DNA of 64,000 bases, taken from NCBI RefSeq assembly GCF_964213995.1, contig NW_027590119.1:2852001-2916000 (forward strand), in the 5' to 3' direction. Below, piece after piece: positions 1 through 64,000 of the stretch. The stretch's first letter is position 1, and each line of letters starts with the position of its first letter. The notes under the pieces were generated by a model that worked only from the letters and a program-made list of their open reading frames with translations, was not told the DNA's origin and did no database searches. This stretch comes from Mustelus asterias (taxonomy: Eukaryota). The translations under genes and the position numbers were made by a program.

Positions 1-989
1 AGGGCAAAGTTCAATTTTACAGTTTAAGGGTTATGTTCCCTACAAAAAAGTGTTTCGTCATTGTTGCTTCCAGTTTGTTGGAGTAGAAGTCATAAAACTT
101 GAAGTTTTGTCATGTGATTCTTTGATTTACACATTGAGTTTAGAATTCATTTCTTTAAATTACTGATCATTACAGAGATCCTAATAATTCATTCAAAGCC
201 CTGTGTTTTGACTTCCCATTTGAGCCTGGGGCACCTTTCTGTCTCTCTATTGCTCGTGTCAATGACAGCCAGGCGACGGAGCTGAGGGCTGAATTTAGCT
301 GAGAATAATGAGGCCTGCGCCCCAGTTGGGAAACTGCAATGTATGTTGCAGTAATCGAGAGACAGGAAGGTGCTGGAGGACTGAGTGAGAAATGGGCCTC
401 CAACCAATTGTTATATCGGTCACTCAGAGCTAAAGAGAAACTCGTCTCTTTAAATACATATACAGGGAAGAGGCTGCAATGAAATCTGCCCCTTTTAACA
501 CGCACAAAAGCTGGAGGATGAGATTGGCAGGCTACAGGAGGACTCCATTCAGCCCATCATCCTCCTGCTATCTCTTTGAAAGAACTCTCTGATTCACCCA
601 ACTGCACTGTTCTTTCCCCAAATTCTTCCCACTCAAGTCTTTACCCTTTGGAGGTAAACTATTGAATCTGCTTTCAGGCAGATCAGAACAACTCACTGTG
701 TCAAAAAATAAAATCTCATCTCCCCCTCTGGCTCCTTTGCCAATTACCTTTGAGGGACTCACTTTCTGTTAAAGAGCCTGCCAACCCCTCTCACCCACTT
801 TCCCTAAAGTGCATCAATCTCATCAGGAAAAGTCCAGAAAAATCAAATATTTTTACTGATAAAAGTTTATTAATGAAACAGAACATGGTTAAAACAAACA
901 GAAAATGACTTGAGGATCAAAGACAACCAGAGTAAAAGGATGTTCACAATGTTCTGGACACAAATGGTTTCTCTTTAATTCATCTGTAG

Positions 990-1625
990 CCTGTTCCCTG
1001 CCCTCTTTGTGGAACACCTCCGCTCAATCCACAAGCATGACCCTGACCTTCCGCTTGCCATTAGAATTCACCACCTTGCTCTCACACTCACATTTCTGTC
1101 CTCGGCCTGCTGCAATGTTCCGGAGAAGCCCAACACAAGCTGGACAAACAGCCCCTCATCTTCCGATGAGGCACTTTACAGCCTTCTGGACTCAACATTT
1201 AGGTCAACAACTTCACACCCTGAACTCTCTCCTCCATTTTGATTTGTTGTTTTTTGCCGAGTGCCAGTCTACACCTTGTTTTCATGTATTTTTGCTTCCA
1301 GACAGAGCTGTCCTTTATTCTGCCATTAACACTTACTCTGGACCAATGCTTTGTTTCTTTACCACAACCATTACCTCTCCCTTTGCCTTGGGTTCCGGGA
1401 TATTTTTGTCATTTAATCTCACCCACCCCCTAACCAATTCCTGACTTTCCCTTTTGTCCTACCTGACCCTACCCCCTTTCTCACCAGCATCAAACCCATC
1501 ACATTTCTCCCTCTCTTTAGTTCTGAAGTAGAGTTACATTGGACGTGAAACATTAACTCTGTTTCTCTCTCCACAGATGCTGCCAGACCTGCTGTGTTTT
1601 TCCAGTTCTTTCTGTATTTATTTTT
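990..1625 (+). mobile_element. Penelope-like element 3' fragment (end of GIY-YIG region plus terminal repeat), degenerate
   Basis: Frameshifted translation EHLRSIHKHDPDLP..LGLLQC..LIFR..L..GLN resembles the PLE endonuclease C-terminus. It is followed by the tail TCTCTCTCCACAGATGCTGCCAGACCTGCTG, which recurs elsewhere in the window. Confidence 0.7.
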
Positions 1626-1889
1626 GATCTACCTGTAGTGATAGGAAAAACACTATTTACTATCCCAGAAAAATAAATGTCCTTCATCAGCTTTTGTGGA
1701 TCAGTTCAGTGGAAATGTGCTCTCCCAGGCTCAAAGAGCATCAGCCCACTGGAAGCAAAGTTGTGCGACCGGCCAGTCCAGCAGAAAGAACCTCTCCGAC
1801 CCTCTCACTTCACCAACTGTCAGAATGAACATGGTTCAGTCCTGGATGTGATTAACAGCAGCAAGAACAGCAGAATCCAACTCCTGTCA

Positions 1890-2732
1890 TCACTTATGAA
1901 CTCGCTGGTGTCTCAGCAGGGATGTTGACTGAGTGAATCCCTTTCCACACACAGAGCAGGTGAATGGTCTCTCCCCAGTGTGAACTCGAACGTGTACCTG
2001 CAGTCTGGATAACTGAGTGAATCCCTTCCCACAGTGAGAGCAGGTAAACAGCCCCTCCCCAGTGTGAACCCGCTGGTGTGTCAGCAGGCTGGATGCCCGG
2101 GTGAATCCCTTTCCACACACACAGCAGATAAATGGCCTCTCCCCAATGTGAGTTCGCTGGTGTTCCCGCAGGTTGAATGAATCAGTGAATCCCTTCCCAC
2201 ACACAGAGCAGGTGAATGGTTTCTCCCCAGTGTGAATTCGCTGGTGTCTCTGCAGGTGGGATGATGTTCTAAACCTCTTTGTGCAGTGAGAGCAGCTGAA
2301 CGGCCTCTCCTCGGTGTGAATGTGCTGGTGGTCCCTCAGATCCTGAGACCTTTTGAATTCACTCCCACAGTCGGAGCATTTAAAGGGTCTCTCACTGGTG
2401 TGAACTCGCTGGTGTTCCTGCAGGTTGGATGTTGATCTAAATCTCTTTGAGCATTGAGAGCAGCTGAACGGTTTCTCCTCAGTGTGAATTCGCTCGTGTC
2501 TCAGCAGTTCCTGCGCCCTTTTGAAGCTGCTCCCACAGTCGGAGCATTTAAAGGGTCTCTCATTAGTGTGAGTGACTTTGTGGTTCAACAACTTGGAGAA
2601 ATAAGTGAATCCCATGCCACACACAGAGCAGGTGAATGGCCACTCCTCAGTGTGAATACGTCGGTGAATTTCCAGCCGAGATGGGAATCTGAATCCCTTC
2701 CCACAGTCCCCACATTTCCATGGATTCTCCAT
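1890..2732 (-). CDS. C2H2 zinc-finger protein, 10 fingers, no effector domain visible (ZNF unit 1)
   Basis: ORF 1890..2768. ATG of MENPWKC at 2732 in ACCATGG context. Ten C-x2-C-x12-H-x3-H repeats with TGE(K/R)PF-type linkers. Confidence 0.9.
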
Positions 2733-3534
2733 GGTGCGGGTGTCCTTGTGACTCTCCAGGTTAAACAATCAGTTAAACCTCACACAGAACACAGGTACAG
2801 TCTCTGCCCACTGTGAATGCTGTGATGTATTTTCAGGCTATATAACTGGTTAAAGCTCTTTCCACAGTCAGTGCACTGGAACACTCTCACTCGGGTGTGT
2901 GTGCGTTGGTGCTTTTCCAGTCACACTGACGTTTAACGCCTTCTGAAGCAGACAGAACAGAGAAACATTTCTCCTTCTAGATGCAAAGGCCGATGGTATT
3001 CAGGTCCAGATGAATTGAGCGACTGTCAAATCTTGACGTGGCGTATGGTTTGGGATTCTGTCAATGGATCCTAACCTTCTGATATCCTATAAAAAGAGTT
3101 TGCAGCAGACATCACAGTCAGTACAGGATCAAAATTCAGAACAGATAATTCTAGTTTCGATAGAACATTCTTTCCCCACTCATTCCCCTAAATCTGTAAG
3201 TTGGTTAAGATATGGGGGTAGTGATTAGTCATGCTCCTGAACTTGCTGCCTGTGAGGGTAGTCAAGCAGAGATGATCAGTAATTTCTCAATGAGATTGGA
3301 TGGGTGCTGCAGGGTTACAGAATGGGACCCTCTCCAGACTGACAGAATTGCTCGACAGAGAGTCAGCAGGGCCTCGAATTGTCCAATGGACTCCTCCTCT
3401 GCTGTAATGACTCTGACTGGAAATATATAACGTAGCTACAGTACTACATTACAAGACAAGAAATAATAATAAATGTACTTTATTATAGAACCATCCAATA
3501 TTTATCACATAACCACACTGTCATAATTCTGTCC

Positions 3535-4435
3535 TCAGAGTTTTAAAGCACAGCAAGAGGCCCTTTGGCCCATCGTATTTGTGCTAGCTCTCAAGCACCA
3601 ATCTGTTCTAATCCCACCTTTCACCACTTGGTCAGTAGCAGCCTTATATGTTATGACATTTCAAGTACTTATCTAAATGCTTCTTAATGTTGAGCGTTCC
3701 CACCTCTCTCACCCTTTCCGGCAGTGAGTTCCCGATTCCCACCACCCTCTGGGTGAAAATCTTTTCCCTCAAATCCCCTCTAAATTTCCTGCCCCTCACT
3801 TAAATCTATGTCTCTGGATATTGACCCAGTTACTCAAGGTCAGTGAATGGAGGGTTCATATTTTTGTACATCTCAATCAGGCCCCCCCTCAGCCTTCTCT
3901 GCTTTAGGGAGACCAATTCGAGCCTCACCAGCCTCTCTTCATGACTGACACGTTCCAGCCCAGGCAGCATCCTGGTGAATCTCCTCTGCACCTTCTCCAG
4001 TGCAATCACATCCTTCCTAAAGTGTGGCGACCCGAACTGCAGACAGTACTCCAGCATTTTATACACTCAATCAAAACCTGCCTGCTGTAATATTTGATGC
4101 TTTGGCTAAAAAAGACAAGTATCCCATATCCCTTCTTAACCACTTTATCAATCTGTCCTGCTGGCTTCAGGGTCCTATGGACATGCACCCCAAGGTCCCT
4201 CTGGTCCTCTGTACTTCCTGACGGCCTATTGTTCATTATCTGTTCCCTTGCCTTGTTCGTTCTTCCAAAATGCATCACCTCAGACATTTCAGGGTTAAAT
4301 TACATTTGCCACTATTCTGCCCACCTAACCAGCTCGCCCACATCATCCTGTAATCTAAGGCTTTCCTCCTCGCTATTTACCACATCACTAATTTTTGGAC
4401 CATCAGCAAACTTACTGATCGAACCCCCACATTCA
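3535..4435 (-). mobile_element. CR1 LINE 3' fragment (RT C-terminus and tail), degenerate
   Basis: ORFs give KFADGPKI, EVMHFGRTN, LEYCLQFGSPHFRKDVIALEKVQRRFTRMLPG. Confidence 0.9.
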
Positions 4436-4439
4436 TATC

Positions 4440-4755
4440 CACAGGAAGCTCCACGCGGCCATTGACACAGGGCACGGACTCTGATTGGCTGGAGGACCAT
4501 CGCCCATCCGGTCCTCCAAGCGTTGCCATTGGTCAATCTGCCGCATGTAGACAATGAGGGGGCGGAGCCTGAGCCCACGTGGGGGTGGGCGGGGCTTTGA
4601 CCGCCAGCCGCGCTGAGCTGGTGTCCAATCCGCAGTGTTTTGCTTCTGTAACCAGTGATATTGCTACCAATGGGACACTGTGTGCTGGGAACGCCCCTCT
4701 GAGTCATTGTGACGGCACAATGGAGCCCTGCCTGAATCAGCCAATAGCGAAGGAA
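4440..4755. promoter_or_regulatory. CpG-rich ZNF promoter-type module
   Basis: CCAAT boxes, GGGGCGG boxes, and TGTGACGGCACAATGGAGCCCTGCCTGAATCAGCCAATAG, homologous to 11680-11720 and 45700-45740. Confidence 0.55.
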
Positions 4756-4759
4756 ATTC

Positions 4760-5730
4760 GACATGTCAACTATGACTCTGACCAATTTTTACAGGGACAC
4801 TACAAGGGGTGTGAATGTGGCCCAGTCCATCACGCAAATCAGCCTCTTATCCATTGACACTGTCTACATTTCCTATTGCCTCAGAAAAGCAGCCAGCATA
4901 ATCAAGGACCCCACTTATCCTGGACATTCTCTTTTCTATCTTCTTCCATCGGGAAAAAGAGACAAAAGTCTGAGGTCACAAACCAACCGACTCAAGAACA
5001 GCTTCTTCCCTGCTGCTGTCAGACTTTTACAAACAAAGAACAAAGAAAATTACAGCACAGGAACAGGCCCTTCGACCTTTCAAGCCTGCACCGACTATGC
5101 TGCCTGACTGAACTAAAACCCCCTACCCTTCCGGGAACCATATCCCTCCATTCCCATCCTATTCATGTATTTGTCAAGATGCCTCTTAAAAGTCACTGTC
5201 ATATCTGCTTCCACTACCTTCCCTGGCAGCGAGTTCCCGGCACCCACTACTCTCTGTATAAAAAAACTTGCCTCGTACATCTCCTTTAAACCTTGCCCCT
5301 CACACCTTAAACCTGTGCCCCCTAGTAAGTGACTCTTCAACCCTGGGAAAAAGCTTCTGATTATCCACTCTGTCCATGCCCCTCATAATCTTGTAGACTT
5401 CTATCAGGTCGCCCCTCAATCTCCGTTGTTCCAGTGAGAACAAACCAAGTTTCTCCAACCTCTCTTCATAACTAATGCCCTTCATACCAGGCAACATCCT
5501 GGTAAATCTTTTCTGTACCCTCTCCAAAGCCTCCTCCTTTTGAATGGACCGACCTCATATTAAGCTGATCTTTCTCTTCACCCTTTCTGTAACTGTAACA
5601 CTATATTCTGCACTCTCTCCTTTCCTACTCCCCTATGTACTCTATGAACAGTATGATTTATCTGTATACCGCGCAAGAAACAATACTTTTCACTGTATCC
5701 CAATACATGTGACAATAAATCAAATCAAAC
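4760..5730 (+). mobile_element. Rex1/Babar-like LINE 3' end, interrupted by a CR1 fragment
   Basis: AASIIKDPTYPGHSLFYLLPSGKR..SLRSQTNRLKNSFFPAAVRLL. The sequence resumes at about 5540 and ends CATGTGACAATAAATCAAATCAAA. Confidence 0.8.
5029..5537 (-). mobile_element. CR1 LINE 3' end nested in the Rex1-like element
   Basis: ERVQKRFTRMLPGMKGISYEERLEKLGLFSLEQRRLRGDLIEVYKIM and a (TTCTTTG)n-type tail at about 5030-5050. Confidence 0.9.
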
Positions 5731-5754
5731 CCATTGCTGCATTTCCTTCCTGAA

Positions 5755-6470
5755 GCCACATTTGTCCAGTAGGGCCTGTCCTCGGGAGAAAGCGCTGCAG
5801 CTGCCGTTGTGTTGGGTGTTGAGGCGGTGCCGCTAGTTCCTTATTGGGGGTGTTGAAGCCTCCACTGGGTGTGTGGAGCCTCCCCTCCCACCCACTGCCC
5901 CTAACGCTGCCTCCGCTTATCCGCCTCCTCCCCGCCTGAAGATCAGACAAACAAGCGCCTGTCCCTGGACATGAGCCGCACTGCGCATGCTCAACGTCAC
6001 AATGCCCAGGGACTGATTGACGGCAGCTCCGGACCAATAGAGAAAGGGGGCGGGGCTGGAGGACCGAGCGGGAGCGGCTGGTCCTCCAACCAGGGTGAAT
6101 AGAGTGAAGCATGCGCAGTGTGGGTAATGGCGGCGGACGGACGGTTTTAACTCGAATCCGAGATCAGTTCAAGGTAAAGGAGAGCGATGAATGTGGTGGG
6201 TGGGTGGAGAGGCTTCGTAAACATGTTGTTCAAACTCAAACTTCGGGAAAATAACTTCCCGGGCGTCCTGTTGGTACCAAATTGGAGGCGCAACTTGTCG
6301 TGTTGGGCCTGGACTGACGGCCGTCAATCTGTCGGTGGCAATGTGTGTCAGTGCGCATGTGCGGCCGGCATCTTTGTAAGGGGCAATGTGCAGCAGGGTG
6401 CAGGTGCGATCGCCATGTTTGTAGGGGGCGCAGGAGTGTCCACCTTTGTGATGTATGGGACCTGAACCCA
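5755..6470. promoter_or_regulatory. CpG-island promoter between divergent ZNF units 1 (-) and 2 (+)
   Basis: TGCGCATG (NRF1-like), CCAAT, GGGGCGGGG and AATGGCGG (YY1-like) motifs. Homologous to 43930-44380 and 63430-63746. Confidence 0.7.
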
Positions 6471-6571
6471 CTGCCGTCCATGTTGTGCAAGTACATCCAC
6501 CCCGCTGGTAGGGAGGAAATTCCAGCATTTTGACCCAGCGACTGCGAAGGAACGGCGATATATTTCCAAGA

Positions 6572-7382
6572 TGTGGAGATGCCGGTGTTGGATTGGGGTA
6601 AACACAGTAAGAAGTCTCACAACACCAGGTTAAAGTCCAACAGGTTTATTTGGGAGCATAAGCCACTAGGTTTCAGAGCGCTGCTTTTTCATCACGTAAG
6701 TGGGAGTTCTGTTCACAAACAGGGCATATAAAGACACAAACTCAATTTACAAAATAATGGTTGGAATACGAGTCTTTACAGGTAATCAAGTCTTTAAAGG
6801 TACAGACAATGTGAGTGGAGAAAGGGTTAAGCACAGGTTAAAGAAATGTGTATTGTCTCCAGACAGGACAGTTAGTGAGATTTTGCAAGCCCTGGCAAGT
6901 CGTGGGGGTTACAGATAGTGTGACATGAACCCAAGATCCCGGTTGAGGCCGTCCTCGTGTGCGGAACTTGGCTATCAGTTTCTGCTCAGCGACTCTGCGT
7001 TGTCGTGTGTCGTGAAGGCCACCTTGGAGAACGCAGAGACTGATAGCCAAGTTCCGCACACATGAGGACAGCCTCACTAACTGTCCTGGCTGGAGACGAT
7101 ACATATCTCTTTAACCTGCGCTTAACGCTCCCTCCACTTGCATTGTCTGTACCTTTAAGACTTGATTACCTGTAAAGACTCGCATTCCAACCATGATTTT
7201 GTAAATTGAGTTTGTGTCTTTATATGCCCTGTTTGTGAACTGAAATCCCATTCACCTGACGAAGGAGCAGCTCTCCGAAAGCTAGTGGCTTTTGCTACCA
7301 AATAAACCTGTTAGACTTTAAACTGGTGTTGTGAGACTTCTTATTGTGTTTACCCGAGTCCAACACCGGCATCTCCACATCA
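6572..7382. mobile_element. Penelope-like element termini in inverted arrangement
   Basis: 6572-7030 is the reverse complement of the terminal unit at 7035-7382 (CCAAATAAACCTGTT..ACTTTAA..GGTGTTGTGAGACTTCTT). Minus ORF has LQGGLHDTRQRRVAEQKLIAKFRT. Confidence 0.85.
7253..7287 (+). ncRNA. Minimal type-I hammerhead ribozyme motif (Penelope-associated)
   Basis: CAC CTGACGA A GGAG cagct CTCC GAAA GCT A GTG: both catalytic boxes, stem II, palindromic AGCT stem III and CAC/GTG stem I. Confidence 0.75.
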
Positions 7383-7384
7383 TT

Positions 7385-7980
7385 CTCGGTGTAAATAGGA
7401 GGGGATGTGTTTGGAGACAGAATGTTCCAGTTTTCACCCTGACATTCCCAGTATGAATAAGATGCTAGACCAAATGGGGATGTTTTAAGACATCATTTCA
7501 TTGCCTGGTCACTAACCTCCTTGAGCTCAGCTCATTCTGGGCTAGGAGTGTTTGATGGGGTGGTGTAGAGGGAGTTTATGAAAACTGTGCCTACTCTCTG
7601 GCGCTGTTTGGGGACAGGATATCCCAATTCTCCATCTTTAAAAGGTCAAAGAGAGGACCTGCTGGATTAAATGGTGTTGCTTTATGACATAATTTAATCG
7701 CCTGGTAACTAACCTCCTGGAACCCAGCTCGTTATGGGCTGGGAGTGTTTGGTGGGGCAATGCAGATGGAGTTTTTCTTATCTAAAGTGTTCCTCCTCTC
7801 TGACACTGTTTGATGTGGCACATAATGGGAGTTTTCCTTTGTACCTAGCTTGGGTAGTGCTTCCCCGGGAGTTTTTCACAGGATGATTTGGAGAGAACTT
7901 TCCTCTGTACCTTAGATGGGTTGTACATACCTTAGGAGTGTTTGATGGGAAAGTGTAGAGGGAGCCTTGCACTGTCCCTC
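7385..7980 (+). repeat. Degenerate tandem/satellite-like repeat
   Basis: Recurrent GGAGTGTTTGATGGG..GTGTAGAGGGAG motif at about 7545, 7741 and 7934. Internal duplication of about 195 bp (7490-7580 vs 7685-7775). Confidence 0.6.
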
Positions 7981-8032
7981 AAGTGTTGCAATTACCCTGC
8001 ATGATTTCTACTTCACAACATGTGCATTAAAT

Positions 8033-8255
8033 TTTGATTTGATTTATTGTCAAATGTATTGGGATACGCTGAAAAGTATTGTTTCTGGCACGCTATACAG
8101 ACAAAGCATACCTTTCATGGAGTACATGGGGAGAAGGAAAGGATAGGGTGCAGGTACAGGTAGGGTGAAGAGAAAGATCAGCTTAATATATGATAGGACC
8201 ATTCAAACATGACAGTCGGAAGAAGTTGTTCTTGAGTCGTTTGGTACATGTTTTC
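8033..8255 (-). mobile_element. Rex1-like LINE 3' tail
   Basis: Reverse complement of the 5540-5730 tail (TTTGATTTGATTTATTGTC..ATGTATTGGGATAC). Confidence 0.75.
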
Positions 8256-8257
8256 AG

Positions 8258-9043
8258 ACCATAGAACCATAGAACATTAAAGCACAGAAACAGGCCTTTT
8301 GCCCCTTCTTGGCTGTGCTGAACCATTTTTTTGCCTCGTCCCACTGACATGCACTTGGACCATATCCCTCCACACCCCTCTCATTCATGAACCCGTCCAA
8401 GTTTTTCTTAAATGTTAAAAGCATTCACCACTTTATCCAGCAGCTCATTCCAGACTCCCATCACTCTCTGCGTGAAGAAGCCCCCCCAATATTCCCTTTA
8501 AACTTTTCTCCTTTCACCCTTAACCCATGCCCTCTGGTCTTTTTCTCCCCTAGCCTCAGTGGAAAAAGCCTGCTTGCATTCACTCTATCTATACCCATCA
8601 AAATCTTATACACCTCTATCAAATCTCCCCTCATTCTTCTACATTCCAGGGAATAAAGTCCTAACCTATTCAACTTTTCTCTGTAACTCAGTTTCTCAAG
8701 TCCCGGGAACATCCTTTTAAACCTTCTCTGCACTCTTTCAACCTTATTAATATCCTTCCTGTAATTAGGTGACCAAAACTGCACACAATACTCTAAATCC
8801 GGCCTCACCAATGTCTTATACAACCTCACCATAACACTCCAACTCTCATACTCGATACTTTGATTTATAAAGGCCAATGTACCAAAAGCACTCTTTATGA
8901 CCCTATCTACCTGTGACGCCACTTTTAGGAAATTATGTATCTGTATTCCCAGATCCCTCTGTTCTACTGCACTCTTCAGTGCCGACCATTTACCTTGTAT
9001 GTTCTACCTTGGTTTGTCCTTCCAAAGTGCAATACCTCACACT
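8258..9043 (-). mobile_element. CR1 LINE 3' fragment
   Basis: ORF 8461..8922 contains LYKTLVRPDLEYCVQFWSPNY..RGDLIEVYKIL..TRGH. Confidence 0.92.
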
Positions 9044-9176
9044 TGGTCTGGCCAACATGTGACTCCAAAGCCACAACAATGTGGTTGACTCTCAACTGCC
9101 CTCCAATGGCAACTAGGGATGGGTAATAAATGCTGGCCAGCCAGCAACATCCATGTCCCATAAATGAATAAAAAGA
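9044..9176 (+). mobile_element. Deu-domain SINE 3' fragment
   Basis: TGGTCTGGCCAACATGTGACTCCAAAGCCACAACAATGTGGTTGACTCTCAACTGCCCTC, matching 18421-18480. Confidence 0.6.
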
Positions 9177-9297
9177 ATTCAATTGAACAGCCTGGTGGGC
9201 TGAATTTCTAACTATTTCTTACGATCTGTCAGGAACATGAAATGGTGAGTGTCGATCAGCATTAATTAGCACCTTCAGGAGAATTGGGTAGTGTATA

Positions 9298-9565
9298 TTA
9301 AAGTTTAAAGTTTATTTAATAGTCACAAGTAAGGCTTATATTAACACTGCAATGAAGTTAGTGTGAAATTCCCCTAGTTGTCACACTCCGGCACCTGTTC
9401 GGGTCAATGCACCTAACCAGCACGTCTTTCAGAATGAGGGAGGAAACTCATGCAGACACGGGGAGAACGTGCAAACTCCACACAGACAGTGACCCAAGCC
9501 GGAAATCGAACCCGGGTCCCTGGCACTGTGAGGCAGCAGTGCTAACCACTGTGCCACTGTGCCGC
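9298..9565 (-). mobile_element. tRNA-derived V-SINE (HE1-like head, alternative tail B)
   Basis: Head GGCACAGTGGTTAGCACTGCTGCCTCACAG with B-box GGTTCGATTTCC. Tail ...CTTACTTGTGACTATTAAATAAACTTTAA. Confidence 0.8.
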
Positions 9566-9867
9566 AGAATGCTAAATGGAATGAGAGAGAGAGTGTATGT
9601 GTGAGGGGCGTGGGTGGAGATTTAAAGAATGTTCCATAGAAACTACAATTGTCTGTTTTGAATTACTATCATGTGCTGACAGTGATGATTTTATTGGAAG
9701 GAGAGGTTTGGAAAATGGAAATCTCAAAAGAGTCACTTGATTCATAAGGACATGAAAATCATCAGCCTTTTTAACATCAGTGTGAGTGGAAAAGCACTGA
9801 GATTCTCACACCCGTATCAGAGTGTTCCAGTGCACTGATTGTGGAGAGACACAAGGACTCCGACACC

Positions 9868-10090
9868 ATGGAGAAACCATGGAAATGTGGAGACTGTGGG
9901 AAGGGATTCAGAGCCCCATCTGAGGTGGAATCTCATCGACGCAGTCACACCGGGGAGAGACCGTTCATATGCTCCACTTGTGGGAAGGGATTCAATCATT
10001 CATCGAATCTGCTGAGACACCAGCGAATTCACACTGAGGAGAGGCTAGTCACCTGCTCACAGTGTGGGAAGGGATTCATAGATTCATCCA
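9868..10090 (+). pseudogene. Truncated C2H2 ZNF (unit 2): two fingers plus half a finger
   Basis: [27 protein letters not shown]... breaks after [13 protein letters not shown] into a G tract. Confidence 0.8.
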
Positions 10091-10875
10091 CCCCGGCGGA
10101 GGGGCGGGGGGGGGGGGGGGGGGGGGGGGGGAGCAGGGGGGGAAAGAGAAAGATTGAGAGAGAGAGAAAGATTGAGAGAGAAAGAATCCAACCCCTGTAA
10201 TCGCTTGTGAAATTGTTGGTGTCTCTGCAGGTTGGATGACCGATTGAATCCCTTCCCACACACAGAGCAGGTGAATGGTCTCTCCCCGGTGTGAACTCGC
10301 TGCTGTCTCCGCCGTGTGGATGACCTCCTAAACCTCTTTGAGCAGTGAGAGCAGCTAAACGGTCTCTCGTCAGTGTGAATGGGTTGGTGGACCATCAGTT
10401 CCCCAGAGCTTTTGAAGCCACTCTCACAGTCAGAGCATTTAAAGGGTCTGTCTTGGGTGTGAGTGACCTTGTGGCTCAACAGATTGTTCAACCGAGTGAA
10501 TCCCTTCCCACACACAGAGCAGGTGAATGGCCTCTCCCCGGTGTGAACTTGCTGGTGGGTCAACAGATTGTTCAACCGAGAGAATCCTTTCCCACAGTCA
10601 GAGCAGGTGAACGGCCTCTCCCCGGTGTGAATGCGCTGGTGGGTCAGCAGATTGTTTAACCAAGAGAATCCTTTCCCACACACAGAGCAGGTGAACGGTC
10701 TCGCCCCAGTGTGAACTCCCTGGTGTGTTTGTAAATGGTATAACTGAGTGAATCCCTTCCCACACACAGAGCAGGTGAATGGTCTCTCTCCAGTGTGACT
10801 GTGCCGATGAGTTTCCAGTGCAGATGGGAACCTGAATCCTTTCCCACAGTCCCCACATTTACACAATTTCTCCAT
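10084..10875 (-). CDS. C2H2 ZNF (unit 3), 8 fingers (7th lacks first His); native C-terminus lost, reads through into the G/GA tract
   Basis: ATG of MEKLCKC at 10875. Ends HKRLQGLDS|FSLNL.., whereas paralogs continue GLDSTL.DAVNHIQ*. Confidence 0.7.
10091..10185 (+). repeat. Poly-G / GA-rich tract joining two truncated convergent ZNFs
   Basis: About 25 consecutive G, then GAGAAAGATTGAGAGAGA twice. Confidence 0.85.
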
Positions 10876-11639
10876 GGTGCGGGTGTCCTTGTGACTCTCC
10901 AGGCTTGACAATCAGTTCAGTTACAACATAACATGGGTGCGGTCTCTCTGCTGCAATGTATTTTCAGGCTGTTTAACTGGTTAAAGTTCTTTCCACAGTC
11001 ACTCAGGTGTGTGCATGTTTCAGTGTGTGTGTGTCTCGGTGCTTTTCCAGTCACACTGTTTAAAATCTCCTGAAGCAGACAGAGCAGAGAAACATTTCCA
11101 TTCTAGATTCAAAGGTCGATGATATTCAGGTCCCAATGAACTGAGTGACTATGTTAGATTTTGATGTGAAGTTTGGTTTCATATTCGTCTTTAAATTTTC
11201 TGATATCCTGCAAAAGGAATTTACAAAAGTCATCAGTGTCAGTACAGGATAGAAATTCAGAACAGACAATTCTAGTTTCTATGGAACATTCTTTTCTCTC
11301 TCATTCCTCAAAGCTGTAAATCTCCATCCCACACACTCTCCCTCCATTCTCACTCTGCTGTATCTAATATTCACCCTCCCAATTCTCCTGAAGGTGCTGA
11401 TTGAGGCTGATTGACAGATCCATGCTCACTGCTTCCTGTCCTGGACACAGAGAGAGCTGGAAATTTCCATGCAGGCTGCCAGACAGATAACTGTCTACAT
11501 TACTGGAGTAAAAATGTGTGGAATATACAGACCAAATTCACTTCATTCCCTTCAGTTGCTGCAAGTCCCCAATTTTCCCCAGAATGAGGAAAGAAATGGA
11601 AAGGGGGAAACATTGATTTCCTCCCAGATGTTGCCCAGA

Positions 11640-12126
11640 GGAGGAAGTTTCACTCTGAAGCTCATTGGACAACTTCTGCATTGTGACGTCACGATAGAGT
11701 CCTGCCTGAATCAGCCAATAGGAATCACTGTGCTCCGTGTTGATGTCTCCAGGTTCCAGTGCGCAGGCCCGGGCGCGCGGACCCGGGAGCCCCGCCCCCA
11801 CCCATTGTTCCCCTCCCCCTACACCACATCGAGCCAAGGTTTCCAGGCAACCGGCTGGCGGCTCCGGCCAGAGCGAGAAGCCGCTCGGTGATCGCACCCC
11901 CCCCCGCCCCCCCCAGCCCGGGACTGCAAATGTACGAGGGAGAGGGGAAGCTGCGCATGTGCGGGGGAGAACCCACCCTCTGATCTTCATGTTGAGGTGT
12001 TGACCAATGGGAAGAGTTGGAGGACCGGAAGGACTCTGGTCTTCCAGCCAATCAGAGCGCTTTGTGTGAATGAAGATTGATCTTTAGACAGACTCAAACC
12101 TCCTCCTGTCGCCAACACCTGTGAGT
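11640..12126. promoter_or_regulatory. CpG-island bidirectional promoter/first exons of ZNF units 3 (-) and 4 (+)
   Basis: TGACGTCA at about 11684, several CCAAT boxes, TGCGCATGTGCG. Candidate donor CCAACACCT|GTGAGT at 12120/12121. Confidence 0.7.
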
Positions 12127-13994
12127 GGGAAAGATTGGATTGTCCAGCCAGTCCACCATATTGGCCGTTCGCTTTGCGTGTTGGCCAGTATAGTGTGCTC
12201 CAGGCAGGGGGCGGGCAGAGGATAAGGAGTTCAAGGCGGGCTTAATGCGCGCCTTGCGGTGAGCTTTTGGAAATGTGGCCGCTGGGAGGAACGCCTTGGT
12301 CGGCGTGAAGTTTCTGTTTCAAGTGCTTGGGTTCGTGACTTGTGCAAGAACTTTTTGTTTCGGCTGGGGCTTGTTGAATGCTGCTCTCGCTGGGATTCCT
12401 GTGCCTTGAAAGGCGTGGCCCAGGTAGATGCAATCTCGGAAGACCCAAGCCAGGGAGGAGCCATTTGGGAACTATGGTTTCGGAAGGTTCAGCCGCGGAA
12501 GGTGTGACCCCAGACGGTGCAGCCCCAGTGGGTGTGATTTTGGAAGTTCTGGCCCGGAGTGGTGGACTTTGGAGGACTGTAGTTGAGCGTTGTCGACTTC
12601 GGACGGTGGAATGTTGATGGGCGAAGCTCTGGAAGGCGATGCCTCCGAAATGTTTCACAATTGTATGGTTGTTCATGGATTGTTTGTTATTGTAATATGT
12701 GGTTTTCCTGTTATGATAGTTGGTGGTTTGTTCTGGCCCCCGTCTATTTTCTTGCGTTATTTGTGGCCTGGGGGGCATCCCCCCCTGGATAAAGTCACCC
12801 CCGGGGGGTGTGACATCCACTTGGGGAAAGTTCTGGGTGGTGAAGCCCCGGACATAGTAACACCAGAGGGATTTTTATTCTCCGGGAGAAAAATTGGGAA
12901 GGCAGGCCCGAACTGAGTACCCTGGAGAGACTCTCCCACCACCCCGGCTGAAATTCCGGAAGGCAGTCCGGATTGAGTAGGCGGGGTGGTTTCCCCATTT
13001 CCCCCCTCCGGCTGAACATCCGTAAGGTGTAACCCCCGGATATGAGTACCACTGGAGGGTTGCATCCCCCGGCAGGTGGACAAACCCAGGGGACGGTGCC
13101 CTTATGCTTCAGTGTTTATTTTTTTGTTGTGTACAGTTGTAGTGTTGTTAATGTTTGTAGATTTGTAGATTATGATTTGTAAATGGAGGTGTATTTTGAG
13201 GGCAATGCCCTGGAAAACTGTAATTGACGATGAACCCTTCCGAAATGGAAGGTAGTAATTGATAAATGGATGGTGTTAGCCATCGGTAATGTATTTTTCA
13301 TGGATTGTTTGTTATTGTAATATGTGGTTATCCTGTTATGGTAGTTGGTGGTTTGTTCCGGCCCCCGTCTATTTTCTTGCGTTATTTGTGGCCTGGGGGG
13401 CATCCCCCCCTGGATAAAGTCACCCCCGGGGGGTGTGACATCCACTTGGGGAAAGTTCTGGGTGGTGAAGCCCCGGACATAGTAACACCAGAGGGATTTT
13501 TATTCTCCGGGAGAAAAATTGGGAAGGAAGGCCCGAACTGAGTACCCTGGAGAGACTCTCCCACCGCCCCGGCTGAAATTCCGAAAGGGGTCCCGGATTG
13601 AGTAGGCGGGGTGGTTTCCCCCATTTCCCCCCCTCCGGCTGAACATCCGTAAGGTGTAACCCCCGGATATGAGTACCACTGGAGGGTTGCATCCCCCGGC
13701 AGGTGGACAAACCCAGGGGACGGTGCCCTTATGCTTCAGTGTTTATTTTTTTGTTGTGTACAGTTGTAGTGTTGTGTTAATGTTTGTAGATTTGTAGATT
13801 ATGATTTGTAAATGGAGGTGTATTTTGAGGGCAATGCCCTGGAAAACTGTAATTGACGATGAACCCTTCCGAAATGGAAGGTAGTAACTGATAAATGGAT
13901 GGCGTTAGCCATTGGTAATGTATTTTTTTCACATTTGTTCTTTGTGTATTTGTAATTGTTTTGTATTAACGTATTTGTAATAAACAAAAAGAAA
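12127..13994 (+). mobile_element. 1868-bp 5'-truncated non-LTR-type insertion (possibly a Tx1-clade 3' end) with 15-bp TSD
   Basis: Flanked by CCAACACCTGTGAGT (12112-12126) and CCAACATCTGTGAGT (13995-14009). Ends AATAAACAAAAAGAAA. Family assignment is inference only. Confidence 0.7.
12672..13930 (+). repeat. Tandem duplication, two units of about 625-630 bp, inside the insertion
   Basis: TTCATGGATTGTTTGTTATTG starts at 12672 and 13297. The units are near-identical and give duplicated ORF translations. Confidence 0.95.
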
Positions 13995-14084
13995 CCAACA
14001 TCTGTGAGTAAAACACTTTCCTTTCTCCCCCTTTCCATTTCTTTTTTCATTCTGGGGGAAATTGGGGACTTGCAGCAACTGATC

Positions 14085-15475
14085 ATGAGAAATAGAAGCA
14101 GGAGTGGCCACCAGGCCCTTCAAGCCTGTCCCGCCATTCAGTATAATCACAGCTAATCTATTCCGGCCTCAACTCCTTCACAATGCCACTTCCCATAGCC
14201 CTCTATCCCTCAATCTATTAAATATTTATCCACCTCACTTTAAATACTTCTCATCATCCAGCCTCCACCACCCTCTGGGACAGAGAATTCCAGAGATTCA
14301 CCATCCTCTGCGAAAATAAATTTCTGCGCACCTCAGGTTTAAATGACCGACCCTTTATCTTGTAGCTTGTTTGTGATTCTTCCACTTGTGAAAATATCTC
14401 ACCATCTACCCTGTCAATCCCCCAAGGATCTTATCTGTTTCAATAAACTCACCCCTTTGTCTTCTAAACTTGAAAGAATGCAGATCCAGACAATTTATTC
14501 TCTCCTGTCCTCTTATCCCAGGAATTAGCCTGGTGAATCTCCTTTGGACTATTGCCAATGTTACTATATCCTTGTTTAAGTAAGGGGATCAAAACTGTAC
14601 GCAGTGTTCCAGGTGAGGCCTCACCAACACCCTGTGCAGTTATCACAAAACCTCCCTGCTTTTAAATCCAACACCTTTGCCATAAAGGTCAAAATTCCAT
14701 TTTCCTTCTTACCTATTGTGGAACCTGCCTGCTAGCTTTTTGTGATTCATGCACAAGAACACCGAGATTCCTCTATACTTCAATCACCTGCAGCGCCTCT
14801 CCTTTTAGATAATCTCCCTTTTGAAATACATAGGCGGCACGGTGGGACAGTGGTTAGCACTGTTGCCTCACAGCGACAGGGATCCGGATTCGTTTCCCAG
14901 CTTGGGTCACTGTCTGTGAAGTTTGCACGATCTCCCCATATCTGCGTGGGTTTCCTCTGGGTGCTCTGATTTCCTCTCTGTCTGAAAGACGTGCTGGTTC
15001 GGTGCATTGGCCTGAACAGGTGCCAGACTGGTGACTGGGGGAATTTCACAGTAACTTCATTGCAGTGTTACTGTAAGTCTTACTTGTGACGAATAAATAA
15101 ACTTTAACTTTATGATCTCACACTTCCCCAAGTTCAACTCCATTTGCCAGGTTTTTGTCACCCAATCTATCTGGATCCCATTGCAGAATCAAAATATCCT
15201 CATCACAACATGTCCTTCCACCTATCTTTGTACCATTTGTTAACCTTATATTCTGTTCCTTCCTCCAGGTCATTAATTAAATAATGAACAATTGTGAGCC
15301 AAGAACTGATCCCTGTGGTACTCCACTAGTTACATCTTCCCTCTCTGAAAAGGACCCATTTATTCCAACTTTCTGTTTTCTATGTGACGGCCAGTTTTCA
15401 ATCCATGTGAACACACTTCCACAATTCCATGGGCCTTTACTTTATGCGCCAGCCTCTTCTGCGCCACCTTGTCGA
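14085..15475 (-). mobile_element. Degenerate CR1 LINE, interrupted by a SINE
   Basis: FDKVAQKRLAHKVKAHGI and [11 protein letters not shown]-coding sequence. CR1 tail at about 14090. Confidence 0.8.
14832..15110 (+). mobile_element. V-SINE, tail B
   Basis: GGCGGCACGGTGGGACAGTGGTTAGCACTG head. Ends CTTGTGACGAATAAATAAACTTTAACTTT. Confidence 0.8.
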
Positions 15476-15804
15476 ATCCCTGGAGTGCAAAAGGAGGCCA
15501 TTTGGCCCATCTAGTCTGCATCAGCTCTTGAACAGAGCATCTTTCCCAGGCCCTATCGCCATTACCACACATTTTTACCCCACGAATCCCCTAATCTATA
15601 TCTATTGGGACACAAAAGGGGCAATTTAGCATGGCAAATCTACCTAACCCACACATCTTTGGACTGTGGGAGGAAACCAGAGCACCCGGAGGAAACCCAC
15701 GCAGAGAACGTGCAGACTCCACGCAGACAGTGACCCCAGGCTAGAATTGAACCCGGGTCCCTGGTGATGTGAGGCAGCAGTGCTAACCACTGTGCCACCG
15801 TGCT
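15476..15804 (-). mobile_element. HE1-like V-SINE
   Basis: Reverse complement of the SINE head, V core (GGGTTTCCTCCGGGTGCTC) and CR1-type tail. Confidence 0.85.
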
Positions 15805-15905
15805 GACCTTTGTGCCATTCTTACGATTGACTTACTGCTGTTCCTGATGTTGAAAAGGCATCGCACCACCAGCTTTTGAAGGGCAGTTAGGAATGGGGAG
15901 CATAT

Positions 15906-16255
15906 AGGGCGGCATGGTAGCACAGTGGTTAGCACTGCAGCTTCACAGCTCCAGGGTCCTGGGTTCGATTCCCGGCTCGGGTCACTGTCTGTGTGGAGTT
16001 TGCGCGTTCTCCTCGTGTCTGCGTGGGTTTCCTCCGGGTGCTCCGGTTTCCTCCCACAGTCCAAAGATGTGCGGGTTAGGTTGATTGGCCAGGTTAAAAA
16101 TTGCCCCTTAGAATCCTAAAATGCGTAGGTTAGAGGGATTAGCGGGTAAATATGTGGGGGTAGGGCCTGGGTGGGATTGTGGTCGGTGCAGACTCGATGG
16201 GCCGAATGGCCTCCTTCTGCACTGTAGGGTTTCTATGATTCTATGATTTCTATGA
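15906..16255 (+). mobile_element. HE1-like V-SINE, young full-length copy
   Basis: tRNA-like A/B boxes, V core and (TTCTATGA)n tail. Nearly identical to the copy at 33598. Confidence 0.92.
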
Positions 16256-16721
16256 GTGGCCTCGCCAGCGATGCCCACATGCCATAAAAGAATGAAAAAA
16301 AGAGAATTGCCTGTTCTGAATTTCACCCTGGTACTGATTTTGTCAACTCCTTTCACAGGATATTAGAAGGTGAGGATCTACAGTCAAAAGTCTCAAACCA
16401 AACGTCACGTCAAGATCTGGCACAGTCACTGAATTCATCAGGAGCTGATTATCATCAGCTTTGGAATCTAGAAGGAGAAATGTCCATCTCTTCTGTTTGT
16501 CCCAAAAGGGTTGAAACGTCAGTGTGATTGGAAAAGCACCGAGACACACACACACCTGAGTGAGAGTGTTCCAGTGCACTGACTGTGGAAAGAGATTTCA
16601 CTTGTTGCACAACCTGGAAAAAACTGCACAATTTGGACCAGGGAGACCGTGCACCTGTTGTGTGTGTGGACAAGTCTTCAACGAATCGTTAAACTTTGAG
16701 AGGCAAAAGGACAGCAGCACC

Positions 16722-17564
16722 ATGGAGAAACCGTGGCAATGTGAGGACTGTGGGAAGAAATGGCGATTCCCGTCTGAGCTGGAAATTCATCGACGCGTTC
16801 ACACTGGAGAGAGGCCGTTTACCTGCTCAGACTGTGGGAAGGGATTTGCTCATTCATGCAACCTGCTGACACATCAGCGAGTTCACAGCGGGGAGAGGCC
16901 ATTCACCTGTTCTGACTGTGGAAAGGGATTCACTCATTTAACCCACCTCCACACACACAAGCGAGTTCACACTGGGGAGAAACCGTTCTCCTGCTCTCAG
17001 TGCGGGAAGGGATTCTCTCAGTTATCCCACCTTCTGAAGCACCAGCGAGTTCATACCAGGGAGAGGCCTTTCACCTGCTCGGAGTGTGGAAAAACATTCA
17101 CTACTTCATGGAACCTGCTGACACACCAGCGAATTCACACTGGGGAGAAGCCATTCACCTGCTGTGCATGTGGGAAGGGGTTCAGTCGGTTATGCAGCCT
17201 GCAGACACACCAGCGAGTTCACACCGGGCAAAAACCATTCACCTGCTCTGAGTGTGAGAAGGGATTCGCTCAGTTATCCCACCTGCTGTCACACCAGCGA
17301 GTTCACACCGGGGAGAGGCCGTTCGTCTGCACCATGTGTGGGAAGGGATTCAGTGAATCATTCACCCTGCTAATACACCAGCGAGTTCACAAGGACGAGA
17401 GGCCATTCACCTGCTCAGAGTGTGGGATGGGATTCACGAAGTCATCCAACCTGCTGACGCACCAACATGTTCACACAGGGGAGAAGCCGTTCACCTGCTC
17501 TGTGTGTGGGAAGGGATACACTCAATTATGCAGCCTGCGCAGGCACCAGAAAGGTCACAAGTGA
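16722..17564 (+). CDS. C2H2 zinc-finger protein, 10 fingers (unit 4)
   Basis: ORF 16560..17564, ATG of MEKPWQC at 16722. Last-exon acceptor TTTCACAG|GATA at 16358/16359. AATAAA at about 17745 and 17977. Confidence 0.9.
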   Translation: MEKPWQCEDCGKKWRFPSELEIHRRVHTGERPFTCSDCGKGFAHSCNLLTHQRVHSGERPFTCSDCGKGFTHLTHLHTHKRVHTGEKPFSCSQCGKGFSQLSHLLKHQRVHTRERPFTCSECGKTFTTSWNLLTHQRIHTGEKPFTCCACGKGFSRLCSLQTHQRVHTGQKPFTCSECEKGFAQLSHLLSHQRVHTGERPFVCTMCGKGFSESFTLLIHQRVHKDERPFTCSECGMGFTKSSNLLTHQHVHTGEKPFTCSVCGKGYTQLCSLRRHQKGHK

Positions 17565-18217
17565 TGACAGATTTTGCTGCTCCTGCTGTTGTTAATCACA
17601 TCCTCGACTGAACCAGGTTCATTGTGATTGTTGGGAGGGTCGGAGGTTTCTTTCTGCTGGACTGACCCGTCTCACAACTTTACTTCCTGTCGGTTTTTGA
17701 GAGTTGTTGCAAGTATATACTTTCAATTTTTATTTACATCACAGAATAAAATGGCGTTTGGAACGTAAAAGATATTTGTTCAAAACTGTTTGGAACTCCC
17801 GAAATCATGATCAAGCTATCCCACTCCCTATCATCCTGGTGTGCTCCATGTGCCTATCCAATAACCGCTTAAATGTTCCTAAAGTGTCTGACTCCACTAT
17901 CACTGCAGGCAGTCCATTCCACACCCCAAAGAGAATTGTTGCAAGTATCTACTTTCATGTTTTATTTGCATCACAGAATAAAATGGTGTTTGGAATGTCA
18001 AAGATATTTGTTCAAAACTGTTTGGAACTCCCGAAATCATGCCAGGTTTCCATGGAGATGGGCTGTGGTGGTTTGAATGTTCTTCTGCTTAATTTCTCTG
18101 GCTGTTTCTCACAGAAGGAAATTGCGAAGCTATAAGGTCTACGTTAGCTGTGATCGAGTGGGACACTACATTAAAATATATGATCTCGACAATTAAGGGC
18201 GAGTATTTAAGGAATGC

Positions 18218-18510
18218 AGTGCTGGAGTGGTATTGCCACTGGAATTGTGATCCAGAGACCCAGGTTAATGCACAGAGGTCACGGGTTAAATCCCTCCACA
18301 GTACATCAATCTGTAAGAATCTGGAACTAAACCTCTAATGGTGACCATGAAACCATTGTCGGTTGTCGGAAAAACCCATCTGGTTTACTGATGTCCTTTG
18401 GGTAAAGAAATCTGCTGTCCTGGTCTGGTCTACATGTGACTCCAGAGCCACAGCAATGTGGTTCACTCTCAAATGCCTTCTGAAATGGCCTAGCAAGTCA
18501 CTCGGTTGTA
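18218..18510 (+). mobile_element. Deu-domain SINE (SacSINE1-like)
   Basis: tRNA-like head, then AATGGTGACCATGAAACCATTGTC..AAAACCCATCTGGTTTACTGATGTCCTTT..CATGTGACTCCAG core. Confidence 0.65.
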
Positions 18511-18689
18511 TCAAACCACGAGAAAGACTATAAGGAATGAAATTGAACTTTCTACGGTACCAAACATCATAAACAGCAAGCGACAGACAGAGCTGAATGA
18601 TCCCACTGATCAGATCTGAGCTCTGCAGTCCTGCCAGTAATATTCGTGCTGTACAAGTGTGACACTATGAGCATTTCCATCATGAGAGA

Positions 18690-19405
18690 ATCGAACCATC
18701 GCCCCTTGACCTTCACTGACATTGCCATTACTGAATTCCCTAACTATCAACAGGCTGGGGATTACTATTGACCAGAAACTGAACTGAACCAGCCATATAA
18801 ATACAATGGTTGTAAGGGCATGTCGGAGGCTGGGAATCCTGCAGCCAGTAACTCACCTCTTGACTCCCAAGAGCCTGTCCACCGTTTACAAGTCAGGAAT
18901 ATGATGGAATGCTCTCCACTTGCCTGAGTGAGTGCAGCTCCAGCAACACTCAAGAAGCTCGCCATCATCCAGGACAAAGCAGCTCGCTTGATCGACACCC
19001 CACTCTCAAACATTCTCTTCCTCCACCACCGACGCACAGGGGCAGCAGTGTGTACCGTCCACAAAATGTAGTGCAGGAACTCAGTGAGGCTCCTTAGACA
19101 GCACCTTCCCATCCTGTGACCTGTACCATCTAGAGGGACAAGGGCAGCAGAAACATGGGCACACTGCCACCTGGAATTTCCCCTCTGAGTCACAGAGCAG
19201 CGTGACCTGGAAATATATCGCTGTTCCTTCACTGTCACTGGGACCCAGAACTCCCTCACTGACAGCACTGTGGTTGTACCTGCACCACATGGACTACCAA
19301 CGGTTGAAGAAGGCAGCAGCTCACCAACACCTTCTTAAGGACAATCGGGGAGGCAATAAATCCCAGCTTAGCCAGCGATGCCCACATCACATGAATAAAA
19401 AGAAA
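18690..19405 (+). mobile_element. Degenerate CR1/L2-group LINE 3' end
   Basis: Decayed VRNMMECSPLA..AAPATLKKL..IQDKAARLI..LHHRR coding sequence. Tail GCCAGCGATGCCCACATC is shared with 16255-16300. Confidence 0.7.
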
Positions 19406-19701
19406 TTGAAAATTGGATTGGGACAATTAAGGGATTGGGAGAAATAATACTGAGTAAGAACTGTCCACAACTTGGACAGGGGTAAAGAGAGAGCTGGAGA
19501 ATCTTTTACATCCATGCTTGATCTGTTGCTTGAAGCATCTGTCCTTATGTACCAGTAACCTAGAACTCACGGTGCTCCTTCAGGGGAAGAGAAGATCGAT
19601 CAGATGTTACCCCAGGCGGGGCCAGAACAGAACTGGAAAATAACGGAGTGAAATTCAGTGAGGGTCAGAGAGAGAGTTCTCCTCCCCCTCAAGGTGTGGA
19701 C

Positions 19702-20575
19702 TGTAAGAATCCTGGGGGACCCCCTACTTTGGGTTTTCTTGCTAATTAGTGAACATTAAATTAAATTCTATAACTGGCTGTGCATTGATTTTGAATTTGA
19801 TTGTTACACTTCTCCTGTTTTTATCCCTGTTGCGATTACACTCTGGGTAAGGATGGTTGACAGGTGACAGGATGGGAAATTGTGGCTTGGATCTTCATTA
19901 ACCAAATGTTTTATTGATCCGAAAGGTGTAAAAGGGGCCAAACTTCAGCAGAAATGCAGCAGAGCTGAGAGCAGACGACTTGCTGTGTGGGAGCAGGGAG
20001 ATAAACAGCTCCCAGAGGACAGAGAAAACAGGAGGGCCTTGAACCCGAGTCGACACCTGTGTGTCACGGCCACCATGTTTTCACTGCTTGGCATGGGAAT
20101 GCTGACTCCCTGTACCAGGGACGGAGCGTGGGAAGACAATTGTTTGAGAGTTTGATGTGGCTTGTGCAAGTATAGATGGTTCAATGACATGTTTTGTAAT
20201 TGGTCCGTTCAAATGTTAGCTGGGCAATGATTGGGTTAAATCAGTCTCCATAGTCTTTGTGATGTGACAAAGTATAAGGAGGGATTCCCCGAGCACAGAG
20301 ATTAGTCGAGGTTTTACATATTGCATTGACTGGTGCCATGGCATCTGGGGCAGAGCAGGGAGCACTTCCGTGGAGATGCTGCTTCTCCCCAGAGTGTAAT
20401 GGTAATGCTGCTGCACTTTGATACGACTGCTCAGACATTAGACTGTGTCAGCTCTTATTGATACTGAATAAAATCTAACCACTGTCACCAATAAGGGTTA
20501 TCACTGGGAATCATTTCAGAGTTTTGGAAAAGGGGAGAAAGGGTTAATTGACTCCCTGATCCCCATTTTCTAACA
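19702..20575 (+). mobile_element. Probable LTR (TG...CA)
   Basis: TGTAAG start after a degenerate purine-rich stretch, AATAAA at about 20468, ends TAACA exactly where homology to 693-1470 begins. No TSD seen. Confidence 0.4.
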
Positions 20576-21109
20576 TCGCTGTGTCAAAAATAAAATCCCA
20601 TCTCCCCCTCTGGCTCCTTTGCCAATTGCCTTAGAGGGACTCACTTTCTGTTAAAGAGCCTGCCAACCCCTCTCACCCACTTTCCCTAAAGTGCATCAAT
20701 CTCATCAGGAAAAGTCCAGGATCAAAAACAACCAGAGTAAAAGGATGTTCACAATGTTCTGGACACAAATGGTTTCTCTTTAATTCATCTGTAGCCTGTT
20801 CCCTGCCCTCTTTGTGGAACACCTCCGCTCAGTCCACAAGCATGACCCTGACCTTCCGCTCGCTTGCCATTAGAATTCACCACCTTGCTCTCACACTCAC
20901 ATTTCTGTCCTCGGCCTGCTGCAATGTTCCGGAGAAGCCCAACACAAGCTGGACAAACAGCCCCTCATCTTCGGATGAGGCACTTTACAGTCTTCTGGAC
21001 TCAACATTGAGTTCAACAACTTCACACCCTGAACTCTCTCCTCCATTTTGATTTGTTGTTTTTTGCTGAGTGCCAGTCTGCATCTTGTCTTCATGTTTTT
21101 TTGCTTCCA

Positions 21110-21572
21110 CAGTAAGAAGTTTAACAACACCAGGTTAAAGTCCAACAGGTTTATTTGATAGCAAATGCCACTCGCTTTCGGAACAGGCTGTCCCTTCCTC
21201 AGGTGGAGTGGAGAAATGCTCACAAACAGGGCATACAGAGACACAAACTCAATTTACAGAATAATGATTGGAATGCAGTCTTTACAGATAATCAAGTCTT
21301 AAAGGTACAAACAATGTGAATGGAGGGAGCATTAAGCACAGGTTAAAGAGATGTGTATTGTCTCCTGACAGGACAGCCAGTGAGATTCTGCAAGTCCAGA
21401 CAAGCTGTGGGGGTTACAGATAGTGTGACATGAACCCAAGATCCCGGTTTAGGCCGTTCTCATGTGTGCGGAACTTGGCTATCAGTTTCTGTTCAGGACT
21501 CTGCGCTGTCGTGTGTCGTGAAGGCCGCCTTGGAGAACGCTTACGCGAAGATCAGAGGCCGAATGCCCGTGA
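21110..21572 (-). mobile_element. Penelope-like 3' terminus inserted in an older PLE fragment
   Basis: Same terminal unit as 6600-7030. Absent from the paralogous flank at about 1290. Confidence 0.85.
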
Positions 21573-21753
21573 CATGCCATTTTTGCTTCCAGACAGAGCT
21601 GTCCTTTATTCTGTCATGAACAATTATTCTGGACCAATGATTTGTTTATTTCATGCAACTTTCACCTCTCCCTTTGCACTTTTGACTTCTTTGCTATCTG
21701 ATCTCACCTGCACTCCAACTAATCCCTGATTTTCCCTTTTGTTCTACCTGACC

Positions 21754-22494
21754 ATTATTTGGCGACTGATTCAAACTCTTTCAAGCATTCCAGTTTAATG
21801 TGACAACAAGGACAGGAGTCAACTTTTAATCCTCTTAACAATCTTCTTTTATTTGACACTTTAGATATGAACTCAAACTTAAAACCGTTGCAACACTTCA
21901 ACTCTTTACTAAACAGTAACTCTAATTATTTAACTGAAAATAGACACGACCTGGTTAGAATGAAGTCCATTCCTGATGTGGAATCTGTTCTTTTAGTCTT
22001 TGACGATGTTCTTCAGAGTGGTCTTCTTCTGGTGATGGTTGATCTCCAGAGTTATCATTACAGACAAAGAACTGCACATCTTTTATCTACAAATTGTTTC
22101 AACTTTCCAGCCAATTCTCTGGTGCCCAGCCAATGCTGTAACCAGAAATCAATCACATGGCTTGAACAGTCAATGAAATTTCTTGTAAACAACTCTGTTA
22201 TGCTTTGTGTCAATAACATGTAGCTCACATCACCTCCATAAAACCTGGTGCCATCAGGTCAACCCCAAAATAAACAACTCCCCACATTTGGTCAACACAG
22301 GAAGCTGCAGGTCACAGTTCCAAGACCAGGCCATGACTTACAGTAACTCTGCAGCCTGCATTTGTTTTTAATTATAAGTTGACCAAAAATCCCAGCATGC
22401 TTAATTCTCAGTCACCTTTGCTTTTGAAAGCTAATGTTGTCATTATGGGCGTCAAAAATCATTGTTGTAGACGTGCATTGTCCGTCCACATGAC
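21754..22494. mobile_element. Unclassified insertion, possibly a decayed solo LTR
   Basis: Absent from the paralog (after ACCTGACC at about 1468). Ends ATGACA. Confidence 0.35.
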
Positions 22495-23005
22495 ATAAGA
22501 ACATAAGAAGCAGGAGTAGGCCATCTAGCCCCTCGAGCCTGCCCCGCCATTCAATAAGACCATGGCTGATCTGATAGTGGTTTAGTTCCACTTACCCGCT
22601 CCCCATAACCCTTAATTCCCTTATTGATCAGAAATCTATCTACCTGTGATTTAAACATATTCAGCGAGGTAGCCTCCACTGCTTCAATGGGCAGAGAATT
22701 CCAGAGATTCACTACCCTCTGAGAGAAGAAGTTCCTCCTCAACTCTGTCCTAAACTGACCCCCCTTTATTTTGAAGCTGTGTCCTCTAGTTCTTGTTTCC
22801 TTTCTAAGTGGAAAGAATCTCTCTGCCTCTACCCTATCCAGCCCCTTCATTATCTTATATGTCTCTATAAGATCCCCCCTCAGCCTTCTAAACTCCAACG
22901 AGTTCAGGCCCAATCTACTCAATCTCTCCTCATAAGCTAACCCCCTCATCTCCGGTATCAACCTGGTGAACCTTCTCTGTACTCCCTCTAAGGCCAATAT
23001 ATCCT
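22495..23005 (-). mobile_element. CR1 LINE 3' end
   Basis: ORF 22551..23057 contains KDILALEGVQRRFTRLIPEM..FFSQRVVNLWNSLP. Tail (TTCTTATG)n. Confidence 0.92.
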
Positions 23006-23317
23006 TTCCCCCCTTTCCTGCCAGCTCCAAACCCATTACATTTCTCCCTCTCTTCATTTTGAATAATAGTGAAACATTATCTCTGTTTCTCTCTCCACAG
23101 ATGCTGCAATTTTCCAGTTCTTTCTGTATTTATTTCAGATCTACCTGTAGTGGGGGGAAAAACACTATTTACCATCCAGGATAAAATAAATGTCCTTCAT
23201 CAGCTTTTGTGGATCATTTCAGAGGAAATGTGCTCTCCCAGGCTCAAAGAGCATCAGCCCACTGGAAGCAAAGCCACGTGATGGGCCAATCCAGCAGAAA
23301 GAAACCCTCCGACCCTC

Positions 23318-26300
23318 TGTTAGCGGGGTTTACCAGGTGGCCGGGTATCGCTGAAACTTCAGCGAATACAAAGACTCACAAAAGCCAGTTTCCAAGTTTA
23401 AAGATTTATTTGACCACCAAAGCTCAGGGAGAGATTATCGAAGAGTCCTCGGCCCCTCCAGAGATACAGCAGCCTGACATCTCCAATAAACTCCAACAAA
23501 TACAGTTTAAGATCGATCAATTATACATTTTTCATATCAAGTTCTCCCGCCTTTCATTAGCTTTGAATCAATCTTCAATATTCTTAAATCATTGTGTGAT
23601 TTAAATCACACTACCTTAAATCAGGTAGTGAATCTCTTTAGACAATTGCATTTTACCCTCTGACATGATGGTTATTCATTGGTCCGCAGAATCTGGACGT
23701 TTCCTCCCCTGTTAAGTTGGGGGAAGGCTAACTATAGCCGGATTAGGCAGGAATTGGTGGATATTGATTGGGAGAGGATGTTCGAGGGTAAGTCCGCGCC
23801 TGGCATGTGGGAGTCTTTTAAGGAACTATTGATAAGGCTGCAGGATAGGCATGTGCCTGTAAAAAGGAAAGATAGGAAAGGTAGGATTCGAGAGCCGTGG
23901 ATAACCAGGGAAATTGAGGATCTGATTAAAATGAAAAGGGAGGCGTACGTTAAGTCCAGGCAACTGAAAACAGATGGAGCTCTGGAGGAATACAGAGAGA
24001 GTAGGAAAGATCTCAAACGGGGAGTTAGAAGGGCAAAAAGAGGTCACGAGATGTTCTTGGCAGGCAGGATTAAGGAGAATCCTAAGGCATTCTATTCATA
24101 CGTTAGGAACAAAAGAGTTGTCAGGGAGAAAATCGGACCTCTCAGGGACAAAGGAGGGGAATTATGCTTCGAACCCAAGGGAATAGGGGAGATCCAAAAT
24201 GAATACTTTGCATCGGTATTCACGAAGGAGAGGGGCGTGTTAACCGGGAGTGTCTCGGAGGGAGGTGTTGACCCGTTAGAGAAAATCTCCATTACAAGAG
24301 AGGAAGTGTTAGGTTTTTTAGGGAACATTAAAACTGACAAAGCCCCAGGGCCTGATGGCATCTATCCTCGATTGCTCAGGGAGACGAGAGGTGAAATTGC
24401 TGGGCCTCTGACGGAAATCTTTGTCGCTTCTTTGGACACGGGTGAGGTCCCTGAGGATTGGAGGATAGCGAATGTGGTCCCGTTGTTTAAGAAGGGTAGC
24501 AGGGATAACCCAGGAAATTATAGGCCGGTGAGCTTGACGTCCGTGGTAGGGAAGTTGTTGGAGAGGATTCTTAGAGACAGGATGTATGTGCATTTAGAAC
24601 GGAACAATCTCATTAGTGACAGACAGCATGGTTTTGTAAGAGGGAGGTCGTGCCTTACAAATTTGGTGGAGTTTTTTGAGGAAGTGACAAAAACGGTTGA
24701 TGAAGGAAGGGCCGTGGATGTCGTCTATATGGATTTCAGTAAGGCATTTGACAAAGTCCCACATGGCAGGTTGGTTAAGAAGGTTAAGGCTCATGGGATA
24801 CAAGGAGAAGTGGCTAGATGGGTGGAGAACTGGCTTGGCCATAGGAGACAGAGGGTAGTGGTCGAAGGGTCTTTTTCCGGCTGGAGGTCTGTGACCAGTG
24901 GTGTTCCACAGGGCTCTGTACTGGGACCTCTGCTATTTGTGATATATATAAATGATTTGGAAGAAGGTGTAACTGGTGTAATCAGCAAGTTTGCGGATGA
25001 CACGAAGATGGCTGGTATTGCGGATAGCGAAGAGCATTGTCGGGCAATACAGCAGGATATAGATAGGCTGGAAAATTGGGCGGAGAGGTGGCAGATGGAA
25101 TTTAATCCGGATAAATGCGAAGTGATGCATTTTGGAAGAAATAATGTAGGGAGGAGTTATACAATAAATGGCAGAGTCATCAGGAATATAGAAACACAGA
25201 GGGACCGAGGTGTGCAAGTCCACAAATCCTTGAAGGTGGCAACACAGGTGGAGAAGGTGGTGAAGAAGGCATATGGTATGCTTGCCTTTATAGGACGGGG
25301 TATAGAGTATAAAAGCTGGAGTCTGATGATGCAGCTGTATAGAACGCTGGTTAGGCCACATTTGGAGTACTGCGTCCAGTTCTGGTCGCCGCACTACCAG
25401 AAGGACGTGGAGGCATTGGAGAGAGTGCAGAGAAGGTTTACCAGGATGTTGCCTGGTATGGAGGGTCTTAGCTATGAGGAGAGATTGGGTAGACTGGGGT
25501 TGTTCTCCTTGGAAAGACAGAGAATTAGGGGAGATCTAATAGAGGTATACAAGATTATGAAGGGTAGATAGGGTGAACAGTGAGAAGCTTTTTCCCAGGT
25601 CGGAGGTGACGATCACGAGGGGTCACGGGCTCAAGCTGAGAGGGGCGAAGTATAACTCAGACATCAGAGGGACGTTTTTTACACAGAGGGTGGTGGGGGC
25701 CTGGAATGCGCTGCCAAGTAGGGTGGTGGAGGCAGGCACGCTGACATCGTTTAAGACTTACCTGGATAGTCACATGAGCAGCCTGGGAATGGAGGGATAC
25801 AAACGATTGGTCTAGTTGGACCAAGGAGCGGCACAGGCTTGGAGGGCCGAAGGGCCTGTTTCCTGTGCTGTACTGTTCTTTGTTCTTTGTTTTGTTCTTT
25901 GTTGGTGACTCAACTTCCTCTACTGCTTAGCAACGCCAGACGTTAAGGTCAAAGTTAATCTTCCCACTATTTTCCTCCATGTCACCGGCCATATCAGACT
26001 GATGCACGTTCTCATGTCTGAGAAGGCATTGTCTTATCCAGACAGAGAATAACTCTGTTCATAAGCAGCCCTGAGAACCTGACTGCTCACAATTCCCGTT
26101 AATAAGAACTTGCACATTCTGAGGTTTCATTGTTTCCTAAGAATGAGGCTCTGTCTGAAAGTCCCCAGACCATCAGGCCCGGCGGCAACTTGCTCTTGGC
26201 TAAAGCACTCAATCACTCTATAAAAATACAGTCAATACATTTAAAATATCAAAAGATGCGTTTAAATCATAATCACTTGTTTTAAATCTCTTACTGCATT

Positions 26301-26446
26301 CACATGTGTGTGAACTATTCTCTTGTTAGCTTCTGAGTCTGATTTAGAGTCATTTAACTCAATGCTGGTTGTTCAGTCAGTGTCTTAAATGCCTAATGGT
26401 TTAAAATCTTCTCGAACCTACTAGGATTTTTTTCCTTTCCCCAACA
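23318..26446. mobile_element. Solo LTR (about 940 bp net), split by a CR1 insertion, in the 3' UTR of ZNF unit 5
   Basis: TGTT...AACA termini and 5-bp TSD CCCTC (23313-23317 / 26447-26451). The empty site CCGACCCTCCCACTTCAC is present in the paralog at about 55238. Confidence 0.8.
23714..25903 (+). mobile_element. Young 5'-truncated CR1 LINE with nearly intact RT domain
   Basis: 630-aa ORF: [42 protein letters not shown]. One frameshift at about 25565. (TTCTTTG)n tail. Confidence 0.97.
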
Positions 26447-26536
26447 CCCTCCCACTTCACCAACTGTCAGAATGAACATGGTTCAGTCCTGGATGTGATT
26501 AACAGCAGCAATAACAGCAGAACCCAACCCTGGTCA

Positions 26537-27799
26537 TCACTTGTGAACTCGCTGGTGTCTCTGCAGGCTGGATGATGTACTGAATCCCTTCCCACACTGA
26601 GGGCAGGTGAATGGTCTCTCCCCAGTGTGAATTCGCTGGTGTCTCTTCAGGGCATTTGAATGTCTGAATCCCTTGTCACACACAGTGCAGATGAAGGGCC
26701 TCTCCCCAGTGTGAATTCGCTGGTGTCTCTTCAGGCTGCATAACTGAGTGAATCCTTTCCCACAGTCAGAGCAGGTGAACGGTCTCTCCCTGGTGTGAAC
26801 TCGCTGGTGTGTCAGCAGAATGGTTGAGTGAGTGAATCTTTTCCCACAGTCAGAACAAGTGAATGGCCTCTCTCCAGTGTGAACTCGCTGGTGTCTCTGC
26901 AGGTTGGATAACTGAGTGAATCCCTTCCCACACACAGAGCAGTTGTACGGCCTCTCTCCAGTGTGAACTCGCTGGTGTATCCGCAGGTCAGATAACTGAG
27001 TGAATCTCTTCTCACACACAGAGCAGGTGATTGGCTTCTCCCCGGTGTGAACTCGCTGGTGTGTCCTCAGGGTGGATGACCATTTAAATCTCTTTGTGCA
27101 GTGAGAGCAGCTGAACGGTCTCTCCTCAGTGTGAATGCGCTGGTGAATCATCAGATCTGCAGCACTTTTGAAGCCACTTCCACAGTCAGAACATTTAAAG
27201 GGTCTCTCATTGCTGTGAGTGACTTTGTGTGTCAGCAGGTTGGATGAAGTAGTGAATCCCTTCCCACACACACAGCAGGTGAACGGTTTCTCCCCGGTGT
27301 GAACTCGCTGGTGTCTCCGCAGAATGGTTGAGTGAGTGAATCCTTTCCCACAGTCAGAGCAAGTGTACGGCCTCTCCCCAGTGTGAACCCGTTGATGTGT
27401 CCACAGGTCAGATAACTGAGTGAATCCTTTCCCACAGTCAGAGCAGGTGAATGGCTTCTCCCCAGTGTGAACTCGCTGGTGTCTCCGCAGGCTGGATGAC
27501 CATTTAAATCTCTTTGTGCAGTGAGAGCAGCTGAACGGTCTCTCCCCAGTGTGAATGCGCTGGTGGGACATCAGATCCTGTGAGCTTTTGAAGTCACTCC
27601 CACAGTCAGAGCATTTAAAGGGTCTCTCACTGGTGTGAGTGAGATTGTGACTCAGCAGACCGGGTAACTGAGTGAATCCCTTCCCACACACAGAGCAGGT
27701 GAATGGTTTCTCCCCAGTGTGACTGCGTTGATGAGTTTCCAGCTCAGATGGAAACCTGAATCCCTTCCCACAGTCCCCACATTTCCATGGTTTCTCCAT
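26537..27799 (-). CDS. C2H2 zinc-finger protein, 15 fingers (unit 5)
   Basis: ORF 26537..27904, ATG of MEKPWKC at 27799. 420 aa = 15 x 28. Confidence 0.92.
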
Positions 27800-28165
27800 G
27801 GTGCGGGTGTCCTTGTGACTCTCCTGGTTAAAGCTCTTTCCACACTCAGTGCACTGGAACACTCTCACTCCGGTGTGAGTGTGTCTCGGTGCTTTTCTGG
27901 TCACACTGATGTTTAAAATCTTCTGAAGCAGACAGAACAGAGAAGTTTTCTACTTTTGGATTCAAAGGTCGATTATATACATGTCCCAGTGAATTGAGTG
28001 ACTGTCAGATCTTCAGGTGATCTTCAGGAAAAGTTTGAGATTTCTATCTGTAAATCCTCACCCTCTGATATCCTGTAAAAGGAATTTACAAAAGTCATCA
28101 TTGTCGGTGCAGGAGAGAAATTCAGAACAGACTATTTTAGTTTCTATGGAAAATTCTTTTTTCAT

Positions 28166-28824
28166 TGTTGAAAGTCAGGTCGGATACTTCGAGGTGTTCT
28201 ATGAAGCTCGCCTGACCTGTAACATTTTACTCCAGGTGTGATTCAACTGACCCTTGAGGAGCTTTTATCGAAAACAAAGTTTAATTAAGAATATTGTTGA
28301 CATGCACAGCAAGACAATTAGCGAGAACTTTTAGTAATTGCAAACAAGAAACACAACAACCACGATAAGGTACAACGCTTAAGGAATATCTCTAACGTGT
28401 TCTAACCAAAGCCAACATCCAATACACAAAACACTCCTAATAAGCACACTACAGCATAGGTTAATGCCCACTTGTTACAGGTATCCAGCATCCTGGGTTG
28501 AATGCTGAAAATCCCTTGGGAAGAAACTCAGAAGTGATTGTAGTCGAATCTGTTCCCCTAAAACACAGTTTCTTTAAGGCAGAACCAAACAAAGAGAAAA
28601 TACAGACAAAGAGACTGCTTCTTAGCTTGCTGCGAAACTGCTTTCCAAAACGAAACTAAAAGCCGAAAGGAAAAAACTCCGATCACCTGACTGCCACAAA
28701 CGAATCTGAAAGCCCCATCACCTGACTGCCACAGCTTAGCTCCACCCCGTAATGACATTGCTCAAGCTATAAGCGGCATGATTTAAAAAAAAATTTTTTT
28801 CAAGGTATCATTCAAGGTATGACA
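28166..28824. mobile_element. Probable solo LTR in the ZNF unit 5 intron
   Basis: TG...CA termini, imperfect 4-bp TSD TCAT/TAAT. Absent from paralogous introns (11290-11310, 56190-56215). Confidence 0.6.
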
Positions 28825-29162
28825 TAATTCCCCAAAAGCTGTGAATCTCCATCCCACACACTCTCCCTCCATTCTCACTCTGCTGTATCTAATATTCACC
28901 CTCCCAATTCTCCTGAAGGTGCTGATTGAGGCTGATTGACAGATCCATGCTCACTGCTTCCTGTCCTGGACACAGAGAGCTGAAAATCTCCATTCAGGCT
29001 GCCAGACAGATATATGTCGATGTGACAGGACGAACAATGTGTGGAATGTACAGACTGGATTCACTTCCTTTCCCTTCAGTTGCTGCAAATTCCCAATTTC
29101 CCTCAGAATGAGAAAAGAAATGGAAAGGGGAGAAAAGGAAGTCTTTTACTCACAGATGTTGG

Positions 29163-30840
29163 CCTCTTTTTAGGTCAAACCAAAGAAACAAACTCAAGTT
29201 AAGTCAGGACAAAGTAAAAGGGGCAGCTCCCCAAAAGGAGGGGGGGAACAGCCCGAACAAAAATCAAAGTACAAAGGAAACTTAAAAACATCAAATTAAA
29301 ATGTGATTATTAGGGTCGATAACGCACCCCAACCCCTGCGGTGCCCAGCGGGCGCGGAAGGCGTCAACCGCGCCCATGGACACCGCATGCTCCCTCTCCA
29401 GGGACACCTGGCCGCGAACGTAGCCGCGGTAGAGGGGAAGACAGTCAGGATGGACGGCCCCGTCGATCGCCGGCTGCCTGGACCGGTAAATGGCGCGTTT
29501 CGCCAGGAGCAGGTTCACGAGGAGGTCGCCATCCCGACCCTCCCCTCTCCGCACCGGGTGTCCGTAGATCAGGAGCGTGGGACTGAAGTGCAAGCAAAAC
29601 ATTAATAAACGGTTCTTTCGGAAAACAAAAAGGGAGTGCAACCTAAGACACAAAAGAAAGAAATGGTCCACGGACTCCACAAGGCCGCAGAAAGGGCAGT
29701 CTTCGGAGCCCGTGAACCAGTGAATCCTACGGTTGTGCGGCACTGCTGCATGCATCACCCTCCACCCCAGGTCCCCGACGTAATTGGGGGAGATCCCTCC
29801 GTAGAGGGACCTCCGCCGCCCGGCGGCAACAAGGCCCGCCAAGGTGTATCCGGGCGACAGGTGAGGACGCGGTAGTGGAAGGTGTGCAGCAGCAGCCCGC
29901 ACAGGAAACACCTCCGCGCGGTAGAAAAAGGCACGGAGGACATTTCCGTGAGGCGGCTCAGGCTGTGGGGCACCTCACCCAGGGGAGGGGGCTGAGGCTT
30001 TGGGCCAATGTGGAATTCCGCCCGAACAGGGGAACGCTCGGGCGGGATCCCACCGCACGCCTGCGCCGTCTCGAGTTTGCGTGCAGTTTCGGGGCCGAGC
30101 ACGACCGTCCTAAGGTCTAGGATGGCTTTGGCCGCGCGCCAGACGGATGTCCCAACGCGCTCAGCCAGCACGCGGGGACTCATCCAGCCCGCTCCTCCGC
30201 CATCGAGCACGTCCCCGATTCTGGTCACCCCGGCGTCCACAGCCCCCCTCTCCGCCAGCCACCTGAAGTCATACGGCTGGAGGAGCGGATTCCTGAGCAG
30301 CGGCTCTCGCACGAGAGCCGCTACTCCTGACGGGGGAGAGCTGCGTCGCGAGGCGACCTTGTTCCAGACAGTGAGGAGGTCCTGGTAAAAGACGGGCAAC
30401 TCCTGCAGGGTGGTCGAAGCACGCCCCAGTTCGATATGCAGGGGCTGCAAGTCATAACTCAGGCCGTGCCACTGGCGGAAGAAATACGTCGCCATGGCAC
30501 ACCACTGTGGAGGGGGCTCAACGTAAAGGTACCTCTGCAGGGCCTGGAGGCGGAAGGTCGCTATCTGAATGCGGAGGCACACCAGACCTTGTTCGCCCTC
30601 CTCAAGCGGTAGATGCAGAACCACGGCAGGGACCCAGTGCAGTCGATTGTCCCAGAAGAACCGCAGGAGGGTTCTCTGGATATTGGCAACATGCTACCAA
30701 ATAAACCTGTTGGACTTTAACCTGGTGTTGTGAGACTTCTTACTGTACTGGCAACAAAGCCAGGGGGAGGGGTCAAAGGGACCAGCCGGTACCACAGCAT
30801 GGAGGCGAGCAACTGGTTTATGACGAGAACTCGTGCCCGT
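29163..30840 (-). mobile_element. Tx1-clade LINE, 5'-truncated ORF2 3' part plus 3' UTR
   Basis: RVLVINQL..SMLWY, FFW..LHW..VLHLPLEEG.QGL, CPFCGLVESVDHFFLLC zinc knuckle, LAKRAIYRSR, FRARW. One frameshift at about 29800. 3' UTR ends AAAAAGAG. Confidence 0.9.
30692..30748 (+). mobile_element. 57-bp Penelope terminal fragment inserted in Tx1
   Basis: CCAAATAAACCTGTTGGACTTTAACCTGGTGTTGTGAGACTTCTTACTGT flanked by TGGCAACA (30684-30691 / 30749-30756). Confidence 0.8.
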
Positions 30841-31165
30841 GAATGGTCACAAACACTCACCTCTGAAACAATTTAACTGATTTTAATATTAAAATCTCCT
30901 GCTGGAGCCTGCAGCTGGAAAGATATCAGAAGCATTGGCATCAGAGAAAAATCTCCCAGTTGAGGAAATCCCCGGGGAGCGGGGGTGATGTCACTGTGCA
31001 ATTTTAAGTATGTAATGAGATCACAGACAGGAACACAGAATACCTGGGTCTGTGCAAACCAGTGATCACCACACACATTATGGAGGATGTGAGGCTCCTT
31101 GACAGGGTGCAGAGGAGATTTATCAAAATGGTTTCAGGGATGAGGAATTATAGTTACAATGTTAG

Positions 31166-31460
31166 TGTGGTGAACCATCGTTGGTTCACCACTGGGGTTT
31201 GTTACCATGTTACTGTTGGGCTAGGGTGTTATTACTGTGGGGGTTGTACTATGTTGTTGGGTTAGGGTGTTTACCTGTTATAAGTGTTACCATGGCACAT
31301 TCCAGTGGGGTCCCGCCTCCGGTGGCAGGGTATAAGACCCCCTGCTCCGGCAGGACCCCTTCAGTCTGAACTGGTGTATTCGTGTTAGTAGTTTCATTGT
31401 TACTGTATTAAAGCCTTCAATACTAAAGCCTTGATTCCATGTGCTCATTGACGCGCATCA
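31166..31460 (+). repeat. 5' LTR
   Basis: TGTGGTGAACC...GCGCATCA. TATAAG at about 31331, ATTAAA at about 31407. Confidence 0.97.
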
Positions 31461-31483
31461 ATTTAATACAGTAAACAGAGAGT

Positions 31484-34400
31484 ATGGAACAGATTCTAAA
31501 ACCGGATCGTCTGACACTGGACCCACGTGCGGTCGGTGCAGCTAACACATTCGACCATTGGTGGAAGTGCTTTGAGGACTACCTGGCAGCCTCGGTAGCT
31601 ATCACTACGGACAGTGATAGACTCCAGGTCCTCCACGCGAGGGTAAGCGACACGATTTACCTAGCCATTCGTGCAGCTCCCACTTACCAGGGTGCCGTCG
31701 AGCTCCTAAAGAATAGGTACATTACGCCACCCAACGAGATACATGCTCGTTACCTCCTCGCTACACGACGTCGGCAGTCAGGCGAAACCATAGAGGATTA
31801 TGCCAATGAGCTCCTGCAGCTTGCCAGGGGTTGCGACTGTAAGGACGTCTCCGCCGAGCAGTACATGTACGACCTCGCCCGAGACGCGTTCGTAGCAGGG
31901 GTAGGGTCCTCGTACATCAGGCTTAAATTACTAGAAAAGGGGAAACTCAACTTGACCCAGGCAATGGGGATGGCCGCGAGGTTGGAGGCGGCGTCGAAGA
32001 GCTTGGCGCTGTACCCCGAGGACCACGTGCAGTCAACGTGGTTGGAGCAAGCTCTGCTCCCTCCTCGCCCCGCGAACCCGCGCTCCCAGATCGATTCGAC
32101 GACGGCGGCAGCTCCAGGTGGCCAGCGATGCTATTTTTGCGGTGGGGCCAAGCATCCACGGAAACAGTGTCCGGCAAGAACGGCAATCTGCAGCCAGTGC
32201 GGTAAAAAAGGCCACTACGGCAAAGTCTGTAGGTCCAGACCTAAAAACGGCAGTGCAGTTTGTAACCCTCCAGAACGGAGACCATCTCTTTCGGCGTTGC
32301 AGTACCCACGAGGTCCGACCACGTGCGATCTCAGGACGGCGCCATCGTGGCAAACAGAGGAGGAGGAAGACCACCAGGAGTCGCTGCGCTTGGCGCCCTC
32401 GCCCACGTGCGATTCATGGGGGCGGCCATCATGGTCCACGACGACTAGGAGCGACCAGCAGGGGTCCTCAGCATCCACATCGGCAGCATGCAGTGACGCC
32501 CAGGGGCCAACGGTGGCGTCGATCTCTCTGGACCAGACCAGGCATTACAGACTGGAACATTCTATGATGGAGGTAAAGGTTAGTGGCAGAACTGTGAATT
32601 GTCTGTTTGACAGTGGGAGCACCGAAAGTTTCATACACCCTGAAACTGCTAAAAGGTGTGGACTCCGGATTCTCCCTGCCAAACAGACAATTTCCATGGC
32701 ATCACAGTCCCGGTCTGTACCGATCCAAGGACGATGTATGGTAACTCTTGAGGTACAGGGCACAGTTTACGAGCAATTCAGGCTCCTTGTGCTACCTCAC
32801 CTTTGCGCGCCAATTATCCTCGGACTAAACTTTATGGTCCACATGAAGAGTGTGATCCTACAGTACGGTGGGCCACTCCCTTCACTGGCAGTAGGGAACC
32901 AGCCGCAGCCTCCAAATTGCCCAAAGCGCCCCGCGTGCAATCTATCCATCCTGAAGATCACGACACCATCCCTTTTTAAAAATCTGGTACCTGGCTGCAA
33001 GCCCATCGCTACTAAAAGTAGGCGTTACAGCGCTGAGGACCGGATCTTTATTAGATCTGAGGTTCAGCGGCTCCTCAAGGAAGGGATCATACAGGCCAGT
33101 GCTAGTCCGTGGAGAGCGCAGGTCGTGGTAGTCAAAAGCGGGAACAAACCTCGGATGGTCATCGACTATAGTCAGACCATTAATAGATACACGCAGCTGG
33201 ATGCGTATCCTCTCCCGCGCATTTCTGATATGGTCAATCAGATTGCGCAGTACCGAGTGTTTTCTACCATAGACCTTAAGTCCGCCTACCATCAACTCCC
33301 CATCCGCCCAGAGGACCGACAATATACGGCCTTTGAGGCGGATGGTCGTCTATACCAATTCCTCAGGGTTCCATTTGGTGTCACCAATGGGGTCTCGGTC
33401 TTCCAGCGTGCTATGGACCGAATGGCGGACCAGAATGGGTTGCGGGCTACCTTCCCGTACCTGGATAACGTCACCATCTGCGGCCATGACCAGCAGGACC
33501 ACGACACGAATCTCCAACACTTTCTGCGCGCTGCATCTCGCCTGAATCTGACCTATAACAGGGAGAAGTGCGTATTCCGTACGCGTAAGTTAGCCATTAG
33601 GGCGGCACGGTAGCACAGTGGTTAGCACTGCTGCTTCACAGCTCCAGGGTCCCGGGTTCGATTCCCGGCTCGGGTCACTGTCTGTGTGGAGTTTGCACAT
33701 TCTCCTCGTGTCTGCGTGGGTTTCCTCCGGGTGCTCCGGTTTCCTCCCACAGTCCAAAGATGTGCGGGTTAGGTTGATTGGCCAGGTTAAAAAATTGCCC
33801 CTTAGAGTCCTGGGATGTGTAGGTTAGAGGGATTAGCGGGTAAAATATGTGGGGGTAGGGCCTGGGTGGGATTGTGGTCGGTGCAGACTCGATGGGCCGA
33901 ATGGCCTCCTTCTGCACTGTAGGGTTTCTATGATTTCTTTCTATGATCCTCGGATACGTGGTGGAAAACGGGGTCATTGGCCCTGATCCAGACCGTATGC
34001 GCCCACTCACTGAACTTCCCTTGCCCGCTAGCACGAAAGCACTGAGGAGATGCCTCGGGTTCTTTTCGTATTATGCACAGTGGGTCCCCAACTACGCGGA
34101 CAAAGCTCGTCCGCTCATTAAGTCCACGACCTTCCCACTTACGCCGGAGGCCCAATTGGCCTTCAAGGTTTTGAAAAGCGACATCTCGAAAGCCACGATG
34201 CACGCGGTGGATGAATCCATCCCTTTCCAGGTGGAGAGTGATGCATCTGACTTCGCCCTAGCCGCCACACTAAACCAGGCAGGCAGGCCCGTCGCGTTTT
34301 TTTCCCGCACCCTTCAAGGCCCAGAGATTCGGCACTCAGCGGTGGAAAAGGAGGCTCAGGCCATTGTGGAGGCAGTCAGACACTGGCGCCATTACCTGGC

Positions 34401-35829
34401 AGGTAAGCGGTTCACCCTGATCACGGATCAACGATCCGTGGCGTTTATGTTCAATAACACGCAGAGGGGCAAGATCAAGAACGATAAGATCTTGCGGTGG
34501 AGAATTGAGCTCTCCACCTATAATTACGATATTATGTATCGTCCAGGGAAGCTCAATGAGCCCTCGGATGCCCTCTCGCGCGGAACATGCGCCATCATGC
34601 AGGAGGACCGCTTGAAGGCTCTCCACAATGATCTGTGTCATCCTGGAGTCACCAGACTCTACCACTTCATCAAAGCCCGCAACCTGCCCTACTCGGTGGA
34701 GGAGGTCAGGTCAGTAACTAGAAGCTGTCGGATTTGCGCAGAATGCAAACCACACTTTTATCGACCAGACCGGGCACATTTGGTCAAGGCCACTCGCCCT
34801 TTTGAGAGGCTGAGTGTGGATTTTAAGGGCCCCCTTCCCTCAACGGACCGGAATGTCTATTTTCTCAATATAATAGACGAATATTCCCGGTTTCCGTTTG
34901 TTTTCCCCTGTGCGGACACGTCAACTGCCACCGTCATCAAGGTTTTCAGTGAACTTTTTACCCTGTTCGGGTACCCCTGCTATATTCATAGCGACAGGGG
35001 CTCGTCGTTCATGAGCAACGACTTGAGGCAATTCCTGCTCTCATTCGGGATTGCCTCTAGTAGAACCACGAGCTACAACCCTAGGGGTAACGGACAGGTG
35101 GAAAGGGAGAATGCTACAGTCTGGAAGGCTGTCCTACTGGCATTGAAATCCAGGGGCCTTCCAGTCTCCCGTTGGCAGGAGGTCCTTCCAAATGCGCTCC
35201 ATTCTATCCGCTCCCTCCTGTGTACGGCAACCAATGCTACTCCCCACGAGAGGATGTTCTCATTCCCTCGGAAGTCGTCCTCGGGGACCTCATTGCCAGC
35301 CTGGTTGACGTACCCAGGACCCGTCCTTCTGCGGCGCCATGTGAGGGCTCGCAAGTCCGACCCCTTGGTCGAACCGGTCCAACTCCTCCACGCCAACCCT
35401 CAGTATGCCTATGTGGCATATCCTGACGGGCGAGAGGACACTGTCTCCATTAGAGACCTGGCGCCCGCAGGGGACGTAGCAACCCCTGTCGCTCCTATTC
35501 CCCCAGTCACAAATCCACTACTCCTCATTACTTCCCCAGACGTGGCGCGGTCAGCACCGGGACCAGTGCATAACACTTTTACTCCCATGTACAGCTTGCC
35601 TGAGACTCGGAGATCGGCGCCACCATCATCACCACCACCACCACTACCACCAAACGTTCCAGGATCCCCTGCACCATCGCCTCACCAGGGCCGGCCGGCC
35701 CGGGAGTCCTTGAAGGGACAGCCACACGTTACTTGGAGAGAACCACTACAAGCACCTGATCCGGTTTCGCAACCGGTGTTGAGGAGATCGCAGCGTCGGT
35801 GCGGTCCTCCAGACCGTCTGGACTTGTGA
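31484..35829 (+). pseudogene. gag-pol polyprotein (1331 aa when the SINE is removed), disrupted in RT
   Basis: Double CCHC knuckle CYFCG..H..CPA..CSQC.K.GH..C, protease LFDSGS, RT IDLKSAY / PFG / YLDN, RNase H ESDAS, integrase HHCC and D,D,E. Deleting 33598-33947 restores KLAILGY in frame. Confidence 0.95.
33598..33947 (+). mobile_element. HE1-like V-SINE inserted in Gypsy RT
   Basis: Full head, core and tail. Only a 2-bp AT duplication or microhomology. Confidence 0.95.
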
Positions 35830-35901
35830 ATCCTGTGATTTTTTTTTGTTATTGTCTGTTTTCGTCCACCCCGCCACCTTTTGTCTTAAAGGAGGGGTGA
35901 A

Positions 35902-36196
35902 TGTGGTGAACCATCGTTGGTTCACCACTGGGGTTTGTTACCATGTTACTGTTGGGCTAGGGTGTTATTACTGTGGGGGTTGTACTATGTTGTTGGGTTA
36001 GGGTGTTTACCTGTTATAAGTGTTACCATGGCACATTCCAGTGGGGTCCCGCCTCCGGTGGCAGGGTATAAGACCCCCTGCTCCGGCAGGACCCCTTCAG
36101 TCTGAACTGGTGTATTCGTGTTAGTAGTTTCATTGTTACTGTATTAAAGCCTTCAATACTAAAGCCTTGATTCCATGTGCTCATTGACGCGCATCA
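35902..36196 (+). repeat. 3' LTR
   Basis: No differences from the 5' LTR seen by eye. Identical ORF translation in the track. Confidence 0.97.
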
Positions 36197-36539
36197 GTTA
36201 GGCTGGATAACTTGGGGTTGTTCTCCTTGGAGCAAAGTAGATTGATAGAGGTGTACAAGGGTACGTGGAGGTGTCAAAGTTTACATGCTCTGTTTACACG
36301 TGTACAAGCTCTGTCTATGGGTCATCCAGTCTCAAAACGTTGGTTGTATTCTCTCTCCACAGATGCTGTCAGATCTGCTGAGATTTTCCAGCATTTACTG
36401 TTTTTATTTTCCTTTCTTTTTCCTTCTCTGCTACCGCTCTGCCTCATCAATAAGACATTGGGACTCAGGGTTGATGCAGTTTGATGGACAAGTTGTCTCC
36501 ATTCTGAACACTGGGGAACAAGCCCCTCCCACTGATTGA

Positions 36540-36980
36540 CAACATTGCCCTCTACAAACATGGCGGGCGCACGTGCGCACTGCTGCATATTGCCCCCAAT
36601 AAAGATGGCGAACGTTAACCCGGGACGAACATGAGGAGCTGCAGCCCTGCTCGGTACAAACTGGGTCCGGGAAGTTCTCTTCCGCGGTTTGCGGCTGACA
36701 CAACATGCTTACGCAGCGTTTCCACCCACCTGGACGATCCATTGCTCTCTCCGTACCTCCAATCACCTCGAACAGATTTCCGAGCCCAGAACAAAAGCCG
36801 TTTCCCATCGCCATTACTCACACTGCGCATGCTCCAGTCAAAGCTGGCCCCGCCCCTCTTTCGCTCCCATTGGTTGGAGGACCGACCGCTCCATGTCGGT
36901 CCTCCAGCACTGTCCCCTCTTCCCATTGGTCCGCGCTGCCGTCAATCAGCCGGGCATTGTGACGGTGATTTGCTGCTTGT
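36540..36980 (-). promoter_or_regulatory. CpG-island promoter module, probably for ZNF unit 5
   Basis: AAGATGGCG and AACATGGCGG (YY1-like), TGCGCATG, GC box, CCAAT. Related to the other ZNF promoter modules. Confidence 0.6.
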
Positions 36981-37051
36981 CCAATAATAACAGGAAGAAG
37001 TTTAACAACACCAGGTTAAAGTCCAACAGGTCTATTTGGTAGCAAACGTCA

Positions 37052-37088
37052 CACAAGCTTTCGGAGCCTCAAGCCCCTTCTTCAGGTG
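37052..37088 (-). ncRNA. Minimal hammerhead ribozyme motif
   Basis: Minus strand CAC CTGAAGA A GGGGC ttgag GCTCC GAAA GCT T GTG. Confidence 0.7.
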
Positions 37089-38279
37089 AGTGGGAATTCT
37101 GTTCACAAACAGGGCATATAAAGACATAGACTCAATTTACAGAATAATGGTTGGAATGCGAATCCTTGCAGCTAATCAAGTCTTAAAGGTACAAACAATG
37201 TGAGTGGAGAGCTTCCACTCTAAACACGTTAAAGAAGCCATCCCCGACGGACAAGCCCTCCGTATACACAGGATCTGCTCGGATGAGGAGGATCGCAACA
37301 GACACCTCCAGATGCTGAAAGATGCCCTCATAAGAACAGGATATAGCGCTCAACTCATCGATCGACAGTTCCGACGCGCCACAGCGAAAAACCGCACCGA
37401 CCTCCTCAGAAGACAAACACGGGACAAGGTGGACAGAGTACCCTTCGTCGTCCAGTACTTCATCGGAGCGGAGAAGCTACGGCATCTCCTCTGGAGCCTT
37501 CAACATGTCATTGATGAAGACGAACATCTCGCCAAGGCCATCCCCACACCCCCACTTCTTGCCTTCAAACAACCACACAACCTCAAACAGACCATTGTCC
37601 GCAGCAAACTACCCAGCCTTCAGGAGAACAGTGACCAAGACACCACACAACCCTGCCACAGCAACCTCTGCAAGACGTGCCGGATCATCGACACAGATGC
37701 CATCATCTCACGTGAGAACACCATCCACCAGGTACACGGTACATACTCTTGCAACTCGGCCAACGTTGTCTACCTGATACGCTGCAGGAAAGTATGTCCC
37801 GAGGCATGGTACATTGGGGAAACCATGCAGACACTGCGACAACGGATGAATGAACATCGCTCGACAATCACCAGGCAAGACTGTTCTCTTCCTGTTGGGG
37901 AGCACTTGAGCGGTCACGGGCATTCAGCCTCTGATCTTCGGGTAAGCGTTCTCCAAGGCTGCCTTCACGACACATGACAGCGCAGAGTCGCTGAGCAGAA
38001 ACTGATAGCCAAGTTCCGCACACGAGGACGGCCTCAACCGGGATATTGGGTTCATGACACACTATCTGTACTCCCCACAGCTTGCCTGGACTTGCAGAGT
38101 CTCACTGGCTGTCCTGTCTGGAGACAATACACATCTCTTTAGCCTGTCTTGATGCTCTCTCCACTCGCATTGTTTGTACCTTTAAGACTTGATTAGCTGT
38201 AAGTATTCGCATTCCAACCACTATTCTGTAAATTGAGTTTGTGTCTTTATATGCCCTGTTTGTGAACAGAATTCCCACT

Positions 38280-38316
38280 CACCTGAAGAAGGAGCTTAAG
38301 GCTCCGAAAGCTTGTG
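38280..38316 (+). ncRNA. Minimal hammerhead ribozyme motif
   Basis: CAC CTGAAGA A GGAGC ttaag GCTCC GAAA GCT T GTG. Confidence 0.75.
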
Positions 38317-40529
38317 GCTTTTTCTACCAAATAAACCTGTTGGACTTTAACCTGGTGTTGTTAAACTTCTTACTGTGTTTACCCCAGTCCAACGCCGGCA
38401 TCTCCACATTAGCAATAACAGAGTCTCAGTGTAACAATGACACACACAGGCTCCAATACAATCAGAGTGGAGATGGGGCACAGAGACAACACAGCAAAGC
38501 ACTGACTTACTCTGAGTGTAACAAATACAATGTTTGTTCAAATAATAAGAGTCACGTTGCAGTATGTTAGCGAACACAGCATTGGATCCAATGTAATGGT
38601 AATACAGTCAGTATCTCGTGCACCATAACCAAAGTTTCGGTTTCATTTGATAGTGTGAGTGAGTCATGGTCTATTGATATAATGTATTTAGATTCCGGTG
38701 TGTGTTACTCTGCCACTGTCATTATAAGACAATAGCCTGTCTGTTATTCCAATTCTGCTGTATTCTACAACTGCAGTTTCAGTGTCTCTGAGGTCATTTT
38801 AACTGCAGGTAATCTGACATTAATGGAGACAAGAGGCCCAACAAACATTTGATTATAATAGGAGGACAAAGTGTAAGGGAACAATGATATTTTAAGGTGT
38901 CTGTGTTGTGGTGAGTGTCACTGGGAGGTGAGTGATAAAATACAAGTGGAAACATCATGACAGAGACATGTGACTGACTCGGCCTGACTGAGAGCTGTTA
39001 TACTCGAGGCGAGAATAATGAGGACATGGGGAACTCCAGGGATTTCTGATATCTGAGGTGTATCTGTTAGAGGAACTGAAAATAATCAGTTCTTCCTCAT
39101 GGTTATCTCCAGTTCTCAAGTTACACAGACACACAGGAAAGAGATCTGACAGCTCATCAAACCCAATATTTTAATCTTCTGTTTGAGACACATTATAATC
39201 GAAAAGATCAAATATTAAAACCTGAGGAGAGAAACATTCAGAATGTCACAAGGATGAGTGAACTGTCTAATTAATCCCATTCACCATAACTTTGCCAATT
39301 TATCCTCTGCAAGTATTTATCCAATTCCCTTTGAAAGCTACTATCAAACTTGCTTCTAGCACCTGTCAGTTAGTGCATTCCAGATCATATGAAATTATTG
39401 TGTAACAAATTCTCCTTATCACCCCCTCCAGTTCTGTTGTCAATTAAATTAAATCTCTGTGTCCTCTGCTTACAGACCTTCCTGCACGGAGGAAATCGAT
39501 TCTCTCCATCGACAAACCCTCGTGCTCCTGGGAGATAATTTCTCTCCATTGACACTATCATAAATTATTTGTCATTTTAAACACCTCTATTAAATCTCCC
39601 AGCACATTCCCCAACCTAAGATGGATAACCCATGTTTCTCCTGCCCTGAAGAATTATATGGACTCAAAATGTTAACTCTGAACAGATGCCGCTGGACCTG
39701 CCGGGTTTTTCTGCTTTTCTCCCTGTCATTCCTTCCATAATCAATCAGAAACTCTTCATGATTTTGAACATCTTGATCAAATAGGAACAATCAGACCCTG
39801 AGAAAGATACAGAGGGAGAGACAGAAAGAAAAATTGAGAGATTTTAAAAAGCAGAAAGATGAGGTGGTCAAAGATAAAAGCTGAGAAACAGAGGAAACAA
39901 GCAATACAGAGAGAATGCTCTGTATGTAAGGGAGCAGGCTATCAGTTCCCAGCTGTGGGGAGCACAGGGAACTCAGTAACTGATCCACAGACACAGCTGG
40001 TTATATCTGCGAATGGAAACTCTGAACAGAAATAACTGGCTCATTTGTAAATGTCACCACAATGTGACCTGTGTGCCTCTGCCCTGACTCTGTGGACAGA
40101 TATAGGCCGCATTGACAGATGTTCTCACCAGATTGTGGTCCCTGGATTTATTTTCTGCTCAGAAGTGAGATGTGCGTTTTTGAACCGGCAGCAGAGAAAC
40201 AGGAAGTTGTGTTACCTGAGAATGAAACAGCCGGCGTCAGTTTGATGTTATCACCGTGAACAGTCTTCCTGCCTGTGAGGGTGAACTCACTCTGACAGCA
40301 TCAAGAACAACCACACAGATTGCTGCCGCTCTCAGCATTACATTCACCTCCATTCCCATTTTAAACAATGAAGAAAGGAGATTATTTGGATTTTTAACAC
40401 ATTCACTGAATTGGGAGATGGACTGAGGGTCATCACTGGGAGAAATGAGGAGGAATTAGAGAACAAATGAGTTTTCCCAAAGAGGGTTATTAGAAAAGAG
40501 GAGATTTAAAGTGAGTCAGGGCCTGTCAG

Positions 40530-40945
40530 AGGAAGTGGGAGAGAGAAACAGAGAGGATTGAATCTCCATCAATGAGATGTTTTCTCAGACAGCGAAGAGA
40601 GATGAAGTGTGTTTGTGCTTTTTGAGAGAGAGGTAATGAGAGAGAGAAAACAATGAATAAGTTTAAGCAGATCTGAAATAGGAAGGTTAAATGAGTGAGT
40701 GTTTGAAAGAAAGATAGAGAGACATTAAGTGATGAAGACAGTTTCTGAGAGGAGAGAGGTGAAGTGAATGTGAGAGAGGAGCGAGGTTAGAGTGTAAGAG
40801 AGGTGGAAGGTAAGGTAAGTGTGAGTGAATGCCTGGAGAGAAAGAGAGATGTTCAGTGAGTGTGAGAGAGATGAGAGATGTTAAGTGATTGAGTTTCTGA
40901 GGGAGAGGAGATGCTAAGTGAGTGAATGTCTGAAAGAGAGGAGAG
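40530..40945 (+). repeat. Degenerate GA-rich low-complexity tandem repeat
   Basis: Recurrent GAGAGATGTTAAGTGAGTG-like units. Confidence 0.6.
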
Positions 40946-41199
40946 CAGGTTCACACCCAGGGGTCACTGAGAATGATCAAAATAAGATCACCCAAAAAAC
41001 TACCAACAGGAAACTTCAGCTGAACACATCACTCATTCTTAAATGGTCAGTCAGGGCTCTGTTGCTGCTCAGCTTCTCTCTGTTCTGTTTCTAATGGTTA
41101 AAGGCTGATAGGAGTGAGGTTTATTTAAAAGGATAGTGTATGGGAAGCACACAACAAAACTGAGAATTTTTGGATCCACACTGCAGCTCCTTCTCTATC

Positions 41200-44100
41200 T
41201 GGGAATCAAATTGTTGTCTAATTGTCCCAGCAGTTAACAGGCTCCTTTGAACGTCTCCAGCTGCTACTTTGATGCAGACTTCAACCAATTTATTTTAAGC
41301 CAGTTTCTGTTCAATAAACCAGGACTGACACACACACACATTAAAATGTTTTAGACTTTTTTGCATTTTTAGTCTGGAAACCTAAACCTGCCGTTTCACT
41401 CTCAGTCAGGAATAGATCCCAGTTTTACACCAATCTTTGACAGCACGTTTCCAGCATTCACCATTGTTCTTCCTAACTCTAAACACAGTTGTAAAAGAGC
41501 TTCTGTTCCGTGTCTCGGAGCTCGGAACCATGGAAAAGAACGACTGGGACACATTTCTCACACACCTCAGGATTCACCCACACGGGGACTTTGCTGTCAG
41601 TGAAAAGTGACGAAAAAGACCAAAGTGCTGTTTGTCCCTCTCAGCGAGACCCTGAAGGACTGGGTCAAGAATGAAGTTCTGTTCCTACTGTGTGACCCTC
41701 CCTCAGATTGCCCTTTCTGAGCTCCAGCCTGGTGACGTTAAACACTCAAATGAAAAAGACAAAAATCTACAACAATGATTCAATCAAATGTCTATTTCAC
41801 ATTTATTCAGAATATCAAACCTCAACAGAAGAAAAAAGTCAGAGTGAAGATGATTCAGACCTGGATATGATTAACAGCATCGATAAGTGTAGAATCCAAA
41901 CCTTGCAGTCGTTTGTGAACTCGCCGGTGTGTTAGCAGGTGGGATGACTGAACAAATCCCTTTCCACAGACATTACAGGTGAACGGCCTCTCCCCAGTGT
42001 GAACTCGCTGGTGTTTCAGAAGATAAGAGAAATGAGAAAATCCCTTCCCACAGACAGAGCAGGTAAATGGCCTCTCCCCACTGTGAACTCTCTGATGTGT
42101 CAGCAGGTTGGATGACTGACTGAATCCCTTCCCACACATGGAGCAGGTGAACGGCCTCTCCCCAGTGTGAACTCGCTGGTGATTCAATAGGTTGGATGAA
42201 CGAGTGAATCCCTTCCCACATACGGAGCAAGTGAATGGCCTCTCCTCACTGTGAACCTGCTGCTGTGTCAGAAGGTTGTATGAACGGGTGAATCCCTTCC
42301 CACATTCAGAGCAGGTGAACGGTCGATCCCCTGTGTGGAGTTGCTGGTGTATCAGAAGGTTGGATGAATTAATGAATCCCTTCCCACAGTCTGAGCAGGT
42401 GAAGGGCCTCTCCCTAGTGTGAATTCTCTGGTGGTTCAATAGGGCAGATGGACGGCTGAATCCCTTCCCACACACACAGCAGGTGAATGGCCTCTCCCCA
42501 GTGTGAGTATATTGGTGCGTCAGCAGATCTTTTTTATTTTTAAAGCTCTTCTCACAGTGGGAACAATTAAAAAGTTTGTTATCAGAGTGAACAAGTTGAT
42601 GTGTCTGCAAGTGGGATGACTGAATGAATCCTTTCCCACACACACAGCAGGTGAACGGTCTCTCCCCAGTGTGAATACGTTGGTGCGTCAGCAGATCTTT
42701 TTTGCATTTAAAACTCTTCCCACAGTCAGAACATGGAGACAGTCTCTCATCAGTGTGAACAAGTTGGTGTGTCACAATGTGGGATGAGCGAGTGAATCCC
42801 TTCCCACACACAGGGCAGGTGAACGGCCTCTCCCCAGTGTGAACCCGTTGGTGAGTCAGAAGGTTGTATGAATGGGTGAATCCCTTCCCACAAACAGAGC
42901 AGGTGAACGGTCTCTCCCCAGTGTGACTGCGCTGATGAACTTCCAGTTGTGATGGGAAACTGATTCCTTTCCCACAATCCACACATTTCCACTGTTTCTC
43001 CATGGTGCTGGTGCCCTTGTGTTTCTCCAGGTTGGATGATCAGTTCAAGCCTCATCCACACACACAACATACACGTAGTTTCACCCTGCTGTGAACTGTG
43101 ATTTTTTTTCAGGCTGTGTAACTGGTTAAAGCTCTTTCCACAGTCGGTTCACTGGAACACTCTCACTCGGGTGTGTGTTTGTCCTGCTGCTTTTCTGGTC
43201 ACACTGATGTTTAATTTCTTTGCCCACAGGCAGAACAGACAAATATTGCTCCTTCCATATTCAAAGACCGATCATATTCAGCTCCGAAGGAACTGAATGA
43301 CTTTGTCAGATGTGATGTTCGGTTTGAGTTTTCTGTCTGCCATTCCTTCACTTTGAATATCCTGTAAAAACAGTTTAGAAAAGTCATCACTGTCAGAACA
43401 GGATAGAAACTCTGAACAATTCTAGTCTTTCTGGAACATTTTTTCCTTTCTTGTTCCCCCAAATCTGTAAATCTCCGTCCCACACACTCTCCCTCCTCCT
43501 TGGGCTGAAATCCAAACCCATCTCACCATTTCTTTCCTCCACTCCCAGTTTTCTCCCTCCCTCTCCTCTGTCTGGGTTCAGTTCTCCAGCTCCTGTCTGT
43601 AGACTGACAATAAAACCAATGGGTCTTATTGGGGGTGTTGGGGCCTCCAGCGGGTGTTTGTGAATCCTCCCCGCCCACCTCCCAGGGTTTCCTTCCTTCC
43701 CAGAGATCAGAGTCCTCATTGATTTGAGGCCAAAGTGTAACCTCTTATTTATTGTCCCCCTCCCCCATCCTCTGATGTGAACCATCCTCCAGTGGCTGAG
43801 CCAGGATGGGGCCGTTAACCTGGGCCTGTTCCCGGGAGGGAGGGAGGGAGAAGCCCCGCAGCTGCAAACCAGGGAGCTGACAATGATTCTGAAGGGTTTG
43901 CGGATCCACAAAGTGTTTCCAAATCCTCCCAGCCACCGCCTAACGCTGACTCCGCTTCTCCGGGACAAACAAGCGCCAAGGACAGCAATGACACTGCGCA
44001 TGCTCCACATCACAATGCCCGGGGACTGATTGACGGCAGCTCCGGACCAATAGGAAGAGGGGGCGGGACTGGAGGACCGAGCGGGAGCGGCTGGTCCTCC

Positions 44101-44244
44101 AACCAATCGGAGTGAATGAGGGGCGGGGCCTGAAGCATGCGCAGTGCGGGTAATGGCGACGGACGGACGGTTTTAACTCGGTAGCGAGATCAATACGAGG
44201 TAGAGGGCGGCGTGCGAGGAATGATAAATGTGGCGGGTGGGTGG
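41200..44244. repeat. Segmental duplication copy A (ZNF unit 6 with 3' UTR, intron and promoter); copy B at 60880-63746
   Basis: Collinear from TGGGAATCAAATTGTTGTCTAATTG to AATGTGGCGGGTGGGTGG. Confidence 0.95.
41855..43003 (-). CDS. C2H2 zinc-finger protein, 13 fingers (9th lacks first His) (unit 6)
   Basis: 382-aa ORF starting MEKQWKC. Confidence 0.92.
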
Positions 44245-44410
44245 AGAGACTTTGTAAACATGTTGTTCAACCCCAAACCCCGGAAATGAACTTCCCGGTC
44301 CCCCCCTTTGTACCAAATGGAGCGGCAGCTTGTAGTGTTAGACCCGGGCTGACTGCCGCCATTGAGGCTGCATGTGGGAGGCCGGCAGGGATTGTGATCG
44401 GAGAGTGAAG
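43850..44410. promoter_or_regulatory. CpG-island promoter between divergent ZNF units 6 (-) and 7 (+)
   Basis: TGCGCATG twice, CCAAT three times, GC boxes, CCGGAAAT/CTTCCCGG (ETS-like), ACTACAA on the minus strand (ZNF143-like). Confidence 0.7.
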
Positions 44411-44413
44411 CCC

Positions 44414-44577
44414 TGACGTCACAATGGAATGGGTGAGAGTGTGAGGTCACAATGGAATGGGTGGGAGTGTGAGGTCACAATGGAATGGGTGAGAGTGTGA
44501 TGTCACAATGGAATGGGTGAGAGTGTGACGTCACAATGGAATGGGTGAGAGTGTGATGTCACAATGGAATGGGTGAG
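44414..44577 (+). repeat. 28-bp minisatellite, about 5.9 copies
   Basis: TGA(C/G/T)GTCACAATGGAATGGGTGAGAGTG starting at 44414, 44442, 44470, 44498, 44526 and 44554. Confidence 0.95.
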
Positions 44578-44629
44578 GGTTCCAGATGAGCTGACACTGG
44601 GCTGGAGTCGGGCGATGGCACTGACATGT

Positions 44630-44938
44630 GACCCGGTGGCACAGTGGTTAGCGCAGCTGCCTAACAGCGCCAGGGACCCGGGTTCAATTCCAGCCTCGGG
44701 TCGCTGTCTGTGCAGAGTTTCTACATTCTCCCCGTGTCTGGGTGGGTTTCCTCCAGGTGTTCCGGTTTCCTTCCACAGTCCAAAGATGTGCAGGTTAGAC
44801 AGATTGGCCATGATAAATTAACCCTTGGCATCAGGGGGATTAACAGGTAAATATGTGGATAGGGCCTGGATGGGATTGTTGTCGGTGCAGGCTCGATGGG
44901 CTGAATGGCCTCCTCCTACAATGTATTTTATGATTCAT
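44630..44938 (+). mobile_element. HE1-like V-SINE
   Basis: Head, core and tail present, moderately diverged. Confidence 0.85.
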
Positions 44939-45059
44939 TACTGTTAATTAATTAATTACTTTGAATGAAGGTGGTCTTGATGATGATGTGGACGTGGTTG
45001 GAAGCTCATATTGGGATGAACTATTTCACCCTGGTTGTGAACAGCCTGTTTCAGCCTCA

Positions 45060-45430
45060 GACAGTAAGTAATCTCACAACACCAGGTTAAAATCCAACAG
45101 GTTAATTTGCTGGCATAAGCCACAGGATTTTGGAGCGCTGCTCTTCATCAGGTGAGTGGGAGTTCTATTCACAAACAGGGCACAGAGACACAAACTCAAT
45201 TTACAAAATAATGGTTGGAATGTGAGTCTTTACAGGTAATCAAGTCTTAAAGGTACAGACAATGTGAGTGGAGAGAGGGTGAAGCACAGGTTAAAGAGAT
45301 GTGTATTGTCTCCAGCCAGGACAGTTAGTGAGATTTTGCAAGCCCAGGCAATTTGTGGGGGTTACAGACAGTGTGAGTTACAGATAGTGTGACATGAACC
45401 CAAGATCCCGGTTGAGGCCGTCCTCATGTG
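45060..45430 (-). mobile_element. Penelope-like 3' terminus
   Basis: Same unit as 6600-6960. Confidence 0.85.
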
Positions 45431-46339
45431 TGATTGACAGATCCATGCTCACTGCTTCTTGCCCTGGATGCAGAGAGCTGAAAATTTCCATGCAGGCTGC
45501 CAGACAAATAAATGTCTACATTACTGGAGTAAAAATGTGTGGAATATACAGACCGAATTCACTTCACTCCCTTCAGTTGCTGCAAGTCCCCAATTTCCCC
45601 AGAATGAGAAAAGAAATGGAAAGGGGGAAACATTGATTTCCTCCCAGATGTTGTCCAGAAGAGGAAGTTTCAATCTGAAGCTCATTGGACAACTTCCGCA
45701 TTGTGACGTCACAATGGAGCCTGCCTGAATCAGCGAATAGGAATCTCTCTTCCGACATCAAGAGCTGATGTTTCTTGTCTCGATGACCCTTTGTCAAAGC
45801 TCTGAAACATCAGTTCTTTTCTCTCCATACAGATGCTGCCAGACCTGCTGAGAATGGGGAGACAGTGTGTGGGATGGAGATTTACAGCTTTTGGGGAATG
45901 AGAGAGGCAAGAATGTTCCATAGAAATTGTCTGTTCTGAATTTCTATGCTGTACTGACACTGATGACTTTTGTAAACTCGTTTTACAGGATATTGAAAGA
46001 GGAATCACAGGCCGAAATCTCAAACGTCATGTCTAGACGTGACAGAGTCATATTCCTTGGGACCTCAATATCATCGGACTTTGAATCCAGAAGGAGAAAT
46101 GATTGTCCAGTCTGTCGATTTGAAAAGATTTGAAATGTCAGTGTGAGTGAAAAAGCATCAACACACTGCCACACTTGAGTGAGAGTGTTCCAATGCACTG
46201 ACTAAAGAGCTTTAACCAGTTACACAGTCTGAATAAATATCACACCATTCACAGCGGGGAGAGACTGTAATCTTGTTCTGAGTGTGGGCGAAGTTTCAAC
46301 TAATTGTCCAGTCAAGAGAGAGGTAAGGACACCTGCACC

Positions 46340-47518
46340 ATGGAGAAACCATGGAAATGTGGGGACTGTGGGAAGGGATACAGAGCCCCATCTAAGCTGG
46401 AAGCTCATCGACGCAGCCACACTGGGGAGAGACCATTCACCTGCTCTCAATGTGGGAAGGGATTCACTCGATTATCCCTCCTGCAGAGACACCAGCGAGT
46501 TCACACTGGAGAGAGGCCATTTTCCTGCTCTCAATGTGAGAAGGGATTCAGTCAGTTATCCGACCTGCAGAGACACCAGCGAGTTCACACTGGGGAGAGG
46601 CCGTTCACCTGCTCTCAGTGTGGGAAGGGATTCACTCAATTATCCACCCTGCGGACACATGAACGAGTTCACACTGGGGAGAGGCCATTCACCTGCTCTC
46701 AGTGTGGGAAAGGATTCATTCTGTTATCCAGCCTGCGGATACACCAGCGAGTTCACACTGGGGAGAAACCATTCACCTGCTCTCAGTGTGGGAAGGGATT
46801 CATTCAGTTATCCAGCTTGCAGAAACACCAGCAAGTTCACACAGGAGAGAGGCCGTTCACCTGCTCTCAGTGTGGGAAGGGATTCATTCTGTTATCCCTC
46901 CTGCAGAGACACCAACGAGTTCACACTGGGGAGAGGCCATTCAACTGTTCTCAGTGTGGGAAGGGATTCACGAACTCATCCATCCTGCGGACACACGAAC
47001 GAGTTCACACTGGGGAGAGACCGTTCACCTGCTCTCAGTGTGGGAAGAGATTCACTCAGTCAGCCGACCTGCAGAGACACCAGCTACGTCACACAAGGGA
47101 GAGGCCGTTCACCTGCTCTCAGTGTGGGAAGGGATTCATTCTGTTATCCAGCCTGCGAATACACCAGCGAGTTCACACTGGGGAGAAACCATTCATCTGC
47201 TCTCAGTGTGGGAAGGGATTCACTAACTCATCTGATCTGCGGACACACCAGCGAGTTCACACAGGGGAGAGGCCGTTCACCTGCTCTCAGTGTGGGAAGG
47301 GATTCACTCAGTCATCCCACCTGCAGAGACACCAGCGAGTTCACACTGGGGAGAGACCATTCAACTGTTCTCAGTGTGGGAAGGGATTCACTCAGTCATC
47401 CAACTTGCAGACACACCAGCGAGTTCACACTGGGGAGAGGCCATTCACCTGCTCTCAGTGTGGGAAGGGATTCAGAGTTTCATCCCACCTGCTGAGACAC
47501 CAGCGAGTTCACGAGTGA
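46340..47518 (+). CDS. C2H2 zinc-finger protein, 14 fingers (unit 7)
   Basis: ORF 46304..47518, ATG of MEKPWKC at 46340. Fingers 2-14 all start CSQC. Confidence 0.92.
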
Positions 47519-47744
47519 TTCCAGAGGTTGGATTCTGCTGTTATTGTTTCTGCTCTCAATTACATCCAGGACTGCATTTTGTTCATTCTCACAGTTGGTC
47601 AATGGGGAGGGTCGGAGGGTTTCTTTCTGCTGGACTGGCCGGTCTCATGACTTTGCCTCCAGTGGGCTGATGCTCTTTGAGTCTTGTTGCGAATACCTGG
47701 TTTTTAGATTTCACACGGATCACAGAGTGACAGGGTGTTAGGAA

Positions 47745-48020
47745 GTTATAGAGGTTTACAACATGGAAACAGGCCCTTCAGCCCAACTTGTCCATTCCGC
47801 TCAGTTTTTACCACTAAGCTAGTCCCAATTGCCCGTATTTTGCCCATATCCCTCTATACCCATCTTACCCGTGTAACTGTCTAAATGCTTTTGAAAAGAC
47901 AGTATTGTACCCACCTCTACCACTGCCTCTGGCAACTCGTTCCAGACACTCACCACGACCTGAGTGAAAAACTGCCCCTCTGGACCCTTTTGTATCTCTC
48001 CCCTCTCACTTTAAACCTCA
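47745..48020 (-). mobile_element. CR1 3' tail fragment
   Basis: Matches 48615-48900. Confidence 0.8.
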
Positions 48021-48614
48021 AACTAAGAACAAGAAATGTATCGATAAAATGATTAGAGAACAGAGCCAACATTTTGAGTCTGAATGATACTTCATGAGAG
48101 CTGTTATGAAGGGTCATCCATTATCGAAACCTTGGCTCCATTCTTCACAGGTGCTGTCAGACCTACTGAGATTTTCCAGCATTTTGTGTTTTTGTTTCAG
48201 ATTCCGGTATCTGCAGTATTTTACTCTTCTGATGAAATGATTAGTTCTGATTGGAATCCCCATGACCCTCCTTCAAAACAGAGGGAGTGGTGGCAGAAGG
48301 AGAAAAAGGATCAGGATGATAAAGTCTGGGTTCTGATTCTCCGAGCCCATGTAGAATTAACAAAATGAGTGAACCAGTTTATAAAGAACAGAAGTTACCC
48401 ATCCCTAACAAAAACTGAACAAATTAAAATAATTAGGTTGAGGAAGAGAACAAAAGAATTCATAGATAAAGTTTAAAATCAACTTTGTTTTGTTGTTAGA
48501 GAAGTTTTTAAAAATTATGTAAAGTGATGTAACTGTGTGCCAAGTTTCTTCTCACTCCCCACCCCTTTCGGTTCTGTAGAAAAGTTAACCCTTTCAGCAG
48601 ACAGTTGATTTAGT

Positions 48615-51320
48615 CATGGAGTCATAGAGGTTTCCAGCTTGGAAACGGGCCCTTCAGCCCAACTTGTCCATGCCGCCCCTTTTTTAACCCCTGTGCTCAT
48701 CCCAATTGTCCACGTTTGGCCCATATCCCTCGACACCCATCTTACCCATGTAACTGTCTAAACGCTTTTTAAAAGACAAAATTGTACCTGCCTCTACTAC
48801 TACCTCTGGCACCTTTTTCCAGACACTCACCACCCTCTGTGTGAAACAAGTGCCCCTCTGGACCCTTCTGTATCTCTCCCCTCTCACCTTAAACCTATGC
48901 CCTCTAGTTTTAGACTCCCCTACCTTTGGGAAAAGATATTGACTATCTAGCTGATCTATGCCCCTCATTATTTTATAGACCTCTATAAGTTCACCCCTAA
49001 GCCTCCTACATTCCAGGGAAAAAAGTCCCAGTCTATCCAGCCTCTCTTTATAACTCAAATCATCAAGTCCCGGTAGCATCCCAGTAAATCTTTTCTGCAG
49101 TCTTTCTAGTTTAATAATATCCTTTCTATCATAGGGTGACCAGAACTGTACACAGTATTCCAAGTGTGGCCTTACCAATGTCTTGTAAAACTTCAACAAG
49201 ACATTCCAACTCCTGTATTCAATGTTCTGACCAACATGCAGAATGCCTTCTTCACCACTCTGTCCACCTGCAACTCCATTTTCAAGGAGCTATGTACCTG
49301 TACCCCTAGATTTCTGTTCTGTAACTCTCCCCAACACCCTACCATTAACTGAGTAAGTCCTGTCCTGGTTCGATCGCCCAAAATGGATTACCTTGCATTT
49401 ATCTAAATTAAACTCCATCTGCCATTCGTCAGCCCACTGGCCCAATTGATCAAGATCGCGCTACAATCCTAGATAGCCTTCTCCACTGTCCACAATGCCA
49501 CCAACTTTGGTGTCATCTGAAAACTTACTACACATGCCTCCTACATTCTCATCCAAATCATTAATATAAATGACAAATAACAGTGGACCCAGCACCGATC
49601 CTTGAGGCACACCGCTGGTCACAGGCTCCAGTTTGAAAAACAACCTTCTACAACCACCCTCTGTCTTCTGTCATCAAGCCAATTTTGTATCCATTTGGCT
49701 AACTCACCCTGGATTTCATTAGATTTAACCTTAAGCAACAACCTACCTTGCGGTACCTTGTCAAAGGCCTTGCTAAAGTCCACGTAGACAGCATCACCTG
49801 TACTGCCCTGATCTACCTTCTTGGTTACCCCTTCAAAAAACTCAATCAAATTTGTGAGACATGATTTTCCACTCACAAAGCCATGCTGACCGTCCCTAAT
49901 CAGTCCTTGTGTCTCCAAATGCCTGTAGATCCTGTCTCTCAAATACCTTCTGACAACTTACAGATGTGAATCACACCGCCCTTTAGTTCCCAGGCTTTTC
50001 CCTGCAGCCCTTTTTAAACAAAGGCTCCACATTTGCCACCCTCCAATCTTTAGGCACCTCACCCGTGACTATCGATGATTCAAATATCTCTGCTAGGAGA
50101 CCCGCAATTTCCTCCCTAGCCTCCCACAGTGTTCTGGGATACACTTCATCAGGTCCCGGGGATTTATCTACCTTGATGCGCTTTGTGACTTCCAGCACCT
50201 CCTTCTCTGTTATAAGTACACTTCTCAAGACATCACTTTATTTCCCCAAGTTCCCTAACATCCATGCTTTTCTCAACAATAAATAATGATGAAAAATATT
50301 CATTTATGATCTCACCCATCTCTTGTGGATCCGCACATAGATGACCTTGTTGATCCTTAAGAGGCCCTACTCTCTACCTAGTTACTCTTTGGCACTTTAT
50401 GTATTTATAGAACCTCTTTGGATTCTCCTTTGCCTTATCTGCCAAAACAATCTCGTGTCCCCTTTTTGCCCTCCTGACTTCTCTCTTAATTCTACTCCTA
50501 CACCCTCGAAACTCTTCAAGGGATCCACTTGATCCCAGCTGCCGATGCATGTCATGTGCCTCCTTCTTCTTGACGAGGGCTTCAATATCTCGAGTCATCC
50601 AGGGTTCCCGACTTCTACCAGCCTTGCCCATCACTCTAAGAGCAATGTGCTTACCCTGAACCCTGGTTAAAACACTTTTGAAAGCCTCCCACTTACCAGA
50701 CGTCCCTTTGCCTTCCCACAGACTCCCCCAGTTAACTGTCGAAAGTTCCTGCCTGATACCATCAACATTGGCCTTTCCCTAATTTAGAATTTTAACTTTT
50801 GGACCTGACCAATCATTTTCCATAGGTATCTTAAAACTAATGGAATTATGGTCACTGGTCCCAAAGTGATCCCTCACTCACACTTCTATCACCTGCCCTT
50901 CCTTATTTCCCAAGAGGAGGTGAACTTTTGCCCCTCTCTAGTCGGGCCATCCACATACTGAATGAGAAATTCCTCCTGAATACACTCAACAAATTTCTCT
51001 CCATCCAAGCCTCTAATACTATGGCTGTCCCAGTCAATGTTGGGAAAGTTAAAATCCCCGACTATTACCACCCAATTTTTCTTGGAACTATCTGTAATCT
51101 CCTTACATATTTGCTCCTCAATTTCCCACCGACTATTTGGGGGCCTATAGTACAACCATATCAAAGTGATTTCCCCCTTCTTTCTCAGTTCAACCCTTTT
51201 GACTCAGTAGGCGAACCCTCGGATATATCCCCTCTCAGTACTGCCGTGATGTTTTCCTGAATCAAAAGTGCAACTCCCCCTCCTTTCTTTCCTCCTGTTC
51301 TATCTTTCCTCTGGCATCTT
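48615..51320 (-). mobile_element. CR1 LINE, about 2.7 kb, endonuclease to tail, multiple frameshifts
   Basis: YYRPPN..GDFNFPNIDW (APE), [40 protein letters not shown]. Confidence 0.93.
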
Positions 51321-52175
51321 GTTTTTAACTTGTTTTTAAATCACCCAGAAACTCGTGTCTATTTTAGTTTATAATTGTGGATTTATTGGAGCCAGTTAAA
51401 TGTGGAAATTTTAAGCATACCCTGGAGGAATTTGGAATAACTGAGAATTTTATTTTGTTGTCACCTCAACACCAGATAAAGAACAAAGAGTTTGCAGGTG
51501 GTAACGTGTTTGGGATTTTAAATTAACAAAGATTAGATGTTGCTGATAAAATCAGGCCTTGGAAGTTGGCTTAAAAAGGGTTAAGTTACAATGAAGGATC
51601 TTGCATCTTATTTTAATCAAGGAGTTGTGAGCTTGTAGTGCTCTGTCGCTTTAAGAAGTTATAGCTGCGAGAGAGAATGCTGAGGATTCATTGTTTGAAA
51701 TTTACAAGCTGTGAGAATCTGTGTGTTTTGTTTGTTTTTGTGTGGATGTTTGTAGATGTGTTTTATCATTGTTTTGGGCTACATTTGTTAAGGTTTATCT
51801 TTCTGGGGAATTAACCTTACCTTGAGTCTTTAATTAAAGGCATTTTTGGGAGTTTAAAAACAGAATCAGAAGAATGCTTAAGTAATTAATTTTGGTTATT
51901 ATTGTAAAGCACATGCTAAGTTTCTCTGTTGGTGTGTGGATGATATTTGTGGGTTGAACGCTTTAAGCTTTGAGGTTTTTTGTCTGTGATTTAAATCAAA
52001 CAGATTTTTAAAATGGAAGTGTAATGAATAAAGCTTTTTTTTTCAAAAGTTATGAACCTGGAGCCATATTTACTGTCCAGAGACAGGATTCCAGGATATT
52101 TTACTAAACATGTGGGAATTTTAATCCAGATAAAACTCACTCATGAAATTGAGAGTTTTAATTTGTCATGGTTAT

Positions 52176-52752
52176 TGTAAGGGGAAGTTTTCTCACTTCC
52201 TACCAGCATGAAAGACAAGCAGACATGAGTACAGTACAAAAAGGCAACACAAATTTTATTCTCTGTTTAAAATAACAAAACCGCAGGCCTGGGGAGAGAC
52301 AGCTGCTCGTCAACTGCTCTGCCTGGCCATTATGCGCTTTACAGTTTATAGGGTTTTGAACTTCATGCCAAACATATGGTAATAGGTTCAACATTTACGA
52401 CAAGTTACATGATCAGTACCAGCTCATAACACAAAGCAGTGGCACAATAGCGAGATATTAAAACAGCCATTATAGATAGGTGGAGCTGATCCCATTTCCC
52501 CTGGGCTGATCTGTTTCTGGAGGGCTCCCTTTGTGATTTGAGCTTCTTGCATAATCTAATCAGTTGAGCTATTGTCTGTGTTTCCCTGCTTGGAGTCTAA
52601 AGTGATTAAGGCTGTCTGAAGTGATTAGGGGGTGCAAGGAGCCTCTCCATGAGTCATCGCATTGCTGTGAACTGTTGACAATATTTTAAAATAAATTTGA
52701 TATACACACGTAAAAATATCCATGATATTAAGCATAAAGGTCGCCCCCTTCA
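52176..52752 (-). mobile_element. Solo LTR, 577 bp
   Basis: TGTAAGGGG...CCCCCTTCA termini, 5-bp TSD GTTAT (52171-52175 / 52753-52757). TATAAA and AATAAA on the minus strand. Confidence 0.8.
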
Positions 52753-53159
52753 GTTATTTAAAATTTGGTACATATGAAACGATTCTGACCAATCCTGTGT
52801 TGGATTGATCTTGGGTTAAACTTCCTGTCAGGTCCAAAGATTTAATCCTGACACAATTAACACAATGAAAAGGAAAATTCTGGAATTGGATACTGAAGAA
52901 CAGAGTTTAAAAGGAGAGATTATTAAATAGAAATGTTCCCAGACCGTGTGGTCATTAGATTGAAACAAAGGAAGGGTGCTGACATCCATTTGAGAATTTT
53001 TAATCCACCCCTTTTCAAACTGAGTCTATGTACAAAGAAAACCCCAAGGATGGTAGACGAGGGGGTCTGGAAAACATCATGATGGGGGCACCTATCTGTC
53101 CATGAGATGATCACAAAGCCCCATAATGCCCAGATACTAATTTTATTGAACCTATAATG

Positions 53160-53520
53160 TATGTAATCTATCACCATTCTGATTGGATTGTGTCCAGCCG
53201 GGATGGGCTGAGTAACTGGATAAGAATTGATGATATTCTTTGTTGGGTGGAGTTGCACATGGTCAGCCCCTGTGGCTTCTCCCCGCTGGCGTAACTCAAT
53301 AAACTGTTTGTCGATTGAATCAGGTTTGAGTGTTGAATGATTCTTCTGAGTTCATTCCCCACAACACACTGGGTACATTACCACTTCATCCTCGGGAGTG
53401 GCCTGATAGGCCGTGGTCCAGACTACATGTGGACTTTGGGGGGCCTTTCATGAATCACATGTTTTTGCTTGTTGTAGATGCACATTCAAAATGCTTGGAA
53501 GCACAGATCATGAGTAATAT
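53160..53520 (+). mobile_element. Gypsy (Mag-like) relic: LTR-like end plus integrase fragment
   Basis: PLHPREWPDRPWSRLHVDFGGPFMNHMFLLVVDAHSK. Upstream AATAAA...CAACA. Confidence 0.75.
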
Positions 53521-54184
53521 TCCAGGGCAATTAGGACTAGCTTAGTGGTAAAAACTGGGCAGCATGGACAAGTTGGGCCGAAAGGCCTGTTTCCATGCTG
53601 TAAACCTCTACGACTCTAACTACCTTTTTTGTGGCCTGAAGTTCCCACAATTGGAAAGCAGCCAGATTAGTTAAATAGACAGCATTAATTGTGAGACAAT
53701 TAAATAATAAATGATTCATTAATACATATGTTATAAAGGCTGGAAATATAAATTTGAACACAGGTTTATAGCTTTTAGAATTATAAACACTTTAAGAATG
53801 GTTAAAATGCTGTGGGAATTATAAGATGTTCCCTTCCCATGCTGACAGAATAAAGAAAGATGAAAGGACTTGTTAACCTTGACTGGAGGGAATGAATCGG
53901 CTCCTGTTCAAGATGTCTCAACATTGAATGACTGATGTGAACCAATTATCGGTCAACACTTGGGCTACCCCAAGCTAAGAGATATCGTTTGAGAGAAAGG
54001 TATGTCTTAAAATTAAGACAATATGTGCAATTAGCTAAAAACCAAATCAATTTCATTATTGACAAGTTATAGACCAATTGGCTAATTCCTAACAATTAGC
54101 TGAGGATGGCTTTCTACATTTTGAAAGTATAAAAAAGGGGATTCGAGAAACCAATCTGGTAGAAGTTTTTAAAAGTTAACTTTT

Positions 54185-54475
54185 TTTATAGTTTGTTTAT
54201 TAGTGTCACACATAGACTTACATTAACATTGCAATGAAGTTACTCTGATAATCCCCCAGTCGCCACACTCTGGTGCCTGTTTGGGTAAACTGAGGAAGAA
54301 TTTAGCATGGCCAATGTACCCAACCAGCACGTCTTTCGGACTGTGGGAGGAAACCGGAGCACCCAGAGGAAACCTGCACAGACACGGGGAGAATGGGCGA
54401 ACTCCGCACAGCCAGTGACCCAAGCCGGGACTCGAACCCTCTGCTGTGAGGCAGCAGTGCCTCACACTGTGCCCT
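54185..54475 (-). mobile_element. V-SINE, tail B
   Basis: Same structure as 9298-9565. Confidence 0.8.
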
Positions 54476-55330
54476 ACAGAGAGACGTTGAGAGCTGCTGG
54501 TTTTACAAGTTATCCACGTTTTCAGAGCCATCACTTCATGTCCTGGTTTGAGAAGGATGGAGAAGTTGAAGTTAAGCTCTCCTCCTTTTGCTGTTGATCG
54601 ATACTTTGCTTTTTTATCTTTCTGACTCGTTACATTTTTAATGGTTAATAAACTTTCTGAATTCACCATTTAAAGTGTTCTTTCTTGCCATATGATTAAG
54701 TCACTGGAACCTGGTGTGATTTACGATTGGGGAGGTTATTGTAAACAAGAGAACCCTCATAAATCTTAGTTCAAACAAATCAAAGTTCTTATAAATGGAA
54801 TGCTATCCTTTATTCTGAGAGAAATTGAACATAGAAGTAAAGATGTTATGCTTCAGTTGTGCAGGGCGTTGCTGAGATTGCACCTTGAACACAGGGTACA
54901 ATTTTGTCTCCTATTAAACAAAGGATATAAATACATTGGAAGCAGTTCAGAGGAGGTTTACAAGATTGATTCCCAATCCAGTAGTGTGAAACATTAACAC
55001 TGTTTCTCTCTCCACAGATGCTGCAAGACGTGTTGTGTTTTTCCAGTCCTTTCTGTATTTATTTTAAATCTACCTGTAGTGGTAGGAAAAACACTATTTA
55101 CTATCCAGGATAAAATAAATGTCCTTCATCAGCTTTTGTGGATCATTTCAGTGGCAATGTGCTCTCCCAGGCTCAAAGAGCATCAGCGAACTGGAAGCAA
55201 AGTCGTGAGACCGGCCAGTCCAGCAGAAAGAAACCCTCCGACCCTCCCACTTCACCAACTGTCAGAATGAACATGGTTCAGTCCTGGATGTGATTAACAG
55301 CAGCAATAAAACAGAATCCAACCCCTGTCA

Positions 55331-55789
<459 letters not shown>

Positions 55790-55803
55790 TCAATTAAATC
55801 TCA

Positions 55804-55911
<108 letters not shown>

Positions 55912-56647
55912 TCAGGTGTGTCTGTGTCTTGGTGTATTTCCAGTCACATTTATGTTATAAAAAATTCTGACGCAGACAGAACATTAAAAGATTTCTCCTT
56001 CAAGATTGAAAGGCCAATGATATTCGGGTCCCAATCAATCAAATGTCTGTCAGATGTTGATGTGACGTTTGATTCGAGATTTCTGTCTGTAAATCCCCAC
56101 CTTCTGATATCCTGCAAAAGGAGATTACAAAATTCATCAGTGTCAGTACAGGACAGAAATTCAGAACAGACAATTCTAGTTTCTATGGAACATTCTTTCC
56201 TCTCTCATTCCCCAAACACAGTAAATCTCCATCCCACACACTCTCCCTCAATTCTCACTCTGCTGTATCTAATATTCACCCTCCCAATTCTCCTGAAGGT
56301 GCTGATTGAGGCTGATTGACAGATCCATGCTCACGGCTTCCTGTCCTGGACACAGGGAGCTGAAAATCTCCATGCAGGCTGCCAGACAGATGTCTATAAT
56401 ACTGGATAAAAGTGTAACATACAGGACATTACTTGAGTAGTGGTAGAGCAGGAATTTGAGGAAGATTTATATTTAGGTAGGGAGAGCACATGATCTAGAA
56501 CTCGCTGCCTATGAGGATGGTGGAACAGAAGATTCAATCATTTCAAAATGAAATTGGATGGGTACTTGAAGGAAATAAAACTTGCAGAGGAATGTTGATA
56601 GAGAGAAAGAACAGGATTCTCCAGAGAATCAATCTGCAGTCCATAAG

Positions 56648-56805
56648 ATGACGTGGAGATGTCGGCGTTGGACTGGGGTGGGCACACAACACCAGGTTCA
56701 TCAGGTGAGTGGCCATTCACCTGATGAAGGAGCAGTGCTCCGAAAGCTCGTGCGATCAAATAAACCTGTTGGACTTTAACCTGGTATTGTGAGACTTCTT
56801 ACTGT
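56648..56805. mobile_element. Miniature inverted Penelope remnant
   Basis: Both-orientation terminal fragments meet in the palindrome TTCATCAGGTGAGTGG|CCATTCACCTGATGAA. Confidence 0.75.
56718..56752 (+). ncRNA. Minimal hammerhead ribozyme motif
   Basis: CAC CTGATGA A GGAGC agt GCTCC GAAA GCT C GTG. Confidence 0.78.
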
Positions 56806-56875
56806 TTATAAGATGTACAGGTTAGGTTGATTGGCCATGCTCAATTGCCACTTAGTGTCCCAGGATGTGTGGGTT

Positions 56876-57072
56876 GGGGGGGCAATGCTCGGGGGGGGGC
56901 AATGCTCGGGGGGGGGGCAATGCCCGGGGGGGGCAAAGCCCGGGGGGGGCAAAGCCCGGGGGGGGGGGGGGCAAAGCCCGGGGGGGGGCAAAGCCCGGGG
57001 GGGGGGGCAAAGCCCGGGGGGGGGGGGGCAAAGCCCAGGGGGGGGGGCAAAGCCCAGGGGGGGGGGGGAGGG
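56876..57072 (+). repeat. G-rich tandem repeat (Gn-CAAAGCCC / Gn-CAATGCTC), G-quadruplex-like
   Basis: About 11 G runs of 7-14 nt separated by 8-nt spacers. Confidence 0.9.
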
Positions 57073-57074
57073 AC

Positions 57075-58168
57075 AGAGAGATAGTAAAAGTTTTTACAAA
57101 TATATAAAAAGGAAAAGAGTAGCTAAAGTAAATGTTGGACCCTTAGTAGATGAGAAGGGGGATTTAATAATGGGAAACGAGGAAATGGCTGAGGCCTTAA
57201 ACAAGTTTTTTGTATCAGTCTTCACGGTAGAGGACACAAATAGCTTACCGAAAATTGACGGTCATGGGACTGTAGGGGATGAGGTCCTTAAAATGATTAC
57301 TATTACTAAAGAGGTAGTGCTTGGGAGGCTAATGGGACTAAAGGTAGACAAGTCCCCGGGCCCGGATGGAATGCATCCCAGGGTACTGAAAGAAATGGCA
57401 GAAGTAATAGAGGATGCGTTGGTTGTAATTTATCAAAATACGCTGGACTCTGGGGAAGTGCCGGCTGATTGGAAAACAGCTAATGTGACGCCACTGTTTA
57501 AAAAAGGAGGTAGACAAAAGGCGGGTAACTACAGGCCGGTTAGCTTAACGTCCGTAGTTGGGAAATTGCTGGAATTCATCATTAAGGAAGAAATAGCAGG
57601 ACACCTGGAAAAAAATGGTTTGATCAAGCAGACGCAGCATGGATTCATGAAGGGAAAGTCGTGTTTGACAAATTTACTGGATTTTTATGTTGATGTAACG
57701 AGTGCGGTTGACAGAGGGGAACCAGTGGATGTGGTGTTTTTGGATTTCCAGAAGGCGTTCGATAAGGTGCCTCACAAAAGGTTGCTGCAGAAAATCAGGG
57801 TGCACGGAGTTAGGGGTAAAGTGTTAGCGTGGATTGGGGATTGGCTATCTAACAGGAAGCAGAGAGTTGGAATAAATGGGTGCTTTTCTGGTTGGCAGTT
57901 GGTGACTAGTGGCGTGCCACAGGGATTGGTGCTGGGGCCTCAAGTATTTACCATATGCATAGACGATCTGGAGGAGGGGACCGAGTGTTGGGTAACAAAG
58001 TTTGCGGATGACACAAAGATGAGTGGGAAAGTGAATTGCGTGGAGGATGCGGTAAGTCTGCAGAGAGATTTGGATAGGCTAAGTGAGTGGGCGAGGATCT
58101 GGCAGATGGAGTATAGCGTTGGTAAGTGTGAGCTTATCCACTTTGGAAGGAATAATAGTAAAATGGAA
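57075..58168 (+). mobile_element. CR1 RT fragment, truncated at both ends
   Basis: Uninterrupted RT motifs (KSPGPDG, NYRPVSLTS, DFQKAFD, SGVPQG, KFADD). Stops abruptly after HFGRNNSKME. Confidence 0.93.
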
Positions 58169-58170
58169 GC

Positions 58171-58192
58171 TGCAATGCTGCCCCCTGTTGTT
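58171..58192. promoter_or_regulatory. Candidate CTCF site downstream of the V segment
   Basis: TGCAATGCTGCCCCCTGTTG resembles the CTCF core GCCCCCT.GTGG plus an upstream TGCA module. Confidence 0.5.
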
Positions 58193-58366
58193 CACTTCTC
58201 CCAGTCTCAGCATTGCAGAGTGTTTAAACAAGAATGGCACATTCAGCACCATGGAATGAGAACATTCGGACTAACTCTTCGTTATACAATTGTTCTGTTT
58301 GTATTAACAGTTCACAATCCAGGTCACAGATCTGATTCAGTGAGAGGAGGTGAGAGTGCCTTTGCA

Positions 58367-58405
58367 GGTTTTTGTACGGGCTCACTGCGCCTCTGTAGCA
58401 GTGTG
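58367..58405 (-). other. Recombination signal sequence, 23-bp spacer
   Basis: Minus strand CACACTG (58405-58399), 23 nt, ACAAAAACC (58375-58367; consensus nonamer). Confidence 0.95.
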
Positions 58406-58843
58406 GGGCTCAGCGCACAGTGATACACGGCAGAGTCAGAGACATGGACCCCAGTGATATTTAAAGGAACTGTTTTCTTGTCCTTGTCCAAATCAGCAGA
58501 AAACCGGTCAGGGAAATCTGGAGACTTTTCTCCGCCCCCCGTGCTATATTTCTGCAGTAAATATCTCGGAGCTTCCCCGGGATACTGGATGTACCAGAAG
58601 AGATTTGGAAAAGCATCCGTTGTTGTGTAATTACAATTCACTATTACGTTCAATCCTTCCTGAACCGTTAATTCAGCCGGGTCCTGGGAAACTGAATCTT
58701 GGCCATTGATTCCTGCAACAAAATGTAGAATGTGTGAGAAATCTGTGAACAAATATAACCCATGAAACACACACTGAGGATCTGAGCTCAGACTCACCGG
58801 GCAGCGTGGTCATTGTTATCAGTAAAGCACACAGGAGATACAT
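58406..58843 (-). CDS. T-cell receptor alpha/delta-type variable gene segment (germline, unrearranged)
   Basis: Leader exon 58843-58798 (MYLLCALLITMTTLP), GTGAGT..TTGCAG intron 58797-58713, V exon 58712-58406: DSVSQ..VNCNY..LFWYIQYPGEAPRYLL..RFSA..LNIT..VSDSAVYHCALSP. No stops. Confidence 0.93.
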
Positions 58844-58894
58844 GGTTCCTGATTGGACAGTAAGCAGCGACAATGTTTACAATAAGTTGCTGCC

Positions 58895-59007
58895 TCTAGT
58901 CTTATATCACAGAGTGAACTCAGATCAGAAGCAGCTTCAAGTATTCAGAAACAGGGAGGCGTTTCTCAGTGCTGCGATTGGCTCATCTCCCTGAGCTGAC
59001 GTCAGCT
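58895..59007 (-). promoter_or_regulatory. V-segment promoter: TATA-like, CCAAT and palindromic CRE
   Basis: GATATAAG at about 58905 (minus), CCAAT at about 58979 (minus), AGCTGACGTCAGCT at 58994-59007. Confidence 0.6.
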
Positions 59008-59014
59008 GCGAATC

Positions 59015-59333
59015 ATAAAATCCCTGCAGTGCAGAAGGAGGCCATTCGCCCCATCGAGTCTATACCGGTCACAATACCACCCAGGCTCCACTCCCGCAAC
59101 TCCATGTATTTACCCTGCGTATCCCCTGACGCTCGGGTCAATTTAGCATGGCCAATCAACCTAACCTGCACATCTTTGGACTGTGGGAGGAAACAGGAGA
59201 ACCCGAAGGGGACCCACGTAGACACTGGGAGAACATGCAAACTCAGACAGAAAGTGATCCGAAGCCGGAATTGAACCCGGGTCCCTGACACTGTGAGACA
59301 GCAGCGCTGACCATTGTGGCATCATGCCGCCCC
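59015..59333 (-). mobile_element. HE1-like V-SINE
   Basis: Reverse-complement head, core and tail. Confidence 0.85.
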
Positions 59334-59559
59334 GTAACCAGTGAACCAATCACTGTTAGTTAATGATTTAATATAGCTGGCACTTTCCAATCACATTCCT
59401 TCCCTGGCCGTAAACTTATTTCTAAAGTCTTTGCTCTCTCTCTGCTCTCTCCCACATCATCACTTATTCTGTCTCATTAACTGGTTAACTCGCTTTCCTC
59501 AGAACTCAGTCCATCAATCTTTCTTAAGGCAGATCCTTTTTTCTAATTTAATCATTTAT

Positions 59560-59862
59560 GGGTGACACGGTGGCGCAGTGGTTCGCATTGTTGCCTCACA
59601 GCCCCAGGGACACGGGTTCGATTCCAGCCTCGGGTCACTGTCTCTGTGGAGTTTGCACTTTCTCACCGTGTCTGCGTGGGTTTCCTCAGGTGCTCCAGTT
59701 TCCCTCCACATTCCTAAACTGTGCAGGTTTGCTGGATTGGCCACGCAAAATTACCCTAAGTGTCAGGGGATAGCAGGGTAAATATGTGGGTTACGGGGAT
59801 AGGGCCTGGGTGGGATTGTTGTCGGGACAGGCTCCATCCTGCATTGTCGGGATTCAATGATT
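59560..59862 (+). mobile_element. HE1-like V-SINE
   Basis: Head, core and partial tail. Confidence 0.85.
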
Positions 59863-59989
59863 CAGCAGCCTAACGTACAGGGATTAATGAGTAGCATCCA
59901 GGACTCAACATAATTAATAGTTAGTGCTGTAAGTATACCGGGGATAAGTAGTCACTCAACTCTGCACCAGGAAATATTTCACGGACTCA

Positions 59990-60440
59990 TAACATAGAAA
60001 CTAGAAGCAGGAGCCTTCTCCGCCATTCATCGTAATCATAGCTGATCATGGAATTCAATATCCTGATCCTCCTTCCCCCTCGACCCCTTTAGCCCCAAGA
60101 GCTATATCAAATTTCTTCTTGAAATCAGACAACGTTTTGGCCTCAACTACATTCGGTGGTATTGAATTCCATACATTCAACACTCTCTGGATGAAGGAAT
60201 TTCCCTTCACCTCAGTTTTTCCCTTATCTTCAAAAGATGACCCATGGTTCTGGATTCCACCATTGGGAACAGTCTTCTGGATCTACCCTGTCGAACCCTG
60301 TTAGAATTTTATAAGTTTCTATGAGACCCCCTCTCACTATTCGAAACCGCAGTGAATATAATCCTAACGGATTTAATCTCTCCTCATATGACAGAGCTGC
60401 CATCCCAGGAATCAGCATAGTAAATCTTCACTGTACCCCT
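59990..60440 (-). mobile_element. CR1 3' fragment
   Basis: LIPGMAALSYEERLNPLGLYSL..GGLIETYKIL. Confidence 0.85.
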
Positions 60441-60832
60441 CTATTCCCCAAATAGAAAAGCTCTGATTTCAATCAGTTATTATTTCTGCTCCACGGACTT
60501 GAAAATGGAACAATTCTGAGGCTGCATTTGATAATAGATCACTTTTAAAATGTGTCGCCGGGCAGATAGGCACCGAATCCAGAATTTTTCTAAGTACAGA
60601 TTAAGGAAGTTATTCACCCGGGGTAATCTGCAGATTTTGTGCGGATGGGATCGGAGAATGGTTGGATTTGATCCGGGAATAATAGGATGGCAAATGTGAC
60701 ATTTCACAACACTGACAATGGCTGAGCTCAGTGGGGGAATATTATTCAGCTGGGGCTGTATTGTGGCCTTCATTTCCTGCGCATTTTCGTTGAGATCCGA
60801 CTCTTTTTCTCTGACCCTGAAACGTCTGCGTC

Positions 60833-60881
60833 ACTTTTTGTATGAGGCCCGCGGGAGCCTCATTCACTGTGGGTCTCAGTG
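60833..60881 (-). other. Orphan 23-RSS with only 8-10 nt of V coding end
   Basis: Minus strand (CA)CTGAGACC, then CACAGTG (60871-60865), 23 nt, ACAAAAAGT (60841-60833). Compare CTGAGCCC|CACACTG in the intact V. Confidence 0.8.
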
Positions 60882-61517
60882 GGAATCAAATTGTTGTCTA
60901 ATTGTCCCAGCAGATAACAGGTTCCTTTGAACTCTCCAGCTGCTACTTTAATGCAGACTTTAACCAATTTATTTTGAGCTGGTTTCTGTTCAATAAACTG
61001 GCACTGACACACAAACACATTAAAATATTTTAGACTTTTCTGCATTTTCAGTCTGGAAATCTAATCCTGCCATTTCACTCTCAGTCAGGAACAGATCCCA
61101 GTTTTGCACCAATCTCTGATTTAGCAGCATGCTTCCAGCATTCACTGTTGTTCTTCCTGACTCTAAACACAGTTGTAAAGGAACTTCTGTTCCTGGTCTA
61201 GGAGCGCTGAAACATAGAAGGGAGTGACTGAGATTCTTGCACATCTCAGGATTAAACCACACGGGTACTTTGCTGTCGTGAAGAGAGACGAGGAAGAGCA
61301 AAGTGCTGTTTGTCCCTCTGTGACCCTGAAGGACTGCGTCCTGTTTGCCATATGATCCACCCCCGATTGTCTTTTCTGAGCTCCAGCCTGGTGATGTTAA
61401 ACAGTCAGGTGGGAAAGACAAAAATCTACAACAATTTTAAAAAACAAAGCTGGTCTATTTCATATTTATTCAGAATATTAAACCTCAACGGATGAAGACT
61501 GTCAGAGTGAACACGAT

Positions 61518-62498
61518 TCAGTCCTGGATATGATTAACAGCATCATTAAGAGTAGAATCCAAACCTTGCAGTCGTTTGTGAACTCGCTGGTGTGTTAGCA
61601 GGTGGGATGACTGAATAAATCCCTTTCCACAGACATTACAGGTGAACGGCCTCTCCCCAGTGTGAACTCGCTGGTGTTTCAGAAGATAAGATAAATGAGA
61701 AAATCCCTTCCCACAGACAGAGCAGGTAAGTGGCCTCTCCGCACTGTGAACTTTCTGGTGTGTCAGCAGGTTGGATGACTGACTGAATCCCTTCCCACAC
61801 ACAGAGCAGGTGAACGGCCTCTCCCCAGTGTGAACTCGCTGGTGATTCAATAAGTTGGATGAACGAGTGAATCCCTTCCCACAGTCTGAGCAGGTGAAGG
61901 GCCTCTCCCCAGTGTGAATTCTCTGGTGGTTCAATAGGGCAGATGGACGGCTGAATCCCTTCCCACACACACAGCAGGTGAATGGCCTCTCCCCAGTGTG
62001 AGCATATTGGTGCGTTAGCAGATCCTTTTTATTTTTAAAGCTCTTCGCACAGTGGGAACAATTAAAAAGTTTGTTATCAGAGTGAACAAGTTGATGTGTC
62101 TGCAAGTGGGATGACTGAATGAATCCTTTCCCACACACAGAGCAGGTGAACGGTCTCTCCCCAGTGTGAATTCGTTGGTGTGTCAGCAGATCCTTTTTGC
62201 ATTTAAAACTCTTCTCACAGTCAGAACATGTAAACATTCTCTCATCAGTGTGAACAAGTTGGTGTGTCACAATGTGGGATGAGCGAGTGAATCCCTTCCC
62301 ACACACAGGGCAGGTGAACGGCCTCTCCCCAGTGTGAACCCGTTGGTGTGTCAGAAGGTTGTATGAATGGGTGAATCCCTTCCCACAGACGGAGCAGGTG
62401 AACGGTCTCTCCCCAGTGTGACTGCGCCGATGAACTTCCAGTTGTGATGGGAAACCGAATCCCTTCCCACAATCCACACATTTCCACGGTTTCTCCAT
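61518..62498 (-). CDS. C2H2 zinc-finger protein, 11 fingers (unit 9), close paralog of unit 6
   Basis: 326-aa ORF, shorter than unit 6 by exactly 56 aa (two fingers). Confidence 0.92.
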
Positions 62499-63349
62499 GG
62501 TGCGGGTGTCCTTGTGTTTCTCCAGGTTGGATGATCAGTTCAAGCCTCATCCACACACACAACATACACGTAGTTTCACCCTGCTGTGAACTGTGATGTT
62601 TTTTCAGGCTGTGTAACTGGTTAAAGCTCTTTCCACAGTCGGTTCACTGGAACACTCTCACTCGGGTGTGTGTTTGTCTCGATGCTTTTCCGGTCACACT
62701 GATGTTTAATTTCTTTGCCCACAGGCAGAACAGACAAATATTTCTCTTTCTATATTCAAAGACCAATGATATTCAGCTCCGAAGGAACTGAATGACTTTG
62801 TCAGATGTGATGTCCGGTTTGAATTTTCTGTCTGCCAATCTTTCACTTCCAATATCCTGTAAAAACAGTTTAGAAAAGTCATCACTGTCAGAACACGATA
62901 GAAACTCTGAACAGACAATTCTAGTTCGTCTGGAACATTTTTTCCTCTCTTGTTCCCCCAAATCTGTAAATCTCCGTCCCACACACTCTCCCTCCTCCCT
63001 GGGCTGAAATCCAAATCCATCTCACCATTTCTTTCCTCCACTCCCAGTTTTCTCCCTCCCTCTCCTCTGTCTGGGTTCAGTTCTCCAGCTCCTGTCTGCA
63101 GACTGACAATAAAACCAATGGGTCTTATTGGGGGTGTTGGGGCCTCCAGCGGGTGTTTGTGAATCCTCCCCGCCCACCTCCCAGGGTTTCCTTCCTTCCC
63201 AGAGATCAGAGTCCTCATTGATTTGAGGCCAAAGTGTAACCTCTTATTTATTGTCCCCCTCCCCCATCCTCTGATGTGAACCATCCTCCAGTGGCTGAGC
63301 CAGGATGGGGCCGTTAACCTGGGCCTGTTCCCGGGAGGGAGGGAGGGAG

Positions 63350-63746
63350 AAGCCCCGCAGCTGCAAACCAGGGAGCTGACAATGATTCTGAAGGGTTTGC
63401 GGATCCACAAAGTGTTTCCAAATCCTCCCAGCCACCGCCTAACGCTGACTCCGCTTCTCCGGGACAAACAAGCGCCAAGGACAGCAATGACACTGCGCAT
63501 GCTCCACATCACAATGCCCGGGAGCTGATTGACGCCAGCTCCGGACCAATAGGAAGAGGGGGCGGGACTGGAGGACCGAGCGGGAGCGGCTGGTCCTCCA
63601 ACCAATCGGAGTGAATGAGGGGCGGGACCTGAAGCATGCGCAGTGCGGGTAATGGCGGCGGCGGACGGACGGTTTCAACTTGGAAGCGAGAACAATACAA
63701 GGTAGAGGGCGGCGCGCGGGGAATGATAAATGTGGCGGGTGGGTGG
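63350..63746. promoter_or_regulatory. CpG-island promoter of unit 9
   Basis: Near-identical to 43850-44244. Confidence 0.7.
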
Positions 63747-64000
63747 CCTTCAAAAAGAATACGGCCCGGCCGGACATCTTAGAGGCCGCGACAATGGCTG
63801 AGGGGCCGACAACCCCAGCCATTGCCTTGACACAGGCCTCGATGGACATGTCGGGGTGGGCGTAGCACTTAACCCCGAGCTGCCGCGTGAGCAACGAAAA
63901 AGGTGGCAGGGCCTTGGGAGCGGCGGGGGCTCTGGTAGCCGCCACGCCCGCATAGGTGGGCCGAGAAGGCTCTGCCACGGCAGGGCGTATAAGAGGAGGG
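63747..64000 (-). mobile_element. Tx1-clade LINE ORF1 N-terminal fragment (runs off the window)
   Basis: TYAGVAA..LTRQLGVKC..MSIEACVKAMAGVVGPSAIVAASKMSGRAVFFLK, typical of the Tx1 ORF1 start. Confidence 0.8.

Follow-up and report, generated by a model that had tools for sequence, protein, structure and literature searches.

C2H2 zinc-finger (ZNF) genes are clustered in the window (the entire 64-kb stretch of DNA analyzed), which belongs to a genome of 3.68 Gb; its SINEs, we presume, resemble those of cartilaginous fish. One of the genes has a non-coding exon 1 and, in its last exon, an intact, Met-initiated ORF (16722-17564) that encodes 280 aa with 10 C2H2 fingers. Its CpG-rich promoter core (Table 1) is arranged head-to-head with a minus-strand ZNF gene (10084-10911), and CCAAT boxes are located behind the core, near 12005 and 12048. 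Located at the end of exon 1 is a 1868-bp element that is framed exactly by 15-bp copies of one sequence, CCAACACCTGTGAGT before and CCAACATCTGTGAGT after. The 15-bp duplication contains the donor CCT/GTGAGT, in agreement with an initial annotation that described the element as flanked by a duplication of the first ZNF splice donor. The target motif has two matches only in the 64-kb window, and these are the two flanks of the element. The C/T mismatch between the copies most likely arose after insertion because C261, which carries a duplicate of this locus, has it, and C140, with a near-identical promoter, has T. The initial annotation also placed the element in the sense of the ZNF gene, as confirmed by the host coding exon on the same strand, and about 100 bp behind a CpG promoter; the promoter was correctly recognized but the distance was not, as the CpG-rich stretch ends ~160 bp before the element. 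Behind 14082, the host intron is replaced by repeat fragments, and contig loose ends fall at this position.

Table 1. Positions of the host gene, the inserted element, its target copies and the Tx1 fragment in the window.
Feature	Position	Strand	Remarks
CpG-rich promoter core	11760-11970	+	GC 0.73, CpG o/e 0.73; homologous promoter in other hosts
Non-coding exon 1 of host C2H2-ZNF gene	12060-12120	+	Putative start; end from homologous gene
Upstream target copy	12112-12126	+	Donor 12120/12121; C at 12118 is a variant common to the duplicate locus on C261
Non-coding retroposon, 1868 bp	12127-13994	+	Head 12127-12668, two units, U-rich tail
Probable poly(A) signal	13979-13984	+	Sole AATAAA of the element; five TGTA motifs before
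Downstream target copy	13995-14009	+	Second donor 14003/14004
Native intron-1 start	14010-14082	+	Conserved in paralogues
Host coding exon	16359-17564	+	Acceptor 16358/16359
Target GCCAACATCTGTGAGT of paralogous ZNF gene	29148-29163	-	Directly behind Tx1 tail
5'-truncated Tx1 ORF2 fragment	29164 to ~30840	-	Tail abuts target of paralogous ZNF gene

Also present in the window are paralogous exon-1 modules (11552-11657 and 45573-45653, minus strand) in which the donor is GGGAGG, not GTGAGT; this variant is also abutted by a Tx1 tail in L147. ZNF genes at 43039-44200 and 62534-63780 (minus strand) have another promoter type and are recent duplicates of each other. A Gypsy-like LTR retrotransposon (~31166-36195) has two near-identical LTRs and a gag-pol frame (31475-33613, 33934-35829) that is split by a SINE.

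The element comprises a head of ~540 bp and an internal tandem duplication (12669-13298 and 13294-13927, ~625 bp each, 97% identical), and its 3' terminus in the window is AATAAACAAAAAGAAA. A one-unit form of 1240 bp is common among copies, and all full-length copies begin GGGAAAG and end AAAAGAAA. Pfam gave no match for the two element ORFs tested. The best E values from tblastn of Tx1 ORF1 and ORF2 against the element were 0.14 and 0.42, respectively, and blastn of the element against three Tx1 copies gave a best E of 4.9 and no common 3' tail either. The initial annotation likened a short ORF end of the element to the end of Tx1 ORF2, but tblastn does not align this ORF end with the ORF2 C-terminus, and from the tblastn, blastn and Pfam results we attribute the likeness to chance.

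Several other classes were considered and rejected. The element is not a Tx1-clade LINE or a deleted derivative of one, as it lacks ORF1 and ORF2 and has no ends in common with the Tx1 copies tested, nor does it form a stringent SINE-LINE pair with Tx1, given the lack of a 3' tail common to its partner. A SINE with a tRNA, 5S, 7SL or snRNA head was rejected because an Rfam scan of 11600-14200 found no small-RNA head; nothing reached the gathering level, and two weak snoRNA matches fell below the gathering score. An LTR reading, with TG at 12120 and CA at 14000, fails because the flanks lack a repeat and other copies end at AAAAGAAA. For the LTR or solo-LTR class as a whole (TG...CA ends, 4-6-bp duplications), both the ends and the duplications of 12-18 bp are wrong. 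An introner is excluded by the presence of a donor at both ends and by an acceptor that belongs to the host. The element has the properties of a LINE-mobilized non-autonomous retroposon, namely target duplications, 5' truncation, a fixed A-rich 3' end and no coding capacity.

Use of the first-exon site as a working donor in a homologous gene is supported by a contig of X1 that leaves exon 1 behind 12121 and continues with ATATCAGAAG..., the coding-exon start of the window paralogues. This evidence is from one run, guessed to be RNA, and concerns the homologous gene of another organism label rather than the window allele; within that scope it bears out the earlier view of the site as a splice donor. 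Pieces of the element (~96-97% identity) are present in X1 and X2.

In the genome, a 21-letter pattern that spans the donor and the beginning of the intron is matched exactly 855 times, compared with 0 for the reversed control. At 55 of 60 donor sites fetched, an array of three or more fingers lies downstream on the same strand within 9.7 kb (median near 2 kb). Exact matches to the element number 183 for its 3' end and 181 for its 5' end genome-wide. CTGTGAGT stands directly before 175 of the 181 5' ends, which therefore retain an upstream donor, as the initial annotation described for the copy in the window. The target core follows 102 element 3' ends (found with a slightly shorter pattern than in the 183-match search). 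These copy counts are from exact pattern searches; a score-ranked DNA search that included the first target base has biased flanks. The element lies directly upstream at 30 of the 855 intact donor sites, all 30 having the same non-coding family, and a Tx1-type tail is found at 247, a count that includes tiny stubs and a tRNA-Arg-headed passenger. On-target copies are mostly full length and occur in head-to-tail stacks of up to 12 units, with one target copy between units. These data support a retroposon family with a strong preference for the multicopy ZNF donor. The earlier interpretation of a retroelement at a multicopy site holds for the preference but not for an autonomous retroelement, as the element is a non-coding passenger.

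Targeting is leaky, not exclusive. When the first 100 listed 3' ends are sorted by location, the ZNF site accounts for 32, a solo-LTR-like repeat for 37 and junctions with the element's own head for 5, with 26 elsewhere. Of these ends, 87 were retrieved and the remaining 13 lie within an array on C19 (without them, the LTR-repeat count is 24); the list is in contig order, which over-represents large chromosomes, and 27 of the 100 belong to one C19 array. Behind arrays in L069, L076 and L082 is a short spacer with a tRNA-Asp or tRNA-Gly gene, not a ZNF intron.

The insertion is structurally self-hiding, given a non-coding exon 1, a donor retained upstream and an ORF located in the last exon: an occupied gene would usually splice out the element with intron 1 via the upstream donor. 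A single Met-ORF contains all fingers in 12 of 19 hosts occupied by the element, compared with 5 of 16 empty hosts and 9 of 18 Tx1-tailed hosts, a crude measure for which duplicates were kept. The sample included 20 of the 30 element sites, 20 of the 247 Tx1-tailed sites and 20 other listed sites; visual inspection led to the removal of three of the latter, which had a Tx1 tail, and of loci with fewer than three fingers. By this measure, occupancy is not accompanied by greater decay of the host.

Alternatively, the element could act as a trap behind an active promoter, diverting transcripts to its own poly(A) site and lowering host expression. Family redundancy would then absorb the damage, and the duplicated donor would be a by-product of nick geometry. 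The single sense AATAAA is in fact used, as poly(A) tracts were copied right behind the element 3' end at three junctions (C18, C71 and C75), and this argues against a fully harmless site. In combination with two acceptor-like sites (AG at 13136 and 13763), this signal could truncate host transcripts. Element sequence is present in X6 and X7, which look RNA-like by low intron cover, and X6 includes an unspliced contig across the upstream junction (12115-12274). Moreover, the near-full-length Tx1 copies L191 and L196 are at the donor site without a rebuilt upstream donor, and a second Tx1 subfamily is found inside exon 1, so hiding is not required for family success. We nevertheless consider such a trap rather unlikely, as ORFs are intact at least as often in occupied as in empty hosts, the upstream donor is retained at nearly all 5' ends (see above), and retrocopies spliced from exon 1 to an internal acceptor have 0 genome matches. 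In addition, poly(A) sites are open to suppression by U1 that occupies a donor close by (PMC3694450). It is a matter of speculation that the downstream donor copy, 25 nt behind the AATAAA start, damps the signal via U1 in the same way. Splice junctions at 14003 were absent from the contig rows listed, which is not evidence of non-use, and none tied to an occupied allele was present in the assembled contigs examined. The sequencing runs are assembled contigs, which cannot measure expression, and the search of X6 and X7 was dominated by SINE contigs and yielded no usable joint.

Tx1 is the only autonomous family seen at the site, and it has the same junction. Many intact Tx1 copies encode an ORF1 with a CCHC knuckle and a 1297-aa ORF2 with APE and RT; the fragment in the window is ~95% identical to an intact copy (L179 versus the duplicate L203). 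The L179 ORF2 is 48% identical, with 100% coverage, to the Xenopus Tx1L ORF2 (YTX2_XENLA). With an APE+RT ORF2 closest to Tx1L and a CCHC ORF1, this partner is classed by similarity as a Tx1-clade LINE. Of 10,501 candidates, the best 150 were scored, and the 30 loci that scored highest include 18 whose end falls at the donor or, ~50 bp before it, within exon 1 (counted by eye; six are copies of one insertion). By the criterion of PMC4494074 (>20% of flanks), the Tx1 partner prefers a multicopy target. Most of the intact copies recovered are inserted ~50 bp upstream of the donor, in exon 1, and older-looking copies are at the donor, where the ORFs of the three near-full-length copies examined are disrupted. 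Element and Tx1 tails are also stacked at a single site.

The Tx1 LINE is the likely motor of the element. The partnership is read from the common site and junction because the element and the Tx1 copies tested have no sequence in common. The missing common tail, and the restriction of scoring to the best 150 candidates, would also fit movement by another, unseen LINE family with the same 3' tail as the element, or an element that is itself an internally deleted LINE. We judge this improbable: all 30 element-type sites carry the non-coding family and lack ORF2 in the 1.5 kb examined upstream, Tx1 alone among autonomous families shares the junction, and SINEU-1 is likewise without a LINE of the same 3' end in the account given in PMC4494074.

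At the start of full-length Tx1 copies is a tRNA-Val-like sequence, which ARAGORN identified as tRNA-Val(GAC) in L080, L081, L091 and L095; in L179 (1509-1640), L191 (3409-3490) and L196 (2494-2612) the likeness was seen by eye. An internal GTGAGT lies behind this head, and in one Tx1 subfamily a diverged exon-1 copy lies before it; apparently, both a tRNA head and the target itself were captured by the LINE. Also identified at the donor is a short passenger consisting of tRNA-Arg(ACG) and ~50 bp ending in a Tx1 tail (L171:9330-9480, L332, L334, L339, L342, L346), probably a Tx1-tailed SINE. At the edge of the window (63784-64000, minus strand), a Tx1 ORF1 start that by eye is like the L179 ORF1 is broken off beside a ZNF promoter.

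The element occurs in many independent hosts. The 36 array 5' ends with enough flank form 22 promoter clusters at 93%, and element heads have a median identity of 98.5% (630 pairs), which drops to 83% in the terminal 60 bp of exon 1 and to 50% in the distal promoter. Given these clusters, and heads far more alike than their flanks, the copies of this young element are not derived from one old insertion. Part of the copy number is DNA-level duplication. The window locus is duplicated on C261 and C118, the C140 array of 12 units opens with four or five distinct ones before an exact ABAB stretch, and six of 10 exact matches to the Tx1 tail in the window are copies of one insertion. These duplicates, together with the existence of chimeric hosts, could be explained by the spread of a few ancestral insertions through segmental duplication, unequal crossing-over and gene conversion in ZNF clusters, without sequence-specific targeting, but this explanation is largely refuted and highly improbable given the 22 promoter clusters, in which divergence of the flanks greatly exceeds that of the elements, the differing 5' truncation points, the several different passengers at the same base, and the 5-18 substitutions over 1.1 kb that separate the first units of the C140 array.

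Dispersed off-target copies are 5'-truncated, and many have 12-18-bp duplications, a signature of target-primed reverse transcription. The internal junction at C71 contains, in order, the element end, GCC, the poly(A) tract, a 54-bp piece of exon 1 that includes the donor, and the next element; this exon-1 copy places an RNA 5' end ~45 nt before the donor. An element subfamily occupies one position of the ~280-bp solo-LTR-like repeat at seven loci, with its own tandem arrays. The repeat has CCAAT, TATA-like and AATAAA motifs and TG...CA ends (L241 and L278, C3; L273-L277, C13, C16 and C26), and further loci of the subfamily are L271-L272 (C19), L033 and L039. Full-length copies in the repeat (C3, C13, C16, C19 and C26) are far from ZNF clusters and carry a 5' exon-1 remnant. 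In four aligned copies, a stretch identical to the host extends past the TATA-like box and then switches to a common leader, as expected if cDNA anneals to a homologous target. Distal promoters of C107 and C89 are near-identical, yet there are 6 mismatches in the last 60 columns of exon 1; C118 and C127 differ at 3 of these columns and have unrelated distal promoters. Exon-1 ends are swapped between hosts with disagreeing distal promoters, with DNA gene conversion as an alternative cause. The C71 junction, the exon-1 remnants in the LTR repeat and the exon-1 swaps indicate that the element is probably transcribed from the host promoter and that the exon-1 leader and a few downstream bases may travel in the RNA. 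The upstream donor would thus have two sources: the RNA-carried leader, and staggered nicks, the latter shown by short stubs with a full duplication (C160, L127 and L132).

Bases downstream of the element may also influence where it lands. Of 15 independent off-target copies typed at one marker, 8 of the 9 that have the LTR-subfamily allele landed at sites starting with TCC; for the ZNF-type allele the figure was 1 of 6 (Fisher p 0.011). The starting set was 28 off-site 3' ends, of which 10 were too short or diverged to type, two were inside ZNF loci and one was a duplicate and was dropped. These allele-specific landing sites match the bases downstream of the source copies. Pairing between primer and RNA affects L1 priming (PMC3649969). 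An older variant of the element on C23 (L195, L197 and L199) differs in its 5' head, which is ~170 bp long and is terminated by a diverged target copy ahead of element position 119; heads may thus be gained by stacking at the target.

We consider it probable that the element is a young, non-coding retroposon that inserts preferentially at the first donor of a C2H2 ZNF family (at least 855 sites), has a copy of the donor on either side, and probably relies on a Tx1-clade LINE with the same target for copying in trans. RNA polymerase II would start at the host ZNF promoter, pass through unspliced exon 1 and read through the element, with polyadenylation at the element AATAAA ending the RNA just inside the downstream target copy. 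The nick made by Tx1 ORF2p would fall 9-10 nt upstream of the donor, with priming aided by the few read-through bases that terminate the RNA. A second nick, 6 nt into the intron, would produce the duplication that rebuilds the upstream donor. The exon-1 leader of the cDNA could anneal to exon 1 of the new host, giving exact full-length 5' ends and sometimes replacing the end of the host exon. Each insertion would recreate the target and so permit stacking, and DNA-level duplication would then lengthen the arrays. As exon 1 is non-coding and the last exon holds the ORF, gene function would be preserved at occupied loci provided that the upstream donor is spliced faster than the element poly(A) site is used.

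A broader reading, offered tentatively and with more doubt than confidence, is that a vertebrate Tx1 system homes on the first donor of a protein-coding gene family, about one-third of whose sites are occupied, and that RNA flanks carry the address of its passengers. The leader would fix the 5' junction and rewrite exon 1, read-through bases would bias priming, and one subfamily would owe its move to a solo-LTR promoter to the capture of new flanks. Donor duplication would both hide the insertion and damp its poly(A) signal via U1.

A donor target at 855 or more ZNF gene sites, ~1/3 of them occupied, adds protein-coding gene starts to the landing sites of retroelements. It provides a natural, young, high-copy system for asking whether donor duplication makes an insertion neutral, to what extent the target is chosen by RNA flanks instead of the endonuclease, and whether zinc-finger genes exchange promoters and first exons through retrotransposition. 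Targeted gene insertion could also profit from an APE endonuclease that has a defined vertebrate target of 15 bp.

Dewa is a Tx1-clade LINE with a tRNA-spacer target. Other target-specific members of the clade include Xenopus Tx1L (target Tx1D), Keno (U2), and Kibi and Koshi (microsatellites), and the Tx1 targets named in PMC4494074 are RNA genes, microsatellites and other transposons. Titles and the starts of abstracts gave no Tx1 target in zinc-finger genes; Repbase entries or the supplements of PMC4494074 could contain such a family. The likely motor shares with Tx1-clade LINEs an APE+RT ORF2 (48% to Tx1L), a CCHC ORF1 and a multicopy target. Here, the target is exon 1 and the donor of C2H2-ZNF genes, and the element itself encodes no protein.

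Closest in organization are SINEU-1, SINEU-2 and SINEU-3 of crocodilians, non-autonomous passengers that are paired with Tx1-Mar by their target. As described in PMC4494074, SINEU-1 lacks a common 3' tail, tandem copies sandwich a 15-16-bp duplication, and 5' extensions suggest transcription from flanking DNA, all as seen here. SINEUs are mostly <500 bp, have U1 or U2 heads and target a Mariner transposon (PMC4494074). The element described here, in contrast, is 1.2-1.9 kb in length, is without a small-RNA head and targets the donor of a protein-coding gene family.

R2, R1 and SART1 borrow a promoter from their target gene, and flanking target sequence in their RNA aids 5' joining and 3' priming. 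The borrowed target promoter and the help of flanks at both ends are features in common with the element. Co-transcription and flank-assisted integration of R2, R1 and SART1 are mentioned in PMC4494074. Unlike these systems, the host here is a Pol II-transcribed protein-coding gene and the passenger would act in trans, and one subfamily seems to have reached a second target through the capture of flanks. SVA, whose 5'-transducing MAST2 subfamily likewise borrows a promoter, is similarly a non-coding Pol II retroposon of ~2 kb that has an internal repeat and a leader from a host exon; SVA uses L1 and has dispersed sites, with no homing back to the donor gene family (PMC4494074). Finally, introners also escape from mRNA through splice signals linked to insertion, but they create new introns (PMC12130899, PMC11282704), whereas the element in these zinc-finger genes enlarges an existing intron by duplicating its donor.

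What the first reader, a model, noticed from the sequence alone, without database searches (positions are those of the whole stretch)
29148..30860. A Tx1 LINE ends at the same splice-donor sequence in a second ZNF paralog: candidate ZNF-targeting Tx1 system
Seen: on the minus strand the Tx1 3' end ..CTAAAAAGAG(G) abuts CCAACATCT|GTGAGTAAAA (29162-29148). This is the same position and orientation as the 12127-13994 insertion, though the two 3' UTRs are unrelated. Its 5' junction also lies 14 nt after another GTGAGT (30860-30855), but no TSD is preserved. The two paralogs whose site reads CAACATCTGGGAGG (about 11620-11633, 45640-45653) are empty. Known: Tx1-clade endonucleases are often sequence-specific for multicopy targets (U2 snRNA, tRNA arrays, microsatellites, other TEs). 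Inference: a Tx1 lineage targets the first exon/intron junction of an expanded ZNF family. I do not know this target from prior descriptions.
Basis: partly seen in the sequence, partly recalled or inferred. Interest (0 to 1): 0.8.

Follow-up and report, generated by a model that had tools for sequence, protein, structure and literature searches.

The report
LINE homing into zinc-finger first exons
A jumping-gene family related to the frog element Tx1, and a non-coding hitch-hiker, have landed many separate times at one exact base at the end of the first exon of a large zinc-finger gene family; many landings copy the splice signal so the insert would likely be spliced out, and the landing spot likely depends on both the enzyme and the RNA's read-through tail.

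Summary
Confirmed, with corrections. 29163-30840 (-) is a 5'-truncated Tx1L-lineage LINE (family A) abutting CCAACATCT|GTGAGT, a donor used in relatives' probable-RNA contigs. The 12127-13994 insert (B) is non-coding, not a Tx1. Targeting is real but relaxed: 111 of 1679 A 3' ends sit on this site (0.002 expected); 52 of 98 listed sites carry A or B; 40 fetched loci give at least 14 independent truncation points. Other A copies are dispersed at degenerate look-alikes. The donor itself is not the signal: donor-less GCAACATCTGGGAGG sites are also hit, and a young intact lineage inserts about 50 nt upstream. A 13-17 bp duplication regenerates the donor, so inserts become intronic. This copy is one old insertion, duplicated and recombined; its 5' GTGAGT is probably incidental. 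Sub-lineages of A and B inherit the first target bases of their resident copies, which suggests read-through-RNA pairing; enzyme drift is the rival. The scan already noted this system on other pieces of this genome. I found no paper describing it. New variant of a known kind.

The parts
29163..30840 (-). 5'-truncated Tx1L-lineage LINE, family A: C-terminal ORF2 remnant plus U-rich 3' UTR ending AAAAAGAGG, no poly(A)
   Evidence: tblastn to Tx1L ORF2 E 2e-73; 90-93% identical to full-length copy L133 positions 5435-6829; junction placed
29148..29162 (-). Target site CCAACATCT|GTGAGT: end of non-coding exon 1 and splice donor (GT at 29153-29152) of the ZNF gene at 26537-27949
   Evidence: homologous donor at 12121 is used in probable-RNA contigs
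30692..30745 (.). Short piece of another repeat inserted later into the LINE
   Evidence: gap in the match to full-length copies; absent from L024
30855..30914 (-). Candidate 54-nt exon and GTGAGT of the upstream block, 14 nt before the 5' junction; not a TSD; could still serve as a donor that skips the LINE (untested)
   Evidence: L138 has GGAGAG here
26537..28072 (-). Exon 2 of the host ZNF gene (acceptor AG 28074-28073; C2H2 array)
12127..13994 (+). Family B non-coding insert (1.87 kb, internal 630-bp duplication), young, same nick position as A
   Evidence: no protein homology
12112..12126 (+). 5' TSD copy: exon-1 end and regenerated donor (GT at 12121-12122)
   Evidence: contigs of runs X2 and X3 leave the genome sequence at 12121
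13995..14009 (+). 3' TSD copy followed by host intron 1
12022..12120 (+). Non-coding exon 1 of the plus-strand ZNF gene (minimum extent)
   Evidence: a 640-nt X3 contig of depth 9.48 covers 12022-12121 and 16361-16700
16359..17564 (+). Exon 2 of that ZNF gene (acceptor AG 16357-16358; C2H2 array)
11620..11634 (-). Empty donor-less site variant GCAACATCTGGGAGG; this variant is occupied elsewhere in the genome
45640..45654 (-). Empty donor-less site variant ACAACATCTGGGAGG
63744..63988 (-). Fragment of family A ORF1 upstream of another ZNF paralog
   Evidence: 85% to L133 positions 912-1158

Best explanation
This is a broken copy of a Tx1L-lineage LINE whose family inserts repeatedly, in sense orientation, at one base near the end of non-coding exon 1 of hundreds of C2H2 zinc-finger genes, likely because its endonuclease reads the sequence just upstream while the RNA's read-through tail likely pairs with the first bases downstream. 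Inferred steps: (1) the APE endonuclease would nick the bottom strand at TTyyyCmTgycn|nCAA, of which the ZNF exon end is the best multicopy match. (2) The RNA has no poly(A); it would run on into the flank of its source copy, and those few bases would anneal to the nicked primer, so each sub-lineage prefers targets that start like its source's flank. (3) A second nick 13-17 bp downstream gives a TSD that rebuilds exon end plus GTGAGT ahead of the insert (shown), so the insert would be spliced out with intron 1 and would be tolerated. (4) Complete copies there would be transcribed from the ZNF promoter; captured exon-1 leaders are shown. (5) Each insertion recreates the target, giving stacks and head-to-tail arrays (shown), which ZNF duplication and recombination then multiply. 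Non-coding family B likely borrows the same enzyme.
For: Identity: APE + RT, 53% identity over 97% of the query to Xenopus Tx1L ORF2, ORF1 zinc knuckle. Hotspot: 111 of 1679; 46 A ends and 6 B ends before 98 listed ZNF-type sites (hand count); 55 of the first 100 B ends (hand count); at least 14 truncation classes in 22 of 40 loci, including inserts of 22-386 bp with TSD, plus 12-15 bp stubs with TSD. Motif: in 70 unbiased A junctions on C1-C3, +2 is C in 70, +3 is A in 65, +4 is A in 49. Upstream 12-mer matches the ZNF consensus at 4.6 of 12 for A (n=23) and 4.75 for CC-type B (n=8), against 2.96 background (p 8e-7 and 1e-3). Tail inheritance: the CCTTAAAAGAGG variant is followed by C in 16 of 16 (11 of 11 against 9 of 59 in the unbiased set, p 8e-8), and the base is in the 5' TSD copy too. 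The TTTAC lineage starts TCT at dispersed sites and sits at TCTCTCTGAA in exon 1, although the stretch aligned to the Tx1L hairpin loop is the same as in copies with GCAA or ACA targets. A 12-row B clade (94/85 support) has only TCC targets, like its resident copies in a solo-LTR-like repeat; 5 of 6 TSD-verified TC targets match that flank at 7-9 of 10 bases. Promoter use: B units at C26 and C13, tRNA-Val-headed A copies and the intact lineage carry ZNF exon-1 pieces at their 5' ends. Donor use.
Against: About 93% of A 3' ends are not at this site, below the 20% bar for 'target specific' in PMC4494074. Only 21 of 83 examined A copies kept a TSD, and 0 of 16 A-start copies did. Several ZNF-site inserts delete the donor instead of copying it (L136, L141, L145, L146), so step 3 is not universal. 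Many occupied sites are duplicates: 30 loci of one 3' variant collapse to about 4 junction classes. The TCT lineage's endonuclease differs from its nearest relatives at residues 15, 113-114 and 229, so enzyme drift could explain its shift. A sister Tx1 family with intact ORF2 targets the same LTR-like repeat, and TC-type B sites lack the ZNF-like upstream motif (3.2 of 12, n=6), so a different enzyme may move them. 2 of 11 TC-target B copies lack the clade's two diagnostic changes. No transcript from an occupied allele was seen. Bootstraps in both trees had not converged.
Confidence: 0.6

Rival explanations
1. Same hotspot, but target choice is set by the protein alone. Lineages differ because their endonucleases drifted, and B sub-lineages follow whichever Tx1 enzyme is expressed with them.
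For: Upstream consensus implies protein read-out; Tx1L endonuclease nicks its target specifically in vitro (PMC1950540 passages); lineage-specific residues exist; an intact sister family targets the LTR-like repeat.
Against: Endonucleases 94-96% identical with the same loop stretch go with TCT, GCA, ACA and CCA targets. B bodies of the two target classes differ by about two changes in 345 nt. TC-type B targets start TCC like B's own resident flank, not TAC like the young sister family's.
Confidence: 0.25
2. A weak nCAA preference plus open germline promoters, with selection keeping only insertions that land just inside the intron.
For: The core motif is short; ZNF promoters are CCAAT- and GC-rich; intronic placement is the least harmful outcome.
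Against: Single-base precision in the 3' junctions at a site that holds about 1 in 15 of all A ends; dispersed targets resemble this exon end upstream as well; the exonic site 50 nt upstream and donor-deleting inserts are also common.
Confidence: 0.08
3. A few chance insertions multiplied by segmental duplication and gene conversion of the ZNF clusters.
For: True for this very copy (L001-L005, L007, L023, L024, L138, L149 and others) and for mixed junctions in B arrays.
Against: At least 14 truncation points joined to host exon 1 in 40 loci; stubs of 12-24 bp with their own TSD; B 5' ends 100% identical in host exons that differ from one another.
Confidence: 0.04
4. The element is guided to 5' splice sites as such, for example by tethering to the splicing machinery or by reading GTGAGT.
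For: The TSD ends at or near intron +6 in all 30 young B 5' ends.
Against: Donor-less sites are hit (21 of 100 listed); dispersed targets show no GTGAG consensus; the young lineage inserts in mid-exon.
Confidence: 0.03

Closest known systems
Xenopus laevis Tx1L (YTX2_XENLA, P0004), target Tx1D
   Same: APE-RT ORF2 48-53% identical; inserts at a fixed position in a multicopy sequence; its endonuclease is sequence-specific (PMC1950540, passages).
   Different: Tx1L targets a DNA transposon and is described as stringent; here the target is exon 1 of host protein-coding genes and most copies are dispersed at degenerate sites.
Crocodilian Tx1-Mar, Tx1-8_Crp, Tx1-4_AMi, Tx1-9_AMi and SINEU-3 (PMC4494074, passages and section 15)
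   Same: Target preference rather than strict specificity; non-autonomous partner using the same site; tandem insertions around a TSD; 5' extensions taken from the flank, with co-transcription proposed. The LTR-targeting sister family seen here parallels Tx1-8_Crp.
   Different: Their targets are transposons or microsatellites; B is 1.2-1.9 kb with no snRNA head; no donor regeneration appeared in the passages read.
Keno and Utopia (U2 snRNA gene), Kibi, Koshi (PMC4640811 and PMC4494074, passages)
   Same: Multicopy host target, precise 3' junction, variable 5' junction.
   Different: Targets are RNA genes or microsatellites, and insertion disrupts the copy; here the TSD can leave exon 1 and its donor intact.
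R1Bm and SART1 tail-target annealing; R2 co-transcription (PMC7265360 passages; Anzai 2005 cited there, not held)
   Same: 3' RNA bases that match the target are proposed to anneal and start reverse transcription; host promoter drives the element.
   Different: Other clades, fixed rDNA or telomere targets; lineage-by-lineage inheritance of target prefix was not in the passages read.

Membership tests
Tx1 clade non-LTR retrotransposon (family A) | ORF2 with APE-type endonuclease followed by RT | tested here: met
   P0001 from L271: PF03372 E 3e-10, PF00078 E 2e-36; open frames of 1303-1304 codons in young copies
Tx1 clade non-LTR retrotransposon (family A) | Closest named protein is a Tx1 ORF2 | tested here: met
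   YTX2_XENLA 53% over 97% of P0001; 48% over 1292 aa for an intact copy
Tx1 clade non-LTR retrotransposon (family A) | ORF1 with CCHC zinc knuckle | tested here: met
   PF00098 E 1e-4 in L270, 1e-3 in L272
Tx1 clade non-LTR retrotransposon (family A) | RT tree placement with named Tx1 families (Keno, Kibi, Koshi, Tx1-Mar) | not tested
   No named reference sequence other than Tx1L was returned by the tools used
Tx1 clade non-LTR retrotransposon (family A) | TPRT hallmarks: fixed 3' end, 5' truncation, TSD | tested here: met
   TSD in 21 of 83, mostly 13-17 bp; lengths 11 bp to about 7 kb
Target-specific family (over 20% of flanks in one sequence type; PMC4494074) | Family A as a whole at the exon-end site | tested here: not met
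   111 of 1679 = 6.6% with strict patterns
Target-specific family (over 20% of flanks in one sequence type; PMC4494074) | Family B at the exon-end site; TTTAC lineage at the upstream exon-1 site | tested here: met
   B 55 of first 100 listed of 204; TTTAC about 50 of first 100 listed of 195, 15 of them one tandem run; hand counts, arrays and duplicates included
Sequence-specific endonuclease (Tx1L type) | Purified endonuclease nicks the target | not testable with these tools
   Only the genomic consensus was measured
Tx1 element (family B, 12127-13994) | Coding homology to Tx1 ORF1 or ORF2 | tested here: not met
   No tblastn hit below E 1 against 7 Tx1 ORF2 proteins, no significant blastn hit to A; no Pfam hit in three sense frames of the first 1170 bp
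Non-autonomous retroposon moved by Tx1 (family B) | Same nick, same TSD length, same upstream motif, stacking with A | tested here: met
SINE in the strict sense (family B) | Head derived from tRNA, 5S, 7SL or snRNA | tested here: not met
   No Rfam match at gathering score in L252, which holds the window's B 5' end

The most novel reading that the evidence does not exclude
A vertebrate LINE lineage uses protein-coding zinc-finger genes as a self-renewing home: it borrows their promoter, rebuilds their splice donor so it hides in intron 1, and carries a heritable memory of its target in the read-through tail of its RNA, so that one off-target landing in a transcribed repeat founds a sub-lineage with a new target. 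That would be a natural, tail-guided way of retargeting an APE-type retrotransposon, and a conflict played out in the gene family thought to police transposons.
Probability: 0.4. Interest if true: 0.88.

Novelty: new variant of a known kind. Interest (0 to 1): 0.7.

Why it matters
In the papers read, Tx1 targets are snRNA and other RNA genes, microsatellites and other transposons; a protein-coding gene family's first exon was not among them. About half of the listed sites of this ZNF family carry an insert, so the element shapes the 5' ends of a family that is proposed to repress transposons (PMC10547256, passages). The genome holds closely related lineages, several with intact ORF2, that hit three different targets (exon end, mid-exon, an LTR-like repeat), plus one passenger that uses two. 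This makes an old question directly testable: how much of LINE target specificity comes from the endonuclease and how much from RNA-DNA pairing, and how targets switch. If the tail steers, it also bears on retargeting LINEs for gene insertion.

Tried and rejected
No RNA holder on record was listed for the window; the runs used are guessed RNA from related organisms, kept as contigs, so they show a donor in paralogs, not expression of these alleles. Laying on 11150-16700 was swamped by SINEs and showed no joint table row for the intron; the splice was read by matching contig length and depth across. TSD asymmetry as proof of RNA templating was rejected: the 3' copies were selected by my patterns, and B arrays mix junction variants in a way recombination or multi-unit copying explains. 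The 65 of 65 ZNF-site score of the GTTTTGACCTAAAAGAG variant was rejected as independent evidence: 30 of them collapse to about 4 junction classes. 'Complete copies occur only in ZNF clusters' holds for the 35 matches to one 5' end (27 of the 30 fetched were read, all but one behind the site or a copy of it) but not in general: intact ORF2s lie on large contigs, and of 10 examined, 7 were the sister family, 2 were TCT-lineage copies in a CCAAT satellite and 1 was 5'-truncated. The five ACAACATCTG ZNF copies are one 133-bp event, not source elements. The pattern CCAACAYCTGTGAGT also hits an unrelated dispersed repeat (most of L031-L060), so its 889 matches are not a site count. No autonomous element with B's 3' end was found. 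Folding of the 3' ends was not significant (z -1.5 and -0.1). Anzai 2005 and Christensen 2000 are not held. No structure prediction was run. Supplements of PMC4494074 (flank figures S3-S5) were not read and could bear on the novelty claim; Repbase could not be searched.

Full report
Setting. The window is G000:C87:2852001-2916000 in a 3.68-Gb genome. It holds several C2H2 arrays on both strands. The organism was not determined; earlier notes call it shark-like and the nearest nucleotide-age relatives of the protein were not sought.

The observation. The minus strand reads ...GACCTAAAAAGAGG then CCAACATCTGTGAGTAAAA at 29162-29148. The 1.68 kb upstream matches Xenopus Tx1L ORF2 residues 800-1292 (E 2e-73) and a 6.8-kb copy elsewhere at 90-93%. 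Homology stops at 30840, 14 nt after a GTGAGT. A natural frame from a longer copy has APE and RT domains and is 53% identical to Tx1L ORF2. The other insert, 12127-13994 (family B), ends at the same base and has a 15-bp TSD, but shows no homology to Tx1 proteins, family A or Pfam.

Is the site a real donor? In coded runs of related organisms, guessed to be RNA and kept as contigs, a 640-nt contig of depth 9.48 (X3) covers 12022-12121 and 16361-16700. An X2 contig of depth 13.6 leaves at 12121 and one of the same depth enters at 16359. These are the GT at 12121 and the AG at 16357-16358. The unlabelled run X15 did not show this joint. The contigs are about 90% identical, so they speak for paralogs or orthologs, not for the occupied allele.

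How often is the site hit? The exact A end occurs 1679 times; 111 abut the strict site. With about 720 sites, 0.0002 are expected at random and 0.002 if only nCA positions count. Of the first 100 of 538 site matches, I count by hand 46 preceded by an A end, 6 by a B end, 46 by host exon and 2 unrelated. B: 55 of the first 100 of 204 listed ends are at the site. Listings run in contig order, so these shares are samples, not totals. Duplication inflates them: the finding's own junction recurs in many blocks, some with a different 3' gene, which explains the missing TSD by recombination inside the element. Independence is still clear. Among 40 fetched loci, 22 have a 5' end joined to host exon 1 or to a previous insert, in 14 classes from 22 bp to full length; the other 18 are disrupted or unresolved. 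Stubs of 12-15 bp carry their own 15-bp TSD. All 30 fetched young B 5' ends follow the site, in differing host exons or behind another B.

What is recognised? In 70 unbiased junctions from contigs C1-C3 (one of them ZNF-like) the flank reads n-C(70)-A(65)-A(49), then nothing. In 23 TSD-bearing dispersed A copies the 12 bases upstream match the ZNF consensus at 4.6 against 2.96 in 3900 background nCA sites (p 8e-7), mainly T at -12 and -11, C at -7, T at -5; 8 CC-type B copies give 4.75 (p 1e-3). Six of the 23 came from the best-hit set rather than the unbiased set, and 62 of 83 A copies had no TSD and could not be scored. So dispersed targets are degenerate ZNF sites. The donor is not needed: 21 of 100 listed occupied sites read GCAACATCTGGGAG, in at least three junction classes.

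Consequence for the host. Where a TSD forms, the upstream copy restores exon end and GTGAGT and the insert starts near intron +7. It would be removed with intron 1 (inferred). Several inserts delete the donor instead. The downstream copy is a fresh target, giving A-on-B and B-on-A stacks and arrays of up to six B units; unequal exchange probably contributes, as junction variants are mixed within arrays.

Promoter borrowing. B units in arrays at C26 and C13, away from ZNF clusters, start with a piece of ZNF exon 1, with the donor at C26. A tRNA-Val-headed A subfamily has an exon-1 piece between the tRNA and the element. The young lineage marked by TTTAC (195 matches; 99% identical copies, open frames of 1303-1304 codons) inserts 47-51 nt upstream in the same exon and carries a diverged exon-1 copy as its leader. 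Transcription through exon 1 is the simplest source (inferred).

Target inheritance. On a 96-row tree of A 3' ends the first flank base is clustered (27 changes against 56 shuffled). The CCTT variant is followed by C in 16 of 16, and the base is present in the 5' TSD copy, so it belongs to the target. TTTAC copies mostly start TCT at dispersed sites (TSD confirmed in 4 of 9 fetched). An intact copy 98% identical to them sits at a GCAAC site; its endonuclease is 95.5% identical and has the same stretch at the Tx1L hairpin loop, but differs at residues 15, 113-114 and 229 along with two ACA-target copies. On a 56-row B tree a 12-row clade (94/85) has only TCC targets; its resident copies lie in a roughly 330-bp solo-LTR-like repeat at TCCCTGATTG, and 5 of 6 TSD-verified TC targets match that flank at 7-9 of 10. 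Nine of 11 TC-target copies share two diagnostic changes that 4 CC-type copies lack. Against a pure tail model: a sister Tx1 family, 75-86% identical to A, targets this repeat (179 pattern matches, about two thirds of 30 fetched loci showing it), has intact young members at a TACCTGATGAG variant, and TC-type B sites lack the ZNF-like upstream motif. I read this as enzyme choosing the nick and tail choosing which nick is used; enzyme drift with co-expression remains open. Both trees had unconverged bootstraps.

Literature. Searches (listings and abstract starts) gave no paper on a LINE targeting ZNF first exons or splice donors. Read as passages: PMC4494074 (plus section 15), PMC4640811, PMC1950540, PMC7265360, PMC10547256 (0 occurrences of Tx1). 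Kojima and Fujiwara 2004, Anzai 2005 and Christensen 2000 were seen only as citations. Repbase and the supplements were not seen. Earlier notes of this scan describe the same system on other pieces of this genome; they are not independent support.

Verdict. A real, relaxed-specificity Tx1 system with a new kind of target. The finding's own copy is an old, duplicated and recombined member. Targeting is shown; donor regeneration is shown in sequence; splicing-out, promoter use and tail pairing are inferred. New variant of a known kind, interest 0.7.

Noticed in passing
window:31166-36199: Young Gypsy-type LTR element (protease, RT, RNase H, integrase; 298-bp LTRs 99.7% identical) inserted in the block upstream of the LINE; absent from duplicates L138 and L149.
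   Followed up: partly
window:58327-58809 (-): Open frame with an immunoglobulin V-set domain (E 1e-17) inside the ZNF cluster.
   Followed up: no
L337-L366, L443-L456 (G000, many contigs): Sister Tx1 family, with intact young members, inserting with 14-17 bp TSDs at a fixed base of a roughly 330-bp solo-LTR-like repeat, next to its CCAAT box.
   Followed up: partly
L162, L164, L165 (G000:C23), also L124, L131: tRNA-Val(GAC)-headed full-length A subfamily, with a ZNF exon-1 piece between the tRNA and the element in most copies.
   Followed up: partly
L141:2851-3060; also L374, L377: At the ZNF site a B end is followed by a foreign piece with a tRNA gene (ARAGORN: Asp) and a short A 3' stub: a template-switch chimera.
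   Followed up: partly
L453 (G000:C12:48021210-48022310, minus): A sequence that looks like 7SK RNA (recalled, not tested) lies at the sister family's target between two TSD copies and ends in a Tx1 3' stub; L345 has a tRNA-like piece placed the same way.
   Followed up: no
L439-L442 (G000:C21): Two intact TCT-lineage copies sit in a CCAAT-type satellite.
   Followed up: no
G000:C89:2431509-2433796: Fifteen listed copies of an A 3' end plus exon-like flank at about 132-bp spacing: an insertion junction turned into a tandem repeat.
   Followed up: no
L063-L328 (A-start copies): None of 16 dispersed copies whose flank starts with A kept a TSD, against 21 of 67 for the rest; unexplained.
   Followed up: no
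window:11640-12110: Head-to-head ZNF pair sharing a short GC- and CCAAT-rich promoter; one partner has the donor-less site, the other carries B.
   Followed up: partly

What the first reader, a model, noticed from the sequence alone, without database searches (positions are those of the whole stretch)
31398..31483. Gypsy element lacks a tRNA PBS and has a self-complementary one
Seen: after the 5' LTR comes ATTTAATACAGTAAAC, with no TGG. 31462-31474 (TTTAATACAGTAA) is the exact reverse complement of LTR 31400-31412 (TTACTGTATTAAA), extendable by 2 bp with a bulge. The partner overlaps the ATTAAA poly(A)-like signal, and gag starts only 23 nt after the LTR. Known: Tf1/sushi-type elements self-prime from their own 5' end. 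Inference: self-priming, and/or masking of the 5' LTR poly(A) signal, in a Mag-like lineage.
Basis: partly seen in the sequence, partly recalled or inferred. Interest (0 to 1): 0.7.

Follow-up and report, generated by a model that had tools for sequence, protein, structure and literature searches.

The report
Animal Gypsy clade primes from itself
This jumping gene and dozens of related families have no tRNA docking site; the spot where DNA copying must begin pairs exactly with a stretch of the element's own end-repeat, and the two change together, so the group likely starts copying with a piece of its own RNA.

Summary
Observation confirmed. A young Ty3/Gypsy element (identical 295-nt LTRs, 5-bp TSD) has, 1 nt after the 5' LTR, 13 nt complementary to LTR 31400-31412, ending on ATTAAA; no TGG. 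The pairing is clade-wide: 41 of 50 testable relatives from other organisms show an arm of 11 nt or more, in 40 different sequences. Four near-identical sister subfamilies in this genome differ by matched double changes, and PBS-only searches predicted the LTR allele in 16 of 16 and 58 of 64 copies. Mag-like elements of the same genome use TGG and show no pairing. One integrated aberrant copy (L436) reads LTR + A + antisense RNA starting exactly at the ATTAAA end, as expected if that end is the primer. Best reading: self-priming (about 0.75-0.8), inferred, not tested biochemically. It differs from Tf1: no chromodomain, predicted start 37 nt upstream of the primer, no pretzel third duplex. Poly(A) masking is at most a second role (27 of 40 arms). 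Mag membership is not supported. This scan noted the same clade before on other genomes; ten paper searches found no description.

The parts
31161..31165 (+). left target-site duplication (GTTAG)
   Evidence: same 5 nt at 36197-36201
31166..31460 (+). 5' LTR, 295 nt, TG...CA
   Evidence: identical to 35902-36196
31331..31336 (+). TATA-like box
   Evidence: same spacing to the initiator in 11 of 11 own-genome families
31361..31366 (+). initiator-like motif; predicted transcription start 31363 (not measured)
   Evidence: 32 nt after TATA; no RNA data
31400..31412 (+). PBS partner, predicted self-primer; its last 6 nt (31407-31412) are the ATTAAA poly(A)-like signal
   Evidence: exact reverse complement of 31462-31474; covaries with the PBS
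31413..31416 (+). conserved (G/A)CCT right after the partner; predicted cut/trim boundary and start of a weak second stem
   Evidence: C at +2 in 33 and at +3 in 34 of 38 families; pairing 0.56 vs 0.33 in shuffled loops
31461..31461 (+). 1-nt spacer between LTR end and PBS
   Evidence: offset 1 in 73 of the 77 loci with a match of 11 nt or more
31462..31474 (+). primer-binding site without TGG
   Evidence: 0 of 81 loci with TSD-defined ends have TGG in the first 8 nt
31484..33613 (+). gag (two CCHC-type knuckles seen in the sequence), protease and RT, first part of the single gag-pol frame
33600..33945 (+). SINE-like insertion that interrupts the pol frame of this copy (approximate ends; resemblance to shark HE1-type SINEs is recalled, not tested)
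   Evidence: sister copies have one frame of about 1334 codons
33934..35829 (+). RNase H and integrase, no chromodomain
35888..35901 (+). polypurine tract
   Evidence: same motif in own-genome relatives
35902..36196 (+). 3' LTR; holds the second copy of the partner at 36136-36148, with no PBS behind it
36197..36201 (+). right target-site duplication

Best explanation
The 13 nt after the 5' LTR are the primer-binding site of a chromodomain-less animal Gypsy clade, they pair with the element's own LTR stretch ending in ATTAAA, and that stretch likely serves as the primer for minus-strand DNA synthesis in place of a tRNA. Shown: position 1 nt after the LTR, absence of TGG, clade-wide complementarity, matched changes between sister subfamilies. 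Inferred steps: (1) the RNA is predicted to start near 31363; (2) the 5' R copy would fold onto the PBS over a 49-nt loop during transcription, which would also hide the 5' poly(A) signal in families that have one there; (3) the RNA would be cut between AUUAAA and GCC, probably by the element's RNase H as in Tf1, leaving a roughly 50-nt capped fragment whose last 13 nt prime; (4) the 48-nt strong-stop DNA would jump to the 3' end using the short overlap between GCC and the poly(A) site; (5) the plus strand likely copies the primer, so that a single LTR change can be carried into the PBS. Odds: self-priming in some form 0.75-0.8; of that, the 5' R copy as primer about 0.5 and the 3' R copy about 0.25 (see first rival).
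For: Own genome: five further families keep the rule with different middle letters; 77 of 81 loci with TSD-defined ends have a match of 11-19 nt, 73 at offset 1, none with TGG (81 of 167 loci examined, some the same insertion fetched twice). Other organisms: 41 of 50 loci with enough DNA before gag have a perfect arm of 11 nt or more, 43 of 50 beat at least 98 of 100 shuffles; 40 distinct duplex sequences in all. Close pairs differ by one matched double change among 9 substitutions in 890 nt (L308/L314) and 10 in 810 nt (L101/L108). One pair position occurs as G-C, T-A and C-G in 61, 68 and 27 copies; 175 of 187 sister insertions are perfect (sample partly chosen by PBS pattern). Blind tests on copies chosen by PBS alone: 16 of 16 carry the predicted LTR allele; 58 of 64 match their 5' LTR, 3 more match their 3' LTR. 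Control: 8 Mag-like elements with LTR pairs give matches of only 4-6 nt, and 8 of 10 regions show TGG after the LTR. L436, a 1202-nt unit with a 5-bp TSD, is LTR + A + antisense copy beginning exactly at the ATTAAA end; it is the only match of 20 nt or more among 279 junctions scanned. Precedent: Tf1 cuts its own RNA with RNase H to make the primer (PMC7175516, passages).
Against: No biochemical or RNA evidence; start, poly(A) site and cut are all predicted. The Tf1 third duplex is absent (3 of 38 families at q<=0.05, mean z 0.07), and TATA/initiator motifs are not consistent outside this genome. Step 5 is weak: PBS-only swaps to a sister allele (5 of 180 copies at the variable position against 2 of 1476 site-copies elsewhere; the script counted 4 and missed L424) could be gene conversion, since sister-allele swaps between the two LTRs of one copy run at 0.5-0.8% per polymorphic site and about 5% at 31327-31328. 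Ty1 and Ty3 do not inherit the PBS from their primer (PMC5371799, passages). L436 can also arise by a template switch on the 13-nt homology without any primer copying, and it runs on past the predicted start into U3 and the PPT, which a 50-nt primer explains only with an extra jump.
Confidence: 0.72

Rival explanations
1. Self-priming by the 3' end: the 3' R copy of the partner, cut or trimmed back to AUUAAA, anneals to the PBS of the same or the co-packaged RNA, so the genome is held end-to-PBS, the 5' R stays whole and strong-stop DNA spans the full R.
For: In L436 the antisense part continues from ATTAAA through R, U3, the PPT and the 3' internal region, which is what the plus strand would copy if the primer were still attached to the genome. 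The last two primer positions are A in 37 of 38 families, as expected of a trimmed A-rich end. The partner allele is most tightly linked to U5 markers (Cramer V 0.99, 0.95).
Against: The local 49-nt hairpin should form first and occupy the PBS (inference; pair probabilities). The linkage is dominated by clonal structure (V 0.91 to a U3 marker too) and no clean recombinants were found. An earlier AI note (e1-8032551, untested) reports a 49-nt over-copy ending at the transcript start, which fits a short capped primer.
Confidence: 0.25
2. The hairpin only hides the 5' poly(A) signal (or controls gag translation); priming is by something else.
For: 27 of 40 arms contain AATAAA or ATTAAA; the signal lies downstream of the predicted start and so needs suppression in the 5' LTR; only the 5' copy has the PBS behind it.
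Against: 13 of 40 arms lack the hexamer, L113, L121 and L126 have nothing like it, L091 has AATAAA 26 nt downstream. Masking does not need the arm to start 1 nt after the LTR end (73 of 77), and it leaves the element without any primer site.
Confidence: 0.1
3. A host RNA (tRNA half, snRNA, other small RNA) is the primer and the LTR match is secondary.
For: Half-tRNA and other unusual primers exist in LTR elements (PMC6317226 section 13; PMC10886601 passages). My tRNA set was small.
Against: The PBS takes 40 different sequences and tracks the LTR base for base, including four alleles among subfamilies 1-8% apart. Best match to 35 distinct own-genome tRNA sequences was 5 nt in mature-length genes (only 10 anticodon types, and the set also lacked the partner of the TGG control, so this test is weak).
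Confidence: 0.03

Closest known systems
Tf1/Tf2 (Schizosaccharomyces pombe), Tj1, Tosmo1-3 and the Tf1/sushi group of chromoviruses
   Same: Ty3/Gypsy; no tRNA PBS; PBS just behind the 5' LTR complementary to an LTR stretch; self-priming shown for Tf1 (PMC7175516, PMC4600332, bioRxiv 10.1101/2022.12.06.519325; passages).
   Different: Tf1 uses the first 11 nt of its RNA, needs a three-duplex 'pretzel' and has a chromodomain. Here the partner is predicted at +38 to +50, usually ends on a poly(A)-like hexamer, the third duplex is not found and no chromodomain is found.
Tcn1 clade (Gypsy) and TAR/Houba/Osr-1 (Copia) of plants
   Same: Self-priming predicted by the same test: 10 bp or more of complementarity starting 0-5 bp after the 5' LTR (PMC6317226, passages and section 13). 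This element passes that test.
   Different: Plant lineages; Tcn1 is a chromovirus, TAR a Copia. That paper states plant non-chromoviruses use tRNAs.
Mag lineage (A/B/C clades)
   Same: Short LTRs, 5-bp TSD in this element, single gag-pol frame, CCHC gag, weak gag similarity (25-29% to P0012, P0013).
   Different: RT 31-38% identical, separate side of a long branch; Mag-like copies in this genome have a TGG site and no self-pairing.
Skipper (Dictyostelium) and fungal GalEa elements
   Same: Also lack the TGG signature (PMC5006619, PMC6934838; passages).
   Different: Skipper has a polypyrimidine stretch with no LTR complement; GalEa has an internal hairpin; neither pairs PBS with R as here.

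Membership tests
Ty3/Gypsy LTR retrotransposon | LTR pair TG...CA with TSD, PPT, order gag-PR-RT-RH-IN | tested here: met
   best PDB match of relative P0005 is Ty3 Gag-Pol
Tf1/sushi group | PBS complementary to own LTR, 10 bp or more, starting 0-5 bp after the LTR, no TGG | tested here: met
Tf1/sushi group | chromodomain at the integrase C-terminus | tested here: not met
   no chromo family hit in the window copy or in 8 clade proteins at E<=0.1
Tf1/sushi group | self-primer is the first nucleotides of the RNA | tested here: inconclusive
   motifs place the start 36-41 nt upstream of the partner in 11 of 11 own-genome families; start not measured
Tf1/sushi group | three-duplex pretzel structure | tested here: not met
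   PBS-downstream/U5 duplex no better than shuffles; only a weak stem after the partner
Tf1/sushi group | RNase H-dependent cleavage makes the primer | not testable with these tools
   needs biochemistry
Tf1/sushi group | RT groups with named chromoviruses | not testable with these tools
   no named reference sequence could be obtained; the DUF4939 search for own-genome chromoviruses found nothing
Mag lineage | RT groups with Mag elements | tested here: inconclusive
   separate from Mag-like sequences (31-38% identity, SH-aLRT 99, quick tree with long-branch warning), but that outgroup is labelled Mag from recall and no other clades were in the tree
Mag lineage | tRNA-type PBS as in the Mag-like copies of this genome | tested here: not met
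CsRN1 clade | LTR end motifs TGTGGYG ... MSYYAMA (PMC3601003 Table 3) | tested here: inconclusive
   5' end fits, 3' end does not, and foreign clade members start differently
MolGy/PolGy clades of molluscs and annelids | RT/RH placement with named members | not testable with these tools
   no sequences found in searchable supplements; papers do not mention PBS

The most novel reading that the evidence does not exclude
A large animal Gypsy clade evolved tRNA-free priming independently of Tf1, using the RNA end at its own poly(A) signal, possibly the 3' end of the genome itself, as primer; the plus strand copies that primer back into the PBS, so primer and PBS drift together as a private, fast-changing code that distinguishes subfamilies and escapes host repressors aimed at fixed tRNA sites.
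Probability: 0.25. Interest if true: 0.85.

Novelty: new variant of a known kind. Interest (0 to 1): 0.6.

Why it matters
Self-priming has been shown only for Tf1 and is treated as a mark of the Tf1/sushi chromoviruses plus one plant Copia lineage. A widespread chromodomain-less animal clade (named relatives in sharks, rays, corals, a damselfly, a crab and a nematode) with a different geometry would be a further origin of tRNA-free reverse transcription, joining poly(A) control and priming in 13 nt. A PBS that is not tied to a host tRNA can change freely, which bears on how hosts silence elements through the PBS (3' tRNA fragments; PMC7472051, search listing only). The young family here gives a rare natural series of compensatory alleles and a fossil of the primer junction, which make the mechanism testable from RNA and cDNA ends.

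Tried and rejected
IMG/VR scan: no relatives. Rfam: nothing meaningful over the element; no tRNA gene in the window. DUF4939 search for chromovirus controls: nothing. Pattern was built with wrong spacing and gave 2 irrelevant matches. Clade naming through supplements failed (3 files of PMC8556966 and 1 of PMC6238403 were not searchable and may hold the alignments); the Atlas gave only generic gag clusters. Linkage of the partner with U3 versus U5 markers, meant to tell 5' from 3' primer, was inconclusive. The U3 difference between the two halves of L436 was rejected as evidence of two RNAs because 31327-31328 switches on its own in about 11 of 120 copies. PBS-only swaps were first read as proof of primer copying and downgraded after the conversion control. 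The rate comparison (30 of 30 changes matched, 23% vs 13% in flanks) is biased, since families were chosen for perfect, distinct duplexes, and is not used. The tree is the quick one; two rows labelled 'self' (L213, L215) had not shown the duplex. Levin 1995, Lin and Levin 1997, Atwood-Moore 2006 and Esnault and Levin 2015 were not held; Butler 2001 was not looked up. Repbase reports could not be searched.

Full report
1. Observation. The element runs from 31166 to 36196 with identical 295-nt LTRs, a 5-bp TSD and a PPT. Pfam gives protease, RT, RNase H and integrase in Gypsy order; a SINE-like insert at about 33600-33945 interrupts pol in this copy. After the 5' LTR come one A and 13 nt that are the exact reverse complement of 31400-31412; 2 of 5000 LTR shuffles reach that length. 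The partner ends on ATTAAA; gag starts 23 nt after the LTR. The overall fold energy is not unusual; the signal is the exact arm and its place.

2. Family. The genome (G000, 3.68 Gb; closest named proteins are from sharks and rays) holds many near-identical copies: 382 match a 26-place junction pattern, 98 match the window's own subfamily pattern. Searches with distant proteins gave further families. Of 167 loci examined, 81 had LTR ends fixed by a TSD, 26 had an LTR pair without one and the rest had no pair; among the 81 (some are the same insertion fetched twice, a few have a mis-called end) none has TGG in the first 8 nt, 77 have a match of 11-19 nt to their own LTR and 73 of these start 1 nt after the LTR.

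3. Clade. From 87 metagenome and genome-bin loci, 53 had a gag start and 50 enough DNA upstream; 41 of 50 have a perfect arm of 11 nt or more and 43 of 50 beat at least 98 of 100 shuffles. Own and foreign loci together give 40 distinct duplexes; 27 contain AATAAA or ATTAAA, 32 are followed by (R)CC. In 38 undamaged families the last two arm positions are A in 37. RT identity to the window ranges from 44 to 99%. Control: of 10 Mag-like regions from the same genome, 8 have LTR pairs with matches of 4-6 nt, and 8 show TGG after the LTR, 1 CGG, 1 nothing. The quick RT tree puts the 34 clade rows and the 11 Mag-like rows on two sides of one long branch (SH-aLRT 99; long-branch warning; no named references).

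4. Compensation at fine scale. Sister subfamilies 1-8% apart carry four duplex alleles (68, 61, 27 and 19 perfect copies; 175 of 187 perfect). L308/L314 and L101/L108 differ by 9 and 10 substitutions, two of which form a matched pair. A search on the PBS alone turned up an unexpected allele in 16 copies, and all 16 carry the complementary LTR base. Of 64 more copies chosen by PBS alone, 58 match their 5' LTR, 3 have a change in the 5' LTR only, 2 have a sister PBS allele against both LTRs, and 1 is the aberrant L436. In the first 100 of 382 listed junctions the four neighbouring free positions never vary (counted by hand).

5. Is the PBS copied from the primer? Six copies have a sister subfamily's PBS base against their own LTR (L328, L333, L359, L391, L424, L437). 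In the set not chosen for the variant this is 5 of 180 at that position against 2 of 1476 site-copies elsewhere (plus L424); genome-wide, 2 of about 100 copies of the window's subfamily have it and both carry the sister base. But sister-allele swaps also occur between the two LTRs of a copy at 0.5-0.8% per polymorphic site, against 0.14% at other sites, and about 5% at one hot site, so gene conversion is a live explanation, and L359/L391 could be ordinary recombinants. Ty1 and Ty3 do not take their PBS from the primer (PMC5371799, passages). I count this as suggestive only.

6. L436. An earlier AI note on an over-copied primer (e1-8032551) led me to scan all held loci; 1 of 279 junctions has a match over 19 nt. 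L436 is a 1202-nt unit with the same 5 nt on both sides: a full LTR, one A, then 907 nt of antisense copy that starts exactly at the ATTAAA end and runs through R, U3, PPT and 3' internal sequence with several jumps, then the 5' leader, PBS and a short U5 end. It is what a plus strand would give if it ran from U5 into a primer that ends at AUUAAA. It fits a 3'-end primer directly, a short 5' primer with one extra jump, or a template switch on the 13-nt homology. It is one copy.

7. Geometry against Tf1. Tf1 primes with the first 11 nt after RNase H cleavage (PMC7175516, passages), needs a three-duplex structure and has a chromodomain (bioRxiv 10.1101/2022.12.06.519325, passages). Here TATA lies 68-74 nt and an initiator 36-41 nt upstream of the partner in 11 of 11 own-genome families, even with unrelated U3; the 29 foreign families show no consistent motif. 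The duplex between sequence after the PBS and U5 is no better than shuffled. The 5 nt after the partner are paired somewhat more than in shuffled loops (0.56 vs 0.33; families are not independent). No chromodomain in 9 sequences scanned.

8. Mechanism. Best: self-priming with the primer's 3' end at AUUAAA|GCC (0.75-0.8), more likely from the 5' R copy because the local hairpin should form first; the 3' R copy is the main rival. Masking of the 5' poly(A) signal is a plausible second role in about two thirds of families. A host RNA is very unlikely given the base-for-base tracking; the direct tRNA test was weak.

9. Literature. Ten searches returned self-priming only for Tf1/sushi, Tcn1 and plant TAR Copia. 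Read as passages: PMC6317226 (also section 13), PMC3601003, PMC10886601, PMC2836005, PMC6934838, PMC5006619, PMC8556966, PMC6238403, PMC7175516, PMC2864245, PMC11117352, PMC4600332, PMC5341516, PMC5371799, bioRxiv 10.1101/2022.12.06.519325; supplements searched by term for PMC8556966, PMC6238403, PMC11117352; listing only for PMC7472051. The primary Tf1 papers, Butler 2001 and Repbase entries were not seen, so prior description is not excluded. This scan reported the same clade signature before on other genomes; I had reached the reading before that call and tested it on different DNA.

10. Verdict. Real feature; new variant of a known kind; works like Tf1 self-priming but is not a Tf1/sushi member by two tested features, and is not shown to be Mag. 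Interest 0.6; 0.85 if the 3'-end primer with PBS rewriting holds.

Noticed in passing
L436 (G000:C2:151521581-151526901), first 1520 nt: Integrated 1202-nt aberrant cDNA with 5-bp TSD: LTR + A + antisense copy from the ATTAAA end; right end is a palindrome that recreates a CA attachment end.
   Followed up: yes
window 31327-31328 (U3, just before TATA): A two-base swap differs between the two LTRs of one copy in about 11 of 120 copies with no neighbouring marker changing; quasi-palindrome hot spot or short gene conversion.
   Followed up: partly
window 31475-31483 versus L308, L314, L380: The 23-nt leader looks like a deletion between two short AAACAGA repeats of the longer (about 55-65 nt) leader of sister subfamilies.
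   Followed up: partly
window 31277 region; L092, L101, L104, L138: A TTACCT-type motif recurs in LTRs upstream of the partner in distant families (reverse complement of a splice-donor-like sequence); role unknown.
   Followed up: no
window 31171-31193 (LTR 5' end): Short inverted repeat at the LTR start (GGTGAACC...GGTTCACC), seen as a self-match.
   Followed up: no
window 1800-2800, 10200-10970, 16640-17660, 26420-27850, 41790-43040, 46220-47610, 55250-55640, 61450-62470: The element sits in a cluster of C2H2 zinc-finger genes on both strands (84-nt repeats; Pfam on one).
   Followed up: partly
window 29291-30693 (-) and 36990-38410: Neighbouring decayed non-LTR/Penelope-like fragments; no Pfam hit for the two frames tested; identity recalled, not shown.
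   Followed up: partly
L211-L217: Clade members occur in contigs of bacterial genome bins, most likely host DNA carried into the bins.
   Followed up: no
L201-L209: Old Mag-like family with a TGG-type PBS (recalled as matching tRNA-Ser; not confirmed, that tRNA was not in the set).
   Followed up: partly

Follow-up and report, generated by a model that had tools for sequence, protein, structure and literature searches.

Pattern matching across the 64-kb window, by which we mean the whole stretch of DNA analysed here, returned a single RSS, a 23-RSS at 60833-60871 on the minus strand, where 0.01 matches are expected by chance. It is composed of an uncut consensus heptamer, CACAGTG (60865..60871), a near-palindromic 23-nt spacer (60842..60864), for which a hairpin is predicted in the parent V, and the nonamer ACAAAAAGT (60833..60841), which agrees with the consensus at 7/9 positions. 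The heptamer abuts a V stub, CACTGAGACC (60872..60881, minus strand), which matches the 3'-terminal 10 nt of a V exon of the TCR alpha/delta type; eight of these are unique to the V and the other two are a CA common to the adjoining ZNF sequence. The same 10 nt are found unchanged in the intact V copies L014-L019, where they lie directly 3' of TACTGTG. Heptamer, 23-nt spacer and nonamer stand directly 3' of the parent V exon, as in an authentic V-type 23-RSS. A chance RSS is ruled out both by the low expectation and by intact V genes that carry the same 3' flank, and the proposal of an earlier note on this DNA, that the orphan RSS is real and derived from a V, is upheld.

On the other side of the stub lies a ZNF gene, copy B, with a truncated 3' UTR (60880..61517, minus strand) and a C2H2 open frame (61518..62534, minus strand; 338 aa from stop to stop, nine Pfam zf-C2H2 stretches). 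Homology to a second ZNF gene in the window, copy A (41120..44244, minus strand), which has a full 3' end with an AATAAA at 41120, begins at 60880 (= 41200), and the CA at this point is common to both sides, in agreement with the earlier note. Copy B had also been described as lacking the AATAAA of copy A, and hence as looking derived. It is derived, and the AATAAA of 41120 is missing, but hexamers are retained at 60968 (= 41289 in copy A) and at 61465. Copy A was rejected as the direct ZNF parent, being a more distant paralogue (about 83% identical over 1.4 kb, versus about 98% for L075, L087 and L095). An intact, TCR-alpha-like V of a second family, F2, is found nearby (58367..58813, minus strand; V-set E 1e-17), with a leader, a V exon and a 23-RSS at 58405-58367; the best solved relatives of 58813-58406 include TCR alpha chains. 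Exactly 10 nt separate its embedded CACTGTG from its RSS, a spacing that had been noted before. Just beyond this V, a long open frame on the plus strand (56831-58170) is a LINE reverse-transcriptase fragment, which we take to be CR1-like. No match to a 12-RSS pattern, indicative of J segments, was found in the window or in loci of at least 8 kb. At least 177 V ends of the TCR alpha/delta type are followed by an RSS heptamer (on C71, C87-C91 and many small contigs). These V ends, close to which no J segment was found, are dominated by two families that have been amplified among ZNF duplications.

The ZNF 3' UTR and the V stub meet at a junction, J1 (60880..60881, minus strand), where read contigs have loose ends at 60880 and 60881. 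The product reads GATTCC from the ZNF, the common CA, and CTGAGACC from the V, with nothing added. Across the break the ZNF parent reads GATTCC/CAGATA, and intact V genes of the TCR alpha/delta type that carry the same 3' flank read TACTGTG/CACTGAGACC-RSS (the slash marks the break). A search with 60430-60900 gave 190 candidates, of which 40 were scored; 13 span the full query and the others begin at query base 20 or 22. Seven non-joined copies of the V-side flank were opened, and each proved to be an intact V exon with YYCALR or YCALR at its end, reading TACTGTG/C(A/G)CTGAGACC-RSS as had been predicted. On the ZNF side, 92 copies have the final 27 nt of the UTR in common. Among the 30 that were inspected, 3 are joined and 27 run on with CAGA or CAAA toward a distal AATAAA, and the closest ZNF parents, L075, L087 and L095, lie on other contigs. 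The V-cluster-derived segment (58231..60881, minus strand) covers 2.65 kb, comprising the 3' flank of the lost V and the next V, and is 93.5-95.6% identical to the C420 and C232 loci; the V-side parents differ by 3.1-3.8% substitutions in the first 960 nt. The ZNF-parent-derived segment (60880..64000, minus strand) is 94.7-97.9% identical to the parent on C71, and the ZNF-side parents differ by 1.2-1.7% substitutions over 1.4 kb. J1 thus has two non-homologous parents, a short microhomology and the same junction in every copy, as is found in microhomology-mediated segmental-duplication junctions. It is an inherited two-parent junction at which the V was removed, the RSS kept and the ZNF 3' UTR shortened, and the block was later amplified. 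A simple local deletion from the ZNF parent to an F1-family V (F1 being the V family of the orphan RSS) was considered and rejected, as V and RSS are absent from the 20-30 kb downstream of all three ZNF parent loci.

J1 was found on 13 contigs within a segmental duplication, with 0-10 substitutions per 3.4 kb between copies. The copies carry common diagnostic alleles plus private substitutions, and J1 is one event, later multiplied to 13 copies. Eight copies, compared over a longer range, have 12-34 kb in common with the window contig at 97-99.6% identity. Three are identical over 3.4 kb, and haplotype duplicates may account for some of the copies. J1 is spanned, with zero differences, by a 98-nt contig of run X1 (60812-60909), which reaches 28 letters past the common CA, just short of the 31 letters that the rule applied asks for; X1 may be the source sample. 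Between 60500 and 61300, joined-form contigs of X1 have a depth of about 40, compared to 4.4 for an intact-V contig, and parent alleles are almost absent. This depth pattern would fit a candidate ZNF transcript running through the RSS. Among the contigs listed for runs X2-X7, none crosses J1 and those listed enter the intact V or the ZNF parent. Between 60587 and 60841, runs X2, X4 and X5, which bear the same organism label, have parent alleles only at several sites diagnostic of the joined family, and they hold 0.28-0.59 of the word content of this stretch, versus 0.96 for X1. The 13-copy J1 family may be polymorphic. At a loose end at 60877, run X3 contains an F1-family V in which 10 nt across the embedded heptamer are swapped for an F2-like V-end patch, a form that has no counterpart in the assembly census.

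The position of J1 in the middle of a ZNF 3' UTR bears on whether the ZNF cassette was inserted into the V as a mobile element or retrocopy, or whether J1 is an assembly chimera. Several other breaks in the F1 family do resemble insertions with target duplications. Against insertion, the about 21 kb that extend from J1 in the ZNF direction hold no remnant of the lost V, its 5' half included, the homology to the ZNF parent runs for at least 9.9 kb from the junction and past the window edge, and the mid-UTR break has no poly(A) tail. Against a chimera, the junction recurs on 13 contigs, among which private substitutions occur, and is crossed by the borderline contig from X1. Both versions are very improbable, and we regard them as largely refuted.

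Because the CA is common to both parents, the J1 break can be placed anywhere from -10 to -8 relative to the RSS, that is, at or just 3' of the heptamer embedded in the V end. The claim that the junction lies exactly at this cryptic heptamer therefore survives in a weaker form: J1 is compatible with a cut at -10, but the common CA equally allows -9 or -8. The embedded heptamer reads CACAGTA on the bottom strand and is accompanied by nonamer matches of 0-1/9 at a distance of 12 nt and of 4/9 at 23 nt. J1 has neither P nor N bases. None of the three closest parents has a CAC or GTG at 20 nt or less from the ZNF break, and hence neither an RSS nor a cryptic RSS was found at the partner site. J1 keeps 8-10 nt of coding flank, whereas RAG transposition of a signal end is expected to leave a heptamer-flush junction and a short target duplication; a duplication would show only where two ends exist, and J1 has one. 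Germline joints in sharks unite two segments with both RSSs excised; at J1 the RSS is kept and the partner is a ZNF UTR.

We performed a census of the F1 family, anchored on the heptamer and 11 spacer bases, which yielded 100 RSS copies. The V end is intact to -17 in 84 of these, 13 carry J1, two carry a second junction, J2, and one carries a third, J3. None of the 100 is a signal joint, and a V-to-V-stub replacement join, the expected RAG product, is absent from the 17 nt that precede each of them. When copies were anchored on the V instead, no V end joined to foreign DNA was found among 76; 60 of these coincide with copies on the RSS list and the other 16 retain a mutated RSS. A wider F1 pattern returned 96 intact copies, 16 known joined copies and no additional orphan; one further match, on C7, has neither nonamer nor V and was dropped as chance. 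V copies with a degenerated heptamer but intact spacer and flank were seen at L121-L124, L234-L236, L243 and L244. In the near-palindromic spacer, deletions of 11 nt and 7 nt were observed at L237 and L238 (C112:1105511, C138:290165) and at L148 (C182:202779).

J2 (L063/L178, C112:857499; L127/L179, C138:909460) breaks between -6 and -2. Its partner reads GGGAGA-A-CACAGTT and the product GGGAGA-GC-CACAGTG, with a 4-nt microhomology, GAGA, inside a longer imperfect match, and the CACAGTT of the partner begins 1 nt beyond the break. Two readings suit the sequence of J2, a hybrid joint and a crossover within a short imperfect match. J3 (L125, G000:C988:39988-40022) is present in a single copy and breaks at -1 or 0. 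Between its partner, ZNF-flank DNA ending in GAGAGTTCCTG, and the heptamer lies an insert of 5-6 nt, TCTCT(C), which matches the reverse complement of a nearby GAGAG. Of the junctions found, J3 is the most RAG-like. A fourth junction, J4 (L245, C2927:8197), was found among 56 copies anchored on the downstream flank, and breaks at +14 to +17, inside the RSS spacer. It has a 3-nt microhomology and its partner resembles a stretch of C988 that lies about 9 kb further downstream; J4 is probably a tandem-duplication join. The flanks of J4 and J3 are the same (0/533 differences), and the J4 partner holds an inverted 9-nt match to the J3 partner end. Judging from these matches, J3 and J4 may be the product of a single complex template-switching event.

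To place these junctions among other breaks of the family, upstream DNA of all 84 intact copies was compared, with breaks read off alignment ends and small indels ignored. From -11 to -700 this revealed eight more independent breaks, at about -40, -187, -307, -375, -448, -555, -614 and -693. Five of the eight resemble mobile-element insertions by eye. In the L049 group, of at least six copies, the V exon is cut at its start (about -307), and leader and promoter are gone. Of the 11 breaks upstream of the RSS, three lie within 11 nt of it, out of 701 nt (binomial p 6e-4; two of 10 and p 0.010 without J1), and an interval of 21 nt gave p 0.004 with J1 and 0.034 without; these p values refer to intervals picked post hoc and were computed before J4 was found. 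Breaks crowd at the F1 RSS border more than elsewhere in the V gene, and for this reason a role for RAG was kept open. They do not cluster at -10, contrary to what the earlier note had anticipated for orphan RSSs: of the four nearby joins, only J1 fits an untrimmed cut at -10, and one lies in the spacer. If 6-11 breaks fell at random, one or more of them would fit a cut at -10 with a probability of 2.5-10%. In family F2, all 70 V ends are intact to -15 and no orphan RSS was found (0/70), though the window copy has a perfect embedded CACTGTG. Of the small families, F3 gave no orphan match and F4 one, a point variant, with patterns that excluded one letter at -15 and would thus have missed about a quarter of orphans.

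These data bear directly on the suggestion that J1 is a germline RAG scar. Under this reading, RAG would have cut a germline V at the embedded CACAGTA, and the coding end, untrimmed or trimmed by at most 2 nt, would have been joined via CA to an independent break in the ZNF 3' UTR; J3, with its flush signal end, and J2, hybrid-like and next to CACAGTT, would be further germline RAG accidents. We consider this possible but rather doubtful. In its favour, germline RAG-like joining is documented in sharks (PMC2193156), J1 is compatible with exactly -10, breaks are crowded from 0 to -10, J3 is flush with the heptamer, and the J2 partner has its CACAGTT beside the break. The poor nonamer is no bar, since RAG cleaves cryptic sites of mouse VH genes, the equivalent TACTGTG among them, despite poor nonamers, at a level 30-50-fold below a physiological RSS (Davila et al. 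2007, PMC2150985); the 3' heptamer used in V replacement is likewise described without a conserved nonamer (PMC3526766). Nor are absent N bases an objection, as shark germline joints show little TdT activity (PMC2193156), and single RSSs can be broken by RAG (Kirkham et al. 2019, PMC6509286). In Arnal et al. 2010 (PMC2875030) some non-consensus heptamers release ends to alternative joining, but with changes at heptamer positions 6-7 the share of alternative over normal joining of coding ends did not rise; CACAGTA deviates from the consensus at position 7 only, which speaks for a break without RAG. Further evidence against RAG is that two rare events in one germ cell are required, together with the sparing of a consensus RSS 10 nt away, a far better substrate that is uncut. 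P bases, a partner RSS and a reciprocal product (0/76) are all missing, as are the replacement joins in F1 and orphan RSSs in F2, although a RAG joint may lack P and N bases and a reciprocal product may fail to be passed on. The GC retained at J2 is the V's own last two bases, making a RAG cut at 0 unnecessary, and known shark germline joins are RSS-to-RSS with the signals removed (PMC2193156). J1 has the look of a V-replacement footprint, but for want of a partner RSS and of recurrence at one position it was assigned to the duplication junctions, as one that carries an orphan RSS. The broader proposal, that germline RAG cuts orphan TCR V genes amid ZNF duplications (at the embedded heptamer in J1, at the true RSS in J3 and perhaps J2) and that the ends join non-immune DNA, seeding duplication blocks of which one now has 13 copies, is similarly doubtful.

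A break of another kind has been considered at the same place. WGCW is the AID hotspot rule, and an overlapping motif of this type, TGCA (-12 to -9), spans the J1 break, which could then have been end-joined to the ZNF UTR. AID-type hypermutation reportedly acts on TCR alpha of the nurse shark (PMC5931798). The motif is common, there is no sign of germline AID here, and J2-J4 lie off the motif; this origin seems most unlikely.

The reading we favour is that J1 probably arose by a single germline event of microhomology-mediated repair or replication template switching, without RAG, at a locally fragile V end. The event joined the ZNF 3' UTR via the common CA to the last 8-10 bases of the V and its RSS, and the joined block was then amplified to 13 copies in a segmental duplication. 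One such process covers J1, J2 and J4 and requires no sparing of the true RSS. J1 is a clean two-parent junction with a 2-nt microhomology; the GAGA of J2, the templated insert of J3 and the microhomology of J4 are marks of homology-guided repair, and J4 lies inside the spacer, where RAG does not cut. The V end and its hairpin-spacer RSS would be fragile enough to give several unrelated joins within about 25 nt. This fragility we only infer, since the predicted hairpin of V end and RSS is no more stable than shuffles (z -0.98). The repair pathway is likewise a matter of interpretation, and the J1 microhomology does not name the pathway, as at least 2 nt of microhomology occur by chance in 16% of joins. 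The match of J1 to the embedded heptamer would be a coincidence, because most V exons end in a Tyr-Cys coding sequence and TACTGTG is no more than that. What this reading leaves less well explained is that the break interval of J1 includes exactly -10, that breaks crowd beside the RSS, and that J3 and J2 have RAG-like ends; J4 could also be a resected signal end, and may not be independent of J3.

If J1 is an ordinary rearrangement, it documents the shuffling of TCR V segments with ZNF genes in a region that is young and rich in duplications. Since nearly all V exons end in an embedded heptamer, one break at such a site is weak proof of RAG. If J1 was made by RAG, the germline activity of RAG, so far canonical V-D-J pre-joining, would be widened to off-target joins that involve non-immune genes; J1 would then be a heritable counterpart of RAG-driven translocations, and RAG would contribute to inherited structural variation. 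The RAG question can be tested across shark genomes in the F1 family, which has about 100 RSS copies and in which four junctions have been mapped.

Among known systems, the germline-joined Ig genes of sharks come first. Lee et al. 2000 (PMC2193156) describe infrequent germline V-J joins in the nurse shark, including the NS4 light chain, with possible P bases, little TdT activity and fully excised signals. These resemble J1 in being inherited rearrangements at an antigen-receptor segment with little or no N addition. They differ, as described there, in being V-J coding joints of two RSS-flanked segments, whereas J1 has kept the RSS, lost the V and gained a non-immune partner without an RSS. V replacement at TACTGTG in mouse and human VH genes (PMC2150985, PMC3526766) has in common with J1 an embedded heptamer, a poor nonamer and a short footprint-like stub. 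It is a somatic process in which the stub receives the coding end of a V lying upstream, usually in a rearranged gene; J1 is germline, its V had its own RSS, and the incoming sequence is a ZNF UTR. Breaks at single or cryptic RSSs in lymphoid tumours are alike in that one end is RSS-like and the other is not, with short microhomology. They are somatic and RAG-dependent by experiment (PMC6509286, PMC2875030), whereas J1 is inherited and any dependence on RAG is hypothetical. Our literature search, in which most subscription papers were not included, returned no account of RAG-made joins with non-immune DNA being inherited, none of this ZNF and V mosaic, and nothing relevant on RAG1 expression in cartilaginous-fish gonads. 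Mosaic segmental duplications with microhomology junctions, and truncated V relics or orphons, form a general class. J1 resembles the junctions of such mosaics in having two parents, and the joins found here have 2-4-nt microhomology or a templated insert, with later amplification in large blocks. Nothing essential sets J1 apart from them; it is unusual only in its position next to an RSS.
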